The notes under the pieces: model-generated
Database searches by the model: none
What the model was told of the DNA's origin: nothing
Seen by the model: the letters and a program-made list of their open reading frames with translations, nothing else
Source: an uncultured Pseudomonadales bacterium
GTDB lineage: Bacteria > Pseudomonadota > Gammaproteobacteria > Pseudomonadales > Pseudohongiellaceae
DNA: 64,000 nt
Reading direction: 5' to 3'
Assembly: GCA_943789485.1 (NCBI GenBank)
Contig: CALSUH010000013.1
Location: 60,824 to 124,823, forward strand
Position numbers and translations under genes: made by a program
In this document: in pieces, positions 1-64,000 of the stretch
How the letters are laid out: each line of letters starts with the position of its first letter
Numbering within the stretch: the first letter of the stretch is position 1

Positions 1-18
1 AAAAACAATAAAAATTTT

Positions 19-464
19 TTGACTGAAATGGGTGCTAGCGAAGTGCTGATCTCAGAAGATGATAATTTCCCATCGATGATAAGAGAGGTGACGGGTGGTG
101 ATGGCGTAGATATTGTTTTTGACCCTATCAATGGGCACTTTTTTTATCAATACCTTTACTCACTGGCCAATAATGCCCCGAATAATTTTGTACGGAGGTA
201 TTGATGATTCAACAGTGGCACTTAATCTTGAGACTCAACTTGAGCTAACCAAGAAAAATGCTACCTTGCGATTTTTTTTCTGTTCAAAACTATACTCACG
301 ACATGGATGAAGCTGTCGAATTTATTGAAGGTGGATTTACGAGTGGAAATTTAGTACCAGTCATTGACAGGACATTTGCTTTTGAAGATTTTCTAGACGC
401 TTATGCCTATATGGCATCGAAAAGGGACAAGCACGGTAAAATTGTCTTAATCCTAAACGAGTAG
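19..464 (+). pseudogene. Quinone oxidoreductase / Zn-alcohol-dehydrogenase-like (MDR superfamily) gene, 3' part, interrupted by two +1 frameshifts; 5' end lies outside the window
   Basis: ORFs 19..204, 113..310 and 258..464 (frames 1, 2, 3) read as one continuous MDR C-terminus: ..GGDGVDIVFDPINGHFF / INTFTHWPIMPRIILYGGIDD..ATLRFFF / SVQNYTHDMDEAVEFIEGGFTSGNLVPVIDRTFAFEDFLDAYAYMASKRDKHGKIVLILNE. The frame changes coincide with a T7 run (139-145) and a T8 run (272-279). Confidence 0.6.
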
Positions 465-738
465 AAAACTTTCAGATTATTGATTATTTTATTCCCGAGG
501 AAAGAAATTCGACAGAAGCGGAAAAGGCATATGCTTATTTATATGAGCTAGCTATTGAAGATAGGGTCAATTCAACTAACTAAAAACGAGTGCTTGATTT
601 TACAGCTGAAAATATGAATTTGAGTAAAGATCAAATTGAGGAGATAGAAATTAATTTTAGCTAAAAATACGGCCAGTGAATTTCGGAAACCGATGACTCA
701 GCCCACCATACCGCTTCACTAACTAAAGGAGCGTCACA

Positions 739-906
739 ATGCTTATAGATTCATCTGACCGTTACATCACCATCAAAGAAGTCTCCGCCAAGCTGGGGCT
801 AGATAAGCCCATCATCTACGCTAGGGTTCAGGCCGGCAAATGGAATGACTGGCCAAAGGGAAGTCCATGCTGGCTATCAGTGGGTTTATACTCGGCAACC
901 TTGTAA
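739..906 (+). CDS. AlpA/excisionase-like helix-turn-helix protein (55 aa)
   Basis: ATG at 739 is preceded by AAAGGA. The product is MLIDSSDRYITIKEVSAKLGLDKPIIYARVQAGKWNDWPKG.., and the segment RYITIKEV-x5-L-x4-IY-x4-AGKW matches the AlpA/MerR-type excisionase HTH pattern. It is too short for the ORF track. Confidence 0.4.
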   Translation: MLIDSSDRYITIKEVSAKLGLDKPIIYARVQAGKWNDWPKGSPCWLSVGLYSATL

Positions 907-1488
907 TCTTTGTATTTGACTTGGCAATAGACTGATCAAAACTAGTCGAGCACATCTAAAAAGTCTACGTTTTTATACAGGGTATTAAGGTGACTGTGGC
1001 CTGCTGACTGTAATTAGTGTTGTCATCCTGTAGTGGTTAAGTAAATTTAGCCACTACAAAGGGCAAAATAGAACTGATGTGGATCGGTCACAGTTCATGC
1101 GGTGGGCTGCCTAACTAATCGGCCCAGTCTTCCTACTATTAAGGGCACAATTTACGGAGACAATTCGAGCATGAGTAGCAAAGCCTTATTCCAACAGTTC
1201 TCTCGTAGCGCGGCCCGCCGGCGATAGCATTGCGGCTTTTCCCTGGTTCCGGCCTAAATTCGCCATCACTGTTTTTGATGGTTTTTATCTCTGTTTTTTC
1301 GCTGGGCGCGCTCTTGCAGCCGTATCGTCCTCGATTGAAGCCCACAGTGACCTGCACTTGATCGTTCAACTGCTCTACCATCTTTGGTTAGCTCGGTGAT
1401 TTTTTCTTTTCTCAGTCGTGGGCTGGCTGTTTGGCATTGCACTGCTGCTTGGGTCAAGAGCGGCTGATTTTCTCGTCGGGTTATTTGA

Positions 1489-2400
1489 TTGTCCGAAAGG
1501 ACTCTTTTTGGCATTGGCTTCAGCACGTATTTTGTTGCCGGCTCGCTAACGGACTTCGCATGGAACGCAGCCAAAACAACAGCGTCAGATGCTCGCTTAG
1601 ACTCCCACATTAGCTTCCGTTATCAACAAGAAACCATCACCTGTGGCACTAACGTAACAGCCGAAGAGGCGGAACAAACTCACAAAAAAATTCAGCAACA
1701 GGCTTTAAACCAGGCGCCGAGCACAGCCCTGCTCGTTAAGATCCAGTCACATGAAAAAACGACTAAACAGATAATTGCCGCACAAAAGCGGCGCCACCAA
1801 ACCGTTAGCCTTTCAAAAACGCCGCCGTCTGTTCTTGCATTAATACTGGTGAACGCATTGCCCATTGTCGGGGTTTTGTTCTTAGACTGGACAATCGTCG
1901 AGGTCATTGTGCTCTATTGGTCTGAAAGTGCCGTGATCGGCATTTTTAACCTCTTCAAAATGTGGCTGATCGACCCTTGGGCGTCATTGATAGCAGCGCC
2001 TTTTTTCACCTTTCATTACGGCGGGTTTATGGCTAGTCACTTGCTACTTGTATATATCTTTGTATTACCCCAGGGGGGCCTGGCGACAGAGTTTTGGGAA
2101 GGCGGCTACGTTGTATCATTCTTCACACTGTCTTTTTTGGCACTGTTCGTGAGTCACGGACTCTCTTTCTTTCAGAATTTTATTGGCCGAATAGAATTCG
2201 TCGACAGAGACATCCGCGAGCAAATGGGTGAGCCCTATAGCCGCATCCTAATCATGCAATGTTCTTTATTACTCGGCGGGGTCATAGCGGGGGCGTTTGA
2301 TAGCGCTCTGCCAATCTTGCTGTTATTGATTTTGTTGAAAGCCGTAACCGACTTACGCGCACACCTTTTGGAGCATAAAACTGAGCTGAACTCTGGATGA
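1489..2400 (+). CDS. Polytopic membrane protein of unknown function (DUF6498-like C-terminal two thirds)
   Basis: 303-aa ORF whose only in-frame start is TTG at 1489. The C-terminal part has several hydrophobic helices (LALILVNALPIVGVLFLDWTIVEVIVLYWSESAVIGIFNLFKMW..). The family name comes from memory of that motif. Confidence 0.5.
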   Translation: MSERTLFGIGFSTYFVAGSLTDFAWNAAKTTASDARLDSHISFRYQQETITCGTNVTAEEAEQTHKKIQQQALNQAPSTALLVKIQSHEKTTKQIIAAQKRRHQTVSLSKTPPSVLALILVNALPIVGVLFLDWTIVEVIVLYWSESAVIGIFNLFKMWLIDPWASLIAAPFFTFHYGGFMASHLLLVYIFVLPQGGLATEFWEGGYVVSFFTLSFLALFVSHGLSFFQNFIGRIEFVDRDIREQMGEPYSRILIMQCSLLLGGVIAGAFDSALPILLLLILLKAVTDLRAHLLEHKTELNSG

Positions 2401-2777
2401 AGAGAACGGCTTGAGGATCGTTAAAAATCGTAGACTGAATCGCTATCACTTTACTAGGCACCTTTCAGTCATACAAAATGGCTGATGAAGACCTTTCTTC
2501 TGATACAAGAACTTTCATGGATTTATAAGAACCAGAGTTCCTCTTCGAGCATACAACCGTCGAGAATCATCTAACATTCCCGCCTATGTCTACGCTCCCG
2601 TCAGTGATAATTCCATCATTTTATGAGCCTCTGACTCTGATGGTTTAGAGTTTTCTGACAGTGCTTATACAGATCAAACTACTCTCGCCGTTGTTGCGAA
2701 TTGGTTTAGTGAACAGTCATTTTTTTTTGCCAAGGACTACGAACTAATTTTTGCATCCATATATCCTTAATTAAGTC

Positions 2778-2838
2778 TTACAACTCGTCCACAATAGTAT
2801 GTCTGCGTGTGAGATCGATCCATTCTGACTTATCGGGG
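2778..2838 (-). repeat. Family-A intergenic repeat, copy 1
   Basis: + strand reads ttacaac-tcgt-CCACAATAGTATGTctgcgtgtgagatcgatCCATTCTGACTTATCGGGG. It shares the CCAGAATAGT..CCATTCTGAnTTAnnGGGG frame with the other copies. Polarity is assigned relative to the flanking minus-strand genes. Confidence 0.7.
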
Positions 2839-3048
2839 TGTGACTCTAGGATGGAGTGCTGGCAGGGCGGTATGTGTAGGGGGGAGGCTAGCCTCCGGTA
2901 CTATTCACCAAGCCCCCCCCTGCTTTATTATCTTAAACCCTTCTTCATCAGAGGTAACATCTGAATCAGTCTCAAACGGTATTGGTTCGCAGCCAAGCAA
3001 CACAACCATTAACAAGGGTAATAGAACTAGCTTGATACCTAACTCATT

Positions 3049-3933
3049 CTAATCTAACAAATATTTTTGAAACCAAGCCAAACGAGCATTATTTGCCAAG
3101 ATTGCGTCTTCACCCCTGAAACCATGCTCCGCTCCGGGAATCACAATTAGTTCAGACTCAACCTGATGATTCTCGAACTGCTTCTTAATAGCATATGAAT
3201 GAGTGACATTAACTAAGGGATCAGCATCACCATGAACAAGAAGCGTAGGAGGGTCTCCAGCATCTACGAAAAGTATTGGAGCTACTGAAGGTATTAATTC
3301 TTCATCAAAGTCTAAAGCAGGAAACCTGCCTAAAAGTTCTTCTTGAGATACTGCATTAACGATACCCACCGCAGCAGACTCAGCCTCCCTGAATTCTACA
3401 GGAGGAAAATAAGCCACGACCGCTGCAACGGAATTGCCAATTTGCATTATCTCATCCGAATCATCAATCATGCCCGAATCAGAATCTAAGCCCGCCATTA
3501 AGGCAAGATGGCCACCAGCGCTTCCTCCAGTTACCCCTATTCTCTCTGAATCAATACCGAATCGCTCCGCATTCATTTTGATATGTCTAATTGCTCGGCT
3601 GACGTCAGAATAAGCGTCTGGAATGTGGTATCTCGGAGCACTTCCATGATAAACGGGAATCATCGTGAAACCAGCGTCAAGCATATCAGCGAATTGACGA
3701 GCTCGGTTTTCCGGAGGTGCCCATGATGAGTACCAGCCACCACTCATCATAAAAACGATCGCCGCCCCATTCGCATTCTCTGGCTGCAGAACGTCATACA
3801 CCAGGGCCATTCCATCTTTATGACCATAAACGATATCTGAGTCAAAGGTTACCTGCGCATGACTTATCAAGCCTGTGCCTATAAACCCAAACACTATTAA
3901 TAATTTTTCTGCTTTTCTAATAATTATACTCAC
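3049..3933 (-). CDS. Secreted alpha/beta hydrolase (esterase/lipase type, GGSAGG nucleophile elbow)
   Basis: ORF 3049..3981. The likely start is GTG at 3933, preceded by GAGGA. Signal-like N-terminus (LLIVFGFIGTGLISHAQ), Ser motif IGVTGGSAGGHLAL, and C-terminal HGDADPLV / GAEHGF. Confidence 0.8.
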   Translation of the reverse strand: MSIIIRKAEKLLIVFGFIGTGLISHAQVTFDSDIVYGHKDGMALVYDVLQPENANGAAIVFMMSGGWYSSWAPPENRARQFADMLDAGFTMIPVYHGSAPRYHIPDAYSDVSRAIRHIKMNAERFGIDSERIGVTGGSAGGHLALMAGLDSDSGMIDDSDEIMQIGNSVAAVVAYFPPVEFREAESAAVGIVNAVSQEELLGRFPALDFDEELIPSVAPILFVDAGDPPTLLVHGDADPLVNVTHSYAIKKQFENHQVESELIVIPGAEHGFRGEDAILANNARLAWFQKYLLD

Positions 3934-3990
3934 GCTTTTAATTTCCTCTAAGTAGGTACCCTGGCGAATAAAGCAAACCAAGTGGTATTA

Positions 3991-4053
3991 GCTAATACTT
4001 CGTAAAGAATAGTATGTATAGGGATGCAATGGAACCATTCTGACTTATCGGGG
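3991..4053 (-). repeat. Family-A intergenic repeat, copy 2
   Basis: + strand reads gctaatacttcgtAAAGAATAGTATGTATAGGGATGCAATGGAACCATTCTGACTTATCGGGG. It lies 58 bp upstream (gene strand) of the hydrolase start at 3933. Confidence 0.8.
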
Positions 4054-4348
4054 CAATGGTTGGGCGGTTTGTGAGAAAGTGCTGGACGCACTCATATAGG
4101 GCTATTCAGGTTTGATAGCGAAGAGAGCCTAGGCATGCGTACGACCTCTATCAGCCCCAAACAGGTCTCAATACCCCAATATCCTCGGTCAAGCCTCATC
4201 GAAGACCCGTTATTAAAATTTGCATGCACTACTTGTGTGAAGCGTTCGTCATCCCTTTCAAAAGTATGTATACAGTTATCAGCAGTACAAACATAAGTCT
4301 CTGCATTTGCAGCAACAGAAAAGTATGGTATTTGAAAACCCAGTTCCT

Positions 4349-4389
4349 CACCGCCGTTCGTCCAAAATAATATGTAGGAGCAGCACGGG
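4349..4389 (-). repeat. Family-A intergenic repeat, degenerate copy 2b
   Basis: caccgCCGTTCGTCCAAAATAATATGTAGGAGCAGCACGGG aligns with copy 6 (aaCCGTTCGTCCAGAATAGTCTGTATAGGGCTGCGATGG). The distal half has diverged. Confidence 0.45.
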
Positions 4390-4448
4390 CTGTCTATACA
4401 GAATTTCAGATGACTGAGCGCTATAGAGGCGCTAATGGTGCAGGCTAG

Positions 4449-4586
4449 TTAGTCTTCATTTTCGCTAACATCTTTTCCTGCCTCTTCCACCTGCAATTTT
4501 TTTAGTTCATTCTGATATTCTTCCTCAGAAAGTGCATGCCAACCAATACATTTTCCCGTTGGACTTCTACCACACCCACATTCCAT
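4449..4586 (-). CDS. Cys-rich mini-protein (45 aa), unknown function
   Basis: ATG at 4586 is preceded by GAGGAG. The product is MECGCGRSPTGKCIGWHALSEEEYQNELKKLQVEEAGKDVSENED. It sits between repeat copies 2b and 3 and is below the 60-aa cut-off of the ORF track. Confidence 0.5.
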   Translation of the reverse strand: MECGCGRSPTGKCIGWHALSEEEYQNELKKLQVEEAGKDVSENED

Positions 4587-4621
4587 AATTAACTCCTCAA
4601 CCTTGCCTTGTTTTTAGAAAA

Positions 4622-4676
4622 ACCTAACCATACGCCCAGAATAGTCTGTATAGAGGAGAGATGGAACCATCGTCTG
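4622..4676 (-). repeat. Family-A intergenic repeat, copy 3
   Basis: + strand reads ACCTAAC-catacgc-CCAGAATAGTCTGTATAGAGGAGAGATGGAACCATCGTCTG. It lies between the stop of the phosphotransferase gene (4726) and the start of the mini-ORF (4586). Confidence 0.8.
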
Positions 4677-4725
4677 CTTCGCCAACCTTAATCGCGCCTA
4701 GCACGGGACTATGGCATGCAATAAG

Positions 4726-5724
4726 CTATACCAGCAAAGAATGTGATCTCCCCAGCAGAGATTCCATGGAGTCCTTGGAGGTTTCCCACATTGGGTCATC
4801 GCGCTTGCCGCGACGATGTAGCATCAAGTTGAAACCGGTAATGATAGCAAACTTGTAAGAGGCCAACGCGCGATACCAATTAATGTCCGGCAGCTCCTCT
4901 GCATACGCGTCCACATACATAGCAATCAACTCATCGGCTTGCGGCATGAAGTGCCCTCGATGACCAGAGTCGTTCCAGGCAAGCGGGTCGTTGAAGGTAG
5001 CAAACCAACCAATATCGTTGAGCACCGGGCCGATGCCAACCAACTCCCAATCGATCACGGCAAGCAACTTACCCGTCTTCGCGAAGAACAGATTTGACCA
5101 CTGGAAGTCGCCGTGGAAGATGCCAATTGGGGCGCTAACCGGCAGTTTAGCTAAGAGTAACTTACGTACTTCCGGCACCAATGCCAAACTGTGTGGTTCT
5201 GCCGCCTTCTCGACGAAGCGGTCCCAGCGCACCACATCGTCCTCGAAGGCCATCGGCTCACCCAAGTAGTGCGCCTGGCGCCAATCCATGCGGTGGATTT
5301 TTACCAACGCGTCGATAGCCTGCTGTGCCATCCCAACTCGCGCAGATTTCTCAAGCGCTTCAACCCAGCCATCGCCCGTGAGCTTCACCACGTCGCCTTC
5401 TAACTGCGGCACTATGAAATAGGGACGACCAAACCATTGCGGATCATCCCCCGACCACTTAACCGTGCAGTGAGGAACCGAGTCTGGCATCACTGATAGC
5501 GCCGCGACCTGACGCAGCACGTCGGCAGTTCCCTGCAGTTTCACGCCCGGTGGAGGCAGGCGTATATACCATTTGTCTAAAGCGGAAGCTGTCTGCACGG
5601 AGAAGCCATAGGCAAAGCCGGCATGACCGGGCATCTTAAACACGTCCTTAACTTCTACCGCGTCATCTTGATAGTGGGCAAAACTAAATGAAATAAGTCG
5701 CCGCTGTAATTCTTCTAGTTCCAA
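4726..5724 (-). CDS. Phosphotransferase enzyme family protein (APH / choline-kinase-like fold)
   Basis: 332 aa. Brenner-type catalytic motif GIFHGDFQWSNLFF, followed by AVIDWELVGIGP. Confidence 0.8.
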   Translation of the reverse strand: MELEELQRRLISFSFAHYQDDAVEVKDVFKMPGHAGFAYGFSVQTASALDKWYIRLPPPGVKLQGTADVLRQVAALSVMPDSVPHCTVKWSGDDPQWFGRPYFIVPQLEGDVVKLTGDGWVEALEKSARVGMAQQAIDALVKIHRMDWRQAHYLGEPMAFEDDVVRWDRFVEKAAEPHSLALVPEVRKLLLAKLPVSAPIGIFHGDFQWSNLFFAKTGKLLAVIDWELVGIGPVLNDIGWFATFNDPLAWNDSGHRGHFMPQADELIAMYVDAYAEELPDINWYRALASYKFAIITGFNLMLHRRGKRDDPMWETSKDSMESLLGRSHSLLV

Positions 5725-5769
5725 GTTAACCTCATTGCATCAATCGGCAGTATAGCGAATACACCCTGT

Positions 5770-5833
5770 AGCCAACCGCTCCCCCACAATAGTATGTGTA
5801 CGGGTGCGATGGAACCTTTCTGCGTAAATGGGG
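5770..5833 (-). repeat. Family-A intergenic repeat, copy 4
   Basis: + strand reads AGCCAAC-cgctccc-CCACAATAGTATGTGTACGGGTGCGATGGAACCTTTCTGCGTAAATGGGG. It lies between the SMP-30 stop (5929) and the phosphotransferase start (5724). Confidence 0.8.
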
Positions 5834-5928
5834 ACCCCGGGGCGCAGGCTGGACGCTTACTAGGAAATACGGGGCGGGTACGAGAGCCTAGTTTCACGGG
5901 TCACCATGTTCTGTTTTCCTTGGGCTGG

Positions 5929-6957
5929 CTATGGAATTACACCACTAGTGCTTAACCGAATCCGATACAGCCCGGTTCTTGCGGTCATATATAGTGTGCT
6001 CCCATCATCGCCCCAAGCCACATTGGCTGGCACTTCTTCAGGTTTGATGGTGCCCAGATGATTACCGTCGGAATCGATAATCCATACACCGCCGGGGCCT
6101 GAGGCGAATAGGTTGCCATCGACATCAACCTTTAGGCCATCTGCCGCGCCAGTCTCGTTTTGATTGTTAGCATCAACAAACACGCGTCCGTCCCCGAGAC
6201 TGCCATCGTCCAAAACGTCATAAGCCATCCAGCCCATTTTGGCTCCATCGGAATTGGCTACATACAGTGTCTTCTCATCCGGGGAGAAGGCTATGCCGTT
6301 AGGGCGGGATTGTCCCGATTCGAGCAGGTCAAGCTGACCATCTGGGTGCAGACGATAGATACCATTAAAATCCAGTTCTCGCGCCGGGTCATCTTCTAAT
6401 CTGGCAAGTCCGTAGGGTGGATCAGTGAAATAAAGAGAGCCATCGGAATGCCAGGCCGAATCGTTGGGGCTGTTCAACCTCTTACCTTGATAATTATCTG
6501 CCAGCGTAGTGATAGTGCCGTCTCGCTCTCGACGCGATACTCGCCGATTACCGTGTTCAAGTAGTATTAGTAGACTCTCTGAGTTGATGTTCAGGCCATT
6601 GGAGCCCACAGAAGAGGAGTCACTCTCTCCCTCGAATACCGGATCCATAAAAGTGCGCAGACCATTCACGTCATCCCATAAATGAATAGCATTACTACGA
6701 AGGTCACTGAACATTAAATGTTGCTGTCTCTGGTGCCAAACCGGCCCTTCGGTGAAGGCAAATCCTCCTGCAAGTTTTTCTATAATAGCCCCGGCTGGAA
6801 TCAATGCATTTACTTTTGAATCTGCCCGATAAACATCACCTGCGCCGGCAGTTTCAGTGACGGCTTGAAACGCAGCCATCTGATTACATGCTGATAATGA
6901 GAGCAAAGAGATGAGGAGTAAAAAAGGCCTGGGAGACTTAATTAGGGGCTTATTCAT
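5929..6957 (-). CDS. SMP-30/gluconolactonase/LRE-family lipoprotein
   Basis: 342 aa. Lipobox LSLSAC. Beta-propeller hallmarks FTEGPVW, RLNSPNDSAW, YFTDPPYG, RPNGIAFSPDEKTLYV, DGLKVDVDGN. Confidence 0.85.
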   Translation of the reverse strand: MNKPLIKSPRPFLLLISLLSLSACNQMAAFQAVTETAGAGDVYRADSKVNALIPAGAIIEKLAGGFAFTEGPVWHQRQQHLMFSDLRSNAIHLWDDVNGLRTFMDPVFEGESDSSSVGSNGLNINSESLLILLEHGNRRVSRRERDGTITTLADNYQGKRLNSPNDSAWHSDGSLYFTDPPYGLARLEDDPARELDFNGIYRLHPDGQLDLLESGQSRPNGIAFSPDEKTLYVANSDGAKMGWMAYDVLDDGSLGDGRVFVDANNQNETGAADGLKVDVDGNLFASGPGGVWIIDSDGNHLGTIKPEEVPANVAWGDDGSTLYMTARTGLYRIRLSTSGVIP

Positions 6958-7192
6958 TCGAGTATCCTATTGTAGTTTTTCAAAAAACTATCTAATTAGC
7001 AGAGCAAGTCAGTCTTTTTTCCCAAACTAACACAAATCTATATGATGAGGGAGGTTCGAACGCTCTATTCCCTTGCTCTAGCAATCGCCTGTTCTATTCA
7101 AAGTCCTGACTATTAGGGCCCCCTGCAAACCCAATAAGCCGCAGGAAGATAGATTTGGAGCTGAGTAGTTTCATAGCTTTGTTCTCAGGGAT

Positions 7193-7253
7193 ACCTAACC
7201 ATAGTCCAGAATAGTATGAAGAGAGACGCGGGCCTTTATTTGAGAAAAGGGGG
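7193..7253 (-). repeat. Family-A intergenic repeat, copy 5 (distal half diverged)
   Basis: + strand reads ACCTAAC-catagt-CCAGAATAGTATGaagagagacgcgggcctttatttgagaaaaGGGGG. It shares the upstream tctcagggata with copy 6. Confidence 0.6.
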
Positions 7254-7547
7254 TACCGCGGGAGTTGGGCCTGGGGGATCTGATATTAGTTCTTAGCAAT
7301 GTTGGATTGCTGGTTTTCGGGAGTAGCAAAAACAACTGGAGGTACTTTTGGGAGTATGCATCCAGACACAAATTTTTATTACTATCTATAACAGATAGTT
7401 GCATCTTCAATGCAGTAGCACCCATTGCCACCCTATTTAATCTATATTTGAATAGCTACAAATCACCCCTTCGGTACTCATCTTTCAATACTAAGCATGG
7501 GTTACCGTAGGGATATTTTCGTACGATAATTTAGCATCTACTGCCTC

Positions 7548-7624
7548 AACCAAGCCCGAAGATACCCTCCCTCTACAAAACAGGAACACCCCCTCGTCTA
7601 TTTGGAACTTCAGTGGCAACACAT
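7548..7624. repeat. Family-B direct repeat, copy 1
   Basis: aaccaagcccgaagataccctccctctacAAAACAGGAACACCCCCTCGTCTATttggaacttcagtggcaacacatt. The 25-nt core at 7577-7601 is identical to 9839-9863. Confidence 0.8.
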
Positions 7625-7786
7625 TGTGTACAACTAATATTCAAGACATTCACAGGTTGATCAAACTCCAGCTGCTTGGAAATAACTACCGGGGCTGATC
7701 CGATTCGGCTATTCCAGCGTTTATTGATTATCGGTAGCTAATAGCAAGAAATGCAACAACAAAATCAGATCACTATGGAGAACACA

Positions 7787-8164
7787 ATGAACAGAAATTT
7801 CTACTCTGCCCTTCTCGTTTCAACATTACTTATCTTTCTATCATCCTGCGCGACGAATCCAAGCTCGTCTGTGGCAGATGGTACCTGGGATTTCACCATG
7901 AGCAGCCCCTTTGGAGCACTCACCGCCACGGTTATTATGACGGCCCAGGGCGATACACTGACTGGATCCTTTGATCTGGGTGACGGCCGCACCTGGCCGA
8001 TCGACGAAGGCGTAGCCCAAGGTAACGAGATCTCCTTCAGCCTTGACCGTGACGGTTCACCGATGGTCTACGATATGTCAGCCACCATAGAGGGTGATAG
8101 CATTAGCGGAACCGCCAGCGCCATGGGAACTGAAGTCCCTTGGACAATGACTCGCCGCAGCTAG
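7787..8164 (+). CDS. Small lipoprotein, unknown function
   Basis: ORF 7751..8164. The most plausible start is ATG at 7787 (GGAG upstream), giving MNRNFYSALLVSTLLIFLSSC (lipobox LSSC). Confidence 0.6.
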   Translation: MNRNFYSALLVSTLLIFLSSCATNPSSSVADGTWDFTMSSPFGALTATVIMTAQGDTLTGSFDLGDGRTWPIDEGVAQGNEISFSLDRDGSPMVYDMSATIEGDSISGTASAMGTEVPWTMTRRS

Positions 8165-8192
8165 TTTTGACATATCAAGGGGTAATGACAAC

Positions 8193-9725
8193 TTAAGGTG
8201 AGAGTTTCCCGCTGCGTATTGGTTTGCCAGGGAATACATCTGGCACCGCTTCTCCGCTCATAACCACCGCTACACCATTCACAAATACGTATTCGACTCC
8301 TTCCGAGAAACTAGGGCCGGTTTCGAAGGTCGCAGTATCGATAATGGTTTTTGGGTCGAACACCACAATGTCGGCATCAGCGCCAACCTGGAGTCTTCCC
8401 TTGCGAGCCATGTGAGGTGCTACATTTTCAAGTCGCCTCGCCGGCAGCAAAGTCATTTTTCTGAGAGCAGTTTCTAAATCAATTACTCCCTTCTCACGGA
8501 CGTACCGCCCCAGCACGCGTGAAAAGGTGCCGGCTGTACGCGGGTGTGCTCCCGGCTTATAAGGCATGCCATCCGATGCTACGATAACCCAGTCATTGCC
8601 AATCGCTTGATCGATCCACTCTTCTTGCATCATGTGAATAATTACTACGCCACCCTGCTGCCTATATTGTAAAAACGTCTCAGCATTTAACCTTTCACCC
8701 GTTGCCTGCCATTGCAGCCCATCATAGGAAATACCGTAACTCGATTGCCAGTCCCCGTCGAACAAAGCAGACTGAATACTGGTAGAACCGGCAGTGTATG
8801 GATAAGCCTCTGCGGTAACATCGACTCCACGCGCTTGCGCTCCCTGAATAAGCCTCAACACAGGATTGATATCTGCCAGACTGACAGAGTTAACATGCAC
8901 GATATGTAGCGAGGCGCCTGTAGCTGCAGCGTTGGCTATCACCTCTTGAACAGATGACAATCCTCGGCCACGAACATGAGTGAAGATTGGGACGTCTAAA
9001 TTTTTAGCAATCTCAAATAGATTAAATACCTCAGCGCTACTCGCTCCTGGATAGTAGGCATGAGGCATGCCAATACCTATAGCGCCTTCATTGAAGGCGC
9101 GTTCAAGCTCTTCTTGCAGAAGCTGTTCTCTTGCCGGTGGCAGCGGTGCATAAAAGGTCTCGCCGACGATAGACTGAATTCGCCCCAAGGGTTCTTCAAT
9201 TCGAACAGCCTCCGCCAACTGGCTGCGTAGAAATTCACGGTCTGCTTCTCTCTCGGTCAAAGCAAGAGCCCGGATTGCAGCATGTGATGCACTGGCACCA
9301 TAATTAACACGCGACCGACCACGCCTGGAGTCCAGAAAGCTGCCTACCTCTGCATAGCCCCATTCAAGTTCAAGGGCAGTTGTCACGCCATCTCTAACTT
9401 GATACTCATGTGCCTGGTCACTCTGTCCATGAACGTGTAGATCAATAAAGCCTGGAGCTACAACCAAGCCCTGAGCATTAATCTTTAACACCTGCTCATC
9501 GAGAACATCAGTGGAAGTCTCTGTGATAGCAACTATTCGGCCACCACTGACAGCGATATCTCGAATTGCATCCAGTCCAGTTTCAGGATCAATGACCCTC
9601 CCATTGTAAATTACTAGGTCAATGGGTTCATCGGCTGCCTGCGCATGAGCAGACCCAAGCGTGCCAAACACGCAGATTACAATAAGCGAAAATCGAAATC
9701 GCTCATAAAGAGTATTTAGTTGCAC
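8193..9725 (-). CDS. Secreted amidohydrolase, N-acyl-D-amino-acid deacylase (D-aminoacylase) family
   Basis: 510 aa. Signal peptide ending AHAQA, metal motif GFIDLHVHG, and later SDGMPY..HPRTAGTF, as recalled for D-aminoacylases. Confidence 0.75.
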   Translation of the reverse strand: MQLNTLYERFRFSLIVICVFGTLGSAHAQAADEPIDLVIYNGRVIDPETGLDAIRDIAVSGGRIVAITETSTDVLDEQVLKINAQGLVVAPGFIDLHVHGQSDQAHEYQVRDGVTTALELEWGYAEVGSFLDSRRGRSRVNYGASASHAAIRALALTEREADREFLRSQLAEAVRIEEPLGRIQSIVGETFYAPLPPAREQLLQEELERAFNEGAIGIGMPHAYYPGASSAEVFNLFEIAKNLDVPIFTHVRGRGLSSVQEVIANAAATGASLHIVHVNSVSLADINPVLRLIQGAQARGVDVTAEAYPYTAGSTSIQSALFDGDWQSSYGISYDGLQWQATGERLNAETFLQYRQQGGVVIIHMMQEEWIDQAIGNDWVIVASDGMPYKPGAHPRTAGTFSRVLGRYVREKGVIDLETALRKMTLLPARRLENVAPHMARKGRLQVGADADIVVFDPKTIIDTATFETGPSFSEGVEYVFVNGVAVVMSGEAVPDVFPGKPIRSGKLSP

Positions 9726-9809
9726 TTACTTTCTCCGTGGAATACAAAAATTGCGCCTTTCTCTGCGGATATCAAATACCGCTCCAAATTGAATTTTTTT
9801 TTCAGACAG

Positions 9810-9887
9810 AACCAAGCCTCGAGATACTCCCCCTTAGAAAAACAGGAACACCCCCTCGTCTATCTGTGACTCCAGCGGCAGCATTAT
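9810..9887. repeat. Family-B direct repeat, copy 2
   Basis: aaccaagcctcgagatactcccccttagaAAAACAGGAACACCCCCTCGTCTATctgtgactccagcggcagcattat, in the same orientation as copy 1. Confidence 0.8.
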
Positions 9888-9950
9888 CTCTAAACCCAAA
9901 TTTTTGAACTTCAGCTTATACCGGCTTTCGGCCAAGAGCAGTCGTTACAG

Positions 9951-11276
9951 TTACCTTGGTATCGCATAGCCTTGTACGGTAGGTTTCTGCTCAGCAACGC
10001 TATCCACGACCGACTGACTCACCACGTTTGTAAACCTCTGCCGAATGTTCAGTGGCCCGTGATTTGGTAGCTGGATGAACATAAGCCCAATCAGATCTTC
10101 GACCGGGTCTGCATAGTACAACGTGCCGCGAGCTCCACCCCAGCCGTAGCTGCCAGGGGACAAGGTATCAAATGAAACTGTCGGATCGATCAATACGCCG
10201 AAGCCTAAACCAAAACCGTATCCTGGCCCACGAACGTAAACATCCTTGTCGCCTGTATGATTGCTTATCATGAGATCGACGGTCATTCGACCGAGTAGCC
10301 GAACACCGTCTAGTTCTCCGCCGTTCGCGATCATCTGTGCGAAGCGAATATAGTCAGACGACGTACTATTCAGTCCACTAGTGCCAGGGAAGTAGGTAGT
10401 TGGCTCATTGAACTGTGGTGCTATTTGTAACTCGGCCTCGTTTGCTTCGTTCAGCATGTAGGTCGCCGCCACGCGGTCTACTTTGCTGCGAGGTATGTTG
10501 TAGAATGTGTCCACCATGCCTAGGGGCTCAAAAATCCGTTCCCGTAGAAACTGGTCAAGTGATTGACCAGAAATTTTCTCGACTAGTACGGCCACGAAAT
10601 CAGTTGATGTGCCGTACAACCAATGATCACCTGGGTGAAAGGTGCCTGGAATCATAGCAGCTCGAACAACACGCTCACCGAGCGTCGAGAACGGTTTACC
10701 GTTGTTACTTACCCACTGCATTTCCTCTTCAGATAGCCCAGCGTTTGCAGGATCGAGTGTTAGTCCTGAGGTATGGGTCAGCACATGGCGAATTGTGATT
10801 GGCCGCGCCTGGGGCACGCTTCGTTTGCGTGGCCCGTCGCTGTCCAGCACTAGGTGATCTGCATATTCCGGTATCCATTCCGAGATAGGATCGTCTAGCC
10901 GAAATCTTCCTTCTTCGAACAGCATCATCAGTGCGGTTGATACTATCGGTTTAGTCATCGATGCCAGATAAAAAATGGTATCGGTTGTCATTGGAATATC
11001 CTGCTCACGGTATTTCCAACCGAGCGCCGAGTGATGCACTATCTTACCGTGCCTAGCGACCAGTGTTACTGCGCCTGCGACCTGGTTGTCATCAATGAAT
11101 CGTTGGAAATACTCGTCGATTCGGGCTAAACGCTCTGTAGAAATTCCGACAGATTCCGGCCTTGCCGTTGGAAAGTTTTCTGACGCCCATCCAGTTACCG
11201 AAGTCGCCGCCAATAAGCCAGCGAGAAAAATTCCTCGAACAAAAATTCTTGCTAATTCACTCTGTTCTTTATTCAT
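9951..11276 (-). CDS. Secreted serine hydrolase, class C beta-lactamase / PBP4*-like family
   Basis: ORF 9951..11297. ATG at 11276 is preceded by GAAGGAG. SxxK motif in LASMTKPIVS; signal-like GLLAATSVTGWA. Confidence 0.8.
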   Translation of the reverse strand: MNKEQSELARIFVRGIFLAGLLAATSVTGWASENFPTARPESVGISTERLARIDEYFQRFIDDNQVAGAVTLVARHGKIVHHSALGWKYREQDIPMTTDTIFYLASMTKPIVSTALMMLFEEGRFRLDDPISEWIPEYADHLVLDSDGPRKRSVPQARPITIRHVLTHTSGLTLDPANAGLSEEEMQWVSNNGKPFSTLGERVVRAAMIPGTFHPGDHWLYGTSTDFVAVLVEKISGQSLDQFLRERIFEPLGMVDTFYNIPRSKVDRVAATYMLNEANEAELQIAPQFNEPTTYFPGTSGLNSTSSDYIRFAQMIANGGELDGVRLLGRMTVDLMISNHTGDKDVYVRGPGYGFGLGFGVLIDPTVSFDTLSPGSYGWGGARGTLYYADPVEDLIGLMFIQLPNHGPLNIRQRFTNVVSQSVVDSVAEQKPTVQGYAIPR

Positions 11277-11393
11277 CGGTCCCGCTCCTTCTCGCAAAAA
11301 GGTATAACAATTTTTAGTAGGTACTATCTTATCTCCTCAGCGCCAGCTCACTGCATTACTGCTTCCCGCCAAAAGTGAACACCAAAATCTCAA

Positions 11394-11930
11394 CTATCGC
11401 GCTTCGAATATTGCCTTATAGTGTGTCTCGTAATTCTCAGTCAAATCAACAAGGTCAGCCAGGTAGCGAGCAAACTCCTTGTTCGCGGCCATCAGCGCAA
11501 GCATTTCATTCTGTAGATTTTCAAAGTCTTGTGCTGACCATCCAACCAGATCACGTTGATTGAAACCTGCTCCGATCCCCATTCTGCCGTCTCGCGTTTT
11601 TTCCACTCGCAATTGTTTCAGAAACCGGGGTTCGCATTCCTTTTTCAATAGGTGAGTTCCTGTAGGCCTACGCTTGGTGCAAATGATGTCCATACGGGAA
11701 GAACTATTATTGGCATTAAAGAAATTATAAATTTCTGCTTCTTTCTCATCGATGCGAAGACGCAAACGGGCTAGAGACTTCTGACCCACGACTGTAATTT
11801 CTTCAATTGGTCTCGCCGTTGAAGCTGTGATTGTCGTGTCAGTAGAATCGGACTCTTGAGCGAAAGCCGTGCTGGTGACAAACCCAATCAGAATGCATGA
11901 AATAAACAGCTTTTGTAAGAGTCGAATCAT
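11394..11930 (-). CDS. Secreted protein, unknown function
   Basis: ORF 11394..11960. The internal ATG at 11930 gives MIRLLQKLFISCILIGFVTSTAFAQE (Sec signal). No recognisable catalytic motif. Confidence 0.55.
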   Translation of the reverse strand: MIRLLQKLFISCILIGFVTSTAFAQESDSTDTTITASTARPIEEITVVGQKSLARLRLRIDEKEAEIYNFFNANNSSSRMDIICTKRRPTGTHLLKKECEPRFLKQLRVEKTRDGRMGIGAGFNQRDLVGWSAQDFENLQNEMLALMAANKEFARYLADLVDLTENYETHYKAIFEAR

Positions 11931-12323
11931 AGGGAAAAATCCCGATTTTGTAACGCCCAATACTGACTATCGCAAGGCTTCATAGATACCAAGGACAAGC
12001 ACCAAAAGCAATGACTTTATTACCTTGGGTGTAGGCCTTAGAAGCTGAGCGTGTCTTCTGAGAGTTCCATAACTCAATGTTTACTCTGTACCAAGTCAAC
12101 TTTGTATGAGCACACTCAAGCGTGTAAAAAATCAGGAAGAAAAGACCTCAGAGACCTACTACTAGAATTTGGAGGAGTTAAGCTTGGCTAATTGGCTAAC
12201 ATCCTAGATGTAGATCGAAAGCATAAATATCGCTAATTGCTAGGGTATTCCTGACTGAAAGGTCAACTTCCGGCCAAAAGCGGACACTAGAACTGCTGTA
12301 TTCTAGCCTTGATTCCCCAATTT

Positions 12324-13841
12324 TTAGGGATTACGGCAAACAAAATTTTCGGCCTCATTGGTGCTACCACTACCATTGTAAACCGCTAGTTCTGGATACG
12401 GACAAAGCGGCCTACTTCTATCAACGGCGCCGTCAGTTCGATGAACTGCAATAATACTGTCCGGTGCAATATCTTTCTCCACCCAGTTTTCCAGCGCCGT
12501 AAGAGAATCAAAACTATTAGGCCCTGGGCCCCCGGCACAATGACCCATGCCTGGTGCCATAAACAACCGCATCGAATCATGAATCTTTTCTCGGCCTCCC
12601 ATAACAGTGCTGACTCTTTCATAGTATTGAGTTGCGTTTGCAGGAGATATTTGTGGATCACTCCAACCGTGATAAGCGATGAGCTTGCCACCAAGATCTA
12701 CAAATTCGAAAAGATCCGGATTTAATGCATTCAGAGTATCGTCGTCTTTCCTTTCGGCGCCAGCAACATCACGATCGAACTCAAAGCGATCGATTGTCCA
12801 GTCTTCATCTTCGTAGACTAAGTATCGATACTGCTCTAATCCGGTTACCCGGGCTGATTGAGTCCAACCAAGATCGGTCCAGCCCAATTCACTACCGGGT
12901 AACAATCCTGTTATAGGTCGACTCGTTCTAGGATTAATAGGAGAAGAGTAAATCATTTTGGCGGTGTTAACCTGCGCTTCTGACAAACAGGCACCGGCAT
13001 TGTTACTGTCGCATTTCAAAATCTCTAGATCGATTTCACACTGTGCTGGATTGCTTATAAGACCGTCTTGCACACCATCGTTGGTATCGCAAGAATCTAG
13101 GGCTGTTCGATAAAGTAATTCACGCTGTGCCTGCTTTAGTCGAGCAGATGGATTTGATTCAAGATGGGTTGCAATGCGTAAAGCTGCTGCAGCTCTACCA
13201 GTCCAATCGAGGCCCGGAGCGCCGGCTACAATCCCATCGAAATCAGCAGGAAATCGCTGCGCCTCTTTCATTGCTTGCCTACCACCAGCAGAGCACCCTG
13301 TGAAATAGGAATAGCGCAAACCGTCATCATAGTAGGTGTCGATTAAGGCTTTTGAGGTCACTGCCATCTCGTGAACCGCGCGCCAAGCGAAATCGTATAC
13401 TTTTTGGGGATGGCCAAGAGCGAAACTCGCTGTATTGCCCAGATGTCCCGTGTCGGTGGAACTAGACGCGTAGCCACGGCTTAATGGCATAGCCATGGCG
13501 GAGTGACGAACGTTTCCCGTAAAAGCCCCATTGCCAACGGCGAGATACTTGCCATTCCAGTTATCCGTAGGTAGCCACAATTCCATCTTAATGTCTGAAT
13601 CGGGAGTGGGCGTGAGAGTAAGCAACACGCGGCAGAACGCCGGTAAGTCCTGATACCTGCTCGAGCTGTTAGGATTGCCGCCCGATGGGGAAAAACTTCC
13701 TGCGGCAACAACTTCCGCTCTATCGACTATTACGTTTGGCAGCGAAAGTGAATTTAGACTTTCACAGAATTGCGCAAACGCGGCTGAAGGCAACAACAGG
13801 ACTAGAAAAATCGCTGACCAACTTGGAATTCGAATGAGCAT
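12324..13841 (-). CDS. Secreted tannase/feruloyl-esterase family hydrolase
   Basis: ORF 12324..13865. ATG at 13841 is preceded by GGAGAG. Signal LLLPSAAFAQ; family motif YFTGCSAGGRQAMKEAQRFPADFDGIVAGAPG. Confidence 0.8.
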   Translation of the reverse strand: MLIRIPSWSAIFLVLLLPSAAFAQFCESLNSLSLPNVIVDRAEVVAAGSFSPSGGNPNSSSRYQDLPAFCRVLLTLTPTPDSDIKMELWLPTDNWNGKYLAVGNGAFTGNVRHSAMAMPLSRGYASSSTDTGHLGNTASFALGHPQKVYDFAWRAVHEMAVTSKALIDTYYDDGLRYSYFTGCSAGGRQAMKEAQRFPADFDGIVAGAPGLDWTGRAAAALRIATHLESNPSARLKQAQRELLYRTALDSCDTNDGVQDGLISNPAQCEIDLEILKCDSNNAGACLSEAQVNTAKMIYSSPINPRTSRPITGLLPGSELGWTDLGWTQSARVTGLEQYRYLVYEDEDWTIDRFEFDRDVAGAERKDDDTLNALNPDLFEFVDLGGKLIAYHGWSDPQISPANATQYYERVSTVMGGREKIHDSMRLFMAPGMGHCAGGPGPNSFDSLTALENWVEKDIAPDSIIAVHRTDGAVDRSRPLCPYPELAVYNGSGSTNEAENFVCRNP

Positions 13842-14228
13842 GTATCTCTCCTCTCTCTTTTCCATCAGTTTTTGCTATACACCACTAGAAAATTAACATT
13901 TTTATGAAGCATATGCCCGCTTTGTAGGATAGTAGCCGTATCTTCTGGGTAAGTTCCCTATACGATCCCCTAAATATATGCCACAAAGCTTGAATCACCT
14001 TCGTCAAATCCTCCAATGATTTCGATAAGCACCTCAGTTTTAGCTTGTTGCTGTGCAGCTAAAGCTATTTTTTGAACTTGATCGAATTGCAACCCAACAA
14101 ATATAAGCGACCCTATAAGTGCGAATATGCCTATTACGCTGATAATTCGCTCTATGCCCCTTTCATCAGGTCTGCGAATAAAGGAAGCATTTTTATTGTT
14201 AGTAATTCTATAGGCTTTTCTCAGGGAT

Positions 14229-14290
14229 AATTAACCGTTCGTCCAGAATAGTCTGTATAGGGCTGCGATGGAACCATCCTGAATTAAGGG
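14229..14290 (-). repeat. Family-A intergenic repeat, copy 6
   Basis: + strand reads AATTAAC-cgttcgt-CCAGAATAGTCTGTATAGGGCTGCGATGGAACCATCCTGAATTAAGGG. An imperfect inverted repeat of its left end lies at 14311-14334. Confidence 0.8.
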
Positions 14291-14358
14291 CATGTGTCCC
14301 CCCGGCTGGGGTCTTGGCTGAACGATTGTTTGTCATTTCTAGGGGGTTATTTAGAAAT

Positions 14359-14646
14359 TTAGTGGAAGATTTGCGGTGTGCCAAAACTGATAATATTAAG
14401 CTGTTCACCGGCGGATACCCCACGCTCGTTCCATTCGGACACTGTCGAGCAGTGCCTTTTGCGTATACGACTGCGTATCGAGACTTCCCGGATACACAAT
14501 ATCTCGGTCCAGACCCTAAGCTGAACTGCGTTATAGGCGACGATTTCCTCATCCGACATCATATTAGGGTTCAATCGAGATCCATCATCAGTTGCACAGG
14601 CAGTCAATAGCACTAATAGCAATACGACGAAGGGCAGATTTTTCAT
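14359..14646 (-). CDS. Small lipoprotein, unknown function
   Basis: ORF 14359..14667. ATG at 14646 is preceded by GAGGA, giving MKNLPFVVLLLVLLTAC (lipobox LLTAC). Confidence 0.6.
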   Translation of the reverse strand: MKNLPFVVLLLVLLTACATDDGSRLNPNMMSDEEIVAYNAVQLRVWTEILCIREVSIRSRIRKRHCSTVSEWNERGVSAGEQLNIISFGTPQIFH

Positions 14647-14781
14647 AGTTTCCTCATGGTCAAGCAATGATAGACAAACAATAAAGTAACGGCATATAGA
14701 GGCTCTACATTCAGCATAAAACTCCGCATTACAGCCCCATCAACCTGTTATCACCTTTGATTTTGAGGGCGCAATTTGAAT

Positions 14782-14995
14782 TCAGCGAGACCTATCCAGT
14801 GTGAATACCGCGAAAACGCCATTGAATGCCTTGTCAACAGCATACGCCCTCCAGTTATCAGTCGCCAAGGCTATCGGCACTGCAATTAAGATTACTAAAA
14901 ATTCTACACTCAGTTGTTTAAAATTGATTTTCATGAAGAGTCACTCCAACAGCAATAGAAAAGCAGAGCAGGGTTATTGTTGTTAATAGTTTCAT
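14782..14995 (-). other. Two overlapping hydrophobic mini-ORFs (25 aa and 50 aa), or one 70-aa membrane protein split at a T4 run
   Basis: ATG at 14995 lies 2 nt after the SMR stop and gives MKLLTTITLLCFSIAVGVTLHENQF*. ATG at 14934 gives MKINFKQLSVEFLVILIAVPIALATDNWRAYAVDKAFNGVFAVFTLDRSR*. Removing one T from the run caaTTTTaaa would fuse them in frame. Confidence 0.3.
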
Positions 14996-14997
14996 AG

Positions 14998-15324
14998 CTA
15001 TAGCTCTCCTTTAAATATATTTACAAGAGATACTCCAACAATAATTAAAACTAGCCCGATTACAGCCTGCCAACTTAACGTTTGTTTATAAAATAAATAA
15101 TTTAAGACCGCAACCAAGCAAACTCCCAATCCAGCCCATGATGCGTACAATATCGGAAGGGGGATTTTCTCAGCAATTAAGGACAAGAGATAAAATGACA
15201 AAATGTAGGATAACGTCAACAAGGTTGTCGGAATAATTTTTGTAAAACTTTGCGAAGCAGGTAATAGCATAGTGCCAATCACCTCACATGCTATGGCTGA
15301 AAAAAGAATTATGTATGCATTCAT
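14998..15324 (-). CDS. SMR-family small multidrug resistance efflux protein (EmrE/Qac-like)
   Basis: ORF 14998..15363. Starting at ATG 15324 gives a 108-aa four-helix protein with the conserved membrane Glu (MNAYIILFSAIACEVIGTMLL). The local sequence is visibly AT-rich. Confidence 0.8.
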   Translation of the reverse strand: MNAYIILFSAIACEVIGTMLLPASQSFTKIIPTTLLTLSYILSFYLLSLIAEKIPLPILYASWAGLGVCLVAVLNYLFYKQTLSWQAVIGLVLIIVGVSLVNIFKGEL

Positions 15325-15372
15325 CCTTGGATTTAATTCCTTATTATTTATAGCCTTACTCATGTGGAGTAA

Positions 15373-15795
15373 CTAGCCTTCAAGATTATGCTCAAATGTT
15401 GTCAAGCCAGCCTCAGCTGGAGACCAGTGCGTAGCAGTTGATTTCCAAATGCTGGCTCCTACAATTATCCAAGAAGAGTCATCAAGACTGCCGGCTTTAA
15501 TGAACTTAATACCTTCCCATTCAGCCGGCCCGACGACGGCACTAATTATAGGTGACCCGCAGTTCTCACAGAATCCGCGTTCGACGGACGCCCCTGAAGT
15601 TCCGACAACTGAGTAATATTTTAGGGTTCCTTCTAAATGCAAATCCTTCTCGGGGATAGGTACGATTGTGGCTTTTCCCGAGCCAGTAGATTTCTGACAA
15701 TCCAGGCAATGGCAATGGACACCCCCGAGAGCAGAGTCCGTATCGAGTGAATATTTGACCTGACCACAAAGACAACCACCTGTTTGTTTGCTCAT
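15373..15795 (-). CDS. GFA (glutathione-dependent formaldehyde-activating / CENP-V-like) family protein
   Basis: 140 aa with the Zn-Cys pattern GGCLCGQVKY .. HCHCLDCQKSTGSG .. FCENCGSP. Confidence 0.8.
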   Translation of the reverse strand: MSKQTGGCLCGQVKYSLDTDSALGGVHCHCLDCQKSTGSGKATIVPIPEKDLHLEGTLKYYSVVGTSGASVERGFCENCGSPIISAVVGPAEWEGIKFIKAGSLDDSSWIIVGASIWKSTATHWSPAEAGLTTFEHNLEG

Positions 15796-16142
15796 ACTCT
15801 TCTCGCTATGTTGGTAAAAAATTAACAGGGTTTAGTGCTGGTTATAGCGCGCAGCAACTGCACCGTTAAAGGTTGGCGTATCCGAAGAAGATACTCGATT
15901 TAGTACTAGGAAACACCATGAAGTCGCTTCTTTACAGAGCCGGGGTCGGTTTTAATGAGGGTGGAAATAGCAGGGTAAAGCGCCTGGTGACATTCGCTTA
16001 ATGTAACATTGGTGACACTTAATTTATTTAATACTTAAATTTATCAATAGCTTGAAGACAAGTTTAATTCCTCTCGCTCCTGCTTAATAGTATAGTTACC
16101 GCTCAAAGCATTCACAGAAAAAACAGATAACAAGGGCGTAGA

Positions 16143-16532
16143 ATGAAAAAACTACCAGCACTAATATTGCTACTTTTATCACCTCTAGTCTTAGCGCAAG
16201 AGAAACAAATCTGGACTTGTCCACAAGTGGCGGGAACACAGCTTACATGGGAGAACGGCGCTTGGAGGCAGGTACGTATAGAGCCTACACGTATTCTACT
16301 TAGATTAGGCGGTAAATATTCCAGCTATAGAATGTCCGAAGAGGAGCGGCTCCTAGATTGCTCGGAAGCAATAAGTGGGAAAATTAGCTGTTTAGATCCG
16401 CTAGGCTCCACACTCATATATATCGACCCAACCTCTGGCAAGATGGGAAGGTCTACCTTGTTTGGAGCAGTACAGGCTGGAGATTCCAAGAGCGCATTAG
16501 CTACCGAAGTTTACAACTGCACTAAGCTCTAA
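16143..16532 (+). CDS. Secreted protein, unknown function
   Basis: 129 aa with Sec signal MKKLPALILLLLSPLVLAQE. No recognisable family motif. Confidence 0.55.
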   Translation: MKKLPALILLLLSPLVLAQEKQIWTCPQVAGTQLTWENGAWRQVRIEPTRILLRLGGKYSSYRMSEEERLLDCSEAISGKISCLDPLGSTLIYIDPTSGKMGRSTLFGAVQAGDSKSALATEVYNCTKL

Positions 16533-16742
16533 GCAGTCACAGACAGATCAAATTCTAATTGTGCTTAGAGACAAGCAATGAGTTAGTCCCGTCTATTAGA
16601 GATTCAGCGGGCAATCGAGTGATGCTTATTGGTGTTAAGTAACTTAGTAGTATTGTCATAACATCTCCAAGATCGGTATGTCGCTATAGGTTAATTTGGT
16701 GTTCCGAAATAAGGACACCTTAAACATTTGCAGACCAACATC

Positions 16743-17876
16743 CTAGTCTATGACACGATAGCCCGAAGGGGTGTATTCAATAGAGCTGGGGAAGTCCAAT
16801 TCCTCGATTTTTGAATGCCCTACGAAGACTGCATCTTCAACTTCTCTATTAGCGCCATAACGTCGCATGAATTCATTCTCAGATTCTCGATCTGGCACTT
16901 GACCGGTAAGCGCCATGCGGATCACCTCGGCGACTTCCTCAGGATTGTCCCGCTGTGGATAGTGTCCCGCAGCTGGCAGTACCCAAAAGCTACTCTCGAC
17001 CTCCCTGTCATTTAGATAAGTGTTCCATACATGATTGGAAATTCGAACGGGATTCACGTTATCGGCTAATCCCCAAAGATAAGCCACGGGCACGGGGCTG
17101 CGTAGCAAATTCTCCAGCCAACTCACTTCCCTCACCTGCCGTTCTAACAAATAACGGCCAACATAGATCAAGGAAATATTCCCCTGATTGAACGCGAAGA
17201 TATCGGAGTAGGCAAGTGCTTCCTGCTCGCCTTCGGTCCGCCTGGGTTGTGCTGAACGAAATGCAATCATTTGCTCGGCGGTATCGACATCGAGCATCCT
17301 CATTTGTGCGGGCGACAGATTGGCCAGTGGGAGAAACATGCCACTGTTCGATAAAAAGTGATAATTAATGGTGTAACCCGGGTCAGGGTTATCCAGGTAA
17401 TTGCCGATAAAGGCCAGCCCTATACTCACGCCGCGATCATGGGTATAGAGTGCGAAATCCTCAAATCCGACCACTTCACGCACGAAGTAGTCTACGATTT
17501 GTGCATTCTCTGCCAGCATATAATTGTAGCCATCGAGCGGTTTATCAGAGAACCCAGAACCAGGAAAATCCAGCACAGCGATATGATACTCGTCTTCAAG
17601 GAAAGGAATCATCTTGTAGTAATCGAAGCTAGAATTCGGGAAGCCATGAATCAGCACCACCTTCGGTTTAGTTTCGTCTCCCCAAGTCCTATAGAAAATA
17701 TTTACTGTGGCGTCGTTATTGTCTTCGGTGGTTGAAGTCCACTCGAAATAATCTCCGCCCTGATACCAGTCTCGCGCCAGATCAGAATAGAAAACAAAGT
17801 CATCATCCTGTGCTAACAACGCTTGGAAGCTGAACAGCAGTAAGAAGAGCAGCGATGCCTTTCTTGTTAAAGTCAT
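16743..17876 (-). CDS. Secreted alpha/beta hydrolase, epoxide-hydrolase/haloalkane-dehalogenase-like
   Basis: 377 aa. Signal LFSFQALLAQD, oxyanion motif VVLIHGFPNSSFDY, Asp nucleophile context LYTHDRGVSIG, C-terminal AAGHYPQ. Confidence 0.8.
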   Translation of the reverse strand: MTLTRKASLLFLLLFSFQALLAQDDDFVFYSDLARDWYQGGDYFEWTSTTEDNNDATVNIFYRTWGDETKPKVVLIHGFPNSSFDYYKMIPFLEDEYHIAVLDFPGSGFSDKPLDGYNYMLAENAQIVDYFVREVVGFEDFALYTHDRGVSIGLAFIGNYLDNPDPGYTINYHFLSNSGMFLPLANLSPAQMRMLDVDTAEQMIAFRSAQPRRTEGEQEALAYSDIFAFNQGNISLIYVGRYLLERQVREVSWLENLLRSPVPVAYLWGLADNVNPVRISNHVWNTYLNDREVESSFWVLPAAGHYPQRDNPEEVAEVIRMALTGQVPDRESENEFMRRYGANREVEDAVFVGHSKIEELDFPSSIEYTPSGYRVID

Positions 17877-17920
17877 AATGTGAACCTACTGTTTTTAAAG
17901 TGATTACGTGCTGAGTCGGA

Positions 17921-18889
17921 TTAGCGATCGGCCAATCGACCAGAGCCGCCTAGCTCATAATAGACGATAGGAACAAAATCTACCGGCCCCCAGCCAGGGT
18001 CATCGGTCCACTGGGCATCATAGGCAGCAGTCGGTTGTGCCGCCATCACCGCGTCCAATTTCTTCCCTTCTCGGATCATGCTAAGAACCTGCCCTTGAAT
18101 GTCGAGAATCATGTCACGAAATTCCACCAGCTCATCTCGACCAACCACTTCTAGGCCGTGACCGGGTATAATTTTTGTGTTTGGGCCGGATAAATCGATA
18201 GCCCGATCGATTGCAGCGATTGTTCCTCTCAGGGTGCCACCGTTGTAGATATCGATAATCGGATAGCTGGTGGTGCGGTATACATCGCCAAGATGGAGCA
18301 CGTCGGATTCTGCAAAGTAGACGAAGCTATCTCCATCTGTATGGGCCGGAGGTGCCAGAAAAGCTCGAACCTCTTCGCCATTAAGATGGAAGCTCATGGT
18401 GTCGTTGTAAGTTATTAGCGGTCTAGCTGCGGCAGGTTGCGCAGGAGCGAAACTGCCTCCGGCTCTTGGGTAGCGACTTCTCTCCTCGAAAAAACGCAGG
18501 CGCGTGTTGTCATGGGCGAAAGATCAGCACGCCTCATCGTCTGCCAGGTTTGCATTGCCGCCTACGTGATCGACATGGATATGGGTGTTGACCAGGTATC
18601 CGAATGTCTTCCTCGGTCACCTCGCTGCACGAGCCGCTACCAAGGCTGTCCGTCATTGCGGTGCGAACAGGGAGTCCACCAGCGAGTACTCCGTCGGGAC
18701 CAACTTGAACGCACCGATGTTACCGCCGCCCGCCCGGGCGCTGTACCATGTAAACATTGCCGGCGACGAGGGTTATGGTAAGTTCCACCCCGGCAAAATT
18801 CCCCTGACCATAAGTGAGGCTGGTAGTAGCTGATAACCAGAGAGATGTTACGGTGAATAACAGTATTTTGCGTAGCTTTCCCATCTTCA
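17921..18889 (-). pseudogene. Exported MBL-fold metallo-hydrolase, heavily disrupted
   Basis: The intact terminal ORF is 17921..18397. Upstream, the family sequence is readable only by switching between two frames: MKMGKLRKILLFTVTS / SWLSATTSLTYGQGNFAGVELTITLVAGNVYMVQRPGG / GGGNIGAF .. LVDSLFAP / MTDSL / YLVNTHIHVDHVGGNANLADD / IFAHDNTRLRFFEE..TYNDTMSFHLNGEE. The frame shared by ATG 18889 and the terminal ORF contains stops at 18773-18775, 18653-18655, 18617-18619 and 18524-18526. Confidence 0.75.
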
Positions 18890-19443
18890 TTTCCTGCCCC
18901 TTACTAGGAGTGTGTATTCACAATGCATTTCGATGGCTGTGACCCGTGGTGCCTAGCATAAACCCTTGGCATTGCATTCCATTACTGACCACTACAAGAA
19001 ACCCGCGTCGCGCCAATAAGTTGATAAACTGTTAGACTCCCCCTTAGCTATTCATCTTATGGGAAGTTCACTTCCTAATCAATTTCCTGGCATATTTGAA
19101 ATAATTAGCTGGAGAGTTCTTGGTAAGGTTACGCTAGAGCACAGGAAAATTTTAGAAGGCTAGACTGCTACGTTTTACGACTTTGCCGGTGGTTTCCAGA
19201 AAAGCTAAATCAACTTATTATTCAATTCGCTTAAAGTGCTTTTAGGCACACAACAAGCACATGAGTTAATGAAGATTAGAAACCTAGGTGATTGACCAAA
19301 TGCCCCAATGCCCTGAATTTCTACGCTGGCTTGCAACACAAATTGCTGGCGCTTCAAAAAAGCGCGGTGCATACCGCTATTAGTATAATATCGACGGCCT
19401 TAGCTGACTGGATTAACCAAAAAAATCTTCTTAGGAACGCATT

Positions 19444-20109
19444 ATGATACAAAAAGACACACCTGAACTTCGCCAGTCCATTATAGATGCCTGTTTATGG
19501 ATGAATAGCTCTGGTCTGAATCAAGGTACATCTGGAAATATTAGCATCCGCGCGGCCGAAGGTATTTTGATAACACCCAGTAGCTTACCTTACGAAGAAA
19601 CCCGCCCTGAAGACATCATGTTGTTACCCGGTGATGATTTATCCGGTGATGCTGTGGGTCAGCATCGTCCGTCTTCCGAATGGAAAGTCCACGCAGACAT
19701 ATACGATGCGCGTGATGACATTCACTCAGTTGTTCATACTCATTCCACTTATGCAACGGCGCTCTCTATGCTTCGCGAAGACATTCCAAGCGTGCACTAC
19801 ATGATCGGCATTTTTGGTGGTGATAGCGTTCGATGCGCGGACTATGCCCATTACGGCAGTCAGCAACTGTCTGATAACGCCCTCATCGCATTGAAAGACA
19901 GAACAGCTTGTTTACTAGGTACCCACGGTATGATTGCCTGCGGTGGAGATTTGAAACAAGCTATGTGGCGAGCAGGAGAACTCGAAGCACTTTGTCAGCA
20001 ATATCATCTAGCCTGTCAACTGGGTAAGCCTCATGTTTTAACTTCGCAACAGATAAAAGAGGTGAGGGAGCGTATGGAAACCGGTTACGGTGTGTGGCCA
20101 AAGAAATGA
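19444..20109 (+). CDS. Class II aldolase/adducin-family protein (FucA / MtnB / Ald2-like)
   Basis: 221 aa: GLNQGTSGNISIR, ITPSSLPYEE, SVVHTHSTYATALS, LLGTHGMIACG. This superfamily contains both methylthioribulose-1-P dehydratase and aldolases. Confidence 0.8.
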   Translation: MIQKDTPELRQSIIDACLWMNSSGLNQGTSGNISIRAAEGILITPSSLPYEETRPEDIMLLPGDDLSGDAVGQHRPSSEWKVHADIYDARDDIHSVVHTHSTYATALSMLREDIPSVHYMIGIFGGDSVRCADYAHYGSQQLSDNALIALKDRTACLLGTHGMIACGGDLKQAMWRAGELEALCQQYHLACQLGKPHVLTSQQIKEVRERMETGYGVWPKK

Positions 20110-20179
20110 CTCGATTCCGATTGACTGAATTTTTTATCTCACTGATTTGAACAGACTAGATTGAATAGACCCCAAAGGA

Positions 20180-21272
20180 GTGAATACTCAATTGAATAAG
20201 CAAAGTGACGGTTGCTCTCCGGCTGAACAGGAAGGAGCTTATGAACTGCTGCCGTTCATCCTGAACCCAAGTAATATCGCACGATTTGAAGCCGGAAAAG
20301 TTATCATTGGTGACCGCCGCGCTTATCCGTTTTCCAAATCATTCGTTACTTGCGAAACTGTTGATGAGGTCGCGACTGCGATCAAAGATATGGTGACCCA
20401 AGGTAGTGGTCCATGGCTCTGTGCGGTCCACGCTTTGAGGATTGTCGCCTGCAAACATGCACTAGCCGCTTCCGACAGTCCGAAAAAACTACTCTCAGAA
20501 TTACGACAAGCCCGAGACATACTTGTGGTTACTCGCCCAACCAACACCGCAATAAGACTTCGTCTGGATGAAGTGCTCAGCAAGGCGACAGATGCGATTA
20601 ACAACAAGCAAAGTGCTGATAAATCTATCGAAGCGTCAATTAAGCAGATACTGCAAGGCATCTATGACGATTACGCGACCAGAGCCCGAGCCATGGCAGA
20701 GCTTATCGAAAATGGAGACGGCATTCTGACCAACTGTTTTGGTGAGGCGGGGGTTCATTCTTGCGCTGGCATTTGCAGCCAGAGACGGAAAAAAAATAAC
20801 AGTTTATACGCCTGAAACACGGCCCTATTTTCAAGGCGCCAAACTTACTGCACCGTCGATACTCGAAATTGGTGTCGAGGTTAATCTCATCACTGACAAT
20901 ATGCCTGCACATATCATGTCCGAGGGTAAAATCCAGAAATACATCACTGCGACTGACCTCATTACAGTTGATGGGCATGTCGTCAACAAGATCGGCACCT
21001 TCCAGAATGCCATCGCAGCCCATGCTCACAATATTCCATTCTTTGCCTTCGCCTGGGGTCGAGATGATAGTAAAATTGCCCGGGATGATATCGAAATAGA
21101 GGAGCGCAACCCTGCAGAAATTAAACTTGCACTAGGCACGCCAACGACTATCGATAGCATCAATGCCCTCTATCCAACCTTTGACATCACACCACCGAAA
21201 TATGTTTCAGGGATTGTAACGATTCACGGGATTCTCAGTCCCTACACATTGAATAACTACCAAACTTGGTAG
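20180..21272 (+). pseudogene. eIF-2B alpha/beta/delta-like sugar-1-phosphate isomerase (MtnA-like) with one +1 frameshift
   Basis: ORFs 20180..20815 and 20739..21272 overlap. The readable protein switches frame in gcGGGGGt (about 20748-20753): ..GILTNCFGEAG / FILALAFAARDGKKITVYTPETRPYFQGAKLTAPSILEIGV..VDGHVVNKIGTFQNAIAAHAHNIPFFAF..IEIEERNPAEI. The likely true start is the in-frame TTG at 20192, after AAGGAG. Confidence 0.7.
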
Positions 21273-21302
21273 TGCACAGCGTTTAGAAACAAAGGAGTTA
21301 GT

Positions 21303-22055
21303 ATGCCCGCAGCCATCATGGGGGGAACCGGAGTCTATAATTTGCCCGATGTTGAAGTTGAAGCAAGAGAAATGGTCAATGACTACGGTACAGCGCAAGT
21401 CTTTATGGGCAAAAGTGCCCATGAAGATATCGTCTTTTTGACGCGGCATGGTCGTGATCACTCCACCCCCCCACACAAAGTAAATTATCGAGCGAACATC
21501 CAAGCGCTCAAAGATCTGGGTGTTAGGCGAATAATGTCAACCTACGCAGTGGGCTCTATCACTGCAGATTACCCCGTGTTGGATCTTGCGGTGATTCGTG
21601 ACTTTCTTGATTTCACCCACGGCAGGGCATTCTCGTTTTTTGAAGATTTAGAGCGAGCTGTAGGACATGTTGAAATGAGCAAACCATTTTGCCCTGTCAT
21701 GAGCAACAAACTGATGTCTCTGGCATCTAAACATAATATCAAGTGTCGCGATGGTGCTACTTATGTCGCAACCAATGGCCCTCGATTTGAATCACCCGCT
21801 GAAATTAAAATGTACCAAATGCTAGGCGGACATGTTGTTGGCATGACCTGCTGTCCTGAGGTATATCTGGCAGGAGAATTAGGAATGAGTTTCGCTGCGC
21901 TTGCTTTGCCTATTAACCTTGCCGCGGGCTTAGAAGAAAAAATCACTCTTGCTGAAGACAATATCGATGAGGTTCGAGAGAACATGATCAAGTTAATGAT
22001 TGATGTGCTTCACAGTACAAACGATGACGAGTGCACCCCTCCGATATTGTTATGA
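21303..22055 (+). CDS. mtnP: S-methyl-5'-thioadenosine phosphorylase-type purine nucleoside phosphorylase
   Basis: 250 aa: IMGGTGVY, VFLTRHGRDHSTPPHKVNYRANIQALKDLGV, VATNGPRFESPAEIKMY, GHVVGMT. Confidence 0.75.
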   Translation: MPAAIMGGTGVYNLPDVEVEAREMVNDYGTAQVFMGKSAHEDIVFLTRHGRDHSTPPHKVNYRANIQALKDLGVRRIMSTYAVGSITADYPVLDLAVIRDFLDFTHGRAFSFFEDLERAVGHVEMSKPFCPVMSNKLMSLASKHNIKCRDGATYVATNGPRFESPAEIKMYQMLGGHVVGMTCCPEVYLAGELGMSFAALALPINLAAGLEEKITLAEDNIDEVRENMIKLMIDVLHSTNDDECTPPILL

Positions 22056-22107
22056 GGCAGCCCTTGCTTGGATAAAAAATTAGATTACAAAAATTGAGAG
22101 ACTAGAT

Positions 22108-23367
22108 ATGGCGACCAAAAAAATAAAACCCTCCCATGGCATGGGCACAATTGTTAATCATGTGGGAGAAGGTGGCCATGATAAACACGCGCATTTGATG
22201 CCAATTTATCAGACGTCTACCTTTGGTTTTGACACAGTCCAGGAAGCGGGTGAAGTTTTTGCCGGCAGGAAGAAGGGTTACGCTTATACGCGCACCCATA
22301 ATCCGAACATGGATCACCTTGCCAATAAGATTGCCTATATGGAAGGTATCGATCTAATCAAATTGAATCCAGATGTCGATCCTTCGGAGATCGTACTAGG
22401 CAAAGTGACTTCATCAGGTATGGGAGCAACATCAGCTGCTGTTCTAGGGAGGATTGGTGCCGGTGATAAGGCGATTGTTCAGCGTGGCTTGTATGGCAAT
22501 AGTTTTAAGTGGTGGTATCAGTTAGCACCACGGCTTGGGATTGAAGTTGTCTGGTTTTCTGATGTGAGCCCGGAGAGTCTCGAACAGACCATTGAGCAAC
22601 ATAGCGACGCGAAACTAATTTTTCTCGAAACACCATCAAACCCTAATATCGAAGTGGTTGATCTGCAGCAATTGGTAACTGCCGCCCATAAACATGGAAT
22701 TTGGGTCATGGTTGACAACACCTTTGCCACACCCTACCACCAGCGACCCCTGACCTTTGGCTGTGATGTGGTCATCCATTCCACATCGAAGTACATCAGT
22801 GGCCATGGGCAAGTCATTGGCGGTGCAATTGTCAGTACGCACCTTGATTACATGGCGCCGGGTGGCAGTGGGGTTGGGTTAACGTACAAAATGTTAGGGG
22901 TAGCGCCAAGCCCTCAGGACACATGGCTAATAAATGTTGGTCTAAAAACCTTTGAGGTTCGAATGCAAAGGCACGCAGAGAATGCACTCGCTGTTGCTAC
23001 CTGGTTACAGGCTCAACCAGAAGTTGAAGAGGTCTTTTATCCTGGGCTACCGGACAACCCTTACCACGAACTCGCGAAGAAACAGATGATCAACGGTTTT
23101 GGCGGCATGGTGTCGTTCAAAGTAGCCGGCGGTGTTGAAAACAGCATGGCCTTTACTAATGCGGTGACGATACCAACGCTAGCTGTGAGCCTGGGTAATG
23201 TAGATAGCTTAATTCAACATCCGGCAAGTATGACTCACAGCGCAACACCAAAAGAAGAAAGAGAAAAAGCTGGAATTACAGACAATATCGTCAGGCTTTC
23301 GGTGGGTATCGAGAACATTGAGGATTTAATCGAAGATCTTGATAATGCGCTAAAGCTGACTTCCTAA
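22108..23367 (+). CDS. Cys/Met-metabolism PLP-dependent enzyme (O-acetylhomoserine sulfhydrylase / methionine gamma-lyase-like)
   Basis: 419 aa: PIYQTSTF, YTRTHNPN, the PLP-lysine context VVIHSTSKYISGHG, and C-terminal IVRLSVGIENIEDLIEDL. Confidence 0.8.
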   Translation: MATKKIKPSHGMGTIVNHVGEGGHDKHAHLMPIYQTSTFGFDTVQEAGEVFAGRKKGYAYTRTHNPNMDHLANKIAYMEGIDLIKLNPDVDPSEIVLGKVTSSGMGATSAAVLGRIGAGDKAIVQRGLYGNSFKWWYQLAPRLGIEVVWFSDVSPESLEQTIEQHSDAKLIFLETPSNPNIEVVDLQQLVTAAHKHGIWVMVDNTFATPYHQRPLTFGCDVVIHSTSKYISGHGQVIGGAIVSTHLDYMAPGGSGVGLTYKMLGVAPSPQDTWLINVGLKTFEVRMQRHAENALAVATWLQAQPEVEEVFYPGLPDNPYHELAKKQMINGFGGMVSFKVAGGVENSMAFTNAVTIPTLAVSLGNVDSLIQHPASMTHSATPKEEREKAGITDNIVRLSVGIENIEDLIEDLDNALKLTS

Positions 23368-23389
23368 ATCCGCAAAAAAGAGAATCACT

Positions 23390-24706
23390 ATGCATCACGC
23401 AACAGGCGGAAAATTGCTGGGGTTTTGGGACCTGATGAGTATCTCTGTGGGGCAGATCATTGGCACCGGAGTTGTAGTTTTGACAGGTGTTAGCATCAGT
23501 ATGACTGGGTATGGTGCGCCATGGGCATTTGTACTTGCGTTTGGCATTGTCGCTATACCGACAGTCTGCATTGCAGCTTTGGGTTCGGCTATACCCAGTA
23601 CCGGCGGAAACTATACCTATGTTAGAGATCTCTTGGGTAGTCGAACTTCGTTTTTCTATTTGTCACTACTCATTGTTGGTCAACTTATTTTATCCAGTTT
23701 CGCCATCGGGTTTGCTGAATATGCCGAAGCACTAATTCCAGGTATCGACCTTGCTATCGTGGCTGCGGCAATAATGATTCTATGTTTTTTCACAAATCTA
23801 TTCGGGATAAAAACAGCAGCTAGATTTCAGACTGTGATGGTCTTAGGTTTACTCGTCTCATTGATACTTTATATCGTGTTCGGCATGGCGCATATTGAGG
23901 ACTACTCGCCCTACACTGCCATCCCTACCGTGATGCCTAACGGGTTTGGCGGTTTCTTTGCTGCCGCTTTCCTGTTGCGGCTCAGCCTGATCGGTTCTGA
24001 ATTCATTTCTGAGTTTGGCGATGAAATGGAGAATCCAGGAAAGATGATTCCGCTAGTGATGGGGCTGTCGCTGGCGATTGTTGTTGTGCTCTATACCTTC
24101 ATCGCGGTAGTCGCCACCGGCGTATTGCCACTAGAGGAAATAGCGGGCAAGAATCTCGCTGCGACTGCAGAGATCATATTCTCTCCTCCCGTTTACGTGG
24201 CTTTTATTGGTGGCGGTATTATGATTTCCTTAGTGACATCCCTCAACGCGATTTTCGGCTGGTGTACCCGTGGCTTATATAGGGCGACAGAGGATGGTTG
24301 GTTGCCACCGAAGCTAGCTGCGGTGAATCGACATGGTGTTCCTTACATTTATTTGACCGTGTTTTTTCTCATTGGTATTACACCAATTCTAACGGGCATG
24401 ACCTTGGATTACGTCGCTATTTTAGGTAATGCTGTAGGCGCCATCTTTGGGCTATTCCCTGTATTCGCGCTTTTCAATCTGGCTAAAAGAAATCCGGAGG
24501 CCTATCGGAATGCACCCTTCCGGCTGCCGCTTTGGGCGACAAAATCGTTTCCAATTCTGGCTGTCATCATTTATGGCTACGGAATCTACTCTTCCTGGGA
24601 TTTTATTGGAAATACTGGGTGGCTTCTCCTACTTGGCTATAGCACTGTCGTACTTATCTATATCCAGCTTCGCACACCTTATGTTGCGCAGCTAAGGGAA
24701 CACTAG
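23390..24706 (+). CDS. APC-superfamily amino-acid/polyamine permease
   Basis: 438 aa, about 12 hydrophobic helices. N-terminal GQIIGTGVVVLTG and SAIPSTGGNYTY are typical of APC permeases. Confidence 0.8.
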   Translation: MHHATGGKLLGFWDLMSISVGQIIGTGVVVLTGVSISMTGYGAPWAFVLAFGIVAIPTVCIAALGSAIPSTGGNYTYVRDLLGSRTSFFYLSLLIVGQLILSSFAIGFAEYAEALIPGIDLAIVAAAIMILCFFTNLFGIKTAARFQTVMVLGLLVSLILYIVFGMAHIEDYSPYTAIPTVMPNGFGGFFAAAFLLRLSLIGSEFISEFGDEMENPGKMIPLVMGLSLAIVVVLYTFIAVVATGVLPLEEIAGKNLAATAEIIFSPPVYVAFIGGGIMISLVTSLNAIFGWCTRGLYRATEDGWLPPKLAAVNRHGVPYIYLTVFFLIGITPILTGMTLDYVAILGNAVGAIFGLFPVFALFNLAKRNPEAYRNAPFRLPLWATKSFPILAVIIYGYGIYSSWDFIGNTGWLLLLGYSTVVLIYIQLRTPYVAQLREH

Positions 24707-24862
24707 CAATTTACGAATCTAATAACAGCTAAGAGGACACTAAAGCACTGCGCTTTCGGCCAATATTACTTGACCACTACAGCGCCAATTATTTTTTGGT
24801 TGATTAGTTCTGTGCAAGATACTAACGTAAGCCTCATACCCTGAAAAATAGGCTGAGATCCC

Positions 24863-25900
24863 ATGAAAACTCAATTATTGATACTTATTTCAATCGTGTT
24901 AGCCCCAATTAGTATCTCCCTCGCCCAGACGGTAGAGGACTATGTTGCGCCCAAAACGGAGTGGGGCCAGCCCGATTTGCAGGGGGTCTGGAATTTCAAT
25001 TCCAGCACGCCGATGCAGCGACCCCAGCGCTTCGGCACCCAAGAATTTCTAACGCCAGAAGAAGTAGAGCAAGACCGTGTCCGGCAAGAAGAACAGCGCA
25101 TCGCCGCCGATGCGGCGGAAGCCGAGCTTGTGCTGAACCCTCAAGCACCGCCGGTTGGCGATAATCCCGGTGGATATAACAATTTCTGGTATGAGACCGG
25201 GGGCATCGGCGAAAACGTTCGCACGTCGCTTATCGTCTATCCAACAGACGGCCGGTTTCCGGATCGGGTCGAAGGCGTTGCGGTGCATACCGCAAACCTC
25301 GGGGACGATGTTGAGGGCGATAGGCCAGTGCTTGCCGTCTTCGGCGGCATTGGCAAGGACGGACCAGAAGACCGTGGTTTATCAGAGAGATGCTTAATAG
25401 GCTTCAATGCTGGACCTCCATTTACCGGCGGTGGCTACAATGCAAATGTGCAGATTTTTCAGAACAAAGACCATGCGGTAATCATGACCGAGATGGTTCA
25501 CGATGCCCGCATCGTCCCTTTGGATGACCGTGGAATGCTCGATGATGATATTCGCCAGTGGTCAGGTGATTCTCGTGGCTACTGGGACGGTGATTCCCTG
25601 GTGGTGACGACCAGAAATTTCACCGATCTCACACCTAGCTTCAGTCGCTTTGGAAACGCCAAAGACAAGATGCTCACCGAGCGATTTACGCGTACAGATC
25701 AATTCACAGTTGAGTACGAGTGGACGCTAGAAGATCCTTCCACTTTTACGGATAAGATTGTTGCGACGATGCCTATGACTAAAGTGGGAGGTATCTTGTA
25801 TGAATATGGCTGCCATGAAGGCAACTACGGCATGCAAAATATTCTTCGTGGGGAACGCATGCTCGAGCGTCGTGCAGCTGCGGGAGAGAGTGGAAATTAA
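24863..25900 (+). CDS. Secreted protein, unknown function
   Basis: 345 aa with Sec signal MKTQLLILISIVLAPISISLAQ. No motif I can place. Confidence 0.65.
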   Translation: MKTQLLILISIVLAPISISLAQTVEDYVAPKTEWGQPDLQGVWNFNSSTPMQRPQRFGTQEFLTPEEVEQDRVRQEEQRIAADAAEAELVLNPQAPPVGDNPGGYNNFWYETGGIGENVRTSLIVYPTDGRFPDRVEGVAVHTANLGDDVEGDRPVLAVFGGIGKDGPEDRGLSERCLIGFNAGPPFTGGGYNANVQIFQNKDHAVIMTEMVHDARIVPLDDRGMLDDDIRQWSGDSRGYWDGDSLVVTTRNFTDLTPSFSRFGNAKDKMLTERFTRTDQFTVEYEWTLEDPSTFTDKIVATMPMTKVGGILYEYGCHEGNYGMQNILRGERMLERRAAAGESGN

Positions 25901-25910
25901 TTATTTGGGG

Positions 25911-25946
25911 TCAGAATAAATAGTCGGTACTGACTATTTATTCTGA
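25911..25946. terminator. AT-rich 15-bp perfect hairpin between convergent genes
   Basis: TCAGAATAAATAGTC (25911-25925), loop ggtact, GACTATTTATTCTGA (25932-25946). It lies between the + stop at 25900 and the - stop at 25972. There is no U-tract on either side. Confidence 0.45.
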
Positions 25947-25971
25947 TCACATTAACACTATCTAAACAGGA

Positions 25972-26931
25972 CTATCTCCTAGTCCCTGCAATATCTGTCC
26001 TAACACTAAACAAAGTCTTGCCCGCAGTAATATAGAGGGTACGCAGATCCGGCCCACCAAACGCCGCGTTGGTAATCGTGTCCTCAGGTATTGGGATATG
26101 TTCGAGTAGCTCGCCTGATGGCGAAAATACATGGATGCCCGCGACGGTTGCAAGTGTTTCGCTGGTACCACGCAAATTGTTTAAACCTGCAGCGACATAC
26201 AAATTACCCTCGCTATCGATGGTCATACCATCCCCGCTACGCCCGGGATAGAAGTCGTGAAACACGCGCGAATTGCTAACCCGGCCTTCGGCGCTCAAAT
26301 CATAGGCACGAATCAGTCTAGGGCCTCCTTCGGCTTGCTCGGTCTCGATGATATACAAGGTGGAATCATCGGGAGAAATGACTATACCGTTTGGACGCAT
26401 TACCTCCGGCTCGGTGAGGATGCGTTCAATCGATCCATCTAGATCTATTCGGTAGACACCGTGTACTCCGGTCTGCTGGGGTCGCGGATTGGGCCCTGGC
26501 CTATCGGTAAAATAGATGCGCCCAAGCGCATCGAATGTTAGATCGTTTGGTTGATGTAGTTGCTTGCCATTGTATTCATCGGCTATGACTTCAATTTCAC
26601 CTGTCTCCATATTGGTTCGAGTGACGCGTGGTAGCACCGTATCGCCATCCCCCCCTTCGCAGGCTAACAAGCGCCACTCGCTGTCAAAGATTAAGCCATT
26701 TGCACGGTAACTAGGTTGACGAAATACAGAGACCGCACCGGTAGTTGATAGCCGCATTATTCGGCTACTGTAAAGGTCAGTGAAATAGACCGTACCGTCT
26801 TTCGCTACGGTTGGCCCTTCAGTGAAGGCAACAGTCGCTGCGATCGATACAGATCGTTCAGGTGTTAGCTCTACACAGGCACAGAGCAGAGGCAACAAGA
26901 TGATCGTCATCAAAACGGCAAGTCTTTTCAT
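25972..26931 (-). CDS. SMP-30/gluconolactonase/LRE-family lipoprotein (second paralog)
   Basis: ORF 25972..26979. ATG at 26931 is preceded by AGGAA, giving MKRLAVLMTIILLPLLCAC (lipobox). Motifs FTEGPTV, YFTD, HQPNDLTFD, YFTDRPG, RPNGIVISPDDSTLY. Confidence 0.85.
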   Translation of the reverse strand: MKRLAVLMTIILLPLLCACVELTPERSVSIAATVAFTEGPTVAKDGTVYFTDLYSSRIMRLSTTGAVSVFRQPSYRANGLIFDSEWRLLACEGGDGDTVLPRVTRTNMETGEIEVIADEYNGKQLHQPNDLTFDALGRIYFTDRPGPNPRPQQTGVHGVYRIDLDGSIERILTEPEVMRPNGIVISPDDSTLYIIETEQAEGGPRLIRAYDLSAEGRVSNSRVFHDFYPGRSGDGMTIDSEGNLYVAAGLNNLRGTSETLATVAGIHVFSPSGELLEHIPIPEDTITNAAFGGPDLRTLYITAGKTLFSVRTDIAGTRR

Positions 26932-26987
26932 TTTTAGTTTCCTAATTATTAATGGATGGTCAATAACCTTAAGTAACACTAGTTATG

Positions 26988-28247
26988 CTAGCTAGTATTT
27001 TCCAGAAAATTTAAAACTAATCGAGAAACAACTTCGGCTTGTTCCTGCTGCACCCAATGTCCGGCACCATCAATAAGATGCACAGCTCGCATATCCGTGC
27101 AGGCTCGCTCTTGCATGCGCTCGAAGGATCCCGGACTTTGATAAGTTCCCCAGTCACTCGCACCACTGATAAACATGGAAGGCTGATCAATCGTTTTACC
27201 GGAATATAGCTCCACTTCTGCCCGGCCAATAGTGGTGCCGCCCATGCGATAGCCATTTAGGCCACCTTGAAAGCTGGTGCGTCCATACTCCGTGGCATAG
27301 ACAGCAAGCGCATCATCTGGCAGCCAGCCATTGGCAGCTACTTCTGCGGCGGAAGGCATTTTCGCCGCCACTGTTTCTGCCATTCCCTCATTGAGGTTCA
27401 TGATGTAGTACTCAGGCATCAACGCCCATTGCTGCGCTGTACGACCGGCGAGTCTATGCGGTTGGTTTCCTTCCCAGTCGGCACTCTTGAAATGGTAGTA
27501 ACCGCGAATAAAATCAGCGATGCCTTGTTCGGCATGCCACATGTTTTCATTCGCTTCACGGGTTCTGTAATAACGCTGATAGTGCTTTCGAGGCCGTGGC
27601 AAGTTGGCCAAATCAGCGTAAACATTGGATGCAGCAGGCGCCGCTGATCGAGGAGGGTCATCAACGGTATCAAAAGGCAAAGCTGAGGTCCCGCCAAATG
27701 GCGCGCTCATCATTACCACGGATTTGAAAATGTCAGGCCGGGTAAGCGCACACCAGCCGGCGAGCGGCGCGCCGGCATCGTGGCCAATAACAGCTGCTAC
27801 CGACTCATAGCCAAAGGCAGCAACTAGACCCAATGCATCACGAACTTTATTGAGCCGACGGAAGGGTGTCAGATCTGTGTCGTAATCGGCGCTCCATCCG
27901 GTAGTACGCCCATAACCACGCACGTCAGGTGCGATAACATGATAGCCAGCCTCAGCCAGGGGCAGCATGATGCGCCGCCAACTGTAGGCGAGTTCAGGAA
28001 AGCCGTGCAGCAACAACAGGGCTGGCCTGTCGCTAGATTCATAGCCAGCTTCCAGCACATGTATTCGCAGGCCATTCACATCGTTGACGAAACGGGAGCG
28101 AATTCCTGCAGGCAACCATGCAGCAGGGTATGGCTGTAGTTCCACGCCAACGCCAGTTGCTTGGGCCGCCACGGCGCCAGAGGCAAGCACAGCAGGGACA
28201 AGTACTGAGGATGCTAGCAAAAATTGTCTACGCGAATAGTCTCTCAT
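26988..28247 (-). CDS. Tat-exported alpha/beta hydrolase, epoxide-hydrolase-like
   Basis: 419 aa. Twin-arginine signal MRDYSRRQFLLASSVLVPAVLASGAVAAQA. Motifs LLLLHGFPELAYSWRR, Asp nucleophile VIGHDAGAPLA, C-terminal GAGHWVQQE. Confidence 0.85.
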   Translation of the reverse strand: MRDYSRRQFLLASSVLVPAVLASGAVAAQATGVGVELQPYPAAWLPAGIRSRFVNDVNGLRIHVLEAGYESSDRPALLLLHGFPELAYSWRRIMLPLAEAGYHVIAPDVRGYGRTTGWSADYDTDLTPFRRLNKVRDALGLVAAFGYESVAAVIGHDAGAPLAGWCALTRPDIFKSVVMMSAPFGGTSALPFDTVDDPPRSAAPAASNVYADLANLPRPRKHYQRYYRTREANENMWHAEQGIADFIRGYYHFKSADWEGNQPHRLAGRTAQQWALMPEYYIMNLNEGMAETVAAKMPSAAEVAANGWLPDDALAVYATEYGRTSFQGGLNGYRMGGTTIGRAEVELYSGKTIDQPSMFISGASDWGTYQSPGSFERMQERACTDMRAVHLIDGAGHWVQQEQAEVVSRLVLNFLENTS

Positions 28248-28486
28248 CAGTGTTCGCCTGATCCATTTTTGAGGCAGAAGCTAGATAGAATACTGTATTT
28301 TTACTCTTACCCCTATTTTTTACCTAAACGCCCCAACAGCCACATGTGCCCTATCAGCTAGAGACTCAATTGAGAGTTAGCTTGTCAGTAAGCCACAAAA
28401 GATAAATAATCAGCACTTGTTTGAGTTCTAAGTCCTTGCGGGTGACTCGACCTACAAGTAAGAATCAGCCTACCGGAGATACTGCG

Positions 28487-29602
28487 ATGAGCAAGATCAC
28501 ACGACGCGACTTTATTAATCATGCAGGTTTGTACACAGTTGGGGGCATTGCCCTGGCAGCTAGCTCGTCAGGATTCATTACAGGGACAGCGCACGCGCAA
28601 CCAATGCCCGACTGGCTCTCGCTAACAGACGAAGCTGCGCTTGAGCCAGACCTTCCCATAATCGATCCCCACCACCATCTATGGGACAGGCCTGGCAACC
28701 GTTACATGCTCGAGGACCTGCTTCTTGACACCGCCGCACATAATGTTCGGCAGACTGTTTTTGTAGAATGCACGTCGATGTACCGCGCAGACGGACCTGA
28801 AGAGCTCAAGGTTGTTGGCGAAACCGAATTTGTGCAAGGTGTCGCTGCTAAGAGTGCTAGTGGTGGCTATGGTGAAACACGCGTGGCGACAGGCATTGTC
28901 GGCTCGGCCGACCTGCGCCTGGGAGATCGAGTCGCACCGGTGTTGGAAGCGCAGATTGCAGCCAGCCCACAGCGCTTCCGTGGCATTCGCCATCGAGCCG
29001 CTTGGGCAGACCTATCCGTGACCCCGAACCGGGCTGCCGACGCACCCAATCATATTCTATTGGACCCAGATTTCCGTAAGGGCTACGCACATCTTCGTAC
29101 CCATGGACTTACATTCGAAGCTTGGCTCTATCACACGCATATTGCTGATCTTACCGATTTAGCTAAGGCCTTCCCGGATACAACTATTATATTCAACCAC
29201 CTCGGCGGCCCTATCGGAATTGGTAGTTACGCGGGCCGGCGTGACGAAGTATTCGCCGCATGGAAGCCTGCCGTTGCCGAGCTTGCTAAATGCCCTAACG
29301 TTGTAGCGAAAGTTGGTGGAATTCAGATGGTAGTTAATGGCTACGGCTGGCACGAGATGGACAGACCGCCAACGTCGGACCAATTGCTACAGACCAATCA
29401 GGACTGGTATCACTACATAATCGAACAGTTTGGGCCAGAGCGCTGCATGTTCGAGAGTAATTTCCCTGTCGACAAACTGTCCTGCTCGTACACCGTGCTG
29501 TGGAATCAATTTAAGAAATTGACAAGAGGCTATTCTGCTGATGAGCGGGCAGCAATGTTTCACGATACTGCACAGCGAGTGTATCGGCTACCGACGGTAT
29601 AA
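28487..29602 (+). CDS. Tat-exported amidohydrolase-2 family protein (lactonase/decarboxylase-type TIM barrel)
   Basis: ORF 28421..29602. ATG at 28487 is preceded by GGAGA. Twin-arginine signal MSKITRRDFINHAG..AHAQ, N-terminal metal motif IIDPHHHLW, later FNHLGGP and FESNFPVD. Confidence 0.8.
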   Translation: MSKITRRDFINHAGLYTVGGIALAASSSGFITGTAHAQPMPDWLSLTDEAALEPDLPIIDPHHHLWDRPGNRYMLEDLLLDTAAHNVRQTVFVECTSMYRADGPEELKVVGETEFVQGVAAKSASGGYGETRVATGIVGSADLRLGDRVAPVLEAQIAASPQRFRGIRHRAAWADLSVTPNRAADAPNHILLDPDFRKGYAHLRTHGLTFEAWLYHTHIADLTDLAKAFPDTTIIFNHLGGPIGIGSYAGRRDEVFAAWKPAVAELAKCPNVVAKVGGIQMVVNGYGWHEMDRPPTSDQLLQTNQDWYHYIIEQFGPERCMFESNFPVDKLSCSYTVLWNQFKKLTRGYSADERAAMFHDTAQRVYRLPTV

Positions 29603-29689
29603 ATAGGAACGGCGAAAGTGATTCCCGCCTTTTTCCCTCGGGCTCAATCTCAACATTTCTATCACCCTTTAGATGGGAAAGGATTTTTC

Positions 29690-30489
29690 ATGTTCAAGAT
29701 TTTTTCAGTATTAGCGTTACTCGCTTCAAGTTCTGTTTATGCCGACTTGAAAGTTACTGTATTTGATTGCGGTGAACTGAATTTTCCCGATGTCAGTGCA
29801 TTCGGGTTAAGCAATGACGAAACGTCCGTGCGCAAACTATTCGTGCCCTGCTACCTGATTCAGCATGACGAACATCTAATGGTTTGGGACGCAGGCTTAC
29901 CGCTTGCTGATGTTGGGCAGACAAGTGGAAATTCACGCTATGAGAAATCGTTTCTCGATCAACTTGCAGACATGGACATTGCACCCTCTGATATCGACCT
30001 AGTGGCTTTCTCGCACATGCACTACGACCATGTCGGTGCCGCCAACGCCTTCACCGAATCTACACTGCTTATTCAAGAGACCGAGGCTGTAGCTGCATTT
30101 GAGCACCCAGAAGATAACCCGGTGTTTAGGGCGGAGCTCTATAATGAGCTTAGGAATGCAGATAGACGGAGCCTAAATGGCGATTACGATGTTTTTGGTG
30201 ACGGTAGCGTTAGAATCATCGCAGCCCCAGGACATACACCCGGACATCAAGTCTTATATTTGGACCTCAACAACTATGGCCCGCTCATTTTGTCTGGCGA
30301 TTTGTATCACTTCGAGGCAAGCAGGGCCTTGCGCCGCATACCTGTGTTCAATACCAACGTCGAGGACACGTTGAAGCTCGATGGACAAAATTGAGGAGCT
30401 GGTGGTGATCGAGCGGAGCTACTTTCTGGATCGAGCACAGCAAGCAACTTGCCGAGAGTCTAAATTTGGCGCCCGCGTTTTACGACTAA
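29690..30489 (+). pseudogene. Exported MBL-fold N-acyl-homoserine-lactonase-like hydrolase with two +1 frameshifts near the 3' end
   Basis: ATG at 29690 (AAGGA upstream) with signal MFKIFSVLALLASSSVYA. Metal motif AFSHMHYDHVG; PGHTPGH. The C-terminus continues in other frames: ..NVEDTLK / SMDKIEELVVIE / SGATFWIEHSKQLAESLNLAPAFYD* (stop at 30487-30489), whereas the listed ORF stops at 30394. Confidence 0.65.
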
Positions 30490-30579
30490 ATCGAAACGAG
30501 TTTGAAATATTTAGTAAACCCAATACGAATCCTATTTCGTGAATATACCGGCAAGCTTCGAACACCACTTTAAACAAAA

Positions 30580-30925
30580 CTCACTGACGAAGCCTTGGAA
30601 ACCTATTTACTCATGCAAGTTCGAAAATAACGTTCAGATAGGCTTGCAATAACAGAAATGCATACTAACTCTCGCGGTTTCTTTCACGGCGGATTGATTA
30701 CTGCCTTGGCTGACAACGTCATCGATTTTTCTTGCGCAATACAATACCCAGAAAAACGCAACATACTGACGATGAATTGCCTTGTCCACTTTATGTAGGT
30801 GGCAAAAGTGGGCAGTGGTTATTATTTGATACTTCTTTTTCCAAACTTGGCAAGTCAGTTTGATTTGCGCAGTGTTTCGTTACTTCTGAGGGCAAATACA
30901 AAGGCTTTAGCTTTTCAGGCTCTTT
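30580..30925 (+). pseudogene. PaaI/hotdog-fold thioesterase remnant
   Basis: 30658..30798 reads MHTNSRGFFHGGLITALADNVIDFSCAIQYPEKRNILTMNCLVHFM*. The next frame continues VGGKSGQWLLFDTSFSKLGKSV* FAQCFVTSEGKYKGFSFSG. The N-terminal ~40 residues expected for the family are missing or out of frame. Confidence 0.4.
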
Positions 30926-30929
30926 GTCG

Positions 30930-31787
30930 CTAAGGTTGATTCTCCGCCTCAACCTTGCGCTCCTGCCGATCCTTCTCTTCTTCAATGGCTGACTCTATTA
31001 TTCTCAACATATCATCCACATCAGCGGTCTGCGTGTTCTCAGCAAAAAGCCCTGTAAGCTCAGAGTCCGGCTGCAAATCGCCTTCTTCATACAGCTTCCA
31101 GATCTCCTTTGCATATCCAGTCTCCAGTAATTGAGGAGCGAATTCGCCGTAGTAGCTGCTTATCTTATTAACGTCACGCTCCAGCATGGCCTCGGCGTTG
31201 TTATTTGCTGCGGCATCCACCGCCTGAGGCAGGTCGATAATCACGGGGCCGTGCTCATCCACCAATATATTAAATTCGGACAAGTCACCGTGTACCAAAC
31301 CGGCGCAGAGCATTTGCACCACGAAACGCATGACGGCCGCATGACCTTGAATGGCCTCTTCGGCTGACATAGACACTTCGCTAAGGCGCGGCGCAACAAG
31401 ACCTTCATGGTCGGTAACCAACTCCATAATCAAGACGCCATCAACGCAGGTGTAAGGCTCTGGAACTCTTACTCCGGCAGCGGCGAGTTTACGCAGCGCA
31501 TCTACTTCGGCATTGTGCCAGGTCTGTTCCTGCTGCTCGCGGCCAAATTTGGACCCTTTGTCCATGGCACGACTGCGACGGCTATTGCGTGACTTTCGGC
31601 CTTCGGTATACAGAACAGCCTGCTTGAAGCCGCGCTTCGCTGCCTCTTTGTAAACCTTGGCACAGCGGATCTCGGAATCGCAGCGAACTACATAGACATC
31701 GGCCTCTTTCCCGCTCATTAGTCTGCTGATGACTTCGTCAATTAGACCTTCTTCGATAAGGGGCTGAATTCGCTTAGGTATTTTCAT
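30930..31787 (-). CDS. RIO1-family atypical serine protein kinase
   Basis: 285 aa: GKEADVYVV, AKVYKE, catalytic LVHGDLSEFNILV, metal-binding IIDLPQAVD. Confidence 0.8.
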   Translation of the reverse strand: MKIPKRIQPLIEEGLIDEVISRLMSGKEADVYVVRCDSEIRCAKVYKEAAKRGFKQAVLYTEGRKSRNSRRSRAMDKGSKFGREQQEQTWHNAEVDALRKLAAAGVRVPEPYTCVDGVLIMELVTDHEGLVAPRLSEVSMSAEEAIQGHAAVMRFVVQMLCAGLVHGDLSEFNILVDEHGPVIIDLPQAVDAAANNNAEAMLERDVNKISSYYGEFAPQLLETGYAKEIWKLYEEGDLQPDSELTGLFAENTQTADVDDMLRIIESAIEEEKDRQERKVEAENQP

Positions 31788-31876
31788 GGCGTCTTTTTAC
31801 AGCACTAAGATTAGGTAAGCTAGAGCAAACTTAAGATAAATGGCATTGCGAGCACTTGATCTCATTAGATCAGGAG

Positions 31877-32551
31877 TTATTCAAAGCCAACAAAATTAAC
31901 AAAATTATCGGTTTCAGCTCTACGCGACTTTACACTGTTGGCCGAGAACTCATCATTCGGATAACCCATAGCTATACAGGTAAGGATACTCTGATCAGCG
32001 GGAATTCCAGCATGCTCTCTAACAACCGGTGTCTGCATCACACCCTGGCCATTAATCACCGTTCCCAAGCCTCTCTCCCATGCAGCAAGACAGATGCCGT
32101 AGGAGATAGCACCAAGGTCGAACTGCGCGATCGCGGCTGGCTCTAGAATCTTGTCGTAAGTAAGCACTATAGATACCGGCGCATCGAATTGGCGAAAGCC
32201 CCGCATCACCCAGTCGGTGCGCTTCTCTTTGTCATCGCGCGCAATACCCATAGCCTCGAATAACTGTACGGCGATCTCGATCTGCCGTTGGCGGTGAATT
32301 CCCTCGTAGGCTTCTTTGGTGGGAAAATCGCGCTGTGGCTTTATTCCTGCCACCATGTTTTCCGTGTTGCCTTTACGAATTCTATCCAGTGGCTCTCCGG
32401 TGACGACATACAGGTTCCAAGGTTGGGTATTCATAGAGGACGGTGCCCCCTTTGCAACTTGGATTATTTCTTCAATGAGCTCTCGTGCTACGGGTTTATC
32501 TTGATAGCCACGCACGCTCCGTCTCGTTCGTACCAGTGTTTCAAATTCCAA
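31877..32551 (-). CDS. Nitroreductase-family FMN oxidoreductase
   Basis: 224 aa: RRSVRGY near the N-terminus, APSSMNTQPW, and typical length. Confidence 0.75.
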   Translation of the reverse strand: MEFETLVRTRRSVRGYQDKPVARELIEEIIQVAKGAPSSMNTQPWNLYVVTGEPLDRIRKGNTENMVAGIKPQRDFPTKEAYEGIHRQRQIEIAVQLFEAMGIARDDKEKRTDWVMRGFRQFDAPVSIVLTYDKILEPAAIAQFDLGAISYGICLAAWERGLGTVINGQGVMQTPVVREHAGIPADQSILTCIAMGYPNDEFSANSVKSRRAETDNFVNFVGFE

Positions 32552-32677
32552 GCTTCCTACTCCTATCCTAATAAATTCACGCCAGCCGGCGGCGCTGCCT
32601 ATTATGCATAGGATTAGAGAAATGGAAACTATTTAAGAATAGATTACTGGCAATAATTGGGATTTTACGAAACTGTG

Positions 32678-34816
32678 CTAAAACGTGGCTCGGGCCTTGA
32701 CCGTAAAGCGAGGCCCGGTTGTAGTACAGAAACGTTCGATCTCTCTGATATCTCCATTAATCAGACGGCCATTGAAACGTCTTCGCTCTCGGCAAGCATC
32801 TTGATTCAGAAGATTGTCCGCTTCGAACCTGAAGGTAAACCTACCGACACTATTCTTCTCCGCGAACAAACTTAGATTGCTAACCATACCCGAACCTATC
32901 CAGATAACATTATCGATATCATAGAAGGGCCGATTGCCGTCGATTCCGTCCCGATAATTGAGGCCATAATTGAAATTTTGTGAAGGGATATCGTGACGAA
33001 AACCTAGGCTAAAATTCCCCCTGTCGAATGGCACGACCTTTCTATTCTTGCCAATTAGCGGCGAAAATATTTTCGAATCCTGCACCAATACACCTGCGGT
33101 AACTACCGCCTGAGGCAGATTCAAAAATCCCAAGCGGATGCTGGCATTGAGATTGAGACCATAGACTGTGCCATCGCCGACATTGCCGTTGGTTGTCGCA
33201 AGATTGGTTTCGCTTGTTGAAACATCGATGCGGTCTATTGAATTGCCCACATCGTAATAGAATAGTCTGGAATTGAGCACGCCGCCATCATTAGGGAGCC
33301 GATAGTCAAGATTGACGTTATAACGCCAAACTTCTTCCTGTTCTAACTCCGGATTCCCAGCAAGGATATCTTGAGTCTCATCTCTGTCATTAGCGGCGGC
33401 CGAAAAATCTGAGAAGCGCAGTTGCGACACATCGAGTTCAGCTGACATGCGAAGCTGAAAGCTACTACTCATATTAAATCTTAGATCGACTTTAGGCTTT
33501 AGGAAGTCAAAACGTCGACTTACATTTACATCACCGGACTGCGATATCTCCGAGTCCTCATAGAATAGACTGCTCTCCAAAGACAGTCGCTGGTTGATCT
33601 GCCAATTATGTATGGCGAATCCTTCGTAACGAATCTCTTCTACTGTAGACACTGCATTCGGCAGGGAGACTGGGGTTAGGCCGCCATGATCTGGGGAGGC
33701 AATTCCACCAAGGGGTAAACCAATTTTCAATGAAGAATCGAGTATGGTCTGTGCTCTCTCTATGCCCAGTTCCAAGTTCTGATCATCTGCCGGATCAAAC
33801 GTGTAGGAGGTTCGTACTATGCGTTCACGCTCACGGCTGCTGGTATCTAGAAATAAGTTCTTGGTTTCCGGACCGTCTAGGCCAGAAGAAAAAAACCGCT
33901 CGCGGGTAACGGCATTATTATCCTCATTTACGATGAAGAGGACTTTGTATTTTCCACCACTATCAAAATTGTATTCATAGTCGCCACCAAACTCCCAGTT
34001 ATTTGAACTGGCGGGAAGCTCCTCGCGCTCTACTCGGATAGTCGGTGGTGAGTTCTGAAAATTGGTAATGGTCCGCACCAAATCCGCCGGCGGATCGTTC
34101 TCTGTATAGAGGCCATTAAAGGCTATTCTACTCCCAGGTGAAATTTGATAGGCAATGTTGGAGTTCAATGTATAAGTGGTTTGATCCCGATTTTGCTCGA
34201 TCTCGCGAACATCGTTTAAACCCAGCCCTGGGGGTAACACACTGATCTCGTAGCTCTCCAAATCCTCATAACCCGCAGCCATCTGTGCGCTCAACAAATA
34301 ATCAAACTGCCCAGTCTGTCCACTGAAGGAAAAAGTTCCTACTGGCTTTACTTGCCCATCGCGGAAGTGTGTCGCGCCTACCTCGGTCGAAATACTGGAA
34401 CTCGACTGCGACTCGAGCAAAACAATATTAATTAGCTGACCAGTATTTCGGACATCGAGGTCGCCGGAGGTGCCACGAATAATTTCAATGTACTGAACCT
34501 GATCTGCGGAAATTCTGTCGAGCTGGCTACTGGCCTCATTCGCCTTACCGGCCATGCGCTTGCCATTGATCAGAATTTGTTCGCTAGCTCCGAGGCCGCG
34601 ATCAGCCCCATTGAAGCTTTGAACCTCATTCCCCTCAAGCGCCACGCTGATACCGGGGATAACATTCAGCATGTCATTGACTGACACAGGGCCGTATTGC
34701 GCAAAGAAAGAGGCTGGGTAGGTAACCGTGGACTCGTCTTCGGCGCTTTCTTGCGCTGTTGCTGAGGCAGAAATTCCAAAAAGTAGTACTGTTGTTATTA
34801 TTCTTAAGTACCACAT
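32678..34816 (-). CDS. TonB-dependent outer-membrane receptor
   Basis: ORF 32678..34915. ATG at 34816 is preceded by GGAG, giving signal MWYLRIITTVLLFGISASATAQ. Plug-like segment (ILINGKRMAG..QYIEIIRG), long beta-rich body, C-terminal aromatic residue (..KARATF). Confidence 0.85.
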   Translation of the reverse strand: MWYLRIITTVLLFGISASATAQESAEDESTVTYPASFFAQYGPVSVNDMLNVIPGISVALEGNEVQSFNGADRGLGASEQILINGKRMAGKANEASSQLDRISADQVQYIEIIRGTSGDLDVRNTGQLINIVLLESQSSSSISTEVGATHFRDGQVKPVGTFSFSGQTGQFDYLLSAQMAAGYEDLESYEISVLPPGLGLNDVREIEQNRDQTTYTLNSNIAYQISPGSRIAFNGLYTENDPPADLVRTITNFQNSPPTIRVEREELPASSNNWEFGGDYEYNFDSGGKYKVLFIVNEDNNAVTRERFFSSGLDGPETKNLFLDTSSRERERIVRTSYTFDPADDQNLELGIERAQTILDSSLKIGLPLGGIASPDHGGLTPVSLPNAVSTVEEIRYEGFAIHNWQINQRLSLESSLFYEDSEISQSGDVNVSRRFDFLKPKVDLRFNMSSSFQLRMSAELDVSQLRFSDFSAAANDRDETQDILAGNPELEQEEVWRYNVNLDYRLPNDGGVLNSRLFYYDVGNSIDRIDVSTSETNLATTNGNVGDGTVYGLNLNASIRLGFLNLPQAVVTAGVLVQDSKIFSPLIGKNRKVVPFDRGNFSLGFRHDIPSQNFNYGLNYRDGIDGNRPFYDIDNVIWIGSGMVSNLSLFAEKNSVGRFTFRFEADNLLNQDACRERRRFNGRLINGDIREIERFCTTTGPRFTVKARATF

Positions 34817-35191
34817 TATAAACTCCAAGGGGCATTCTCGACTGCTGATGACGTGTAATTTCTTAGTAATCCGCACAATATAGGACCACTTAGTCCCGAT
34901 TGCAAACAGCAACATAATGAATATGCTATAACTCGCCTTATTGGAACCGGCGTGTTATTTACCATGGCAGGTAGACCACGAGGATTCAAAGCTAATGTTA
35001 ACTAGAATCAGATTATATATAAACAGTGCATGTTAGCCCCCTAACTTCTTATTCCTGCGCTTCATCTCGTTAGATCTCGAACCTCAGACAAACTGAGCAC
35101 AAGCTACTGATTCGTTGTTAGGCATAGCCTACCTAGTGATTGCCGAGTATGATTGTTAATCGATATTCAAATTGAGCGCAGCGAGGCCTCT

Positions 35192-36433
35192 ATGACTAGT
35201 AATTCCATCTCTCGACGTCGTTTCCTTCAAGCTAGTGGCGCAGCCGCTATTGGATTACCCTCACTTGCTCGCGGCTATACAGCCTCGGAGATGCGAGGCT
35301 TCTATGCCAATGGCGAGATGTCCGCCAATGTCTCGAAATGGGAGCTAGACACCCCAGCCCTTTGCGTCGACCTAGACCTCCTAGAAGCCAACCTCGACCA
35401 CATGGCTTCCACAATGACTGCCAACGGCATAGCGAGCCGACCCCACGCGAAGACCCATAAGTGCCCGACTATCGCTCATATGCAGATGGACCGCGGCTCG
35501 GTCGGAATATGCACAGCCAAAGTCAGCGAAGCGGAAGCGATGTTCCAAAATGGGATAGACCAGATTCTAAATACCACAGGAAACGTAACGCCAACAAAAA
35601 TTAGACGCGCTATGAACCTTCGCGCACAGTGTCCAGGCTTTATTCAGGCGACCGATTCTGAACCGAATGCACGATTGCTCTCGGAGGCAGCCGTGAATAT
35701 GGGTATCGTTGCTGACGTGGTGGTCGATGTAGACCCTGGCATACGTCGCACCGGCACTCCCTTTGGACAACCTTCTTTACAGCTGGCACAACTCATCGAT
35801 CAGCTGCCGGGCCTGAATTTTCGCGGTATGCTTTGCTACGACGCGGCGGCACAACACGTCGTCGGTTTCCAAACTCGTAAGGCGCAAACGCTAGAGCGCA
35901 TGGTGCAGGCAACAAACACCCTCGAACTCATGCAGCGCTCTGGACTCAATACCGAGATCTTCAGTGGCGGTGGTACCGGCACCTACAATATTGACCACGA
36001 AACGAAGGGAATGACGGATGTGCAGGTTGGCAGTTACGTGTTCATGGATGCACAGTATATTTCGATAGGCGGTGAAGAAGATATCGAGGTGTATTCCGAC
36101 TTCGCCACTTCACTAACGGTGATGACGACTGTCTTGAACGATCAATTCGAAGGTCGCGCCACCTCCGATGCTGGCGCCAAGGCCTGCACCATCAATCAGC
36201 CCTGGCCTATAGTGAAGGGTGAATCCAATATTACCTATCGATCTGGCTCCGACGAATTTGGCACCATCCTCTATGGTGACGACCCATCGCGTAACTACAA
36301 GGTTGGAGACAAGCTCGAGGTCATCGTCTCGCACTGCGATCCAGTGGTGAACCTATACGATCAGATGTATGCAATTCGTGGAGACAAGGTCGAAGCAGTA
36401 TGGCCAATTTCGGCGAGGGGTATGTCAGCCTAA
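35192..36433 (+). CDS. Tat-exported PLP enzyme, alanine-racemase-N fold (DSD1 / D-threonine-aldolase / D-serine-dehydratase-like)
   Basis: ORF 35153..36433. ATG at 35192 is preceded by GAGG. Twin-arginine signal MTSNSISRRRFLQASGAAAIGLPSLA. Motif SRPHAKTHKCPTIAHMQ (PLP-Lys context of the family); C-terminal SHCDPVVNLYD. Confidence 0.7.
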   Translation: MTSNSISRRRFLQASGAAAIGLPSLARGYTASEMRGFYANGEMSANVSKWELDTPALCVDLDLLEANLDHMASTMTANGIASRPHAKTHKCPTIAHMQMDRGSVGICTAKVSEAEAMFQNGIDQILNTTGNVTPTKIRRAMNLRAQCPGFIQATDSEPNARLLSEAAVNMGIVADVVVDVDPGIRRTGTPFGQPSLQLAQLIDQLPGLNFRGMLCYDAAAQHVVGFQTRKAQTLERMVQATNTLELMQRSGLNTEIFSGGGTGTYNIDHETKGMTDVQVGSYVFMDAQYISIGGEEDIEVYSDFATSLTVMTTVLNDQFEGRATSDAGAKACTINQPWPIVKGESNITYRSGSDEFGTILYGDDPSRNYKVGDKLEVIVSHCDPVVNLYDQMYAIRGDKVEAVWPISARGMSA

Positions 36434-36454
36434 AAGGACTTCTTAAAAAAAAGT

Positions 36455-36482
36455 AAAAGGGAGCTTTCGCTCCCTTTTTTTA
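36455..36482. terminator. Bidirectional rho-independent terminator
   Basis: AAAA-GGGAGC-tttc-GCTCCC-TTTTTTT (stem 36459-36464 / 36469-36474). It lies between the convergent stops at 36433 (+) and 36495 (-). Confidence 0.8.
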
Positions 36483-36494
36483 TGCGTTACTCTT

Positions 36495-37862
36495 TTATGC
36501 GTTAAATAGGGCTCGCAGATGCGGGTTCAACATTCTTCCCTGCGGATCTAGCTCGCGCCGCAGCTCCATAAAATCTTTGAAGCGTGGATACAGCTTGGTC
36601 AGCTCAAGATGGGTGAGACTGTGTACCTTTCCCCAGTGAGGGCGGCCACCGTATTTCCAGAAGATGGGTTCGATGACGTTGAAGTAAGGTCGATAGTCTT
36701 CGCTAGCTGCTCGGTGAATCGAGATCGTCGCATGAGGATGACCTCCGTAAGCCATGCTTAGCCAATCATCATCGGCGCCGACATAACGGTATTCCAACAC
36801 GAAGTTTACATCGATAGCCTGATCGTAAATTGTTTTAAGAATCTCTCGCAGACATTCAGCTCCCACTTCCGCGGGCACCGAATACTCCATTTCATTGAAA
36901 CGACTGTTGCGCACATTGGAAAGTATCTTATGGGATACATCGACAGACTCACTCGGCTGAATTCGGGATGCTGTCGCATTCGATTGCCGAAGGCGCTCTG
37001 CAGGAGTTGGGTTTTCGCTTAGACCCAAGGATTCGGCTATCGACGCATCGCTAGTAGGCTCAGCGTCCAGCTCCACCTCGCCAATAGGCTCATCTGTCTC
37101 ATCAATAGACAGCACTAGTGAATAATCGGAATACACCAGTGGAAAAATTTCAAAATGTCGATGGTTCTCTGCTAGCTCATCGAAGTTTGCGAGAATATCT
37201 TCGGTTGGCGCCGCCCATTCGCGCTTCTTCAATTTGTAGGCTTCTCTATTCTGCATTGTTACCTGAGTAACGATGCCGAGCGCTCCTAGATTCACACGAG
37301 CAGCGTGCAGTAAATCTTCGTCACTGGAATCGATATCCATGACGTTGCCATTCGGTGTCACGAGGCGCAAGGACGTTATAAACGATGACAAAGCCTGCAG
37401 AGTAACACCAGTACCATGAGTACCAGTCGCTATGGCGCCTGCTACAGTCTGTCGGTCTATGTCGGGCAGATTGATCATGCCCTGACCGATTGCGTCGAGC
37501 TGTGCACCAAGATCACCCAGACGAGAACCGGCACCCAAGGTCACCTGATTATTCGCACTATCTGAATCTAGGATGCCGTTTAGTTGATCTATCACGACTA
37601 GATGCCCGTCTGTAGGAACCAGCGGACTAAATGAGTGCCCTGATCCTACCGGGCGAATCGGTCCTAGCGTATTTCTCAATAGGCTGGTTAATTCTTCTTC
37701 GCTGCCTATATCGTAACGACCGGCTGGCTGGCAGGTCTGACCACCAGACCAGTTACTCCAAGACGCCGATTGTGCGAACGCAGCACCTGAACCTGCGTAG
37801 GCTCCGAATAGCGCCGCTCTCACGCTGGAAGCTAAAAACGTACGTCTAGATATCTGCTTCAT
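36495..37862 (-). CDS. Tat-exported FAD-linked oxidoreductase, L-gulono-/D-arabinono-1,4-lactone oxidase (ALO) family
   Basis: 455 aa. Twin-arginine signal MKQISRRTFLASSVRAALFGAYAGSGAAFAQ. FAD-binding PCMH part with IRPVGSGHSFS; C-terminal ALO-type GGRPHWGKVH. Confidence 0.8.
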   Translation of the reverse strand: MKQISRRTFLASSVRAALFGAYAGSGAAFAQSASWSNWSGGQTCQPAGRYDIGSEEELTSLLRNTLGPIRPVGSGHSFSPLVPTDGHLVVIDQLNGILDSDSANNQVTLGAGSRLGDLGAQLDAIGQGMINLPDIDRQTVAGAIATGTHGTGVTLQALSSFITSLRLVTPNGNVMDIDSSDEDLLHAARVNLGALGIVTQVTMQNREAYKLKKREWAAPTEDILANFDELAENHRHFEIFPLVYSDYSLVLSIDETDEPIGEVELDAEPTSDASIAESLGLSENPTPAERLRQSNATASRIQPSESVDVSHKILSNVRNSRFNEMEYSVPAEVGAECLREILKTIYDQAIDVNFVLEYRYVGADDDWLSMAYGGHPHATISIHRAASEDYRPYFNVIEPIFWKYGGRPHWGKVHSLTHLELTKLYPRFKDFMELRRELDPQGRMLNPHLRALFNA

Positions 37863-38242
37863 TAGTTGAGTCCCGCCATGTAAGCAACCATCGCTCTAAA
37901 ATCGGAGACCTCGCAGGCCATGCAATAGCCCAGTGGTGGCATGGAGTTAAAGCCTTCAACCACGTTGTTAATAATAGCCTCTTCTCCTTGCTGCAACCTG
38001 CGTTGCCATTCGGCTGTATCACCTACAACTGGGGCTCCCGCTTCGCCGGTGATGTGACATAGCGCACAGCTGCGAGACCACTTGGCCATCACCTGTTCAT
38101 CCACGGTCACCGTGCGCAGCGTGGGTGGCCTGAACTGCTCGCCGGACCCCGAGTTTTGGCTTGCAACACTTGAGCAAGCACTGAGCAGCACTGCGAGGAG
38201 TGATAGGGAAAATAAATAGGGGAAAGATTTTTTCATGTTCAT
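37862..38242 (-). CDS. Class I c-type cytochrome lipoprotein
   Basis: 126 aa. Lipobox LLSAC, haem-binding CALCH, distal MPPLGYC. Its TAA overlaps the ATG of the downstream flavoprotein by 1 nt (TAATG at 37860-37864). Confidence 0.8.
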   Translation of the reverse strand: MNMKKSFPYLFSLSLLAVLLSACSSVASQNSGSGEQFRPPTLRTVTVDEQVMAKWSRSCALCHITGEAGAPVVGDTAEWQRRLQQGEEAIINNVVEGFNSMPPLGYCMACEVSDFRAMVAYMAGLN

Positions 38243-38323
38243 CCAATAATCAATCAGTAAACCACCTTAACCAGTGAGTCATAAGCTGTCAATTGAGTAT
38301 TAACATGGACAATCTGAACAGCA

Positions 38324-39676
38324 TTAATCTTCATAGCGCTTGTTCTTCGCCTGGGTATTCAAGCAACGAAATGCTTCTAGCTTTTCTTTGATACGGGTTT
38401 CCAATCCAGTGTTTTTGGGGTAATAGAACTGCTCATCTTTTAACTCCGGCGGCAAATAATTTTCTCCAGCGGCGAAACCATTCTCTTCGTCATGGGCATA
38501 GCGATAGTCTTCGCCATAGCCTAATGATTTGCTTAGCGAGGTGCTGGCGTTTCTTAGATGCAGCGGAACTTCCAAACTACCGTTGTGGTTAACCGCCTGC
38601 TTCGCTGCACTGAACGCGGCATAAACAGCATTGCTCTTCGGCGCGCTAGCCAGATAAACCGCCGCCTGCGCTAGAGCTAGATCGCCTTCGGGACTACCGA
38701 GACGTGTGTAGGTGTCCCAACAACTAAGTGTGAGCGGCAGGGCTCTGGGATCTGCGATGCCTATATCTTCAGACGCCATCCTTACTAAGCGGCGGGCCAG
38801 GTAGATCGGATCGCAGCCACCGTCCAACATTCTCGCCAACCAATACAGGGCGGCATCAGGTGATGAACCTCTCACCGCTTTGTGCAGGGCTGAAATTTGC
38901 TCGTAGAAACTATCTCCACCTTTGTCGAAGCGTCGACTGCCTTCTTCTAATACCTGCTGAATATGGCCGTCTGCTATAGACCTACGTCCATCCATTACCT
39001 CTGCCATGTCGCTTAGCACTTCAAGATAGTTAAGGACGCGGCGCGCATCGCCATCGCCTGCGCGGGCAAGCATCTGACTTTGCGACTCGCTCAGATCCAA
39101 ATTGAGCGCAGCTAACCCTCTCTCCTTATCGATCAGCGCGTTCTTAATGATACCTAACAGATCATCTTCAGTCAGAGGCTTAAGTAGGTAAACTCGTGCT
39201 CTGGATAGCAAGGCATTGTTCAACTCGAAGGAAGGGTTCTCTGTCGTAGCGCCGATGAATAACACGGTACCGTTCTCGATATGGGGCAGGAAGGCGTCTT
39301 GTTGTGCCTTGTTGAAGCGATGAACCTCATCGACAAACAAGATGGTCTGGCTGGAAGCGCCGGCTTGATGATATTTAGCACGCTCAATGGTCGCGCGAAT
39401 CTCCTTCACTCCATCGAGCACCGCAGACAGAGATTCGAAGTGATAGTCACAGGTGGCGGCGATAATCTTCGCCAGAGTGGTCTTGCCTACACCCGGTGGC
39501 CCCCAAAGGATCATCGAGTGAGGTAGCTTGTTTTGAATCGCCTCATAGATAGATTTGCCGGGGCTCAGCAAATGATCTTGCCCAATAAACTCTTCAAGAT
39601 TTAGCGGACGCAGTCGCGCTGCCAGCGGCTTATAGCGCTGGCGGGAATCTTCATCAGGCAGTAGTGATTGACTCAT
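38324..39676 (-). CDS. rarA: Replication-associated recombination protein A (AAA+ ATPase)
   Basis: 450 aa. Walker [14 protein letters not shown], Walker [14 protein letters not shown]-terminal MgsA-type region [15 protein letters not shown]. Confidence 0.9.
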
Positions 39677-39701
39677 AGTGTGCTTTCTTATCGACTAAAG
39701 C

Positions 39702-40241
39702 TTAATCGGTCTGCTGCAGCAACATCTGCAACTTGGCCGACCCCATCTTACGCAGTAATTTAATATTGCGCTCTGGGATTAGAGACGTATCTTGATGCCT
39801 GGCTATTTCCCGCTCCACACCGGATTCTCTTAATAGATGTAAAATTGGAAACGGAGAGCGATTGCTATAGTTCTCTGCATCACCGAACTCAGTTTTTGCA
39901 AATCTATACTGTGGATGGAAACTGGCAACCTGATAAACCCCGAGAAAACCCTCTGCATCTAAGAGAGCATCAACAATATCCAGAAATTGATTGTAGTCAT
40001 CGAAGGATTGCAACACTTGGGGGTGGATTAGTAAGATAGTTTCTATCTCGCCATCTTCTTGAAAATGCGACAACTCGTGCTGCAAATCGGCAAGCAGCTG
40101 TTCTTCGGTAGAAGCATCGCTTACAACAAACTTCACCCGATCGTTGATAAGCTCGCGTTTTGCGAAGGGACAGAGGTTGAGTTCGATAACAAATTTTTCT
40201 AACCAGCGACGAACAAGCCTTACTATTTCATGCTGCTGCAC
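39702..40241 (-). CDS. DUF1415-family protein
   Basis: 179 aa. N-terminal WLEKFVIELNLCPFAKRE and later FHPQYRF match my recollection of DUF1415. Confidence 0.6.
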   Translation of the reverse strand: MQQHEIVRLVRRWLEKFVIELNLCPFAKRELINDRVKFVVSDASTEEQLLADLQHELSHFQEDGEIETILLIHPQVLQSFDDYNQFLDIVDALLDAEGFLGVYQVASFHPQYRFAKTEFGDAENYSNRSPFPILHLLRESGVEREIARHQDTSLIPERNIKLLRKMGSAKLQMLLQQTD

Positions 40242-40272
40242 GGCGGCCTCTCGAATTTATCATGCTTTTGCT

Positions 40273-42078
40273 TTATAGCATCACAGAAAGAGAACCGCGT
40301 TTGGCCTTATCCTGTAACACCGCTTCGTCGGAACTCGCGGAGAACTGAAGACTAGCGAAGTTTGCGTATAGCTCACTTTCGAGCAGCAATTCCTTGTGTG
40401 AACCCTGAGCAACTACTTTTCCCGAGTCTAATACGACTATCTTGCTTACGTTCATCACCGTTGCCAAACGGTGCGCGATAACGAGCGAGGTGCGATTCGC
40501 CATTAGTTTCTCCAGCGCCATCTGCACCTTGCGTTCGCTCTCGGCATCCAAGGCGCTGGTCGCCTCGTCGAGCAAGAGAATCTCTGGATCTTTCAGAATA
40601 GCTCTAGCTATCGCTATGCGTTGCTTCTGGCCACCTGATAAACGAATGCCCGACTCTCCAAGATAGCTGTCGTAGCCTTCTGGCAACTTCTCTATGAACT
40701 CACTCGCATACGCTGCTTCGGCCGCATCGCGAACTTCTTCGTCGCTAGCATCGGGCCTACCGTAGCGAATATTATCCCAGACATTACCAGTAAACATGGT
40801 CGGCTGTTGAGAGACGATTGCGATATGACTTCGTAACGCTTGCGGGTCAAGTTCTCTAATATCGACGCCATCCAATGCTAATGATCCGGATTGTGGATCG
40901 TAGAAACGCAGCACTAGATCGAAGAGAGTGGATTTTCCTGCACCTGAAGGACCTACTAAAGCAACACTCTCCCCTGACTGAATCTGCAATGTGACGCCGT
41001 CCAAAGCTGGAATTTCAGGCCGCGAAGCATAAGCAAACGTAACATCCGTCAGGGTTAGCAAGCCCTTAAAGTCACCCTTGAGTTGATGCGGTGTCTGTGG
41101 CGCCTTAATTTCGTTCTCGGCCTCCAACAACTCCATCAGCCTCTCCATCGCGCCTGCGGCACGCTGCAACTCACTGATGACCTGGCTTATTGCTCCAACC
41201 GCCGACGCTACCAACACCGCGTAGGCGACGAACGCAGTTAGTTCGCCTGCGGACATTGTGCCGTTAATAACATCCTGGCCTCCGACCCAGATCATTACCG
41301 CTAGCGCGCCGAATACTAATGTTATTACAATTGTAATGAGGAAGGACCGCATCATGATGCGCCGTAAGGCGACATTGAACGCAGTCTCCACATGATCGGA
41401 AAACTGTCTGTCATCATGGCTCTGATGATTGTAAGCCTGCACCGTCTTGATCTGTTGGATAGTTTCTCCAACATAGGCTCCAACATTCGCGATCTCGTCC
41501 TGACTACTTCTTGAGAGCAGTCGCACCTTCTTGCCGAAGTATAAGATTGGGCCAATCACGAGTGGGATACAAATCAACACAACGCTGGTGAGTTTAGGGT
41601 TCGTTATAAATAGAAAGACCGTGCCGCCAACCATCATCAGCAGGTTACGCAGCGCAATCGACGCGGACGATCCGATGACAGATTGAATGAGTGTGGTATC
41701 GGTCGTGATCCGCGACTGAATTTCGCCACTGAGGTTGTCTTCGAAATAGCCAGGATGCAAATCGATGATATGGGAATAAACCGCTTTACGAATGTCGGCC
41801 GTGACGCGCTCACCAAGCCATGACACCCAATAGAATCTAGCGAAGGTACCAACAGCTTGAAAGATCGCGATGAGGAAAAAGCCCAAGACTGCGGTGTTGA
41901 GAGCTTCGGTTGAACCCTCGACAAATCCACTATCGACGATGATTCTTACGTATTGAACGAGGCCCAATGTCAGCCCCGCCGTAAAAACGAGAGCGACTGC
42001 TGCGATAGCAATTTGCGTCTTGTAGGGTTTTAGAAAAACAGCGGACTTTAGAAGTAAGGAGGTACTGGATTCTTGCAT
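40273..42078 (-). CDS. ABC exporter, fused permease/ATPase (ABCB/MsbA-like)
   Basis: 601 aa. Six N-terminal TM helices, Walker A GPSGAGKST, signature LSGGQKQR, Walker B ILLLDEATSALD. Confidence 0.9.
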   Translation of the reverse strand: MQESSTSLLLKSAVFLKPYKTQIAIAAVALVFTAGLTLGLVQYVRIIVDSGFVEGSTEALNTAVLGFFLIAIFQAVGTFARFYWVSWLGERVTADIRKAVYSHIIDLHPGYFEDNLSGEIQSRITTDTTLIQSVIGSSASIALRNLLMMVGGTVFLFITNPKLTSVVLICIPLVIGPILYFGKKVRLLSRSSQDEIANVGAYVGETIQQIKTVQAYNHQSHDDRQFSDHVETAFNVALRRIMMRSFLITIVITLVFGALAVMIWVGGQDVINGTMSAGELTAFVAYAVLVASAVGAISQVISELQRAAGAMERLMELLEAENEIKAPQTPHQLKGDFKGLLTLTDVTFAYASRPEIPALDGVTLQIQSGESVALVGPSGAGKSTLFDLVLRFYDPQSGSLALDGVDIRELDPQALRSHIAIVSQQPTMFTGNVWDNIRYGRPDASDEEVRDAAEAAYASEFIEKLPEGYDSYLGESGIRLSGGQKQRIAIARAILKDPEILLLDEATSALDAESERKVQMALEKLMANRTSLVIAHRLATVMNVSKIVVLDSGKVVAQGSHKELLLESELYANFASLQFSASSDEAVLQDKAKRGSLSVML

Positions 42079-42173
42079 GATCGCAATGTAGCAACTACAG
42101 GCATAAAAGCAAGGATTAACTCATCTGACATCAAACCTGTAATGCGCTCTATTAGCTAGGTCACAGAGCGCTC

Positions 42174-42311
42174 TCATCCCTTGCGTCTCCTCTCTCCTTG
42201 CCTTCGCTCTAACGAGCGACGTTCCGCGGCTAGCCAATTATCCGCTTTCTCAGCTGCCTGTCTGCGGTCTAGTCTGCGGCGGCAGTTAGTGCTTCTTTTT
42301 TCTTCACTCAC
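42174..42311 (-). CDS. Arg-rich mini-protein (45 aa), unknown function
   Basis: GTG at 42311 is preceded by GAGGGA. The product is VSEEKRSTNCRRRLDRRQAAEKADNWLAAERRSLERRQGERRRKG. It lies 96 bp upstream of the ABC exporter on the same strand and is below the ORF-track cut-off. Confidence 0.35.
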   Translation of the reverse strand: MSEEKRSTNCRRRLDRRQAAEKADNWLAAERRSLERRQGERRRKG

Positions 42312-42440
42312 TATTATTCCCTCATGGCTTAGATTAACGGCGACCTCGCCCTATCTGCCGAACGAAGAATACATTAAAATCCCCGGTCTTTTCAACAGCC
42401 CATCTGGGGCATGAGTCACAAAAATACCTTGAGGTAAATT

Positions 42441-42947
42441 ATGCCGCTATCAATGCACTGCGCATCCATTCCCTATTTCGTCCGCGCACTAAACAATCTA
42501 TCCGTAATTCTCAAAAAGGGTGCCGCACATGCCGGGGAGTACGATATTGACCCCTCGATATTTGTTGCAGGCCGGCTATTTCCTGACATGTTTCCCCTTT
42601 CACGCCAAGTACAGATCGCCTGCGACGTAAGCAAGGGAGCCGCAGCTAGAATCTCCGGAATAGAGGCGCCTAGCTTTGAAGACAACGAATCGAGCTTTGA
42701 GGAACTGCTAGCGCGAATCAGCAAGACTATCGATTTTTTAAATTCGCTACCCGCTGACAAGATAAATGGAACCGAAGCGAAGGAAATCAAGTTCCAGGCA
42801 GGGCCGTATGAGCTAGATTTTACTGGCGCTACCTACCTCTCGATGTGGGCATTGCCAAATATCTACTTTCACGTGACCACGACCTACAATATTCTGCGCC
42901 ACAATGGCGTGGCATTAGCTAAGTTAGACTACGTCGGCACGCCTTAA
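42441..42947 (+). CDS. DUF1993-family protein
   Basis: 168 aa. N-terminal IPYFVRALNNLSVILKKG and C-terminal NIYFHVTTTYNILRHNGV match my recollection of DUF1993. Confidence 0.6.
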   Translation: MPLSMHCASIPYFVRALNNLSVILKKGAAHAGEYDIDPSIFVAGRLFPDMFPLSRQVQIACDVSKGAAARISGIEAPSFEDNESSFEELLARISKTIDFLNSLPADKINGTEAKEIKFQAGPYELDFTGATYLSMWALPNIYFHVTTTYNILRHNGVALAKLDYVGTP

Positions 42948-42960
42948 TCAAATAGAGACA

Positions 42961-43000
42961 GCTATAAATCGACAAGACTCAATTCTTGTCGATTTATAGC
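42961..43000. terminator. Perfect 16-bp inverted repeat between convergent genes
   Basis: GCTATAAATCGACAAG (42961-42976), loop actcaatt, CTTGTCGATTTATAGC (42985-43000). No flanking U-tract, so it could be a terminator or a protein-binding palindrome. Confidence 0.4.
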
Positions 43001-43010
43001 ACCGCCCTAC

Positions 43011-44243
43011 TCAATCGTTTACCGTAGCACCGCTGAGTTTCGCAACGGCTGCAAGCGTAGTTTGTGCCGCATTCAATCCAAGCCTGAAATCTTTATCCGT
43101 AAAGTTCGTCCACACATCCAAAGGCGAATGCCAGGTAGGGTTCCACCCGCCGCCTGTATGTGAGCCACGCTCGTTCTCGCGCAGACTGATTGAGGGAACC
43201 TCATTCATGAAGGGCGTGGAATCTGTATTCGTCATGTGCGGCCCGACGGTTGCAGGATAGTCAGTATTGTAGGCATCCGCTGCTGCCTTAAACACAAAAG
43301 CAAGACGCATCGAATCATCAGCAAGATCAGAAACAGACTGGAACTCGATATTCACATCGGCTTCCGCTCGCTGATCCCAGCTTACTGTGCCATCGGCACG
43401 CGGCGCACCATGATCCCAAAGCATCATGTCGTGTTGAATCATGCCTAACCAAGTAGGTTCGGGATAATTGCCAGAGCCTGCTGGCTCCTCTATACCTTGT
43501 AACTCTTTGCGCTGTTCGACATAGGCAGACGACCCGTTGAGACCGGTCTCCTCGTTGTTCCACAGAGCGAAACGTATAGAGCGCTCAGTCTCTACTCCCG
43601 AATCACTCATGATGCGCGCGAGCTCCATAACCAGTGCCGTGCCAGAACCGTCGTCGTTAACTGCTTCGTTTACACCGTGACCATCCATATGCGCGCTAAC
43701 GATATACATCTCATCAGGCCGCGTTGTCCCTATTTTTGTGCAATACACTTCAGAGCGCGGACCATCAACCGGTTCCTCGGCATTCAGTAATCGAATTCTT
43801 TCATCTGGCTGCGCTTGTAGGTCGCGATTAACTCCAGTGGGCGAGCGATACCCATAAATAGAGCTGCCACCCGGGCCATTCCCATTACGGCCAACCAGAC
43901 CTCCAGTAGGAGTAGTTAGATCGGGAGTACCCGCAGCCGTTCTGCGGCCAGAGCCACGTGGACGCGTAGTAAATGTGTAGTGCAGTCTTTCGACATTGCT
44001 GCAGCCATAGGAGATAAGCTGCTCTTCGATCCAATCAACCGCTGCGCGGTTGCGACTCGTGCCTTGGCGACGATCACCAAACTGGGTCAAACCCTTGAGC
44101 GTGGTTTTATAGCTCTCTAACTTTAGGCGAGAGACTAAGTCTGCGACCGGGTCATCGGTATTCTGTGCCAAACAAAACTGACTCATTCCAGCTAAAGCCG
44201 AGCCAGCAATAGTTGCTGTCAAAAACCGTAGTTTGCTGCCCAT
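43011..44243 (-). CDS. Secreted M28-family aminopeptidase
   Basis: ORF 43011..44300. ATG at 44243 is preceded by AAGGAG. Signal ..ALAGMSQFCLAQ; Zn ligand contexts VSAHMDGHG, DDGSGTALVMELAR, NNEETGLNGS. Confidence 0.8.
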   Translation of the reverse strand: MGSKLRFLTATIAGSALAGMSQFCLAQNTDDPVADLVSRLKLESYKTTLKGLTQFGDRRQGTSRNRAAVDWIEEQLISYGCSNVERLHYTFTTRPRGSGRRTAAGTPDLTTPTGGLVGRNGNGPGGSSIYGYRSPTGVNRDLQAQPDERIRLLNAEEPVDGPRSEVYCTKIGTTRPDEMYIVSAHMDGHGVNEAVNDDGSGTALVMELARIMSDSGVETERSIRFALWNNEETGLNGSSAYVEQRKELQGIEEPAGSGNYPEPTWLGMIQHDMMLWDHGAPRADGTVSWDQRAEADVNIEFQSVSDLADDSMRLAFVFKAAADAYNTDYPATVGPHMTNTDSTPFMNEVPSISLRENERGSHTGGGWNPTWHSPLDVWTNFTDKDFRLGLNAAQTTLAAVAKLSGATVND

Positions 44244-44603
44244 GCTGACTCCTTTAGTTTCGTAAACGGTTACACGTGTAGCTAGAATGCAGCCAAACAA
44301 TAACTTCTACCTAAAAGAAATTCAACACGAAATGAATTTCCAAAAAAAACTATCGACCCAACACGCCGCCATATTCAATGCCTGCCAAACTTTTCATCTC
44401 GATTTGGAATGTCGTTAAGTCTGCGACGCAAAGCAGATACAAGTGACTATGCCCGATGGCTTTGAAACATTCACCAACAGTGCATGCTGTAGGTAGACTG
44501 ACCTTGCCTGACCATTTAAAGAGCTTGGATTTTCGTAACTATCAAGACCCTGCAGGACAAATACTTCAGAAGAAAAACTTAAGACAGGCGTGATGGTTAC
44601 CAG

Positions 44604-45089
44604 CTAGTCGTCGGCCAGTGCTTGCTCCGCACGCATATTGCACGCAGTCACCTCAGGTAACTTCGTTATATACTTAAGCATCATCGCACCACGAATATCG
44701 GTTTTTTCGAGTAGCGACGACAAATCGTCTATAAAAAATACACGCGAAGTTGTTGCTATTAAATCCTCTTCCATTGGCATCGCACAGCGATGCACACCAA
44801 AACCCGCAGGTAGTCGACGTGGAAGCCGGTCTCGGTACATAAATATTTCTTTACTTTCTTGAAAATAAGTATAGTCGACTATGCCGTCGCGATTGCTGTC
44901 ACGCGCACAAATTTCGTAGAGAACAAAATTGTCGCAATAGAGGTTATTTACAGGGCGGGCAGCAAGGTTCGCCCCAGAGCAGCCAACCAGAAACAGACAA
45001 GCACTGAGTAATGCAATAACGCGATTGCTAGAGGATAGAATACACATAGGTGTACGCTTTTTAGTTCTTTTTTGACTTTGTAAGTTCAA
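44604..45089 (-). CDS. Lipoprotein, unknown function
   Basis: 161-aa ORF with basic N-terminus and lipobox (ALLSACLFLVGC). The start is uncertain (TTG at 45089 or ATG at 45047). Confidence 0.55.
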   Translation of the reverse strand: MNLQSQKRTKKRTPMCILSSSNRVIALLSACLFLVGCSGANLAARPVNNLYCDNFVLYEICARDSNRDGIVDYTYFQESKEIFMYRDRLPRRLPAGFGVHRCAMPMEEDLIATTSRVFFIDDLSSLLEKTDIRGAMMLKYITKLPEVTACNMRAEQALADD

Positions 45090-45182
45090 TAGTAGAACCC
45101 TAAATACGCTAATTTAATTTCAAGAATAAAGCTCGGCCAGTACTGTACGCAGATTCTAGCAAAGAGTAAATCTAACGCACGT

Positions 45183-46694
45183 CTAACTACTGGGAAAAGA
45201 AAATCGCGTTCCTTCGCTGTCGCCCTGAGCAGGCCATTTCTGCGTCATTGTCTTCCTGCGAGTATAAAAGCGAATCGAATCGGGACCGTAAATACTGAGA
45301 TCGCCGAATAGCGAGCGTTTCCATCCGCCAAAACTATGACTCGCTACTGGAACGGGCAGCGCCACATTGACGCCTACCATGCCGACCTGAATATGATCAG
45401 AGAAATAGCGTGCCGCAGCACCGTCGCGCGTGAAAATGCAGGTACCGTTCCCGTATTCGTGTCTGTTGATGATCGACATAGCTTCATCAAGACTTTTAAC
45501 CCTCATTACACATAATATTGGGCCGAAAATTTCATCGGAGTGAATGCTCATCTCCTCACTCACTTCATCGAACAGACTACCGCCGATGAAATACCCGTTC
45601 TCACTTCCCTCTACCTTTAAACCACGGCCATCAACAATTAATTCAGCACCCTGATCCAAACCCTGTTCTATGTAGGCATTGATACGTTCAAGCGCATTCG
45701 CGCTGATGAGAGGGCCCATATCATTTTCGATGTCAGTGCCAGGGCCTACTTTCAACTTCTTCACTCGACTGGCAAGCGCAGCGACCGCCTTGTCTGCAAT
45801 GTCCTCACCCACACAGACAGCCACGGAAATCGCCATGCATCGCTCACCACAAGAACCGTAAGCCGCGCCCATCAACGCGTTTACGGCGTTATCCAAATCG
45901 GCATCGGGCATGATTACGGCATGATTCTTAGCGCCGCCCAACGCCTGCACACGTTTTCCTGCCTTACTCGCTCGCTGATAAATTGATTCGGCGATTGGCG
46001 TGGAGCCTACAAAACTCACTGCCTGAATACGCGGGTCATCCAATATCAGCTCCACAACGCGTCTGTCCCCATTAACCACATTGAAGACACCATCGGGCAA
46101 ACCCGCCTCGGTAAATAGCTTCGCGAGCAACAGTGCAGCACTGGGATCTCTCTCCGAGGGCTTGAGAATAAACGTATTGCCGCAGGCAATCGCCATGGGG
46201 AACATCCACATCGGAACCATGGCAGGGAAATTAAAAGGAGTGATACCTGCCACAATGCCTAGTGCCTGAAATTCTGACCAGCTATCTATACCAGGCCCTG
46301 CATTCTTGGAGTGCTCGCCCTTGAGCAACTCAGAAATGCCGCAGGCGTATTCAACGACTTCGATTCCGCGAATTAGCTCGCCTCGAGCATCATCCAAGAC
46401 CTTGCCGTGCTCGGCGGTGATCGCCTGACAGATCTCATCAATGTTCGCCTCTAGCAGCTGCTTAAAACGAAAAAGTATTTGTGCACGCTTTTGTGGCGGC
46501 GTGTTGCGCCAAGCGGCGAAGGCGAAGCTCGCCGCATTGATCGCCTCTTCCAGTTGAGGCGCAGCAGCACAGGCTAGCTTCTTAGTCACCTTGCCAGTTG
46601 CCGGATTAGTGACATCAAGCGTCTCGACACTCCCGTCTTTAACGCGCCCATTAATGTAATGACCGACTGTCTCATACGCTTCAAGTGAACTCAT
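45183..46694 (-). CDS. mmsA: CoA-acylating methylmalonate-/malonate-semialdehyde dehydrogenase
   Basis: 503 aa aldehyde dehydrogenase. Catalytic Cys context GSCGERCMA, and the family-typical FGGWKRSLFGD near the C-terminus. Confidence 0.8.
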   Translation of the reverse strand: MSSLEAYETVGHYINGRVKDGSVETLDVTNPATGKVTKKLACAAAPQLEEAINAASFAFAAWRNTPPQKRAQILFRFKQLLEANIDEICQAITAEHGKVLDDARGELIRGIEVVEYACGISELLKGEHSKNAGPGIDSWSEFQALGIVAGITPFNFPAMVPMWMFPMAIACGNTFILKPSERDPSAALLLAKLFTEAGLPDGVFNVVNGDRRVVELILDDPRIQAVSFVGSTPIAESIYQRASKAGKRVQALGGAKNHAVIMPDADLDNAVNALMGAAYGSCGERCMAISVAVCVGEDIADKAVAALASRVKKLKVGPGTDIENDMGPLISANALERINAYIEQGLDQGAELIVDGRGLKVEGSENGYFIGGSLFDEVSEEMSIHSDEIFGPILCVMRVKSLDEAMSIINRHEYGNGTCIFTRDGAAARYFSDHIQVGMVGVNVALPVPVASHSFGGWKRSLFGDLSIYGPDSIRFYTRRKTMTQKWPAQGDSEGTRFSFPSS

Positions 46695-47997
46695 GAAAGG
46701 ACTCCCCTACTGCGTTGACCAGGTCATCGATCTGCTTCTCATTGACGATGAACGGCGGCGCCAATTGAATTGTGTCCCCACCCCAGCGCACATAGAAGCC
46801 TTTCTCTAGACATTTCAGCCCAACTTCAAAAGGCCGACGCAGTGGCTCACCCGGATAATGTTCTAAGGAAATACCTGCAGACAATCCGTAGTTGCGAATA
46901 TCCGTAACGAAAGGGCTACCTTTTAAAGAATGTACTGCCTCTTCGAATTTTTCTGACATGGCTCTAACGTTATCGATTAACTCATCATCCACCAACACCG
47001 TTAGCGCAGCCAAACCCGCAGCACACGCAACAGGGTGAGCGGAGTAGGTATAACCATGGGGGAATTCAACCATGTAGTCGGGGCCGCCCTTCTCCATGAA
47101 GGCATCATAGATTTCAGAACCCACCACTACAGCGCCTAATGGAATAGTGCCGTTGGTAATCTGCTTAGCGAGAGTCATGATGTCTGGTGTTACCCCGAAC
47201 TCTTCTGCGCCAGTCATTGAGCCCATTCGCCCGAAGCCGGTGATCACCTCATCGAAAATCAATAGCAGATCGTGCTTGTCGCATATCTCGCGAAGTCGAT
47301 TCAGATAGCCAACCGGAGGCGGCAGGACACCAGCAGTGCCAGACAAGGGTTCGACGATAACTGCGGCGATATTTGATGCATCATGCAGTAGAACCAACTG
47401 CTCTAATTCATCAGCAAGGTGCGCTCCCACCGCGGGCATTCCTCGACTAAATTTATTTTCATCCAGCAAAGTGTCGCACATGTGATCTGCATCCACGGAC
47501 TGGCCGAACAACTTGCGATTGAATCCAATACCTCCCACACCAACACCACCATAGTTAACCCCATGGTAGCCCTTAATTCTGCCGATAAACTTAGACTTCC
47601 CCGGCTTGCCTTTGCTGCGCCAATAACCGCGCGCCATTTTCAATGCCGTATCGATTGTTTCAGATCCCGAATCTGTAAAAAATACATGATCTAGCTTTGA
47701 GGGGGTCAGCTCTACTACTTTATTCGCAAGCTCGAAAGAAAGCTCGTGCCCGTATTGAAAACCTGGCGAATAATCCAAGCTGGACATCTGTGCACTGACA
47801 GCAGCGGTAATTTCTTCGCGACCATGGCCTAGGCCACAGGTCCACAGACCCGAGAGACCATCGAATATCTTCTTGCCATCTGCGTCCGTGTAGTACGCAC
47901 CTTTAGCAGAGGCCATCATTCTTGGATGGTTTTTGAATTGTCGATTGCCGGTAAACGGCATCCAGTGTGCTTCGAGTTGCTCTCTACTCAGAGTCAC
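46681..47997 (-). CDS. Class III (omega) aminotransferase, beta-alanine:pyruvate transaminase-like
   Basis: 438 aa: LIFDEVITGFGRMG, TLAKQITNG (PLP Lys), HGYTYSAHP. It overlaps mmsA by 14 nt. Confidence 0.8.
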   Translation of the reverse strand: MTLSREQLEAHWMPFTGNRQFKNHPRMMASAKGAYYTDADGKKIFDGLSGLWTCGLGHGREEITAAVSAQMSSLDYSPGFQYGHELSFELANKVVELTPSKLDHVFFTDSGSETIDTALKMARGYWRSKGKPGKSKFIGRIKGYHGVNYGGVGVGGIGFNRKLFGQSVDADHMCDTLLDENKFSRGMPAVGAHLADELEQLVLLHDASNIAAVIVEPLSGTAGVLPPPVGYLNRLREICDKHDLLLIFDEVITGFGRMGSMTGAEEFGVTPDIMTLAKQITNGTIPLGAVVVGSEIYDAFMEKGGPDYMVEFPHGYTYSAHPVACAAGLAALTVLVDDELIDNVRAMSEKFEEAVHSLKGSPFVTDIRNYGLSAGISLEHYPGEPLRRPFEVGLKCLEKGFYVRWGGDTIQLAPPFIVNEKQIDDLVNAVGESFHEFT

Positions 47998-48033
47998 GGG
48001 GATCCTCCTTCATTCAATTAATACAAATTTCGA

Positions 48034-49605
48034 CTAGTTATTAACTACCGACTCTACCGGACTAGCCTCGATGCCACTCAGACCATGTCCTATGGTATCT
48101 AGGTCAGCCTGATACTGTGCGGCCAATTCATCATCGGGCCAAACAATGGTGACGATGTAACCAACTATTAACGCAGAAAGAAACGATGGCGGCATTGTTT
48201 CTAGCGCAACAAAAATAGGCCCAATGGACTCCATGTCCTGAATGACAAACTTACAGATCATCGTCATGGAGAAGCCGGTAATCATTGAGGCAATCGCTGC
48301 CCTCTCCGTGAATCGAGTCCAGAAGAGGGACATGAGCATCATCGGGCAAAACGTAGCAGCGATTCCCGCCCAACCGAAGATAACGAACCAGAATATAGTT
48401 CGCTCTGGTGACGCGATCGAAACTGTAATGGCTAGACCTAAGGAAAGAACGGCAAATACAATTGTTATAACGCGGCACAGCCTAGCCGCCTGAGAATCGG
48501 TCAAGTGTGGATTGATAATCTTTGCATACAGATCGTGAGTAACAGACCCAGCCGCCATGACCAACAACGATGATACGGTGGACATAATCGCAGACAAAAC
48601 TGCAGCAACATATAAACCTACTATTAGCGGTGGAAATGTGAATTCGACTAACTCAGAAAGGACATTCTGCGCGCCATTACCTAACACCGTATCCGGCTCA
48701 ACACCTTGTGTCGTGAATATATAACGGCCCAATACACCGATACTCACGGCAGAGAAATCCACCAAGAGTGTAAACAACATGGCGACCCACTTGCCGCGAT
48801 TGATTTGATCCTCGCTGCGAATAGCGATGAGTCTGGCAAACACTTGCGGCGAGCCGAGAAAACCAAGACCGATTAACATCATGCCGACCACTACCGCTAC
48901 GTTCATCAGCGTGAAGCCACCTGCTCCCCATATACTGACCAGCCCGGGCTCTATTGCATAGAGACCGTCATAAATAGAACCGCTATTGGACAACGAGAGG
49001 TAGGCCACTGCAGGCAACAGCATGAGACACACCAACATCATGGCTCCCTGAAACATATCGGTCCAGGCTGCTGCAAGAAAACCTCCAGCGATGCAGTAGG
49101 TAGCAACCACCAGAAAACCGACAACTGCCCCGGTGTGATAATCCCAATCGAGAAAGCTCTCGAAGGCGGAGCCGGTCGCGTCGATTTGCGCCGAGATATA
49201 TATTAGCACGAAGATTGAAAGTGCAATCGAGGACACTAATCGCAGCACGTTAGTCTTAGTCTTGAAACGACTGCCCATATAGTCGATCACTGTGATCGAA
49301 CCGTATTTATCGCTAAGACGCTTAAAGCGATTCGCCATAAAGAACCAGGCGACCCCTACGCCGAACAGTTCTCCGACCACTACCCAATAGGTGCTAAAGC
49401 CCAGCATTGCACCCATGCCCGTGAGGCCAAGCAATAGCCATGCGGATTCGCCCGTTGCCTGCGCAGAAAACGCGGCAACCCAGAAGCTGAGAGACTTACC
49501 ACCAACTACGAAGTCACTCATGCTTTTGACGCGTTTTGACGCGCGATACCCCAGAAATATCAATATTGAGAAGTAGATAATAATCATCGAGTATTTCTCA
49601 ACCAT
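48034..49605 (-). CDS. Sodium:solute symporter family (SSF) transporter
   Basis: 523 aa, about 13 helices. N-terminal FVVGGKSLSFWVAAFSAQATGESAWLLLGLTG is typical of SSF/PutP-like carriers. Confidence 0.8.
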   Translation of the reverse strand: MVEKYSMIIIYFSILIFLGYRASKRVKSMSDFVVGGKSLSFWVAAFSAQATGESAWLLLGLTGMGAMLGFSTYWVVVGELFGVGVAWFFMANRFKRLSDKYGSITVIDYMGSRFKTKTNVLRLVSSIALSIFVLIYISAQIDATGSAFESFLDWDYHTGAVVGFLVVATYCIAGGFLAAAWTDMFQGAMMLVCLMLLPAVAYLSLSNSGSIYDGLYAIEPGLVSIWGAGGFTLMNVAVVVGMMLIGLGFLGSPQVFARLIAIRSEDQINRGKWVAMLFTLLVDFSAVSIGVLGRYIFTTQGVEPDTVLGNGAQNVLSELVEFTFPPLIVGLYVAAVLSAIMSTVSSLLVMAAGSVTHDLYAKIINPHLTDSQAARLCRVITIVFAVLSLGLAITVSIASPERTIFWFVIFGWAGIAATFCPMMLMSLFWTRFTERAAIASMITGFSMTMICKFVIQDMESIGPIFVALETMPPSFLSALIVGYIVTIVWPDDELAAQYQADLDTIGHGLSGIEASPVESVVNN

Positions 49606-49697
49606 AGAATGCTCCTACCGATCTTTGCTAGATGAGTACTTAGTCGATAATACCCGCCAGCACAGCAAGTTACACCATGGGATAGCAGGTTTTCGGC

Positions 49698-50651
49698 TCA
49701 ATCTAAGAAGGTCAGCAACATCTGGATGTTACAGCGCTCATAGGGAGACGGCTCGCCTACGATGCGCTTGAAACCGAGCTTCTTGTATAAATTTATAGCC
49801 GGCTTAAGTTTGGTGTTGCTCTCGAGAAATACCTGTCGAAAATCTAGTTCTTTAGCCTTATCAACACAACGTTGGCCTAACAGATAGCCGATACCCTTAC
49901 CCTTCACACTGTCATCCACTGCCATCTTCGCCAACTCTATGCGATTAGCATCATGGCGTATCAAAGCGCAGGTGCCCACTACGCTACCCTTATATTTAGC
50001 AATCACGATGTAGCCACCCTTGGCGAGTATCTGTTTTTCCGGATCGTCGAGCATTGCCGAGTCGGATTCTTCAATCTCGAAATGCTTGTTGATCCACTCA
50101 TAGTTTAGCTCACGGAAACTCCTAGCATGCTCTGCCCTGTAATCGATCAATTCGATATTCTCTCTGTCCCTGTCCAAGAATTTACTTCTCACTCGAGCGA
50201 AGAGGTCCTTTTCTTCCAGAAGGTATTCGACCTCCGATATAGCCTCCCAGATATTGTGCTGACACTGGCCCAGCAGTTCGTCGACCACTGCCTCCATATC
50301 TCCGGTCTGGCGCTCAAAGCCAGATAGAAGTGACCGCCCCTTGTCCGTAATGCAAACTTGGTTAACCCGCGCATCGCCAGCTAATTTCTCACTCTTGAGA
50401 ATCCCTGCAGCAGACATCTCTTTCACTATCTTGCTAACGGACGCATGGGAGTGACCGATTGCTTCAGCGATAACTGTAATAGGCAAGCAGCTTCCTGATT
50501 TCAGCATGTAAAAGACAGGGAACCATTTCGGGTCCAGATCCACTTCATACAGTTCATAAACCCTCGCAGCCTGTTTTGCTAGCGCCTCACTCAATAGCTT
50601 GAGGCGACTTCCTAAGGCCATTTTCCCTGTATTCTCATAGAGTTGCAGCAT
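49698..50651 (-). CDS. MarR-type winged-helix regulator fused to a GNAT acetyltransferase domain
   Basis: 317 aa. The N-terminal half resembles MarR (FPVFYMLKSGSCLPITVIAEAIGHSHASVSKIVKEMSAAGIL). The C-terminal half is GNAT (VVGTCALI..LAKMAVDDSVKGKGIGYLLGQ..INLYKKLGF). Confidence 0.75.
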   Translation of the reverse strand: MLQLYENTGKMALGSRLKLLSEALAKQAARVYELYEVDLDPKWFPVFYMLKSGSCLPITVIAEAIGHSHASVSKIVKEMSAAGILKSEKLAGDARVNQVCITDKGRSLLSGFERQTGDMEAVVDELLGQCQHNIWEAISEVEYLLEEKDLFARVRSKFLDRDRENIELIDYRAEHARSFRELNYEWINKHFEIEESDSAMLDDPEKQILAKGGYIVIAKYKGSVVGTCALIRHDANRIELAKMAVDDSVKGKGIGYLLGQRCVDKAKELDFRQVFLESNTKLKPAINLYKKLGFKRIVGEPSPYERCNIQMLLTFLD

Positions 50652-50881
50652 GGCGATGCCTATCAGCTAATCAACTACGCTAATTAACTACGTAATTAGA
50701 TACGTGATTGACTGTAGTTCTACCGAGAATATTTTGCAACGATCCTGGGCATGTGAATTCGAATAGTCTGAAGCGCGCTCAGATAAACTTCCTCTTCGAT
50801 AATACAAGGACTATAGTTAGCAAGTAGTTACACAAAGCTTACTTCGCTAGCAAAAACCTTCTTCAACGATTGGGGGCCCGC

Positions 50882-52612
50882 ATGACCAAGCACATTAAAA
50901 CTACTGACAACTCTCGCAAGTTCTCTCGACGAAAATTCATCGGCACAAGCGGCGCACTAGCAGCAGCTGGTATTGGACTTCCCAGCCAGTCTGCATTGGC
51001 CGCCGCTGCACCAGCGCCTCTGCAATCAGCCGCTCCTGACTATGTCGTGTTAAATGCACGCGTGCTCACGGTGGATAGCAATCAACCCACAGCTGAAGCA
51101 TTCGCCGTGAAAGGCGATCGTTTTACTGCAGTAGGCTCAAGTGTAGACATCAGAAATCTGGCCACGTCGAGAACAGAGATTATCGACGCGCAGGGTATGA
51201 CTGTCACGCCTGGATTTATAGATGCGCACACCCATGCCTCGGGCGCTGGCGTGAACGAACTAGTGCAGGTCAATGTCGATATGCGCTCCATCACCGAAAT
51301 AAAGGACGCCCTGCGACAACGTGCAGATACAACCCCCGACGGTGAGTGGGTACGAGGTTTCAAATATGACGATACTAAACTAGCAGAAGGTCGCCCACTA
51401 AATCGATTTGACATTGACGAGGTAGCTCCAAACAATCCCGTGGTGGTCGGTCATCGCGGCGGCCACACAGGCGTCTATAACAGTATGGCCCTAGCGCTGG
51501 CTGGCATTACTGCTGAGACACCCGATCCTGATGATGGTCGCTTCTACAGAGATTCCAATGGCGTACTCACGGGGCTCGTAGCGGAACGAGCCCGCGACGT
51601 TTTCAGCGGAATGATTCCTTCCACCTCCACTCGGGAGCAGCGCCGTGATGGCGTTAAGCTGATTTCTGAATTAATGACCAAAGCCGGCCTAACCTCGGTG
51701 CAACAAACCGGCGGGTCTCGCAACGATATGATCGCGTTTCAGGATGCGCGCGACGAAGGCGACATGCGTTTCCGAGTATGCCTATTCCCACGCGGCCAGC
51801 TCTTCGAGGACTTAGTCAACGCGGGCGTGCGCACCGGATTCGGTGATGAAGTGTTTCGCATAGGTGCGGTTAAATTTATGGCAGACGGTTCCGCATCGGA
51901 GCGCACCATGCGCATGAGCACTCCCTATGTGGGCCGCCCAGATGACTACGGTATTCTCACCATGTCACAGCAAGAAATCCATGAGGCGGTTGAGAACGCT
52001 CACCGCAATGGTTTTCAGATCGGCATACACGCCAATGGGGATGTCACCATAGACATGGTGTTGAATGCCTACGAGAGAGTGCAGTCGCTTTGGCCTCGAC
52101 CGGATGCGAGGCATCGCATCGAACATTGCTCCTTAGTGAACCCTTCCATTTTGCGGCGCATTAAGGCTGCGGGAGTCATTCCGGCACCGTTTTATACCTA
52201 CGTGCATTACCACGGCAACAAATGGGTGGAGTACGGACAGGACAAGATGGCCTGGATGTTTGCGCACAAGTCATTTCTTGACTACGACATTCCAGTCGCT
52301 CCTGCCTCGGACTACACGCCCGGGCCCTATGAGCCATTGATGGCATTGCAGAGCATGGTGACCCGAAAAGATTTCGACGGCCGTGTATGGGGGCCGAATC
52401 AGCGAATCACTCTAGATCAAGCTCTGAAAATCTGCACCATGAATGGCGCCTATGCATCTTTCGAAGAGAATATTAAGGGCAGCATCACCGCCGGCAAGCT
52501 AGCCGATTTTGTAATTTTGGCTGACAACCCGCACGACGTTGACGCTGACACTATCAAGAACATTGAGATTGTTAGAACGGTAGTGGGTGGCTCTACCATG
52601 TACGGTGCTTAG
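50882..52612 (+). CDS. Tat-exported amidohydrolase (Amidohydro_3 / YtcJ-like)
   Basis: ORF 50870..52612, with ATG at 50882. Twin-arginine signal ..NSRKFSRRKFIGTSGALAAAGIGL. Motifs TPGFIDAHTHA, VKFMADGS, IGIHANGD, RIEHCS. Confidence 0.8.
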   Translation: MTKHIKTTDNSRKFSRRKFIGTSGALAAAGIGLPSQSALAAAAPAPLQSAAPDYVVLNARVLTVDSNQPTAEAFAVKGDRFTAVGSSVDIRNLATSRTEIIDAQGMTVTPGFIDAHTHASGAGVNELVQVNVDMRSITEIKDALRQRADTTPDGEWVRGFKYDDTKLAEGRPLNRFDIDEVAPNNPVVVGHRGGHTGVYNSMALALAGITAETPDPDDGRFYRDSNGVLTGLVAERARDVFSGMIPSTSTREQRRDGVKLISELMTKAGLTSVQQTGGSRNDMIAFQDARDEGDMRFRVCLFPRGQLFEDLVNAGVRTGFGDEVFRIGAVKFMADGSASERTMRMSTPYVGRPDDYGILTMSQQEIHEAVENAHRNGFQIGIHANGDVTIDMVLNAYERVQSLWPRPDARHRIEHCSLVNPSILRRIKAAGVIPAPFYTYVHYHGNKWVEYGQDKMAWMFAHKSFLDYDIPVAPASDYTPGPYEPLMALQSMVTRKDFDGRVWGPNQRITLDQALKICTMNGAYASFEENIKGSITAGKLADFVILADNPHDVDADTIKNIEIVRTVVGGSTMYGA

Positions 52613-53089
52613 GCTTATCATTTAGATTCGACCTGGGAAGCGGCGTGCCGTTCACAGCGCATGGGTGGGTGTATTTCCGCTTTCTTGACGGATGCTGTAA
52701 GCTTTATCTGGTCAGTATCTCCAGACCTACTACTCGATTGGTTCACCAGTGATCCAAAGGTAGGGGAGGCAGAACGCCAATATCTCGTTATTGTCCGACC
52801 GGCGTTTGCGTTTAAGGCATAGGCTTCTCTTTGTACTTCGCAGCGCAAGAAGGTGGCACCGCAGTCCTGCCAGTCACAGAGACCTTTCTTCGATTTTTTA
52901 TTGCTGCGGGTGAGAGATTCATCGGCATACGCTATATGGCTTTAGGCCTCAGCTATTTGTTTACTTGCCTATCGATCGCGATGGTCGTGCACGGATTGAT
53001 TGCAATGAGCTCACTGTCCTTCGGCTGGGGGCGGCTAGCCACTATAGAGCGACCGGGACTACGCATCCAAAATCGGCGAGGAAAAACCT

Positions 53090-55390
53090 GTGAAGTGTCT
53101 TCACACATGCTCTGCTTGCAACAACCTTCTCCTAAAGATTCGGCCGCATTGCTCTACTGTATTGCTTACCGCATTGGTTATTCTTGGATGCGCGATTCCC
53201 TCTGCCTCTGCCCAGGAAGTGGTAGTAGGTGAGGACGCGGATGGGAGATTGACAGTCAAGGCAGTTCGCTACAATGGTGACGTCGAACTTGACGGGGTAC
53301 TCGACGAAGGCATCTACACGCAAGTCGCACCAGCCGATTATTTTATTCAACAACTTCCCGACGATGGCGAGCCCGCTAGCGAGCGAACCGAAGCCTGGGT
53401 CTATTTCGATGACGACAATCTGTATGTAGCAGCGCGCAACTACGAGTCGGTGCCCGAAGAAGATTGGGTTGCCAACGAAATGCGGCGCGATACCAGCCAG
53501 CTGCGCACCAACGACTCCTTCTCAGTCATGCTGGATACCTTTCTGGATCGGCGTAATGGCGTCGCTTTTCTCGTTACACCGATAGGAGGCTTCTCCGACT
53601 TCGCCATAGCTAACGAGGGTGACCGAGGGCGCGGCGTGAACTTTGACTGGAATATCGTCTGGGACTCGCGTGTAGCACGCTTCGATGGTGGCTGGACTGT
53701 TGAGATGCAAATTCCTTTTCGCTCGCTGCGTTACACACCCGGAGAGAATCAAACCTGGGGCATCCAGTTCCGTCGCATCATCAGACGCCTGAACGAAGCT
53801 TCGTATCTTACTGAGCTACCGATCTCCGCCGCGCTAGGAAATAGTCTAGTGGCCGGCATGTGGCGCATCTCCGAAGCTGCAACGTTAAACGAGTTAGAGG
53901 TTCCTCCTCGAAATTTCAATCTAGAAATTAAGCCTTATGGCCTAGGGACTGTCACAACGAATCGACTTAGCAATCCTCAAATTGAGAATCAATTCGATGG
54001 CGAGGCCGGTATCGACGTCAAGTTCGGTATCACCAACAACCTTACCGCAGACTTTACTTACAACACCGACTTCGCCCAAGTAGAGGTGGACGAGCGCCAG
54101 GTCAACCTGTCGCGCTTCAGTTTGTTTTTCCCTGAGAAGCGCGAGTTTTTTCTCGAGGGACGAGGCAATTTCGATTTTACCCAGCCGCGCAATCTCGACA
54201 TCCCGACTATGTTCTTCAGTCGTCGTATTGGTCTGGAGCAGGGACAGATAGTGCCGATCAACGTCGGCGGACGCTTGACCGGCAAGGTTGGTGATTTCGA
54301 CATCGGCGCCCTGAACATCAGCACAGACGGAGGGAGTCTAGATGGCATCGAATCTACCGATTTTTCTGTGCTTCGCGTCAAACGAGACATTTTAAGCCGC
54401 AGCAGGATCGGTATGATTCTGACCGACCGCAGTAAGTCCACTATTAGCTCCGGCTCCAATCAACTTTACGGTGTCGATGGACAATTTAACTTTATGGACG
54501 CTTTCGAAATTAGTGCCTTCGCCGCGAAAACGGATACGACAGGTTTAAACGGGGATGACTCGAGTTACATGGCCAACTTCGATTACAACGCTGACCGCTA
54601 CGGCCTGCGCTCCGGCTATTTAGTTGTCGAGGATAATTTTAATCCAGAGATTGGGTTTAAGCGCCGTAATAATTTCAAGCAATACGAAGGCGGCGGTAGA
54701 TTCAGCCCGCGTATAGCGTCTAGCGAATCAATACGTCGCCTTGTACTACAAGCAAACACTGAATCATTTTGGTCAGCAAGTACGGATGATCTCGAGACTC
54801 GCAAGCATGAAGTCAGCTTTACCACTGAATTCGAAGAAGGTGACTCCTTAAACGTCTCCATAGTCGACGAATTCGAGATGTTAAGTAGACCCTTTCAGAT
54901 CGCGTCTGGCGTTACTCTGCAACCGGGTGATTACGACTTCACCAGCTACAGTGCTACTTACCGCCTTGGAACACAGAGACAGTTCAGCGGGCTGATCTCC
55001 CTGCGAGTCGGTGATTTTTGGAGTGGAACCAATACTGCTATTGGACTTAGCGCCGGTCGTCTCGAGTTGTCTCCTCAATTGTCCGTAGAACCCAGTTATT
55101 CATTTAACAAAATCGAGTTGCCAGAAGGAGACTTCAGAACTGAATTAGGACGCTTCAGGGTAACCTACACGATCACACCGCGAATGTACTTTAGTGGACT
55201 CGTGCAGTATGACTCTCGAGCGGACTCTTTCAGTTCCAACTTACGTTTTCGTTGGGAGTGGGCGCCGGGCAGCGAATTATTCGTGGTCTATAGTGACGAT
55301 CAGGATACCGACCCATTCATGAATCCTAGTTCGATGGAACTACGAAACCGAGGGCTTGCAATAAAATTCAATCGACTGTTTCAGATATAA
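53090..55390 (+). CDS. Large exported beta-rich protein, CBM9-like N-terminus plus DUF5916-like barrel
   Basis: 766 aa, GTG start. Signal-like LLTALVILGCAIPSASAQ. N-terminal VELDGVLDEGIY..AWVYFDDDNLYVAA, a long alternating beta pattern, and a C-terminal ..FNRLFQI. The family name is recalled from memory. Confidence 0.6.
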   Translation: MKCLHTCSACNNLLLKIRPHCSTVLLTALVILGCAIPSASAQEVVVGEDADGRLTVKAVRYNGDVELDGVLDEGIYTQVAPADYFIQQLPDDGEPASERTEAWVYFDDDNLYVAARNYESVPEEDWVANEMRRDTSQLRTNDSFSVMLDTFLDRRNGVAFLVTPIGGFSDFAIANEGDRGRGVNFDWNIVWDSRVARFDGGWTVEMQIPFRSLRYTPGENQTWGIQFRRIIRRLNEASYLTELPISAALGNSLVAGMWRISEAATLNELEVPPRNFNLEIKPYGLGTVTTNRLSNPQIENQFDGEAGIDVKFGITNNLTADFTYNTDFAQVEVDERQVNLSRFSLFFPEKREFFLEGRGNFDFTQPRNLDIPTMFFSRRIGLEQGQIVPINVGGRLTGKVGDFDIGALNISTDGGSLDGIESTDFSVLRVKRDILSRSRIGMILTDRSKSTISSGSNQLYGVDGQFNFMDAFEISAFAAKTDTTGLNGDDSSYMANFDYNADRYGLRSGYLVVEDNFNPEIGFKRRNNFKQYEGGGRFSPRIASSESIRRLVLQANTESFWSASTDDLETRKHEVSFTTEFEEGDSLNVSIVDEFEMLSRPFQIASGVTLQPGDYDFTSYSATYRLGTQRQFSGLISLRVGDFWSGTNTAIGLSAGRLELSPQLSVEPSYSFNKIELPEGDFRTELGRFRVTYTITPRMYFSGLVQYDSRADSFSSNLRFRWEWAPGSELFVVYSDDQDTDPFMNPSSMELRNRGLAIKFNRLFQI

Positions 55391-55825
55391 ACTAGCAGAT
55401 CTGCGGGCTCCATAATTTATAAGTTTCTGTCCCCCCCAGAATTGATGTGCAGCAAGAATCATTTCTGACCGGCCTCTATTTTTGTACAGATCCACAACCG
55501 AGAACGTAAGAGGCTTTCTAAACACTCCCTTCGCATAAAAAAAATGGCCGGCCCCGCAACAGTATTCCTTCCCACCGAGTTTGAGAAGGCATCTGCTGTA
55601 GAACGAGACGGATTTGTGTGGAAAACACAAGAGTTGCACTTTGCTAAATTACCTGAAAAGCATCATCGCAAACCAATGCTGCAAACTGTGCTCACTCTGA
55701 AAGGTCTTAAGGAATCGACAAGCCAGAAGATGGCGACATACCGAGCGTCGATTCCATTGGAAGCGATTTCATTTACTTCCAGTTAGTTAGTGATTGGGTT
55801 AGCTACTTTAGAAGAATTCATGAGA

Positions 55826-56473
55826 TCAAATCACGTACCGGTATACCGCGACAAAATGAAAGATGCTGCCGAACATAGTGAATATATGGAAGATGGCGTG
55901 ATTCAATGGGATTTTTCGGATCCCATAGAGTATCGCACCTAGCGTATAGGCTAGGCCACCCGCTACCAACCAACGCATCCCCATGATAGGCATTTTTTCT
56001 ATCAGCGGAACTATGGCAAACACGATAAGCCAACCCATGAACAAATACATCAGTGTAGAGAGCAAGCGATAGCGGCCGGCAAAGAATATCTTTAGTGTGA
56101 TGCCAACAACAGCCATCCCCCAGGAGATGCCGAACATAATCCAGCCGATGGAGCCTTGCAGGACGACCAAGACAAAGGGGGTGTAAGTGCCTGCAATCAG
56201 AAGATAGATGCTGGCATGGTCCATGATGCGCAATCGACGGCGCCATCGCGGCGAGCGGCTGCTATGGTAGAGCGTAGAGGCAGCGTAGGTAATTATCAGG
56301 CTACAACCAAAAATCGTAACACTCACGATCGTCAATATGTCGCCATTCGGCATTGAGTGAAGCAGCAATGCAACCAAGGCTATAATACTCAGGACAAAAC
56401 CCAGAGCATGGGATGAGACGTTAAGGGTTTCCTCTAGGGCGCTATATTGTAACGTGGTTGAATCGGATACCAT
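55826..56473 (-). CDS. Hemolysin III / PAQR-family membrane protein
   Basis: 215 aa, seven helices. Motifs NVSSHALGF, STLYHS, DHASIYLLIAGTYTPF, HAIFHIF. Confidence 0.85.
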   Translation of the reverse strand: MVSDSTTLQYSALEETLNVSSHALGFVLSIIALVALLLHSMPNGDILTIVSVTIFGCSLIITYAASTLYHSSRSPRWRRRLRIMDHASIYLLIAGTYTPFVLVVLQGSIGWIMFGISWGMAVVGITLKIFFAGRYRLLSTLMYLFMGWLIVFAIVPLIEKMPIMGMRWLVAGGLAYTLGAILYGIRKIPLNHAIFHIFTMFGSIFHFVAVYRYVI

Positions 56474-56707
56474 GGATGGCAGTATGGCCGGAACTATTGG
56501 TCCTTACCAGCCTCCAACTTCAAACCTTTTGTTTATTACTGACAATCCTATTCAATAGAAAATCAGCCCTTTTAAGTGAATCAACCATTACAGATAGACT
56601 ACAAATTTAACTCGTGATGAGCAGGCTTCACACCATCACCCTATTCTGCGACAAAGTTTAAGTATTGATAATACCTATCCTAAAAACTTTAGATTCGCTA
56701 AAGCAAA

Positions 56708-57625
56708 CTAAAGATAGAGGTCGGCAAGCTCTATCCAGACCGGAATCACGAAAAAAGACGCAAGGGTTTGCAAAGTAATGATATTCGCCATGAGACTCTC
56801 GTTGCCACCGAGTTGTTTGGCGAGAATATAAGCTGACGGTGGAGCGGGTAATGCGGTTAGTAGCAAGAGTATTACCGCAACGCTATTGGGTGTTTCAAAC
56901 AGTACACAGGCCGCTAATACTAGGCCTGGAAATACAGCAAGCTTATTGATCACAGCCACTAGTAACTGCCAACTCTGCTCTCCTAAAGTAACGAATCGTA
57001 TTCCCGCCCCTACTGCGAGGAGGCCTATAGGCAGCGCTGGCTGGCTGAGTATCTCTATCACAGACTCGGCGAGTGTTGGAATATTAAAGCCTGTGTAGCT
57101 GATAACGATGCCCGCGACACAAGCCAAAACCAAGGGGTTTTTTGCAACTGCGTTGATGACGCGACTGATCCTCTTCGGTCCACCCTCCCCAGCTCCAGTT
57201 AGCGAGGCCACACACAATATATTCACCAACGGTATATAGATCGTAAGACATAACGCCGCCGTAGTTAGCCCCCCGTCACCATAGAGAACATCGATGCAGG
57301 CGAGCCCAATATAGGTATTAAAGCGAATACTGCCTTGATAGACGGAGCTCAGCGATGCGGAGTCGCTGCTGACAAGCTTCCGCAGGGACAGTATGAGCAC
57401 CGTGATGACAGACAGAGTTAGCCCGATGACCTTACTGATATCGCCGATGTCTTGCCAATCAAAATTTGACGCCGATAGCCGTAGCACTAACAAGGCAGGA
57501 AAAAATATATAGTAGGTTAGTCGTTCCAATTCCGACCACACGGCCTGACTAGAGAGCGGCGTTCGACTGATCAAGAATCCCAACAGGATAATGGCGAAGA
57601 TGGGTGTTAGCGCGCTTAAAATCAT
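56708..57625 (-). CDS. AEC (auxin efflux carrier) family transporter
   Basis: 305 aa, about 10 helices, with the two-repeat architecture and length typical of AEC permeases. Confidence 0.7.
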   Translation of the reverse strand: MILSALTPIFAIILLGFLISRTPLSSQAVWSELERLTYYIFFPALLVLRLSASNFDWQDIGDISKVIGLTLSVITVLILSLRKLVSSDSASLSSVYQGSIRFNTYIGLACIDVLYGDGGLTTAALCLTIYIPLVNILCVASLTGAGEGGPKRISRVINAVAKNPLVLACVAGIVISYTGFNIPTLAESVIEILSQPALPIGLLAVGAGIRFVTLGEQSWQLLVAVINKLAVFPGLVLAACVLFETPNSVAVILLLLTALPAPPSAYILAKQLGGNESLMANIITLQTLASFFVIPVWIELADLYL

Positions 57626-57903
57626 GGCGGCATATTAGCGTCACCTGCCCCGCAATACCACTCTCTTCTTTATCGCGCAGACCCTGACGAATAGCGAGTT
57701 CCTTGACAAAATTTGGGACCGGAGAGATACTTCCGCGCAGTCTAAAAACGGCCTATCTACCAGGGCCAACACTAACACCTCGAATAAAACACTAATTAGT
57801 GCAGCCGCAGAAACGCAATTTCTCCTTACTAGACGACTTATTCAAAGTTTAAAACCAGAGCTAGCAAAAGAGCTACAACTAACATCAAATTTGATACACC
57901 ACT

Positions 57904-58515
57904 ATGGAATATCTAGCAATCATCGCCTTCGCCATCACCACTTGTGTGACACCCGGCCCCAACAACGCCATGATCATGGCATCGGGCTTAAACTATGGCA
58001 TTCAGCGCAGCATGCCGCATTATCTGGGCATCATTCTTGGATTTCCTGCCATGGTGCTCGCCGTCGGCCTTGGCATCGCACAGTTGTTCGAGGTGTATCC
58101 AACGATGCACCTAGTCTTAAAGATTGCTGGTGCCGTCTATCTCAGCTACCTAGCCTACAAAATTGCTACAGCCCCTGTGTCAGAATCTAACGAAACTAAG
58201 GGTAAGCCGTTCACATTTATTCAGGCCGCCGCATTTCAATGGGTAAATCCAAAGGCCTGGGTCTTGGCGGTAGGAGCCACCGTCACCTATACGACTCTCG
58301 GCGAAGGCTATGTGTTGCAGGTAATCACAATCGGGTTGATATTTCTGGTCTTCGGAGCACCCTGCATCATGCTCTGGCTGTGGGGCGGCGCCTCGCTTAA
58401 GACACTCATGCGAAGCCCCAACACTGTGCGGATCTTCAACATCAGCATGGCAATTCTACTCGTTGCTTCTTTGGTGCCCGTATTCATCGAGCTCTATCAA
58501 CAAATCAGAGTCTGA
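57904..58515 (+). CDS. LysE/RhtB-family amino-acid exporter
   Basis: 203 aa, six helices. N-terminal TPGPNNAMIMASG motif. Confidence 0.8.
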   Translation: MEYLAIIAFAITTCVTPGPNNAMIMASGLNYGIQRSMPHYLGIILGFPAMVLAVGLGIAQLFEVYPTMHLVLKIAGAVYLSYLAYKIATAPVSESNETKGKPFTFIQAAAFQWVNPKAWVLAVGATVTYTTLGEGYVLQVITIGLIFLVFGAPCIMLWLWGGASLKTLMRSPNTVRIFNISMAILLVASLVPVFIELYQQIRV

Positions 58516-58589
58516 TTCGCTTAATAGACACTGCGTATTTTGATCGCATCGTGAGATAATCCCAGCACTACAAACAAGGATAAAATACT

Positions 58590-58877
58590 ATGCAATTTTT
58601 GCTTACCGCCTATGACGGCAAAGATGACGGCGCGCTGGATAGACGAATGTCTGTGCGTAAAGCACACATCAACGGAGCCAATGAGCTCAAGGAAGCAGGA
58701 CACTTGATAGCCGGAGGTGCAATTCTCGACGAAGCAGAGCAGATGATTGGTTCGACGATGATTATGGAGTTCGACTCCAAAGCTGAGCTGGACCAGTGGC
58801 TAGCTAGCGACCCCTATGTAACCGGCAACGTCTGGCAGGACATCAGCGTCCTGCCTATTCGCTTGGCTGTCAAATAG
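58590..58877 (+). CDS. YciI-family protein
   Basis: 95 aa: MQFLLTAYDGKDDGALDRRMSVRKAHINGANELKEAGHLIAGGAILD..DPYV, the typical YciI pattern. Confidence 0.75.
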   Translation: MQFLLTAYDGKDDGALDRRMSVRKAHINGANELKEAGHLIAGGAILDEAEQMIGSTMIMEFDSKAELDQWLASDPYVTGNVWQDISVLPIRLAVK

Positions 58878-58878
58878 C

Positions 58879-60180
58879 TTATTCGCCGGGCTGGCGTCGC
58901 TCGAGCTTGAGCCCAATTGCCGTATTGGGGCCGAAGCCTTTCCAATAGGTGTGATCATCTCTGTGCTGGCCACGAGTCACCGAGTAGACGGCATCGGCGC
59001 CGTCAGGGATGACATCAAGATAAGATTCGCGACCTTCGATCTGCTTGAGATAGTGATCGAAATAGACCGTAGCAAAATGATCCATGATGTTATTCATGCG
59101 CGTGTTGTCCCAAACAGGGTCGGTGTAGTGGCTCGCTCCTGTTGTATCTTCGGCGTTCAGTAATTCAACAGGCACTGGATAAGGTGCCCCAGCATTGTGA
59201 CCTGCATTTTTATACGTTAGCAGGTAGCGATCACTGTTGACTGCACCTTCAAAGATTGCCCGAACTCCCGTCTCGTAACCCGCCACAGTATCGTTGTCAC
59301 CCGCTAGATAGAAAGTAGGCACATCGATACCTGCAAGGTCCTCCAAACGCCAAAATCCAGAAGCCATACCCCAAGGCGCGATTGCGAAACCTACCTTGAT
59401 ACGAGGGTCCAGATTAGATCGGTAATCCGGGTTTCCGGTTGCATGCTGATGGAGAAGTTCATTCGGAGGTGCCATTAGCGAGCCAACAATGTCATCGCTG
59501 TATCCGCCACCTAGATTATTCACTAAGCCGTATCCGCCCATGGAATAGCCGACAATACCTGTAGTCTGAGCATCCAGCAGCCCATTGAGGAAGCTACCTG
59601 AATCATTTGAAAGATTGTCTAGAGTATCCAGCACGAAGCGCTGATCCAGAGGACGATTGTAGAGGGTGCTTTGAAAGGCTTGCTGGTCATCGTAGGTGCT
59701 ATCGGTGTGATCGATAGAGGCCACAACGTAGCCCTTACTCGCAAGATTTTCACCCAGGTGACTGATCAGGAAGCGATTACCAGGGTAGCCGTGAGAGATG
59801 ATAACTAACGGATAACGCGCATTGGCACTGCTAGGCTCGGCATCTCGGACCGCAGTTCCGGCAAGAGTTGCAGTAATTGCAGGATTGCGCGTTATCGCCT
59901 GATATTCACCGCCTGGCTCTTGGCCTGTCGCTAGTTCGGCTGGATACCATATCTCAACCATAAGACTTCTATCGTAGATCGCATTCTCGCCGCCGCGATC
60001 TGTATTCAGGATATCGATTCTATCGGAGTCGACAAACTCCAACGTCCGAACACCAATATCGTAGTCTCCGAAGCTCGCCAATTCTGGCGCATCGGGTCTT
60101 ACTGTGTCGATTCGATTATCTTGCGCAAAGCTTATGAAGGAGCAAGAAATTAAAAATACGACCGTGCTAAATCTACCCAT
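58879..60180 (-). CDS. Secreted alpha/beta hydrolase (dienelactone-hydrolase / PAF-acetylhydrolase-like)
   Basis: 433 aa. Signal FLISCSFISFAQ, PLVIISHGYPG, nucleophile elbow GIVGYSMGGYG, later NAGHNAG. Confidence 0.7.
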   Translation of the reverse strand: MGRFSTVVFLISCSFISFAQDNRIDTVRPDAPELASFGDYDIGVRTLEFVDSDRIDILNTDRGGENAIYDRSLMVEIWYPAELATGQEPGGEYQAITRNPAITATLAGTAVRDAEPSSANARYPLVIISHGYPGNRFLISHLGENLASKGYVVASIDHTDSTYDDQQAFQSTLYNRPLDQRFVLDTLDNLSNDSGSFLNGLLDAQTTGIVGYSMGGYGLVNNLGGGYSDDIVGSLMAPPNELLHQHATGNPDYRSNLDPRIKVGFAIAPWGMASGFWRLEDLAGIDVPTFYLAGDNDTVAGYETGVRAIFEGAVNSDRYLLTYKNAGHNAGAPYPVPVELLNAEDTTGASHYTDPVWDNTRMNNIMDHFATVYFDHYLKQIEGRESYLDVIPDGADAVYSVTRGQHRDDHTYWKGFGPNTAIGLKLERRQPGE

Positions 60181-60379
60181 TGGCTCATTCCTATAAATTT
60201 TATCAAACAGGCTCTCCGTTCACGTCACGGGCTACAAGAATAAACGCAGCGAGTTTTTGTGATGGAATAACTGAACAGCGGCAGAGAAGATACTCCTAAT
60301 TACAGCAATCTAATCAGCCCTCAATTCACCCTCTATCAGGTTATTGCGCCCAATATAGAGGATGATTAGATTAAGGGAA

Positions 60380-63300
60380 CTAGTCCTGATATGCCAGTTT
60401 TCGTTCTTCTGCAGTATCGGTATGACCGGTAAAATCATGCAGAATCAAGTAAAGGCTTGGCACCAAAAATAAGGTAATCATAGTGGCAAACAACACTCCA
60501 AAGGAGAGAGAAATAGCCATAGGAATAATGAAGAATGTTGCTGGGTTTGCAGTCGCCATAAGGGGGACAAGACCGATAAACGTGGTTACCGATGTTAGGA
60601 CAATCGGGCGAAAACGCATCATACCTGCTTCCGATACCGCATCAACCATCCCCACACCTTCATCTCTAAGACGATTAATTGAAAGCACCAATACTAAGCT
60701 GGCATTTACCACCACGCCACTTAGTGCAATGATTCCAAGCAGGGAGAAAAAGACCAAATCGGCACCCATAATGAAATGCCCAAAGATCGCACCTATCGCA
60801 CCGAAGGGTATTACGCTCATTATGATTAATGGTTGAGCATAAGACTTCAACGGTATGGCCAACAGCGCGAAGATAACCATCATTGCTATTGGAAAGGTTC
60901 TATACAGCTCATCGAGAGACTCCATGCCTCTCTCCGCTTCTCCGCCAAGTACTAATTCGACATCCAAGTCTCTGGCCCATTGGTCACGATATTTTCCTAT
61001 AATCTCACGCTGTATTTCCTCAGGCTTCACTACAGTACGATCAACGTCACCACGAACAGTTATCACTCGGCGACCGTCTCTCCTATTAATACTGGAGTAA
61101 CTGCTTCCTAAAGAGAAACTTGCGATACTAAGGAAAGGGACTTCAGCTCCAGCAGGCGTTCGAATTAGCAAACCTTCTAAATTTCCGAGGGATTGTCGTT
61201 CTGGCTCCGGGTATCGAACCATTACACGAATATCATCTGACCCGCGCTGGATTCTTTGGGATTCAGCACCATAAAACGCTTGCCTAACTTGGGTTGCAAT
61301 ATCATTGAGGGTAAGCCCAAGGGTCTTACCGCGTTCAAGTATCTGAATTTGTACCTCCTGTTTACCGGCACGAAACGAATCCGATATATCAAAAACTCCT
61401 GGATAGCGCATCAACTCCTCTCGAAGCTGAGTAGATGCTATTTTTAAATTATCGTCATCCCGTCCTTCCAACCTATAATTAATCGCTTCACCAGCAGAAA
61501 ATGCATCAGAGACAAATGAAAGCTCCAATGCATCAGGGATGGTCCCAACTTTCTCTCGCCACCGGTCTCGAATTTCAGCAGAGCTCATTTCTCCTCGGGC
61601 ATAGAAGGGCGCAAGATACAACACAACCTCTGCAACTTCGCTGCTACCAGAATTGCGGCCACCTCCTCCAGGCCCTCCTCGAGGAGCTGTGCCACCTACG
61701 ATGGTAAGTATGCTATCTACCGCTCTTTCTGTTGCTGCCGGGGCTGATCCAAGCCCTTTAAGCTCAAGAAGCTCGAGCTCGAGCTCAGCGGCCAACTCAA
61801 TTGCCGCCGCTTCAATGATATCAATAGCTTCTTCAGTAATATAACCGGGAACTCCAACTGGCATCTTTACAGTGCCCCAGACAGTATCACCCTCAACTGA
61901 AGGCATAAACTGGAAGATAACGCGGCCACTGAACAATAGCGCAACAACGATGATCACCACACCCGTCGCTGTAGCCCAAGCCGCATATCGATATTTTAGA
62001 ACGGTGCGCAATGAGCGCCGGTACCCATGTTCCGCAAAATATTCCATACCAGCAGCTATTTTTTGCTGGAAGACCTGCCATGAACGAACTATAAGCGTCC
62101 CCTCGAGGAAATAGCCCTCCGTTTTTCTATGGGCTATGTGACCGGGAAGAATTAGTTGAGATTCAATAAGACTAGCTATCAAGCAGAAGACGACTACTCC
62201 ACCGATAACATTTGAAAATGCACCAAATTGCCCTCCTTGAAGCAACAAGGGAAGGAATGCCGCCACGGTAGTAAGAACGCCAAAAATAACGGGAACAGAC
62301 ACCTCAAGCGTACCCTCGATCGCTGCAGACTCCTTATCATATCCTTTCTGCTCGAATGCATAAATTCTCTCACCAACTACAATTGCGTCATCAACAACAA
62401 TTCCCAACACCAAAATAAACCCCATAACAGTCAAGGAACTAATAGTTAGCCCAGCGGTAGGGAATATCATTAATGCACCAAAAATGGCTATAGGAATCCC
62501 AGCGGCTACCCAGATCGCCACTTTAAAGCGCAGGAAAAGTGCTAAAATCACCAATACCAATAGCAAGCCTGTATATGCATTCCCAGCTACTGTCGCGATT
62601 CTCGTTTGCGTGCTTATAGAAGAATCAGTGATCACTTCCAGCTTCATACCATTGGGTAAATCGAACTCAGTCGATGCCATGAAAGCACGAACTTGCTGTG
62701 CCGAAGTGACAATATCCTCATCGCCTATACGCAAAACATCGATGATCGCAGCGTTAACTCCATTGTGGCGCGCGTCTAGATACCCTTCTTCAAAACCGTC
62801 TCGAACTATAGCTATTTCACTCAGGCGCAGTTGGGTGCCATCGGGATAAGATTTCACAACAATATTTTCGTACTCGCCACCCGAATAGACCTGACCTTTA
62901 GTTCGAAGCAGTATCTCACCAGATTCAGTTCGAATGGTGCCTCCGGGCAAGTCTAAGGAAGCCCTGTCGATCGCTCTAGATATTTGGTCGAGGGTGAGGT
63001 CATATTGCCGCAGTGTACGCTCAGAAACCTCGATCGAAATTTCAAACGGCCGGATGTACTCAACATTTACAGAAGAAACCTCACTTAAATCCAGCAGGTC
63101 ATTTCGAATCTCTTCAGCAATATTTTTCAGGCTCTGATCATCAGAATCCGAAGACAGTGCCATTGTCATTACATTTCCCGAGCTACTGAAGGCACGGACA
63201 ACTGGTTTTTCTGTTTCCGTAGGGAAAGTAGAGATAGCGTCTACTTTCCCTTTTATATCATTGAGCACTCGATTCAAATCAGCACCGCTGGCAACCGTTA

Positions 63301-63580
63301 GAGTCGAATCGCAGCCACCTTCCCGAGCTGTGGTGGTAAATTGGTCAATGTTTTCGGTACCCTCTAGGGCCTCCTCTATACGCAGACAGACCGCGGATTC
63401 AGATTCTGCTGGAGTCGCGCCCAAGTAAGCTACGCTTACCTGAATCACCCCAAAATCCATATCAGGAAATTCCTCCTGGTTAAGAGATTTATAAGAAATA
63501 AATCCCCCAACCAAGAAAATAATCATCATTAAATTTGCAGCGACTGGGTTTTTAATGAACCAGGTAATGGGAGTTCTCAA
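60380..63580 (-). CDS. RND efflux transporter, inner-membrane permease (AcrB superfamily)
   Basis: 1066 aa with 12-TM, two-large-loop architecture. Motifs MGFILVLGIVVDDAIVVGE and SLLGIIALSGVVVNASLVLV. Confidence 0.9.
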   Translation of the reverse strand: MRTPITWFIKNPVAANLMMIIFLVGGFISYKSLNQEEFPDMDFGVIQVSVAYLGATPAESESAVCLRIEEALEGTENIDQFTTTAREGGCDSTLTVASGADLNRVLNDIKGKVDAISTFPTETEKPVVRAFSSSGNVMTMALSSDSDDQSLKNIAEEIRNDLLDLSEVSSVNVEYIRPFEISIEVSERTLRQYDLTLDQISRAIDRASLDLPGGTIRTESGEILLRTKGQVYSGGEYENIVVKSYPDGTQLRLSEIAIVRDGFEEGYLDARHNGVNAAIIDVLRIGDEDIVTSAQQVRAFMASTEFDLPNGMKLEVITDSSISTQTRIATVAGNAYTGLLLVLVILALFLRFKVAIWVAAGIPIAIFGALMIFPTAGLTISSLTVMGFILVLGIVVDDAIVVGERIYAFEQKGYDKESAAIEGTLEVSVPVIFGVLTTVAAFLPLLLQGGQFGAFSNVIGGVVVFCLIASLIESQLILPGHIAHRKTEGYFLEGTLIVRSWQVFQQKIAAGMEYFAEHGYRRSLRTVLKYRYAAWATATGVVIIVVALLFSGRVIFQFMPSVEGDTVWGTVKMPVGVPGYITEEAIDIIEAAAIELAAELELELLELKGLGSAPAATERAVDSILTIVGGTAPRGGPGGGGRNSGSSEVAEVVLYLAPFYARGEMSSAEIRDRWREKVGTIPDALELSFVSDAFSAGEAINYRLEGRDDDNLKIASTQLREELMRYPGVFDISDSFRAGKQEVQIQILERGKTLGLTLNDIATQVRQAFYGAESQRIQRGSDDIRVMVRYPEPERQSLGNLEGLLIRTPAGAEVPFLSIASFSLGSSYSSINRRDGRRVITVRGDVDRTVVKPEEIQREIIGKYRDQWARDLDVELVLGGEAERGMESLDELYRTFPIAMMVIFALLAIPLKSYAQPLIIMSVIPFGAIGAIFGHFIMGADLVFFSLLGIIALSGVVVNASLVLVLSINRLRDEGVGMVDAVSEAGMMRFRPIVLTSVTTFIGLVPLMATANPATFFIIPMAISLSFGVLFATMITLFLVPSLYLILHDFTGHTDTAEERKLAYQD

Positions 63581-63644
63581 AAAATTGACCTCTGTTTTAG
63601 ATGAATTTAAATTCGAAAAATTTTAAGTGATACCAAAATAAAAA

Positions 63645-64000
63645 CTATATATTTTCAATAACCGGTTGCACGGACATACCATTAACTACAGCTTGAATCG
63701 GAGACGTACAGATATATTCACCCGCCAGCAGTCCTCCACTTATCAAAACACGATCTTCTTCCAATCGAAATATTTCTACATCGCGGTAGTACATCTTATT
63801 CTCTGCATCTACAACCAAGACTTGGTTGTTGTTTCGAATGACTGATCTGGGCAAATCGATCATGTCCTCTGCTTCCTTACCAACAATATTTGCCTGAACA
63901 AAAAGGCCGATGGGTAAAGGAATCTGCTGGGATGATAATTCATTCAATCTTTTAGCATTTTCGACAGGCTGCTGAACTCGAATAATTGTCTGGACAGTAT
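63645..64000 (-). CDS. RND efflux periplasmic adaptor (MFP), C-terminal part; gene continues past the window end
   Basis: The frame is open from 64000 down to the stop at 63645 (..TVQTIIRVQQPVENAKRLNELSSQQIPLPIGLFVQANIVGKEAEDMIDLPRSVI..VLISGGLLAGEYICTSP..). It sits immediately upstream of the RND permease. Confidence 0.75.
   Translation of the reverse strand, partial: TVQTIIRVQQPVENAKRLNELSSQQIPLPIGLFVQANIVGKEAEDMIDLPRSVIRNNNQVLVVDAENKMYYRDVEIFRLEEDRVLISGGLLAGEYICTSPIQAVVNGMSVQPVIENI

Follow-up and report, generated by a model that had tools for sequence, protein, structure and literature searches.

A previously undescribed family of co-oriented intergenic repeats in uncultured marine Gammaproteobacteria, with features of a putative portable promoter and 5' leader

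Correia elements of Neisseria and the ERIC/IRU and REP/BIME/REPIN repeats are imperfect palindromes or carry terminal inverted repeats with target duplications, occur in both orientations, and in some cases bear outward promoters. In the Mycoplasma vsp/vlp/vsa loci, variable surface lipoproteins undergo phase variation through dedicated recombinases and short sites. Homologous sequences lying upstream of unrelated genes have been named putative mobile promoters (PMC3575422). Here we analyze a repeat array in a 64-kb stretch of DNA (the window) against this background, and compare it with the cassette arrays of integrons.

A sequence-only reading of the window had described seven co-oriented intergenic copies of a ~60-bp element, and all seven are present on one strand, the gene strand being minus (Table 1). 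Searches with two consensus halves (up to 3 mismatches) returned 5 and 4 matches, all on the + strand at 2.7-14.3 kb and none elsewhere in the 64-kb window, compared with 0.00 and 0.02 expected from dinucleotide shuffles. Using an nhmmer profile built from copies in other genomes, we find that these repeats are truncated members of an interspersed, lineage-specific intergenic family of uncultured marine Gammaproteobacteria that had until now not been described. The family element is ~105-135 nt long, and three window copies exceed the length first proposed. The supposed G-rich variable tail belongs to the family's conserved 5' part, which reads as C-rich on the gene strand, and GTTAGGT does not mark the element's end, since in several copies similarity runs ~15 nt further (TATTYCTGAGAA) with no sharp end. 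Other details held in part: the copy placed at 7193-7253 is homologous at 7182-7218 but not over the rest of that span, the orphan ACCTAAC at 3037-3043 exists as a lone 7-mer only, and the inverted repeat of the most upstream copy (14229-14249 vs. 14311-14334) matches, in the family consensus, a weak TAACCG...CGGTTA pairing with no compensatory change. The degenerate copy at 4354-4376 is detected only at a lax threshold.

Table 1 Element copies and associated genes of the window array
Feature	Position	Strand	Evidence
Element copy, nearly full length (profile 14-142), most upstream in the array	14218-14347	-	nhmmer E 1.9e-28; 20-nt consensus matched exactly
5' remnant of membrane-protein gene (150 aa) after copy 14218-14347; start codon lost, 3' part deleted	13929-14150	-	Comparison with L023
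Tannase/feruloyl-esterase gene	12324-13865	-	Pfam PF07519, E 1e-110
Truncated copy, last third only (profile 105-142, from CATACTATTCTGG)	7182-7218	-	nhmmer E 8e-4
Signal-peptide-start remnant, 26 codons (MKLLSSKSIFLRLIGFAGG...), directly after copy 7182-7218	7094-7174	-	Sequence reading
SMP-30/gluconolactonase-like gene; with flanking copies, a unit common to L006	5929-6957	-	Pfam PF08450
Element copy (profile 13-133); APH-family gene start 47 nt downstream	5768-5879	-	nhmmer E 3e-20
Phosphotransferase (APH family) gene	4726-5724	-	Pfam PF01636
Truncated copy, core and leader only (profile 82-142); 45-codon ORF 25 nt downstream	4611-4671	-	nhmmer E 1.8e-12
Cys-rich 45-codon ORF	4449-4586	-	ORF reading; no Pfam family
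23-nt copy remnant (profile 103-125)	4354-4376	-	Alignment; E<0.01 at equivalent place in ten collinear loci
Truncated copy (profile 68-134); likely hydrolase GTG start (3934) ~53 nt downstream	3987-4053	-	nhmmer E 7.6e-18
Secreted alpha/beta-hydrolase (BD-FAE) gene	3049-3981	-	Pfam PF20434, E 1e-38
Diverged copy (profile 30-141), last of array; no clear co-oriented gene after it	2765-2876	-	nhmmer E 1.4e-18; 71% identity to reference copy

A close relative (L023, 92-97% identity) has 342 nt extra in the region of 13929-14150 (L023 624-965), holding the remainder of the membrane-protein gene and a further element copy before the tannase gene; this copy, at 642-728 before the L023 orthologue, is deleted in the window genome. 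The variant represented by copy 14218-14347, flanks included, also occurs in L023 and L060. At the site of the truncated copy 7182-7218, profile 49-142 survives in L192, a strain of greater divergence, and profile 38-142 in the orthologous unit of L006, with window 5775-7218 and L006 3765-5218 matching at 90.5% between differing neighbours. The signal-peptide start MKLLSSKSIFLRLIGFAGG recurs after many copies elsewhere, and is intact and gene-fused in L003, L024, L025, L047 and L063. The unit formed by copy 4611-4671 and its small ORF is also found in L033, L038 and L046 at 84-88%, and an identical 45-aa protein is called in 23 or more contigs from public assemblies. The window array itself is collinear in ten independent assemblies (97.8-99.9% identity), and in this species it is a fixed, partly decayed remnant.

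Across all data we count 333 copies, 126 of them at 65 loci in 25 species-representative genome assemblies (MAGs) and the other 207 in at least 120 metagenome contigs, with none in viral contigs. The family is confined to one clade and is spread over several contigs per genome. In the largest array, 15 co-oriented copies occupy 31 kb (~2.2 kb per copy) whatever direction the intervening genes take, and neighbouring copies overall share orientation in ~136 cases vs. ~19 with opposite orientation. The earlier description of co-oriented repeats parting mostly single-gene accessory units is borne out and proves general, with unit order and combination varying in other genomes. The 116 full copies fall into 67 downstream flank classes, and the unrelated flanks number 60 or more on either side.

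The element is asymmetric, non-palindromic and tripartite. Read on the gene strand, its consensus comprises a ~70-nt C-rich 5' part (..CCCCACCCC-TTTCCTAGYAACCGCCCAGCCAGCACCCCACCCTAGGGGCACACCCCGATAAGTCAGAAT), a 30-nt core (GGTTCCATYGCACCCSTATACAKACTATT) and a ~25-nt leader (GTGGACGAACGGTTAGGTA) that stops just short of the ribosome-binding site and start codon of the next gene. Conservation is uneven, with a near-invariant core vs. 60-80% in the 5' part, and among copies outside the search-pattern selection the most conserved blocks are GGTTCCAT and TATACATACTATT, ~16 nt apart. A candidate 18-codon frame within the core carries non-synonymous changes, and one variant has no start codon for it.

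We tentatively favour the interpretation that the element is a reused promoter and 5' leader module, and that homologous recombination can act on the core that its copies share. In 143 of 180 cases (79%) the first ORF of 100 aa or more beyond the element is co-oriented with it, at a median distance of 80 nt from element to start (25-55 nt for three window copies), and between co-directional genes the element runs along the genes 101 times and opposite to them 14 times. Truncation is also asymmetric: among 103 copies not picked by the search pattern, 36 have lost the 5' and kept the 3' end vs. 11 with the reverse, such that the gene-proximal end is preferentially kept, as in the window copies retaining profile 68-134, 82-142 and 105-142. 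Copies reduced to the 5' part break off immediately ahead of GGTTCC, at profile 82-86, those truncated at the 3' end stop mostly at 112-119, just after ACTATT, and in one subfamily a different ~170-nt leader is joined directly after ACTATT, likewise ending in a signal-peptide start. Judged from sequence, these boundaries would fit a promoter module.

A repeated promoter module had been the first alternative in the sequence-only reading and is the one favoured here. The -10-like TATTST lies in the block indicated there, overlapped by TACTAT. No recognisable -35 hexamer is present at 16-18 nt, with TGGTTC and TTCCAT each matching TTGACA at 2/6 positions. A consensus scan of the intact window copies likewise picked up no sigma-70-like site; an activator or alternative sigma factor would be required. 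The promoter scan did place a consensus sigma-70-like site, TAGACA-18-TATTAT, at 4396-4367 over the remnant 4354-4376, its second hexamer aligning with TACTAT. Several observations sit less comfortably with a promoter. Roughly 20% of the copies that have a core point towards a convergent ORF, among them 6 of the 15 in the largest array and some that are high-scoring; copies show no preference for divergent (23) over convergent (19) intergenic regions, in counts that ignore ORFs <100 aa, which are common here; and some gene families lie mostly upstream, not downstream, of the element. In addition, the invariant run of 13-17 bases (CTATACATACTATT) is longer than a -10 hexamer demands, and the C-rich 70-nt 5' part is given no role.

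Under the promoter and leader interpretation, core and leader would together form a portable putative promoter and 5' untranslated leader, with the overlapping -10-like hexamers TACTAT/TATTST directing a predicted transcription start within GTGGACG. This putative module would have been placed before dozens of unrelated accessory genes, mostly encoding secreted proteins. Because many copies, within a genome and in neighbouring species, have 20-35 identical bases in common, they could act as homologous-recombination substrates, and exchange between them may re-associate promoter, gene and neighbour into co-oriented arrays that resemble integron cassettes. Linkage within the element bears on this exchange: variation in columns ~93-143 tracks the downstream flank and variation in columns 13-48 the upstream flank, while between-site association collapses across the invariant block at columns ~100-120, the pattern predicted for exchanges located in the longest stretch of identity.

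The same collapse could also mark a dedicated crossover point. The element might be the recombination site used by a new, site-specific system of gene units ('cassettes'): an unlinked recombinase acting on double-stranded DNA would cross over in the invariant AT-rich block TATACATACTATT, and units with the right half-site at their 5' end would be excised, captured and reordered. The co-orientation of up to 15 copies in 31 kb regardless of gene direction, the excess of adjacent copies in the same orientation, the differing unit order between genomes, and the attachment of the left part to the upstream flank and of the right part to the downstream flank all agree with such a system; junctions of 3'-truncated copies and alternative leaders moreover cluster at profile 105-119, and invariance over ~30-50 nt is more than a promoter requires. 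We nevertheless consider it unlikely, as no type of recombinase is found repeatedly in the neighbourhood of the copies, and a tblastn search of 1.1 Mb using IntI1, XerC, Hin and gamma-delta resolvase as queries gave one match, a truncated intI that belongs with different, canonical attC sites. The consensus shows no inverted repetition between the two arms beside the AT-rich block. In addition, the linkage switch is gradual with no step, 5' ends are ragged, no empty/filled site pair was found, and the window array is static in ten assemblies.

It is similarly improbable, in our view, that the repeat is a selfish mobile element, non-autonomous and MITE-, REP- or PATE-like, which would be mobilised in trans, have no host function and owe its orientation bias to replication- or transcription-coupled insertion that is strand-specific. 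Hundreds of copies beside 60 or more unrelated flanks at either end, restriction to one clade over several contigs per genome, orientation correlated with local GC skew (34 loci vs. 11), an IS200/RAYT-like ORF inside one array, the weak terminal inverted hexamers TAACCG...CGGTTA and copy decay in the window genome would all be in keeping with this origin. However, the element lacks subterminal hairpins, target-site duplications and a sharp 5' end, and no locus was found to be polymorphic for the presence or absence of the element by itself. Copies and flanks instead vary together, indicating that the duplicated unit is larger than the element; the contrast between near-invariant core and variable 5' part points to selection on the core, and it is the 3' end that is preferentially kept beside genes. 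The generic REP/MITE alternative raised earlier thus fits poorly with a non-palindromic element strongly co-oriented with genes.

A structured cis-regulatory RNA (riboswitch or leader) or small RNA gene, suggested by the location 5' of genes and the strong sequence conservation, is very improbable given that Rfam gave no family match, either at the gathering threshold or with E relaxed to 1, shuffles fold better than the gene-strand consensus does (z +2.3), 89 copies yield no consensus structure on either strand, and no intrinsic terminator is present.

Least tenable is the main proposal of the sequence-only reading, that the copies are attC sites, with G|TTAGGT junctions, of a cassette array without integrase (CALIN). 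In its favour are a co-oriented array with heterogeneous accessory genes and small ORFs, a consensus ending near GTTAGGT that fits GTTRRRY, and a weak pairing scheme, with a single base bulged out, that recalls an R box and an L box about a spacer; integron remnants do occur in relatives. Yet bottom-strand folding, proposed there as a check, gave no attC-like hairpin: over 89 copies the mean z was +0.77, no better than shuffles (window copies -1.1 to +1.4). Controls from related contigs, two true attC sites and an attC-like palindrome of 98 nt, scored -4.4, -5.0 and -6.3, genuine attC sites of a related contig folding cleanly, and RNAalifold likewise recovered no consensus structure from either strand. 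Pairs of the putative R and L stems break uncompensated (e.g., C-G in 35 copies vs. C.A in 28), the 5' core is TAGTAAC where RYYYAAC is expected, and intI is absent from the window and from the surroundings of every array; in L127, canonical attC sites by an intI remnant have a different sequence and lie on the other strand. Linkage ties the element body to the gene downstream of it and not to the one upstream, with nothing changing at G|TTAGG, and the strain comparison suggested for unit presence/absence found the array invariant in the ten assemblies, which come from the same population, contrary to a cassette array. We therefore reject attC identity, which the fold, pairing, core, linkage, intI and synteny tests all contradict.

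The resemblance to integron attC/CALIN arrays (Cury et al. 2016, PMC4889954) is accordingly one of architecture: co-oriented repeats between mostly single-gene, unrelated accessory units, some of them non-coding or with reversed genes, a short distance to the next start codon, no adjacent integrase, and units that occur in other combinations in other genomes. Unlike attC, the element has no palindrome or hairpin, R''/R' pair or compensatory change, travels mainly with its downstream gene with no G|TT junction, delimits larger units (~2.2 kb per copy in the largest array), and is unrelated in sequence to genuine attC of related contigs. Correia elements, ERIC/IRU and REP/BIME/REPIN are, like this family, short (~30-150 nt), clade-restricted, intergenic and multicopy, whereas the present element is asymmetric, unstructured and strongly gene-co-oriented. 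With the Mycoplasma vsp/vlp/vsa loci it has in common a conserved 5' non-coding region and signal-peptide start, tandem co-oriented genes with unrelated mature parts, and signal-peptide remnants before other genes, although the genes here belong to many families, of enzymes and ORFans, and have no linked recombinase. Compared with the putative mobile promoters of Nijveen, Matus-Garcia and van Passel (2012, PMC3575422), the element reaches a far higher copy number, forms tandem co-oriented arrays, has a long conserved part upstream of its putative promoter and includes some copies with no gene to drive, its promoter role here being putative; like them, it is a homologous non-coding sequence of ~100 nt directly upstream of many non-homologous genes that recurs within and between genomes.

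The repeats of the window belong to a wider family. A whole-window repeat search returned one family of five 58-nt copies, all on the + strand (at 2779, 3994, 4626, 5774 and 14233), and a second, shorter family that adds position 7204. The two half-consensuses (≤3 mismatches) matched 5 and 4 times, exclusively on the + strand between 2.7 and 14.3 kb, vs. 0.00 and 0.02 expected in shuffled sequence, confirming that the copies noticed in the sequence-only reading are real. The one-directional array claimed there also stands: every substantial ORF of the stretch lies on the minus strand, and therefore, read on the gene strand, each copy is upstream of the next gene, at 25-55 nt from the start codon for three of the window copies.

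When one genome of each bacterial species was scanned for the pattern GGTTCCATYKCNNCYNTAYACAKACTATTNT, 65 stretches from 25 assemblies matched, nearly all of them MAGs of marine Gammaproteobacteria/"Pseudomonadales" (sample origins of the element genomes: Arctic, Antarctic, Pacific, Arabian Sea and Caspian); at least 120 stretches matched in metagenome contigs and none in the viral contigs scanned. A profile made from the copies of these relatives yielded 126 copies in genome loci plus the window and at least 207 in metagenome loci. The element is longer and better preserved in these relatives (consensus ..CCCCACCCC.TTTCCTAGYAACCGCCCAGCCAGCACCCCACCCTAGGGGCACACCCCGATAAGTCAGAATGGTTCCATYGCACCCSTATACAKACTATTSTGGACGAACGGTTAGGTA, with a mid-part in two variants, GATAAGTCAGAATGG vs. 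CACTTGTCCAAGTAGG) than in the window, whose copies are truncated or diverged members spanning profile positions 30-141, 68-134, 82-142, 13-133, 105-142 and 14-142. Clustering of at least two co-oriented sites, as claimed for an array, was seen in the window (6-7 copies in 11.6 kb), in CASIAB010000011.1 (the largest array, with 15 co-oriented copies in 31 kb across five adjoining loci) and in CAWKZY010000023.1 (6 copies in 22 kb). A literature search found no report of the core sequence, and nothing in Rfam 15 matched the element, whether at the gathering threshold or with E relaxed to 1; as far as these tools show, the family is undescribed. We also observed short element-bearing contigs (1.9-6.8 kb; loci L005, L025, L041 and L053) in MAGs labelled Dehalococcoidia, Anaerolineae, Rhodospirillales and Flavobacteriales, which are most likely mis-binned island fragments because repeats break assemblies, as well as an inverted-duplication junction within the element, at which two 5' parts are fused head to head (...GATAAGTTCTGAATGCAACCATTCTGACTTATC...; locus L017, 615-727).

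In copies not selected by the search pattern, the best-conserved blocks are GGTTCCAT and TATACATACTATT, with the 5' part 60-80% conserved (44% C and 17% G on the gene strand) and conservation declining past GGTTAG. Truncation is uneven, with 36 of 103 unselected copies having lost the 5' end and kept the 3' end vs. 11 showing the reverse. Copies made of the 5' part only end at profile positions 82-86, directly ahead of GGTTCC, and 3'-truncated copies end mostly at 112-119, directly past ACTATT, i.e., break points cluster at module borders. One subfamily joins ACTATT to another conserved leader of ~170 nt (TAAACCCTTGGATATAGCAGGTATGCCAG.GCCTTTATAGCCTCCAAATGCAGCGAATT...; no Rfam match) that again ends in a signal-peptide start; a possible hairpin with A-T/G-C covariation was noticed in this alternative leader. 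In the common variants the semi-conserved TGAGA after GGTTAGGTA is the ribosome-binding site, followed by an ATG within 10 nt.

Counting ORFs of at least 100 aa, and missing the small genes that are frequent in arrays, we found that the next ORF was co-oriented with the element 143 times and convergent 37 times among the 333 copies listed (79% co-oriented, at a median distance of 80 nt). On the same basis, the element runs along the direction of co-directional gene pairs in 101 cases vs. 14 against it, with divergent and convergent intergenic regions holding about equal numbers (23 vs. 19 copies). The downstream genes are non-homologous, falling into 67 downstream flank classes for 116 full copies and into unrelated Pfam families; the element shows what marks a reused promoter, one homologous non-coding sequence placed immediately ahead of genes that are not homologous. 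The window stretch holds no intrinsic terminators, vs. 3.8 expected. We additionally observed a conserved ORF of ~79 aa (MQIKRLLNDIEVVAGDKLINSQ..., no Pfam family), divergent and ~70 nt upstream of the element, so that the repeated unit is ~450 nt long in the loci that have it; this ORF could be a trans-acting partner or merely a frequent neighbour.

Coordinates of genes, element remnants and associated features (L numbers denote element-bearing loci from other assemblies or metagenome contigs)
Feature	Position	Strand
BD-FAE alpha/beta hydrolase	window 3049-3981	minus
Element remnant, 23 nt	window 4354-4376	
45-codon ORF	window 4449-4586	minus
APH-family phosphotransferase	window 4726-5724	minus
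SMP-30/gluconolactonase-like gene	window 5929-6957	minus
Amidohydrolase	window 8193-9725	minus
Beta-lactamase-family gene	window 9951-11297	minus
Tannase	window 12324-13865	minus
SMR gene	window 14998-15363	minus
GFA gene	window 15373-15795	minus
Alternative-leader subfamily	L059 ~1400-1574; L040 ~3740-3900; L168 from 5230; L087 from 985; L082	
~79-aa ORF	L044 ~6270-6510 (CASIAB010000011.1 ~14270-14510); L117 7992-8231; L146 9386-9625; at least 7 other loci	
Canonical attC sites, 62 nt	L127 7603-7664 and 7901-7962	
98-nt near-perfect palindrome (second repeat family)	L117 2249-2346, 5463-5560 and 6749-6846; L146 4730-4828 and 7673-7770	

To follow which neighbour the element travels with, we sorted the 100-nt flanks of 116 full copies, which gave 68 classes upstream and 67 downstream. 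Pairs sharing only the upstream flank were above background identity in alignment columns 13-48, weakly so to ~94 and at background further on (from column 95), whereas pairs sharing only the downstream flank were at background in columns 13-24, moderately raised from 25 and strongly raised from 93 to the end; columns ~93-143 thus track the downstream flank. The element therefore travels mainly with its downstream gene. Columns ~49-96 form one block of associated sites, and this association collapses over the invariant columns ~100-120, with no change in linkage at G|TTAGG (columns 125-126), contrary to the proposed exchange at G|TTAGGT and to the attC pattern of a site carried in the upstream ORF's cassette. 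This graded switch, which lacks a step, is more in keeping with exchange inside the most conserved stretch than with a crossover at a fixed point, at a resolution limited by the lack of variable sites in the invariant stretch. In many copies, the upstream and downstream flanks match different array positions.

From these sequence comparisons, we tentatively favour the reading that core and leader form a reused promoter/5' leader module whose common core also acts as recombination homology and reshuffles units. Overlapping -10-like hexamers (TACTAT/TATTST) are predicted in the invariant block, and the start site would be expected in GTGGACG; among public contigs, look-ups for transcript ends matched metagenome assemblies only. 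The module would have been placed ahead of many unrelated accessory genes, mostly encoding secreted proteins, and its common core would give the homology for recombination by which units are reshuffled and arrays built. Such a module would explain why the element stands before start codons, keeps its gene-proximal end, has its module borders before GGTTCC and after ACTATT, is linked to the downstream gene, lacks structure and has no recombinase linked to it, and also why, in a degenerate window copy, the aligned position has turned into a sigma-70-like consensus site. It does not explain well the missing -35 hexamer (a promoter scan found no consensus -35 in the element), the ~20% of copies without a co-oriented gene, the length of the invariant block or the conserved C-rich 5' part. 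Purely speculatively, and in view of its composition and lack of structure, the C-rich part might insulate, e.g., by Rho-dependent termination of the upstream transcript. Other promoter types were set aside: by eye, the spacing or hexamers misfit the sigma-54, sigma-32, sigma-28 and ECF consensus motifs, and for a T7-type single-subunit polymerase promoter, which ACTAT(T)G resembles, there were no viral contigs with the element and no such polymerase was seen. An 18-codon frame in the core (MVPLHPYTYYCGRTVRYF) was likewise rejected as a leader peptide, its variation being non-synonymous and its ATG missing in one variant.

Our analysis also revealed that units are re-associated between species. 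For instance, the lactonase unit with both flanking copies (window 5775-7218) is 90.5% identical to positions 3765-5218 of locus L006, where it has other neighbours; the unit of a copy plus the 45-aa ORF recurs in three further loci (L033, L038 and L046), and a 520-aa unit is common to four loci in differing contexts. An 803-aa gene is inverted between two arrays in two MAGs, for which inversion between element copies was rejected, the breakpoints having no repeats. Within the window's own population, by contrast, nothing moves: at least 23 contigs encode precisely this 45-aa protein, and ten of them, from independent assemblies, are collinear over window 1500-7586 at 97.8-99.9% identity and carry the same truncated copies. 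The proposed unit-by-unit comparison between strains thus gave invariance across these ten assemblies, and different combinations of units in other species; invariance of the locus had itself been named as evidence against an integron. The nearest MAG (L023, 92-97% identical) differs by one 342-nt deletion, by which the window lost the element copy ahead of the tannase gene along with a portion of a small gene. Thus, what the window carries is the remnant of an array, fixed and eroding.

Further repeats and remnants were noticed in the window. A 150-aa membrane-protein gene (MSIERIINVIG...) common in arrays persists at 13929-14150 as a start-less, 3'-deleted remnant (compared with L023 624-1198). 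A second intergenic direct repeat of 74 nt, unrelated to the element, occurs at 7548-7621 and 9810-9883 (80% identical), with one copy upstream of the amidohydrolase gene, and also in L067 (8078-8269). A short inverted repeat at 14935-14997 (AACAACAATAACCC...TATTGCTGTTG), which separates the SMR gene from a 50-codon ORF and is conserved in L127 (8380-8440), folds weakly (z -0.9) and is too short for an attC site.

The element could instead mark a new site-specific system for shuffling or capturing gene units, integron-like but mechanistically different, which we consider unlikely. Its site would be asymmetric, double-stranded and ~105 nt long, would carry its own promoter and would ride at the 5' end of each unit, with the recombinase encoded elsewhere in the genome and crossover within the invariant block TATACATACTATT; the system would build and reshuffle ready-to-express accessory-gene arrays in abundant uncultured polar and temperate marine Gammaproteobacteria. 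Such a system would explain why copies are co-oriented whichever way the genes run, why the invariant block is long and why junctions cluster. As the sequence-only reading had stated, no intI was detected in the 64 kb of the window, and the 1.1 Mb of element-bearing loci held none except a truncated one in L127, tied to other, canonical attC sites. Tyrosine and serine recombinases were otherwise undetected in the window and this 1.1 Mb by tblastn with four query sequences, a screen and not proof. Clustering of neighbouring ORFs (333 and 831 ORFs) gave no recurrent recombinase-like family, and small ORFs near the element matched no Pfam family. Known site types fit poorly: the arms around TATACA/TACTAT are not inverted repeats, as a dif/Xer-like or lox/FRT-like core would have, and no Rfam hit on the element points to a tRNA- or tmRNA-derived attachment site. 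Inside one array we also observed a 249-aa ORF resembling an IS200/RAYT-type Y1 transposase (L040 6716-7465; CAWKZY010000023.1 14716-15465, minus), which just two loci have. In L061 (5799-7366), the element copy at 6083-6215 has two CRISPR repeats (Rfam CRISPR-DR4, 37 and 34 bits) on one side and, on the other, an ORF with an N-terminus like that of type I-F Cas1.

A selfish non-autonomous element also appears improbable. The REP/MITE alternative raised earlier finds little in the copies: in place of a palindrome or terminal inverted repeats there is just a 6-nt TAACCG/CGGTTA pairing with no hairpin, the flanks hold no target-site duplication, and neighbouring copies, rather than occurring in both orientations, are co-oriented in ~136 pairs vs. 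~19 opposed among the copies listed. The sole indel seen, between the window and L023, removed part of a gene as well, and no empty site was found among the 1.1 Mb of loci, all chosen for carrying the element. A structured RNA is very unlikely and effectively excluded, with no match to known RNA families in Rfam 15 and no consensus structure.

Least probable of all, and effectively excluded, is an integron attC site or CALIN. By definition, an attC site is an imperfect palindrome whose bottom strand folds into an R box, an unpaired central spacer, an L box with extrahelical bases and a variable terminal structure (PMC4889954). We looked for R'' RYYYAAC and R' GTTRRRY core sites at opposite ends and mutually complementary. 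The reported core fit holds insofar as the 3' end of the consensus has GTTAGGT, although unselected copies conserve that position at only 50-60%; at the 5' end the candidate core, TAGTAAC or TAGCAAC, does not satisfy RYYY, and its pairing with the 3' end requires a 2-3-nt bulge. The bottom-strand hairpin expected of attC did not appear, with a mean fold z of +0.77 in 89 near-complete copies (1% below -2) vs. -4.4, -5.0 and -6.3 in controls. Window copies (z -1.1 to +1.4) and the family consensus, folded on either strand as DNA or RNA, did no better than shuffles, and RNAalifold gave no consensus structure for the 89 copies on either strand. The sole R/L-box-like scheme (TAAC-CG/CG-GTTA plus CCA(G)CA/TGTGG) breaks without compensation, with one pair being C-G in 35 copies vs. 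C.A in 28 and another C-G in 46 vs. C.C in 25 (hand counts). Together with the downstream linkage, these results lead us to reject the integron cassette-array reading on which the earlier claim centred.

Two genuine attC sites and an attC-like palindrome from related contigs served as controls. The metagenome contig LWDU01033310.1 (L127) carries a truncated intI, a 133-aa ORF with 47.5% tblastn identity to IntI1 residues 14-74 and Pfam PF13495 over model positions 1-52 of 85, just the N-terminal SAM-like domain remaining. After it, three + strand cassette-like small genes are set apart by two 62-nt sites (ACACATAAC...GTTATGTGT) that differ by a compensatory pair and fold at z -3.5/-6.2 in one run and -4.4/-5.0 in another; this region (6092-8348) is a decayed integron. 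The element copy there lies 0.9 kb further on, on the opposite strand and with a different sequence. The 98-nt palindrome of L117 and L146, GACACTAAC-AATTT-AACAACTTAAG...CTTAAGTTGTT-ATCTT-GTTAGTGTC, resembles attC in the geometry of its boxes and spacer and folds strongly (z -6.3). Its copies, interleaved with those of the element within shared islands, may be clustered attC sites of the genuine kind. Ordinary integrons, with attC sites that are equally ordinary, are therefore present in these bacteria or once were. Beyond the readings considered here, the remaining probability belongs to some explanation we have not thought of.

If the promoter reading is true, the family would be an unusually clear natural case of promoter reuse, with one ~100-nt module ahead of at least 60 unrelated accessory genes in some two dozen species-level genomes. 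Its repeats would supply homology for flexible islands to exchange and reorder genes without a dedicated recombinase, a simple mechanism for "additive" islands in uncultured ocean bacteria, and a clade without genetic tools would gain, in the core, a candidate portable promoter. If the site-specific reading is true, this would be a second, mechanistically distinct cassette system. Assemblies broken at such repeats send island fragments into the bins of other phyla, and the arrays are liable to be taken for integrons.

An attC site travels with the upstream ORF up to the G|TT of R', whereas the element described here goes mainly with the gene downstream. Interspersed intergenic repeats and reused promoters are a known kind of thing (PMC3575422), of which the arrayed, co-oriented, unit-delimiting use across many species is an unusual variant.
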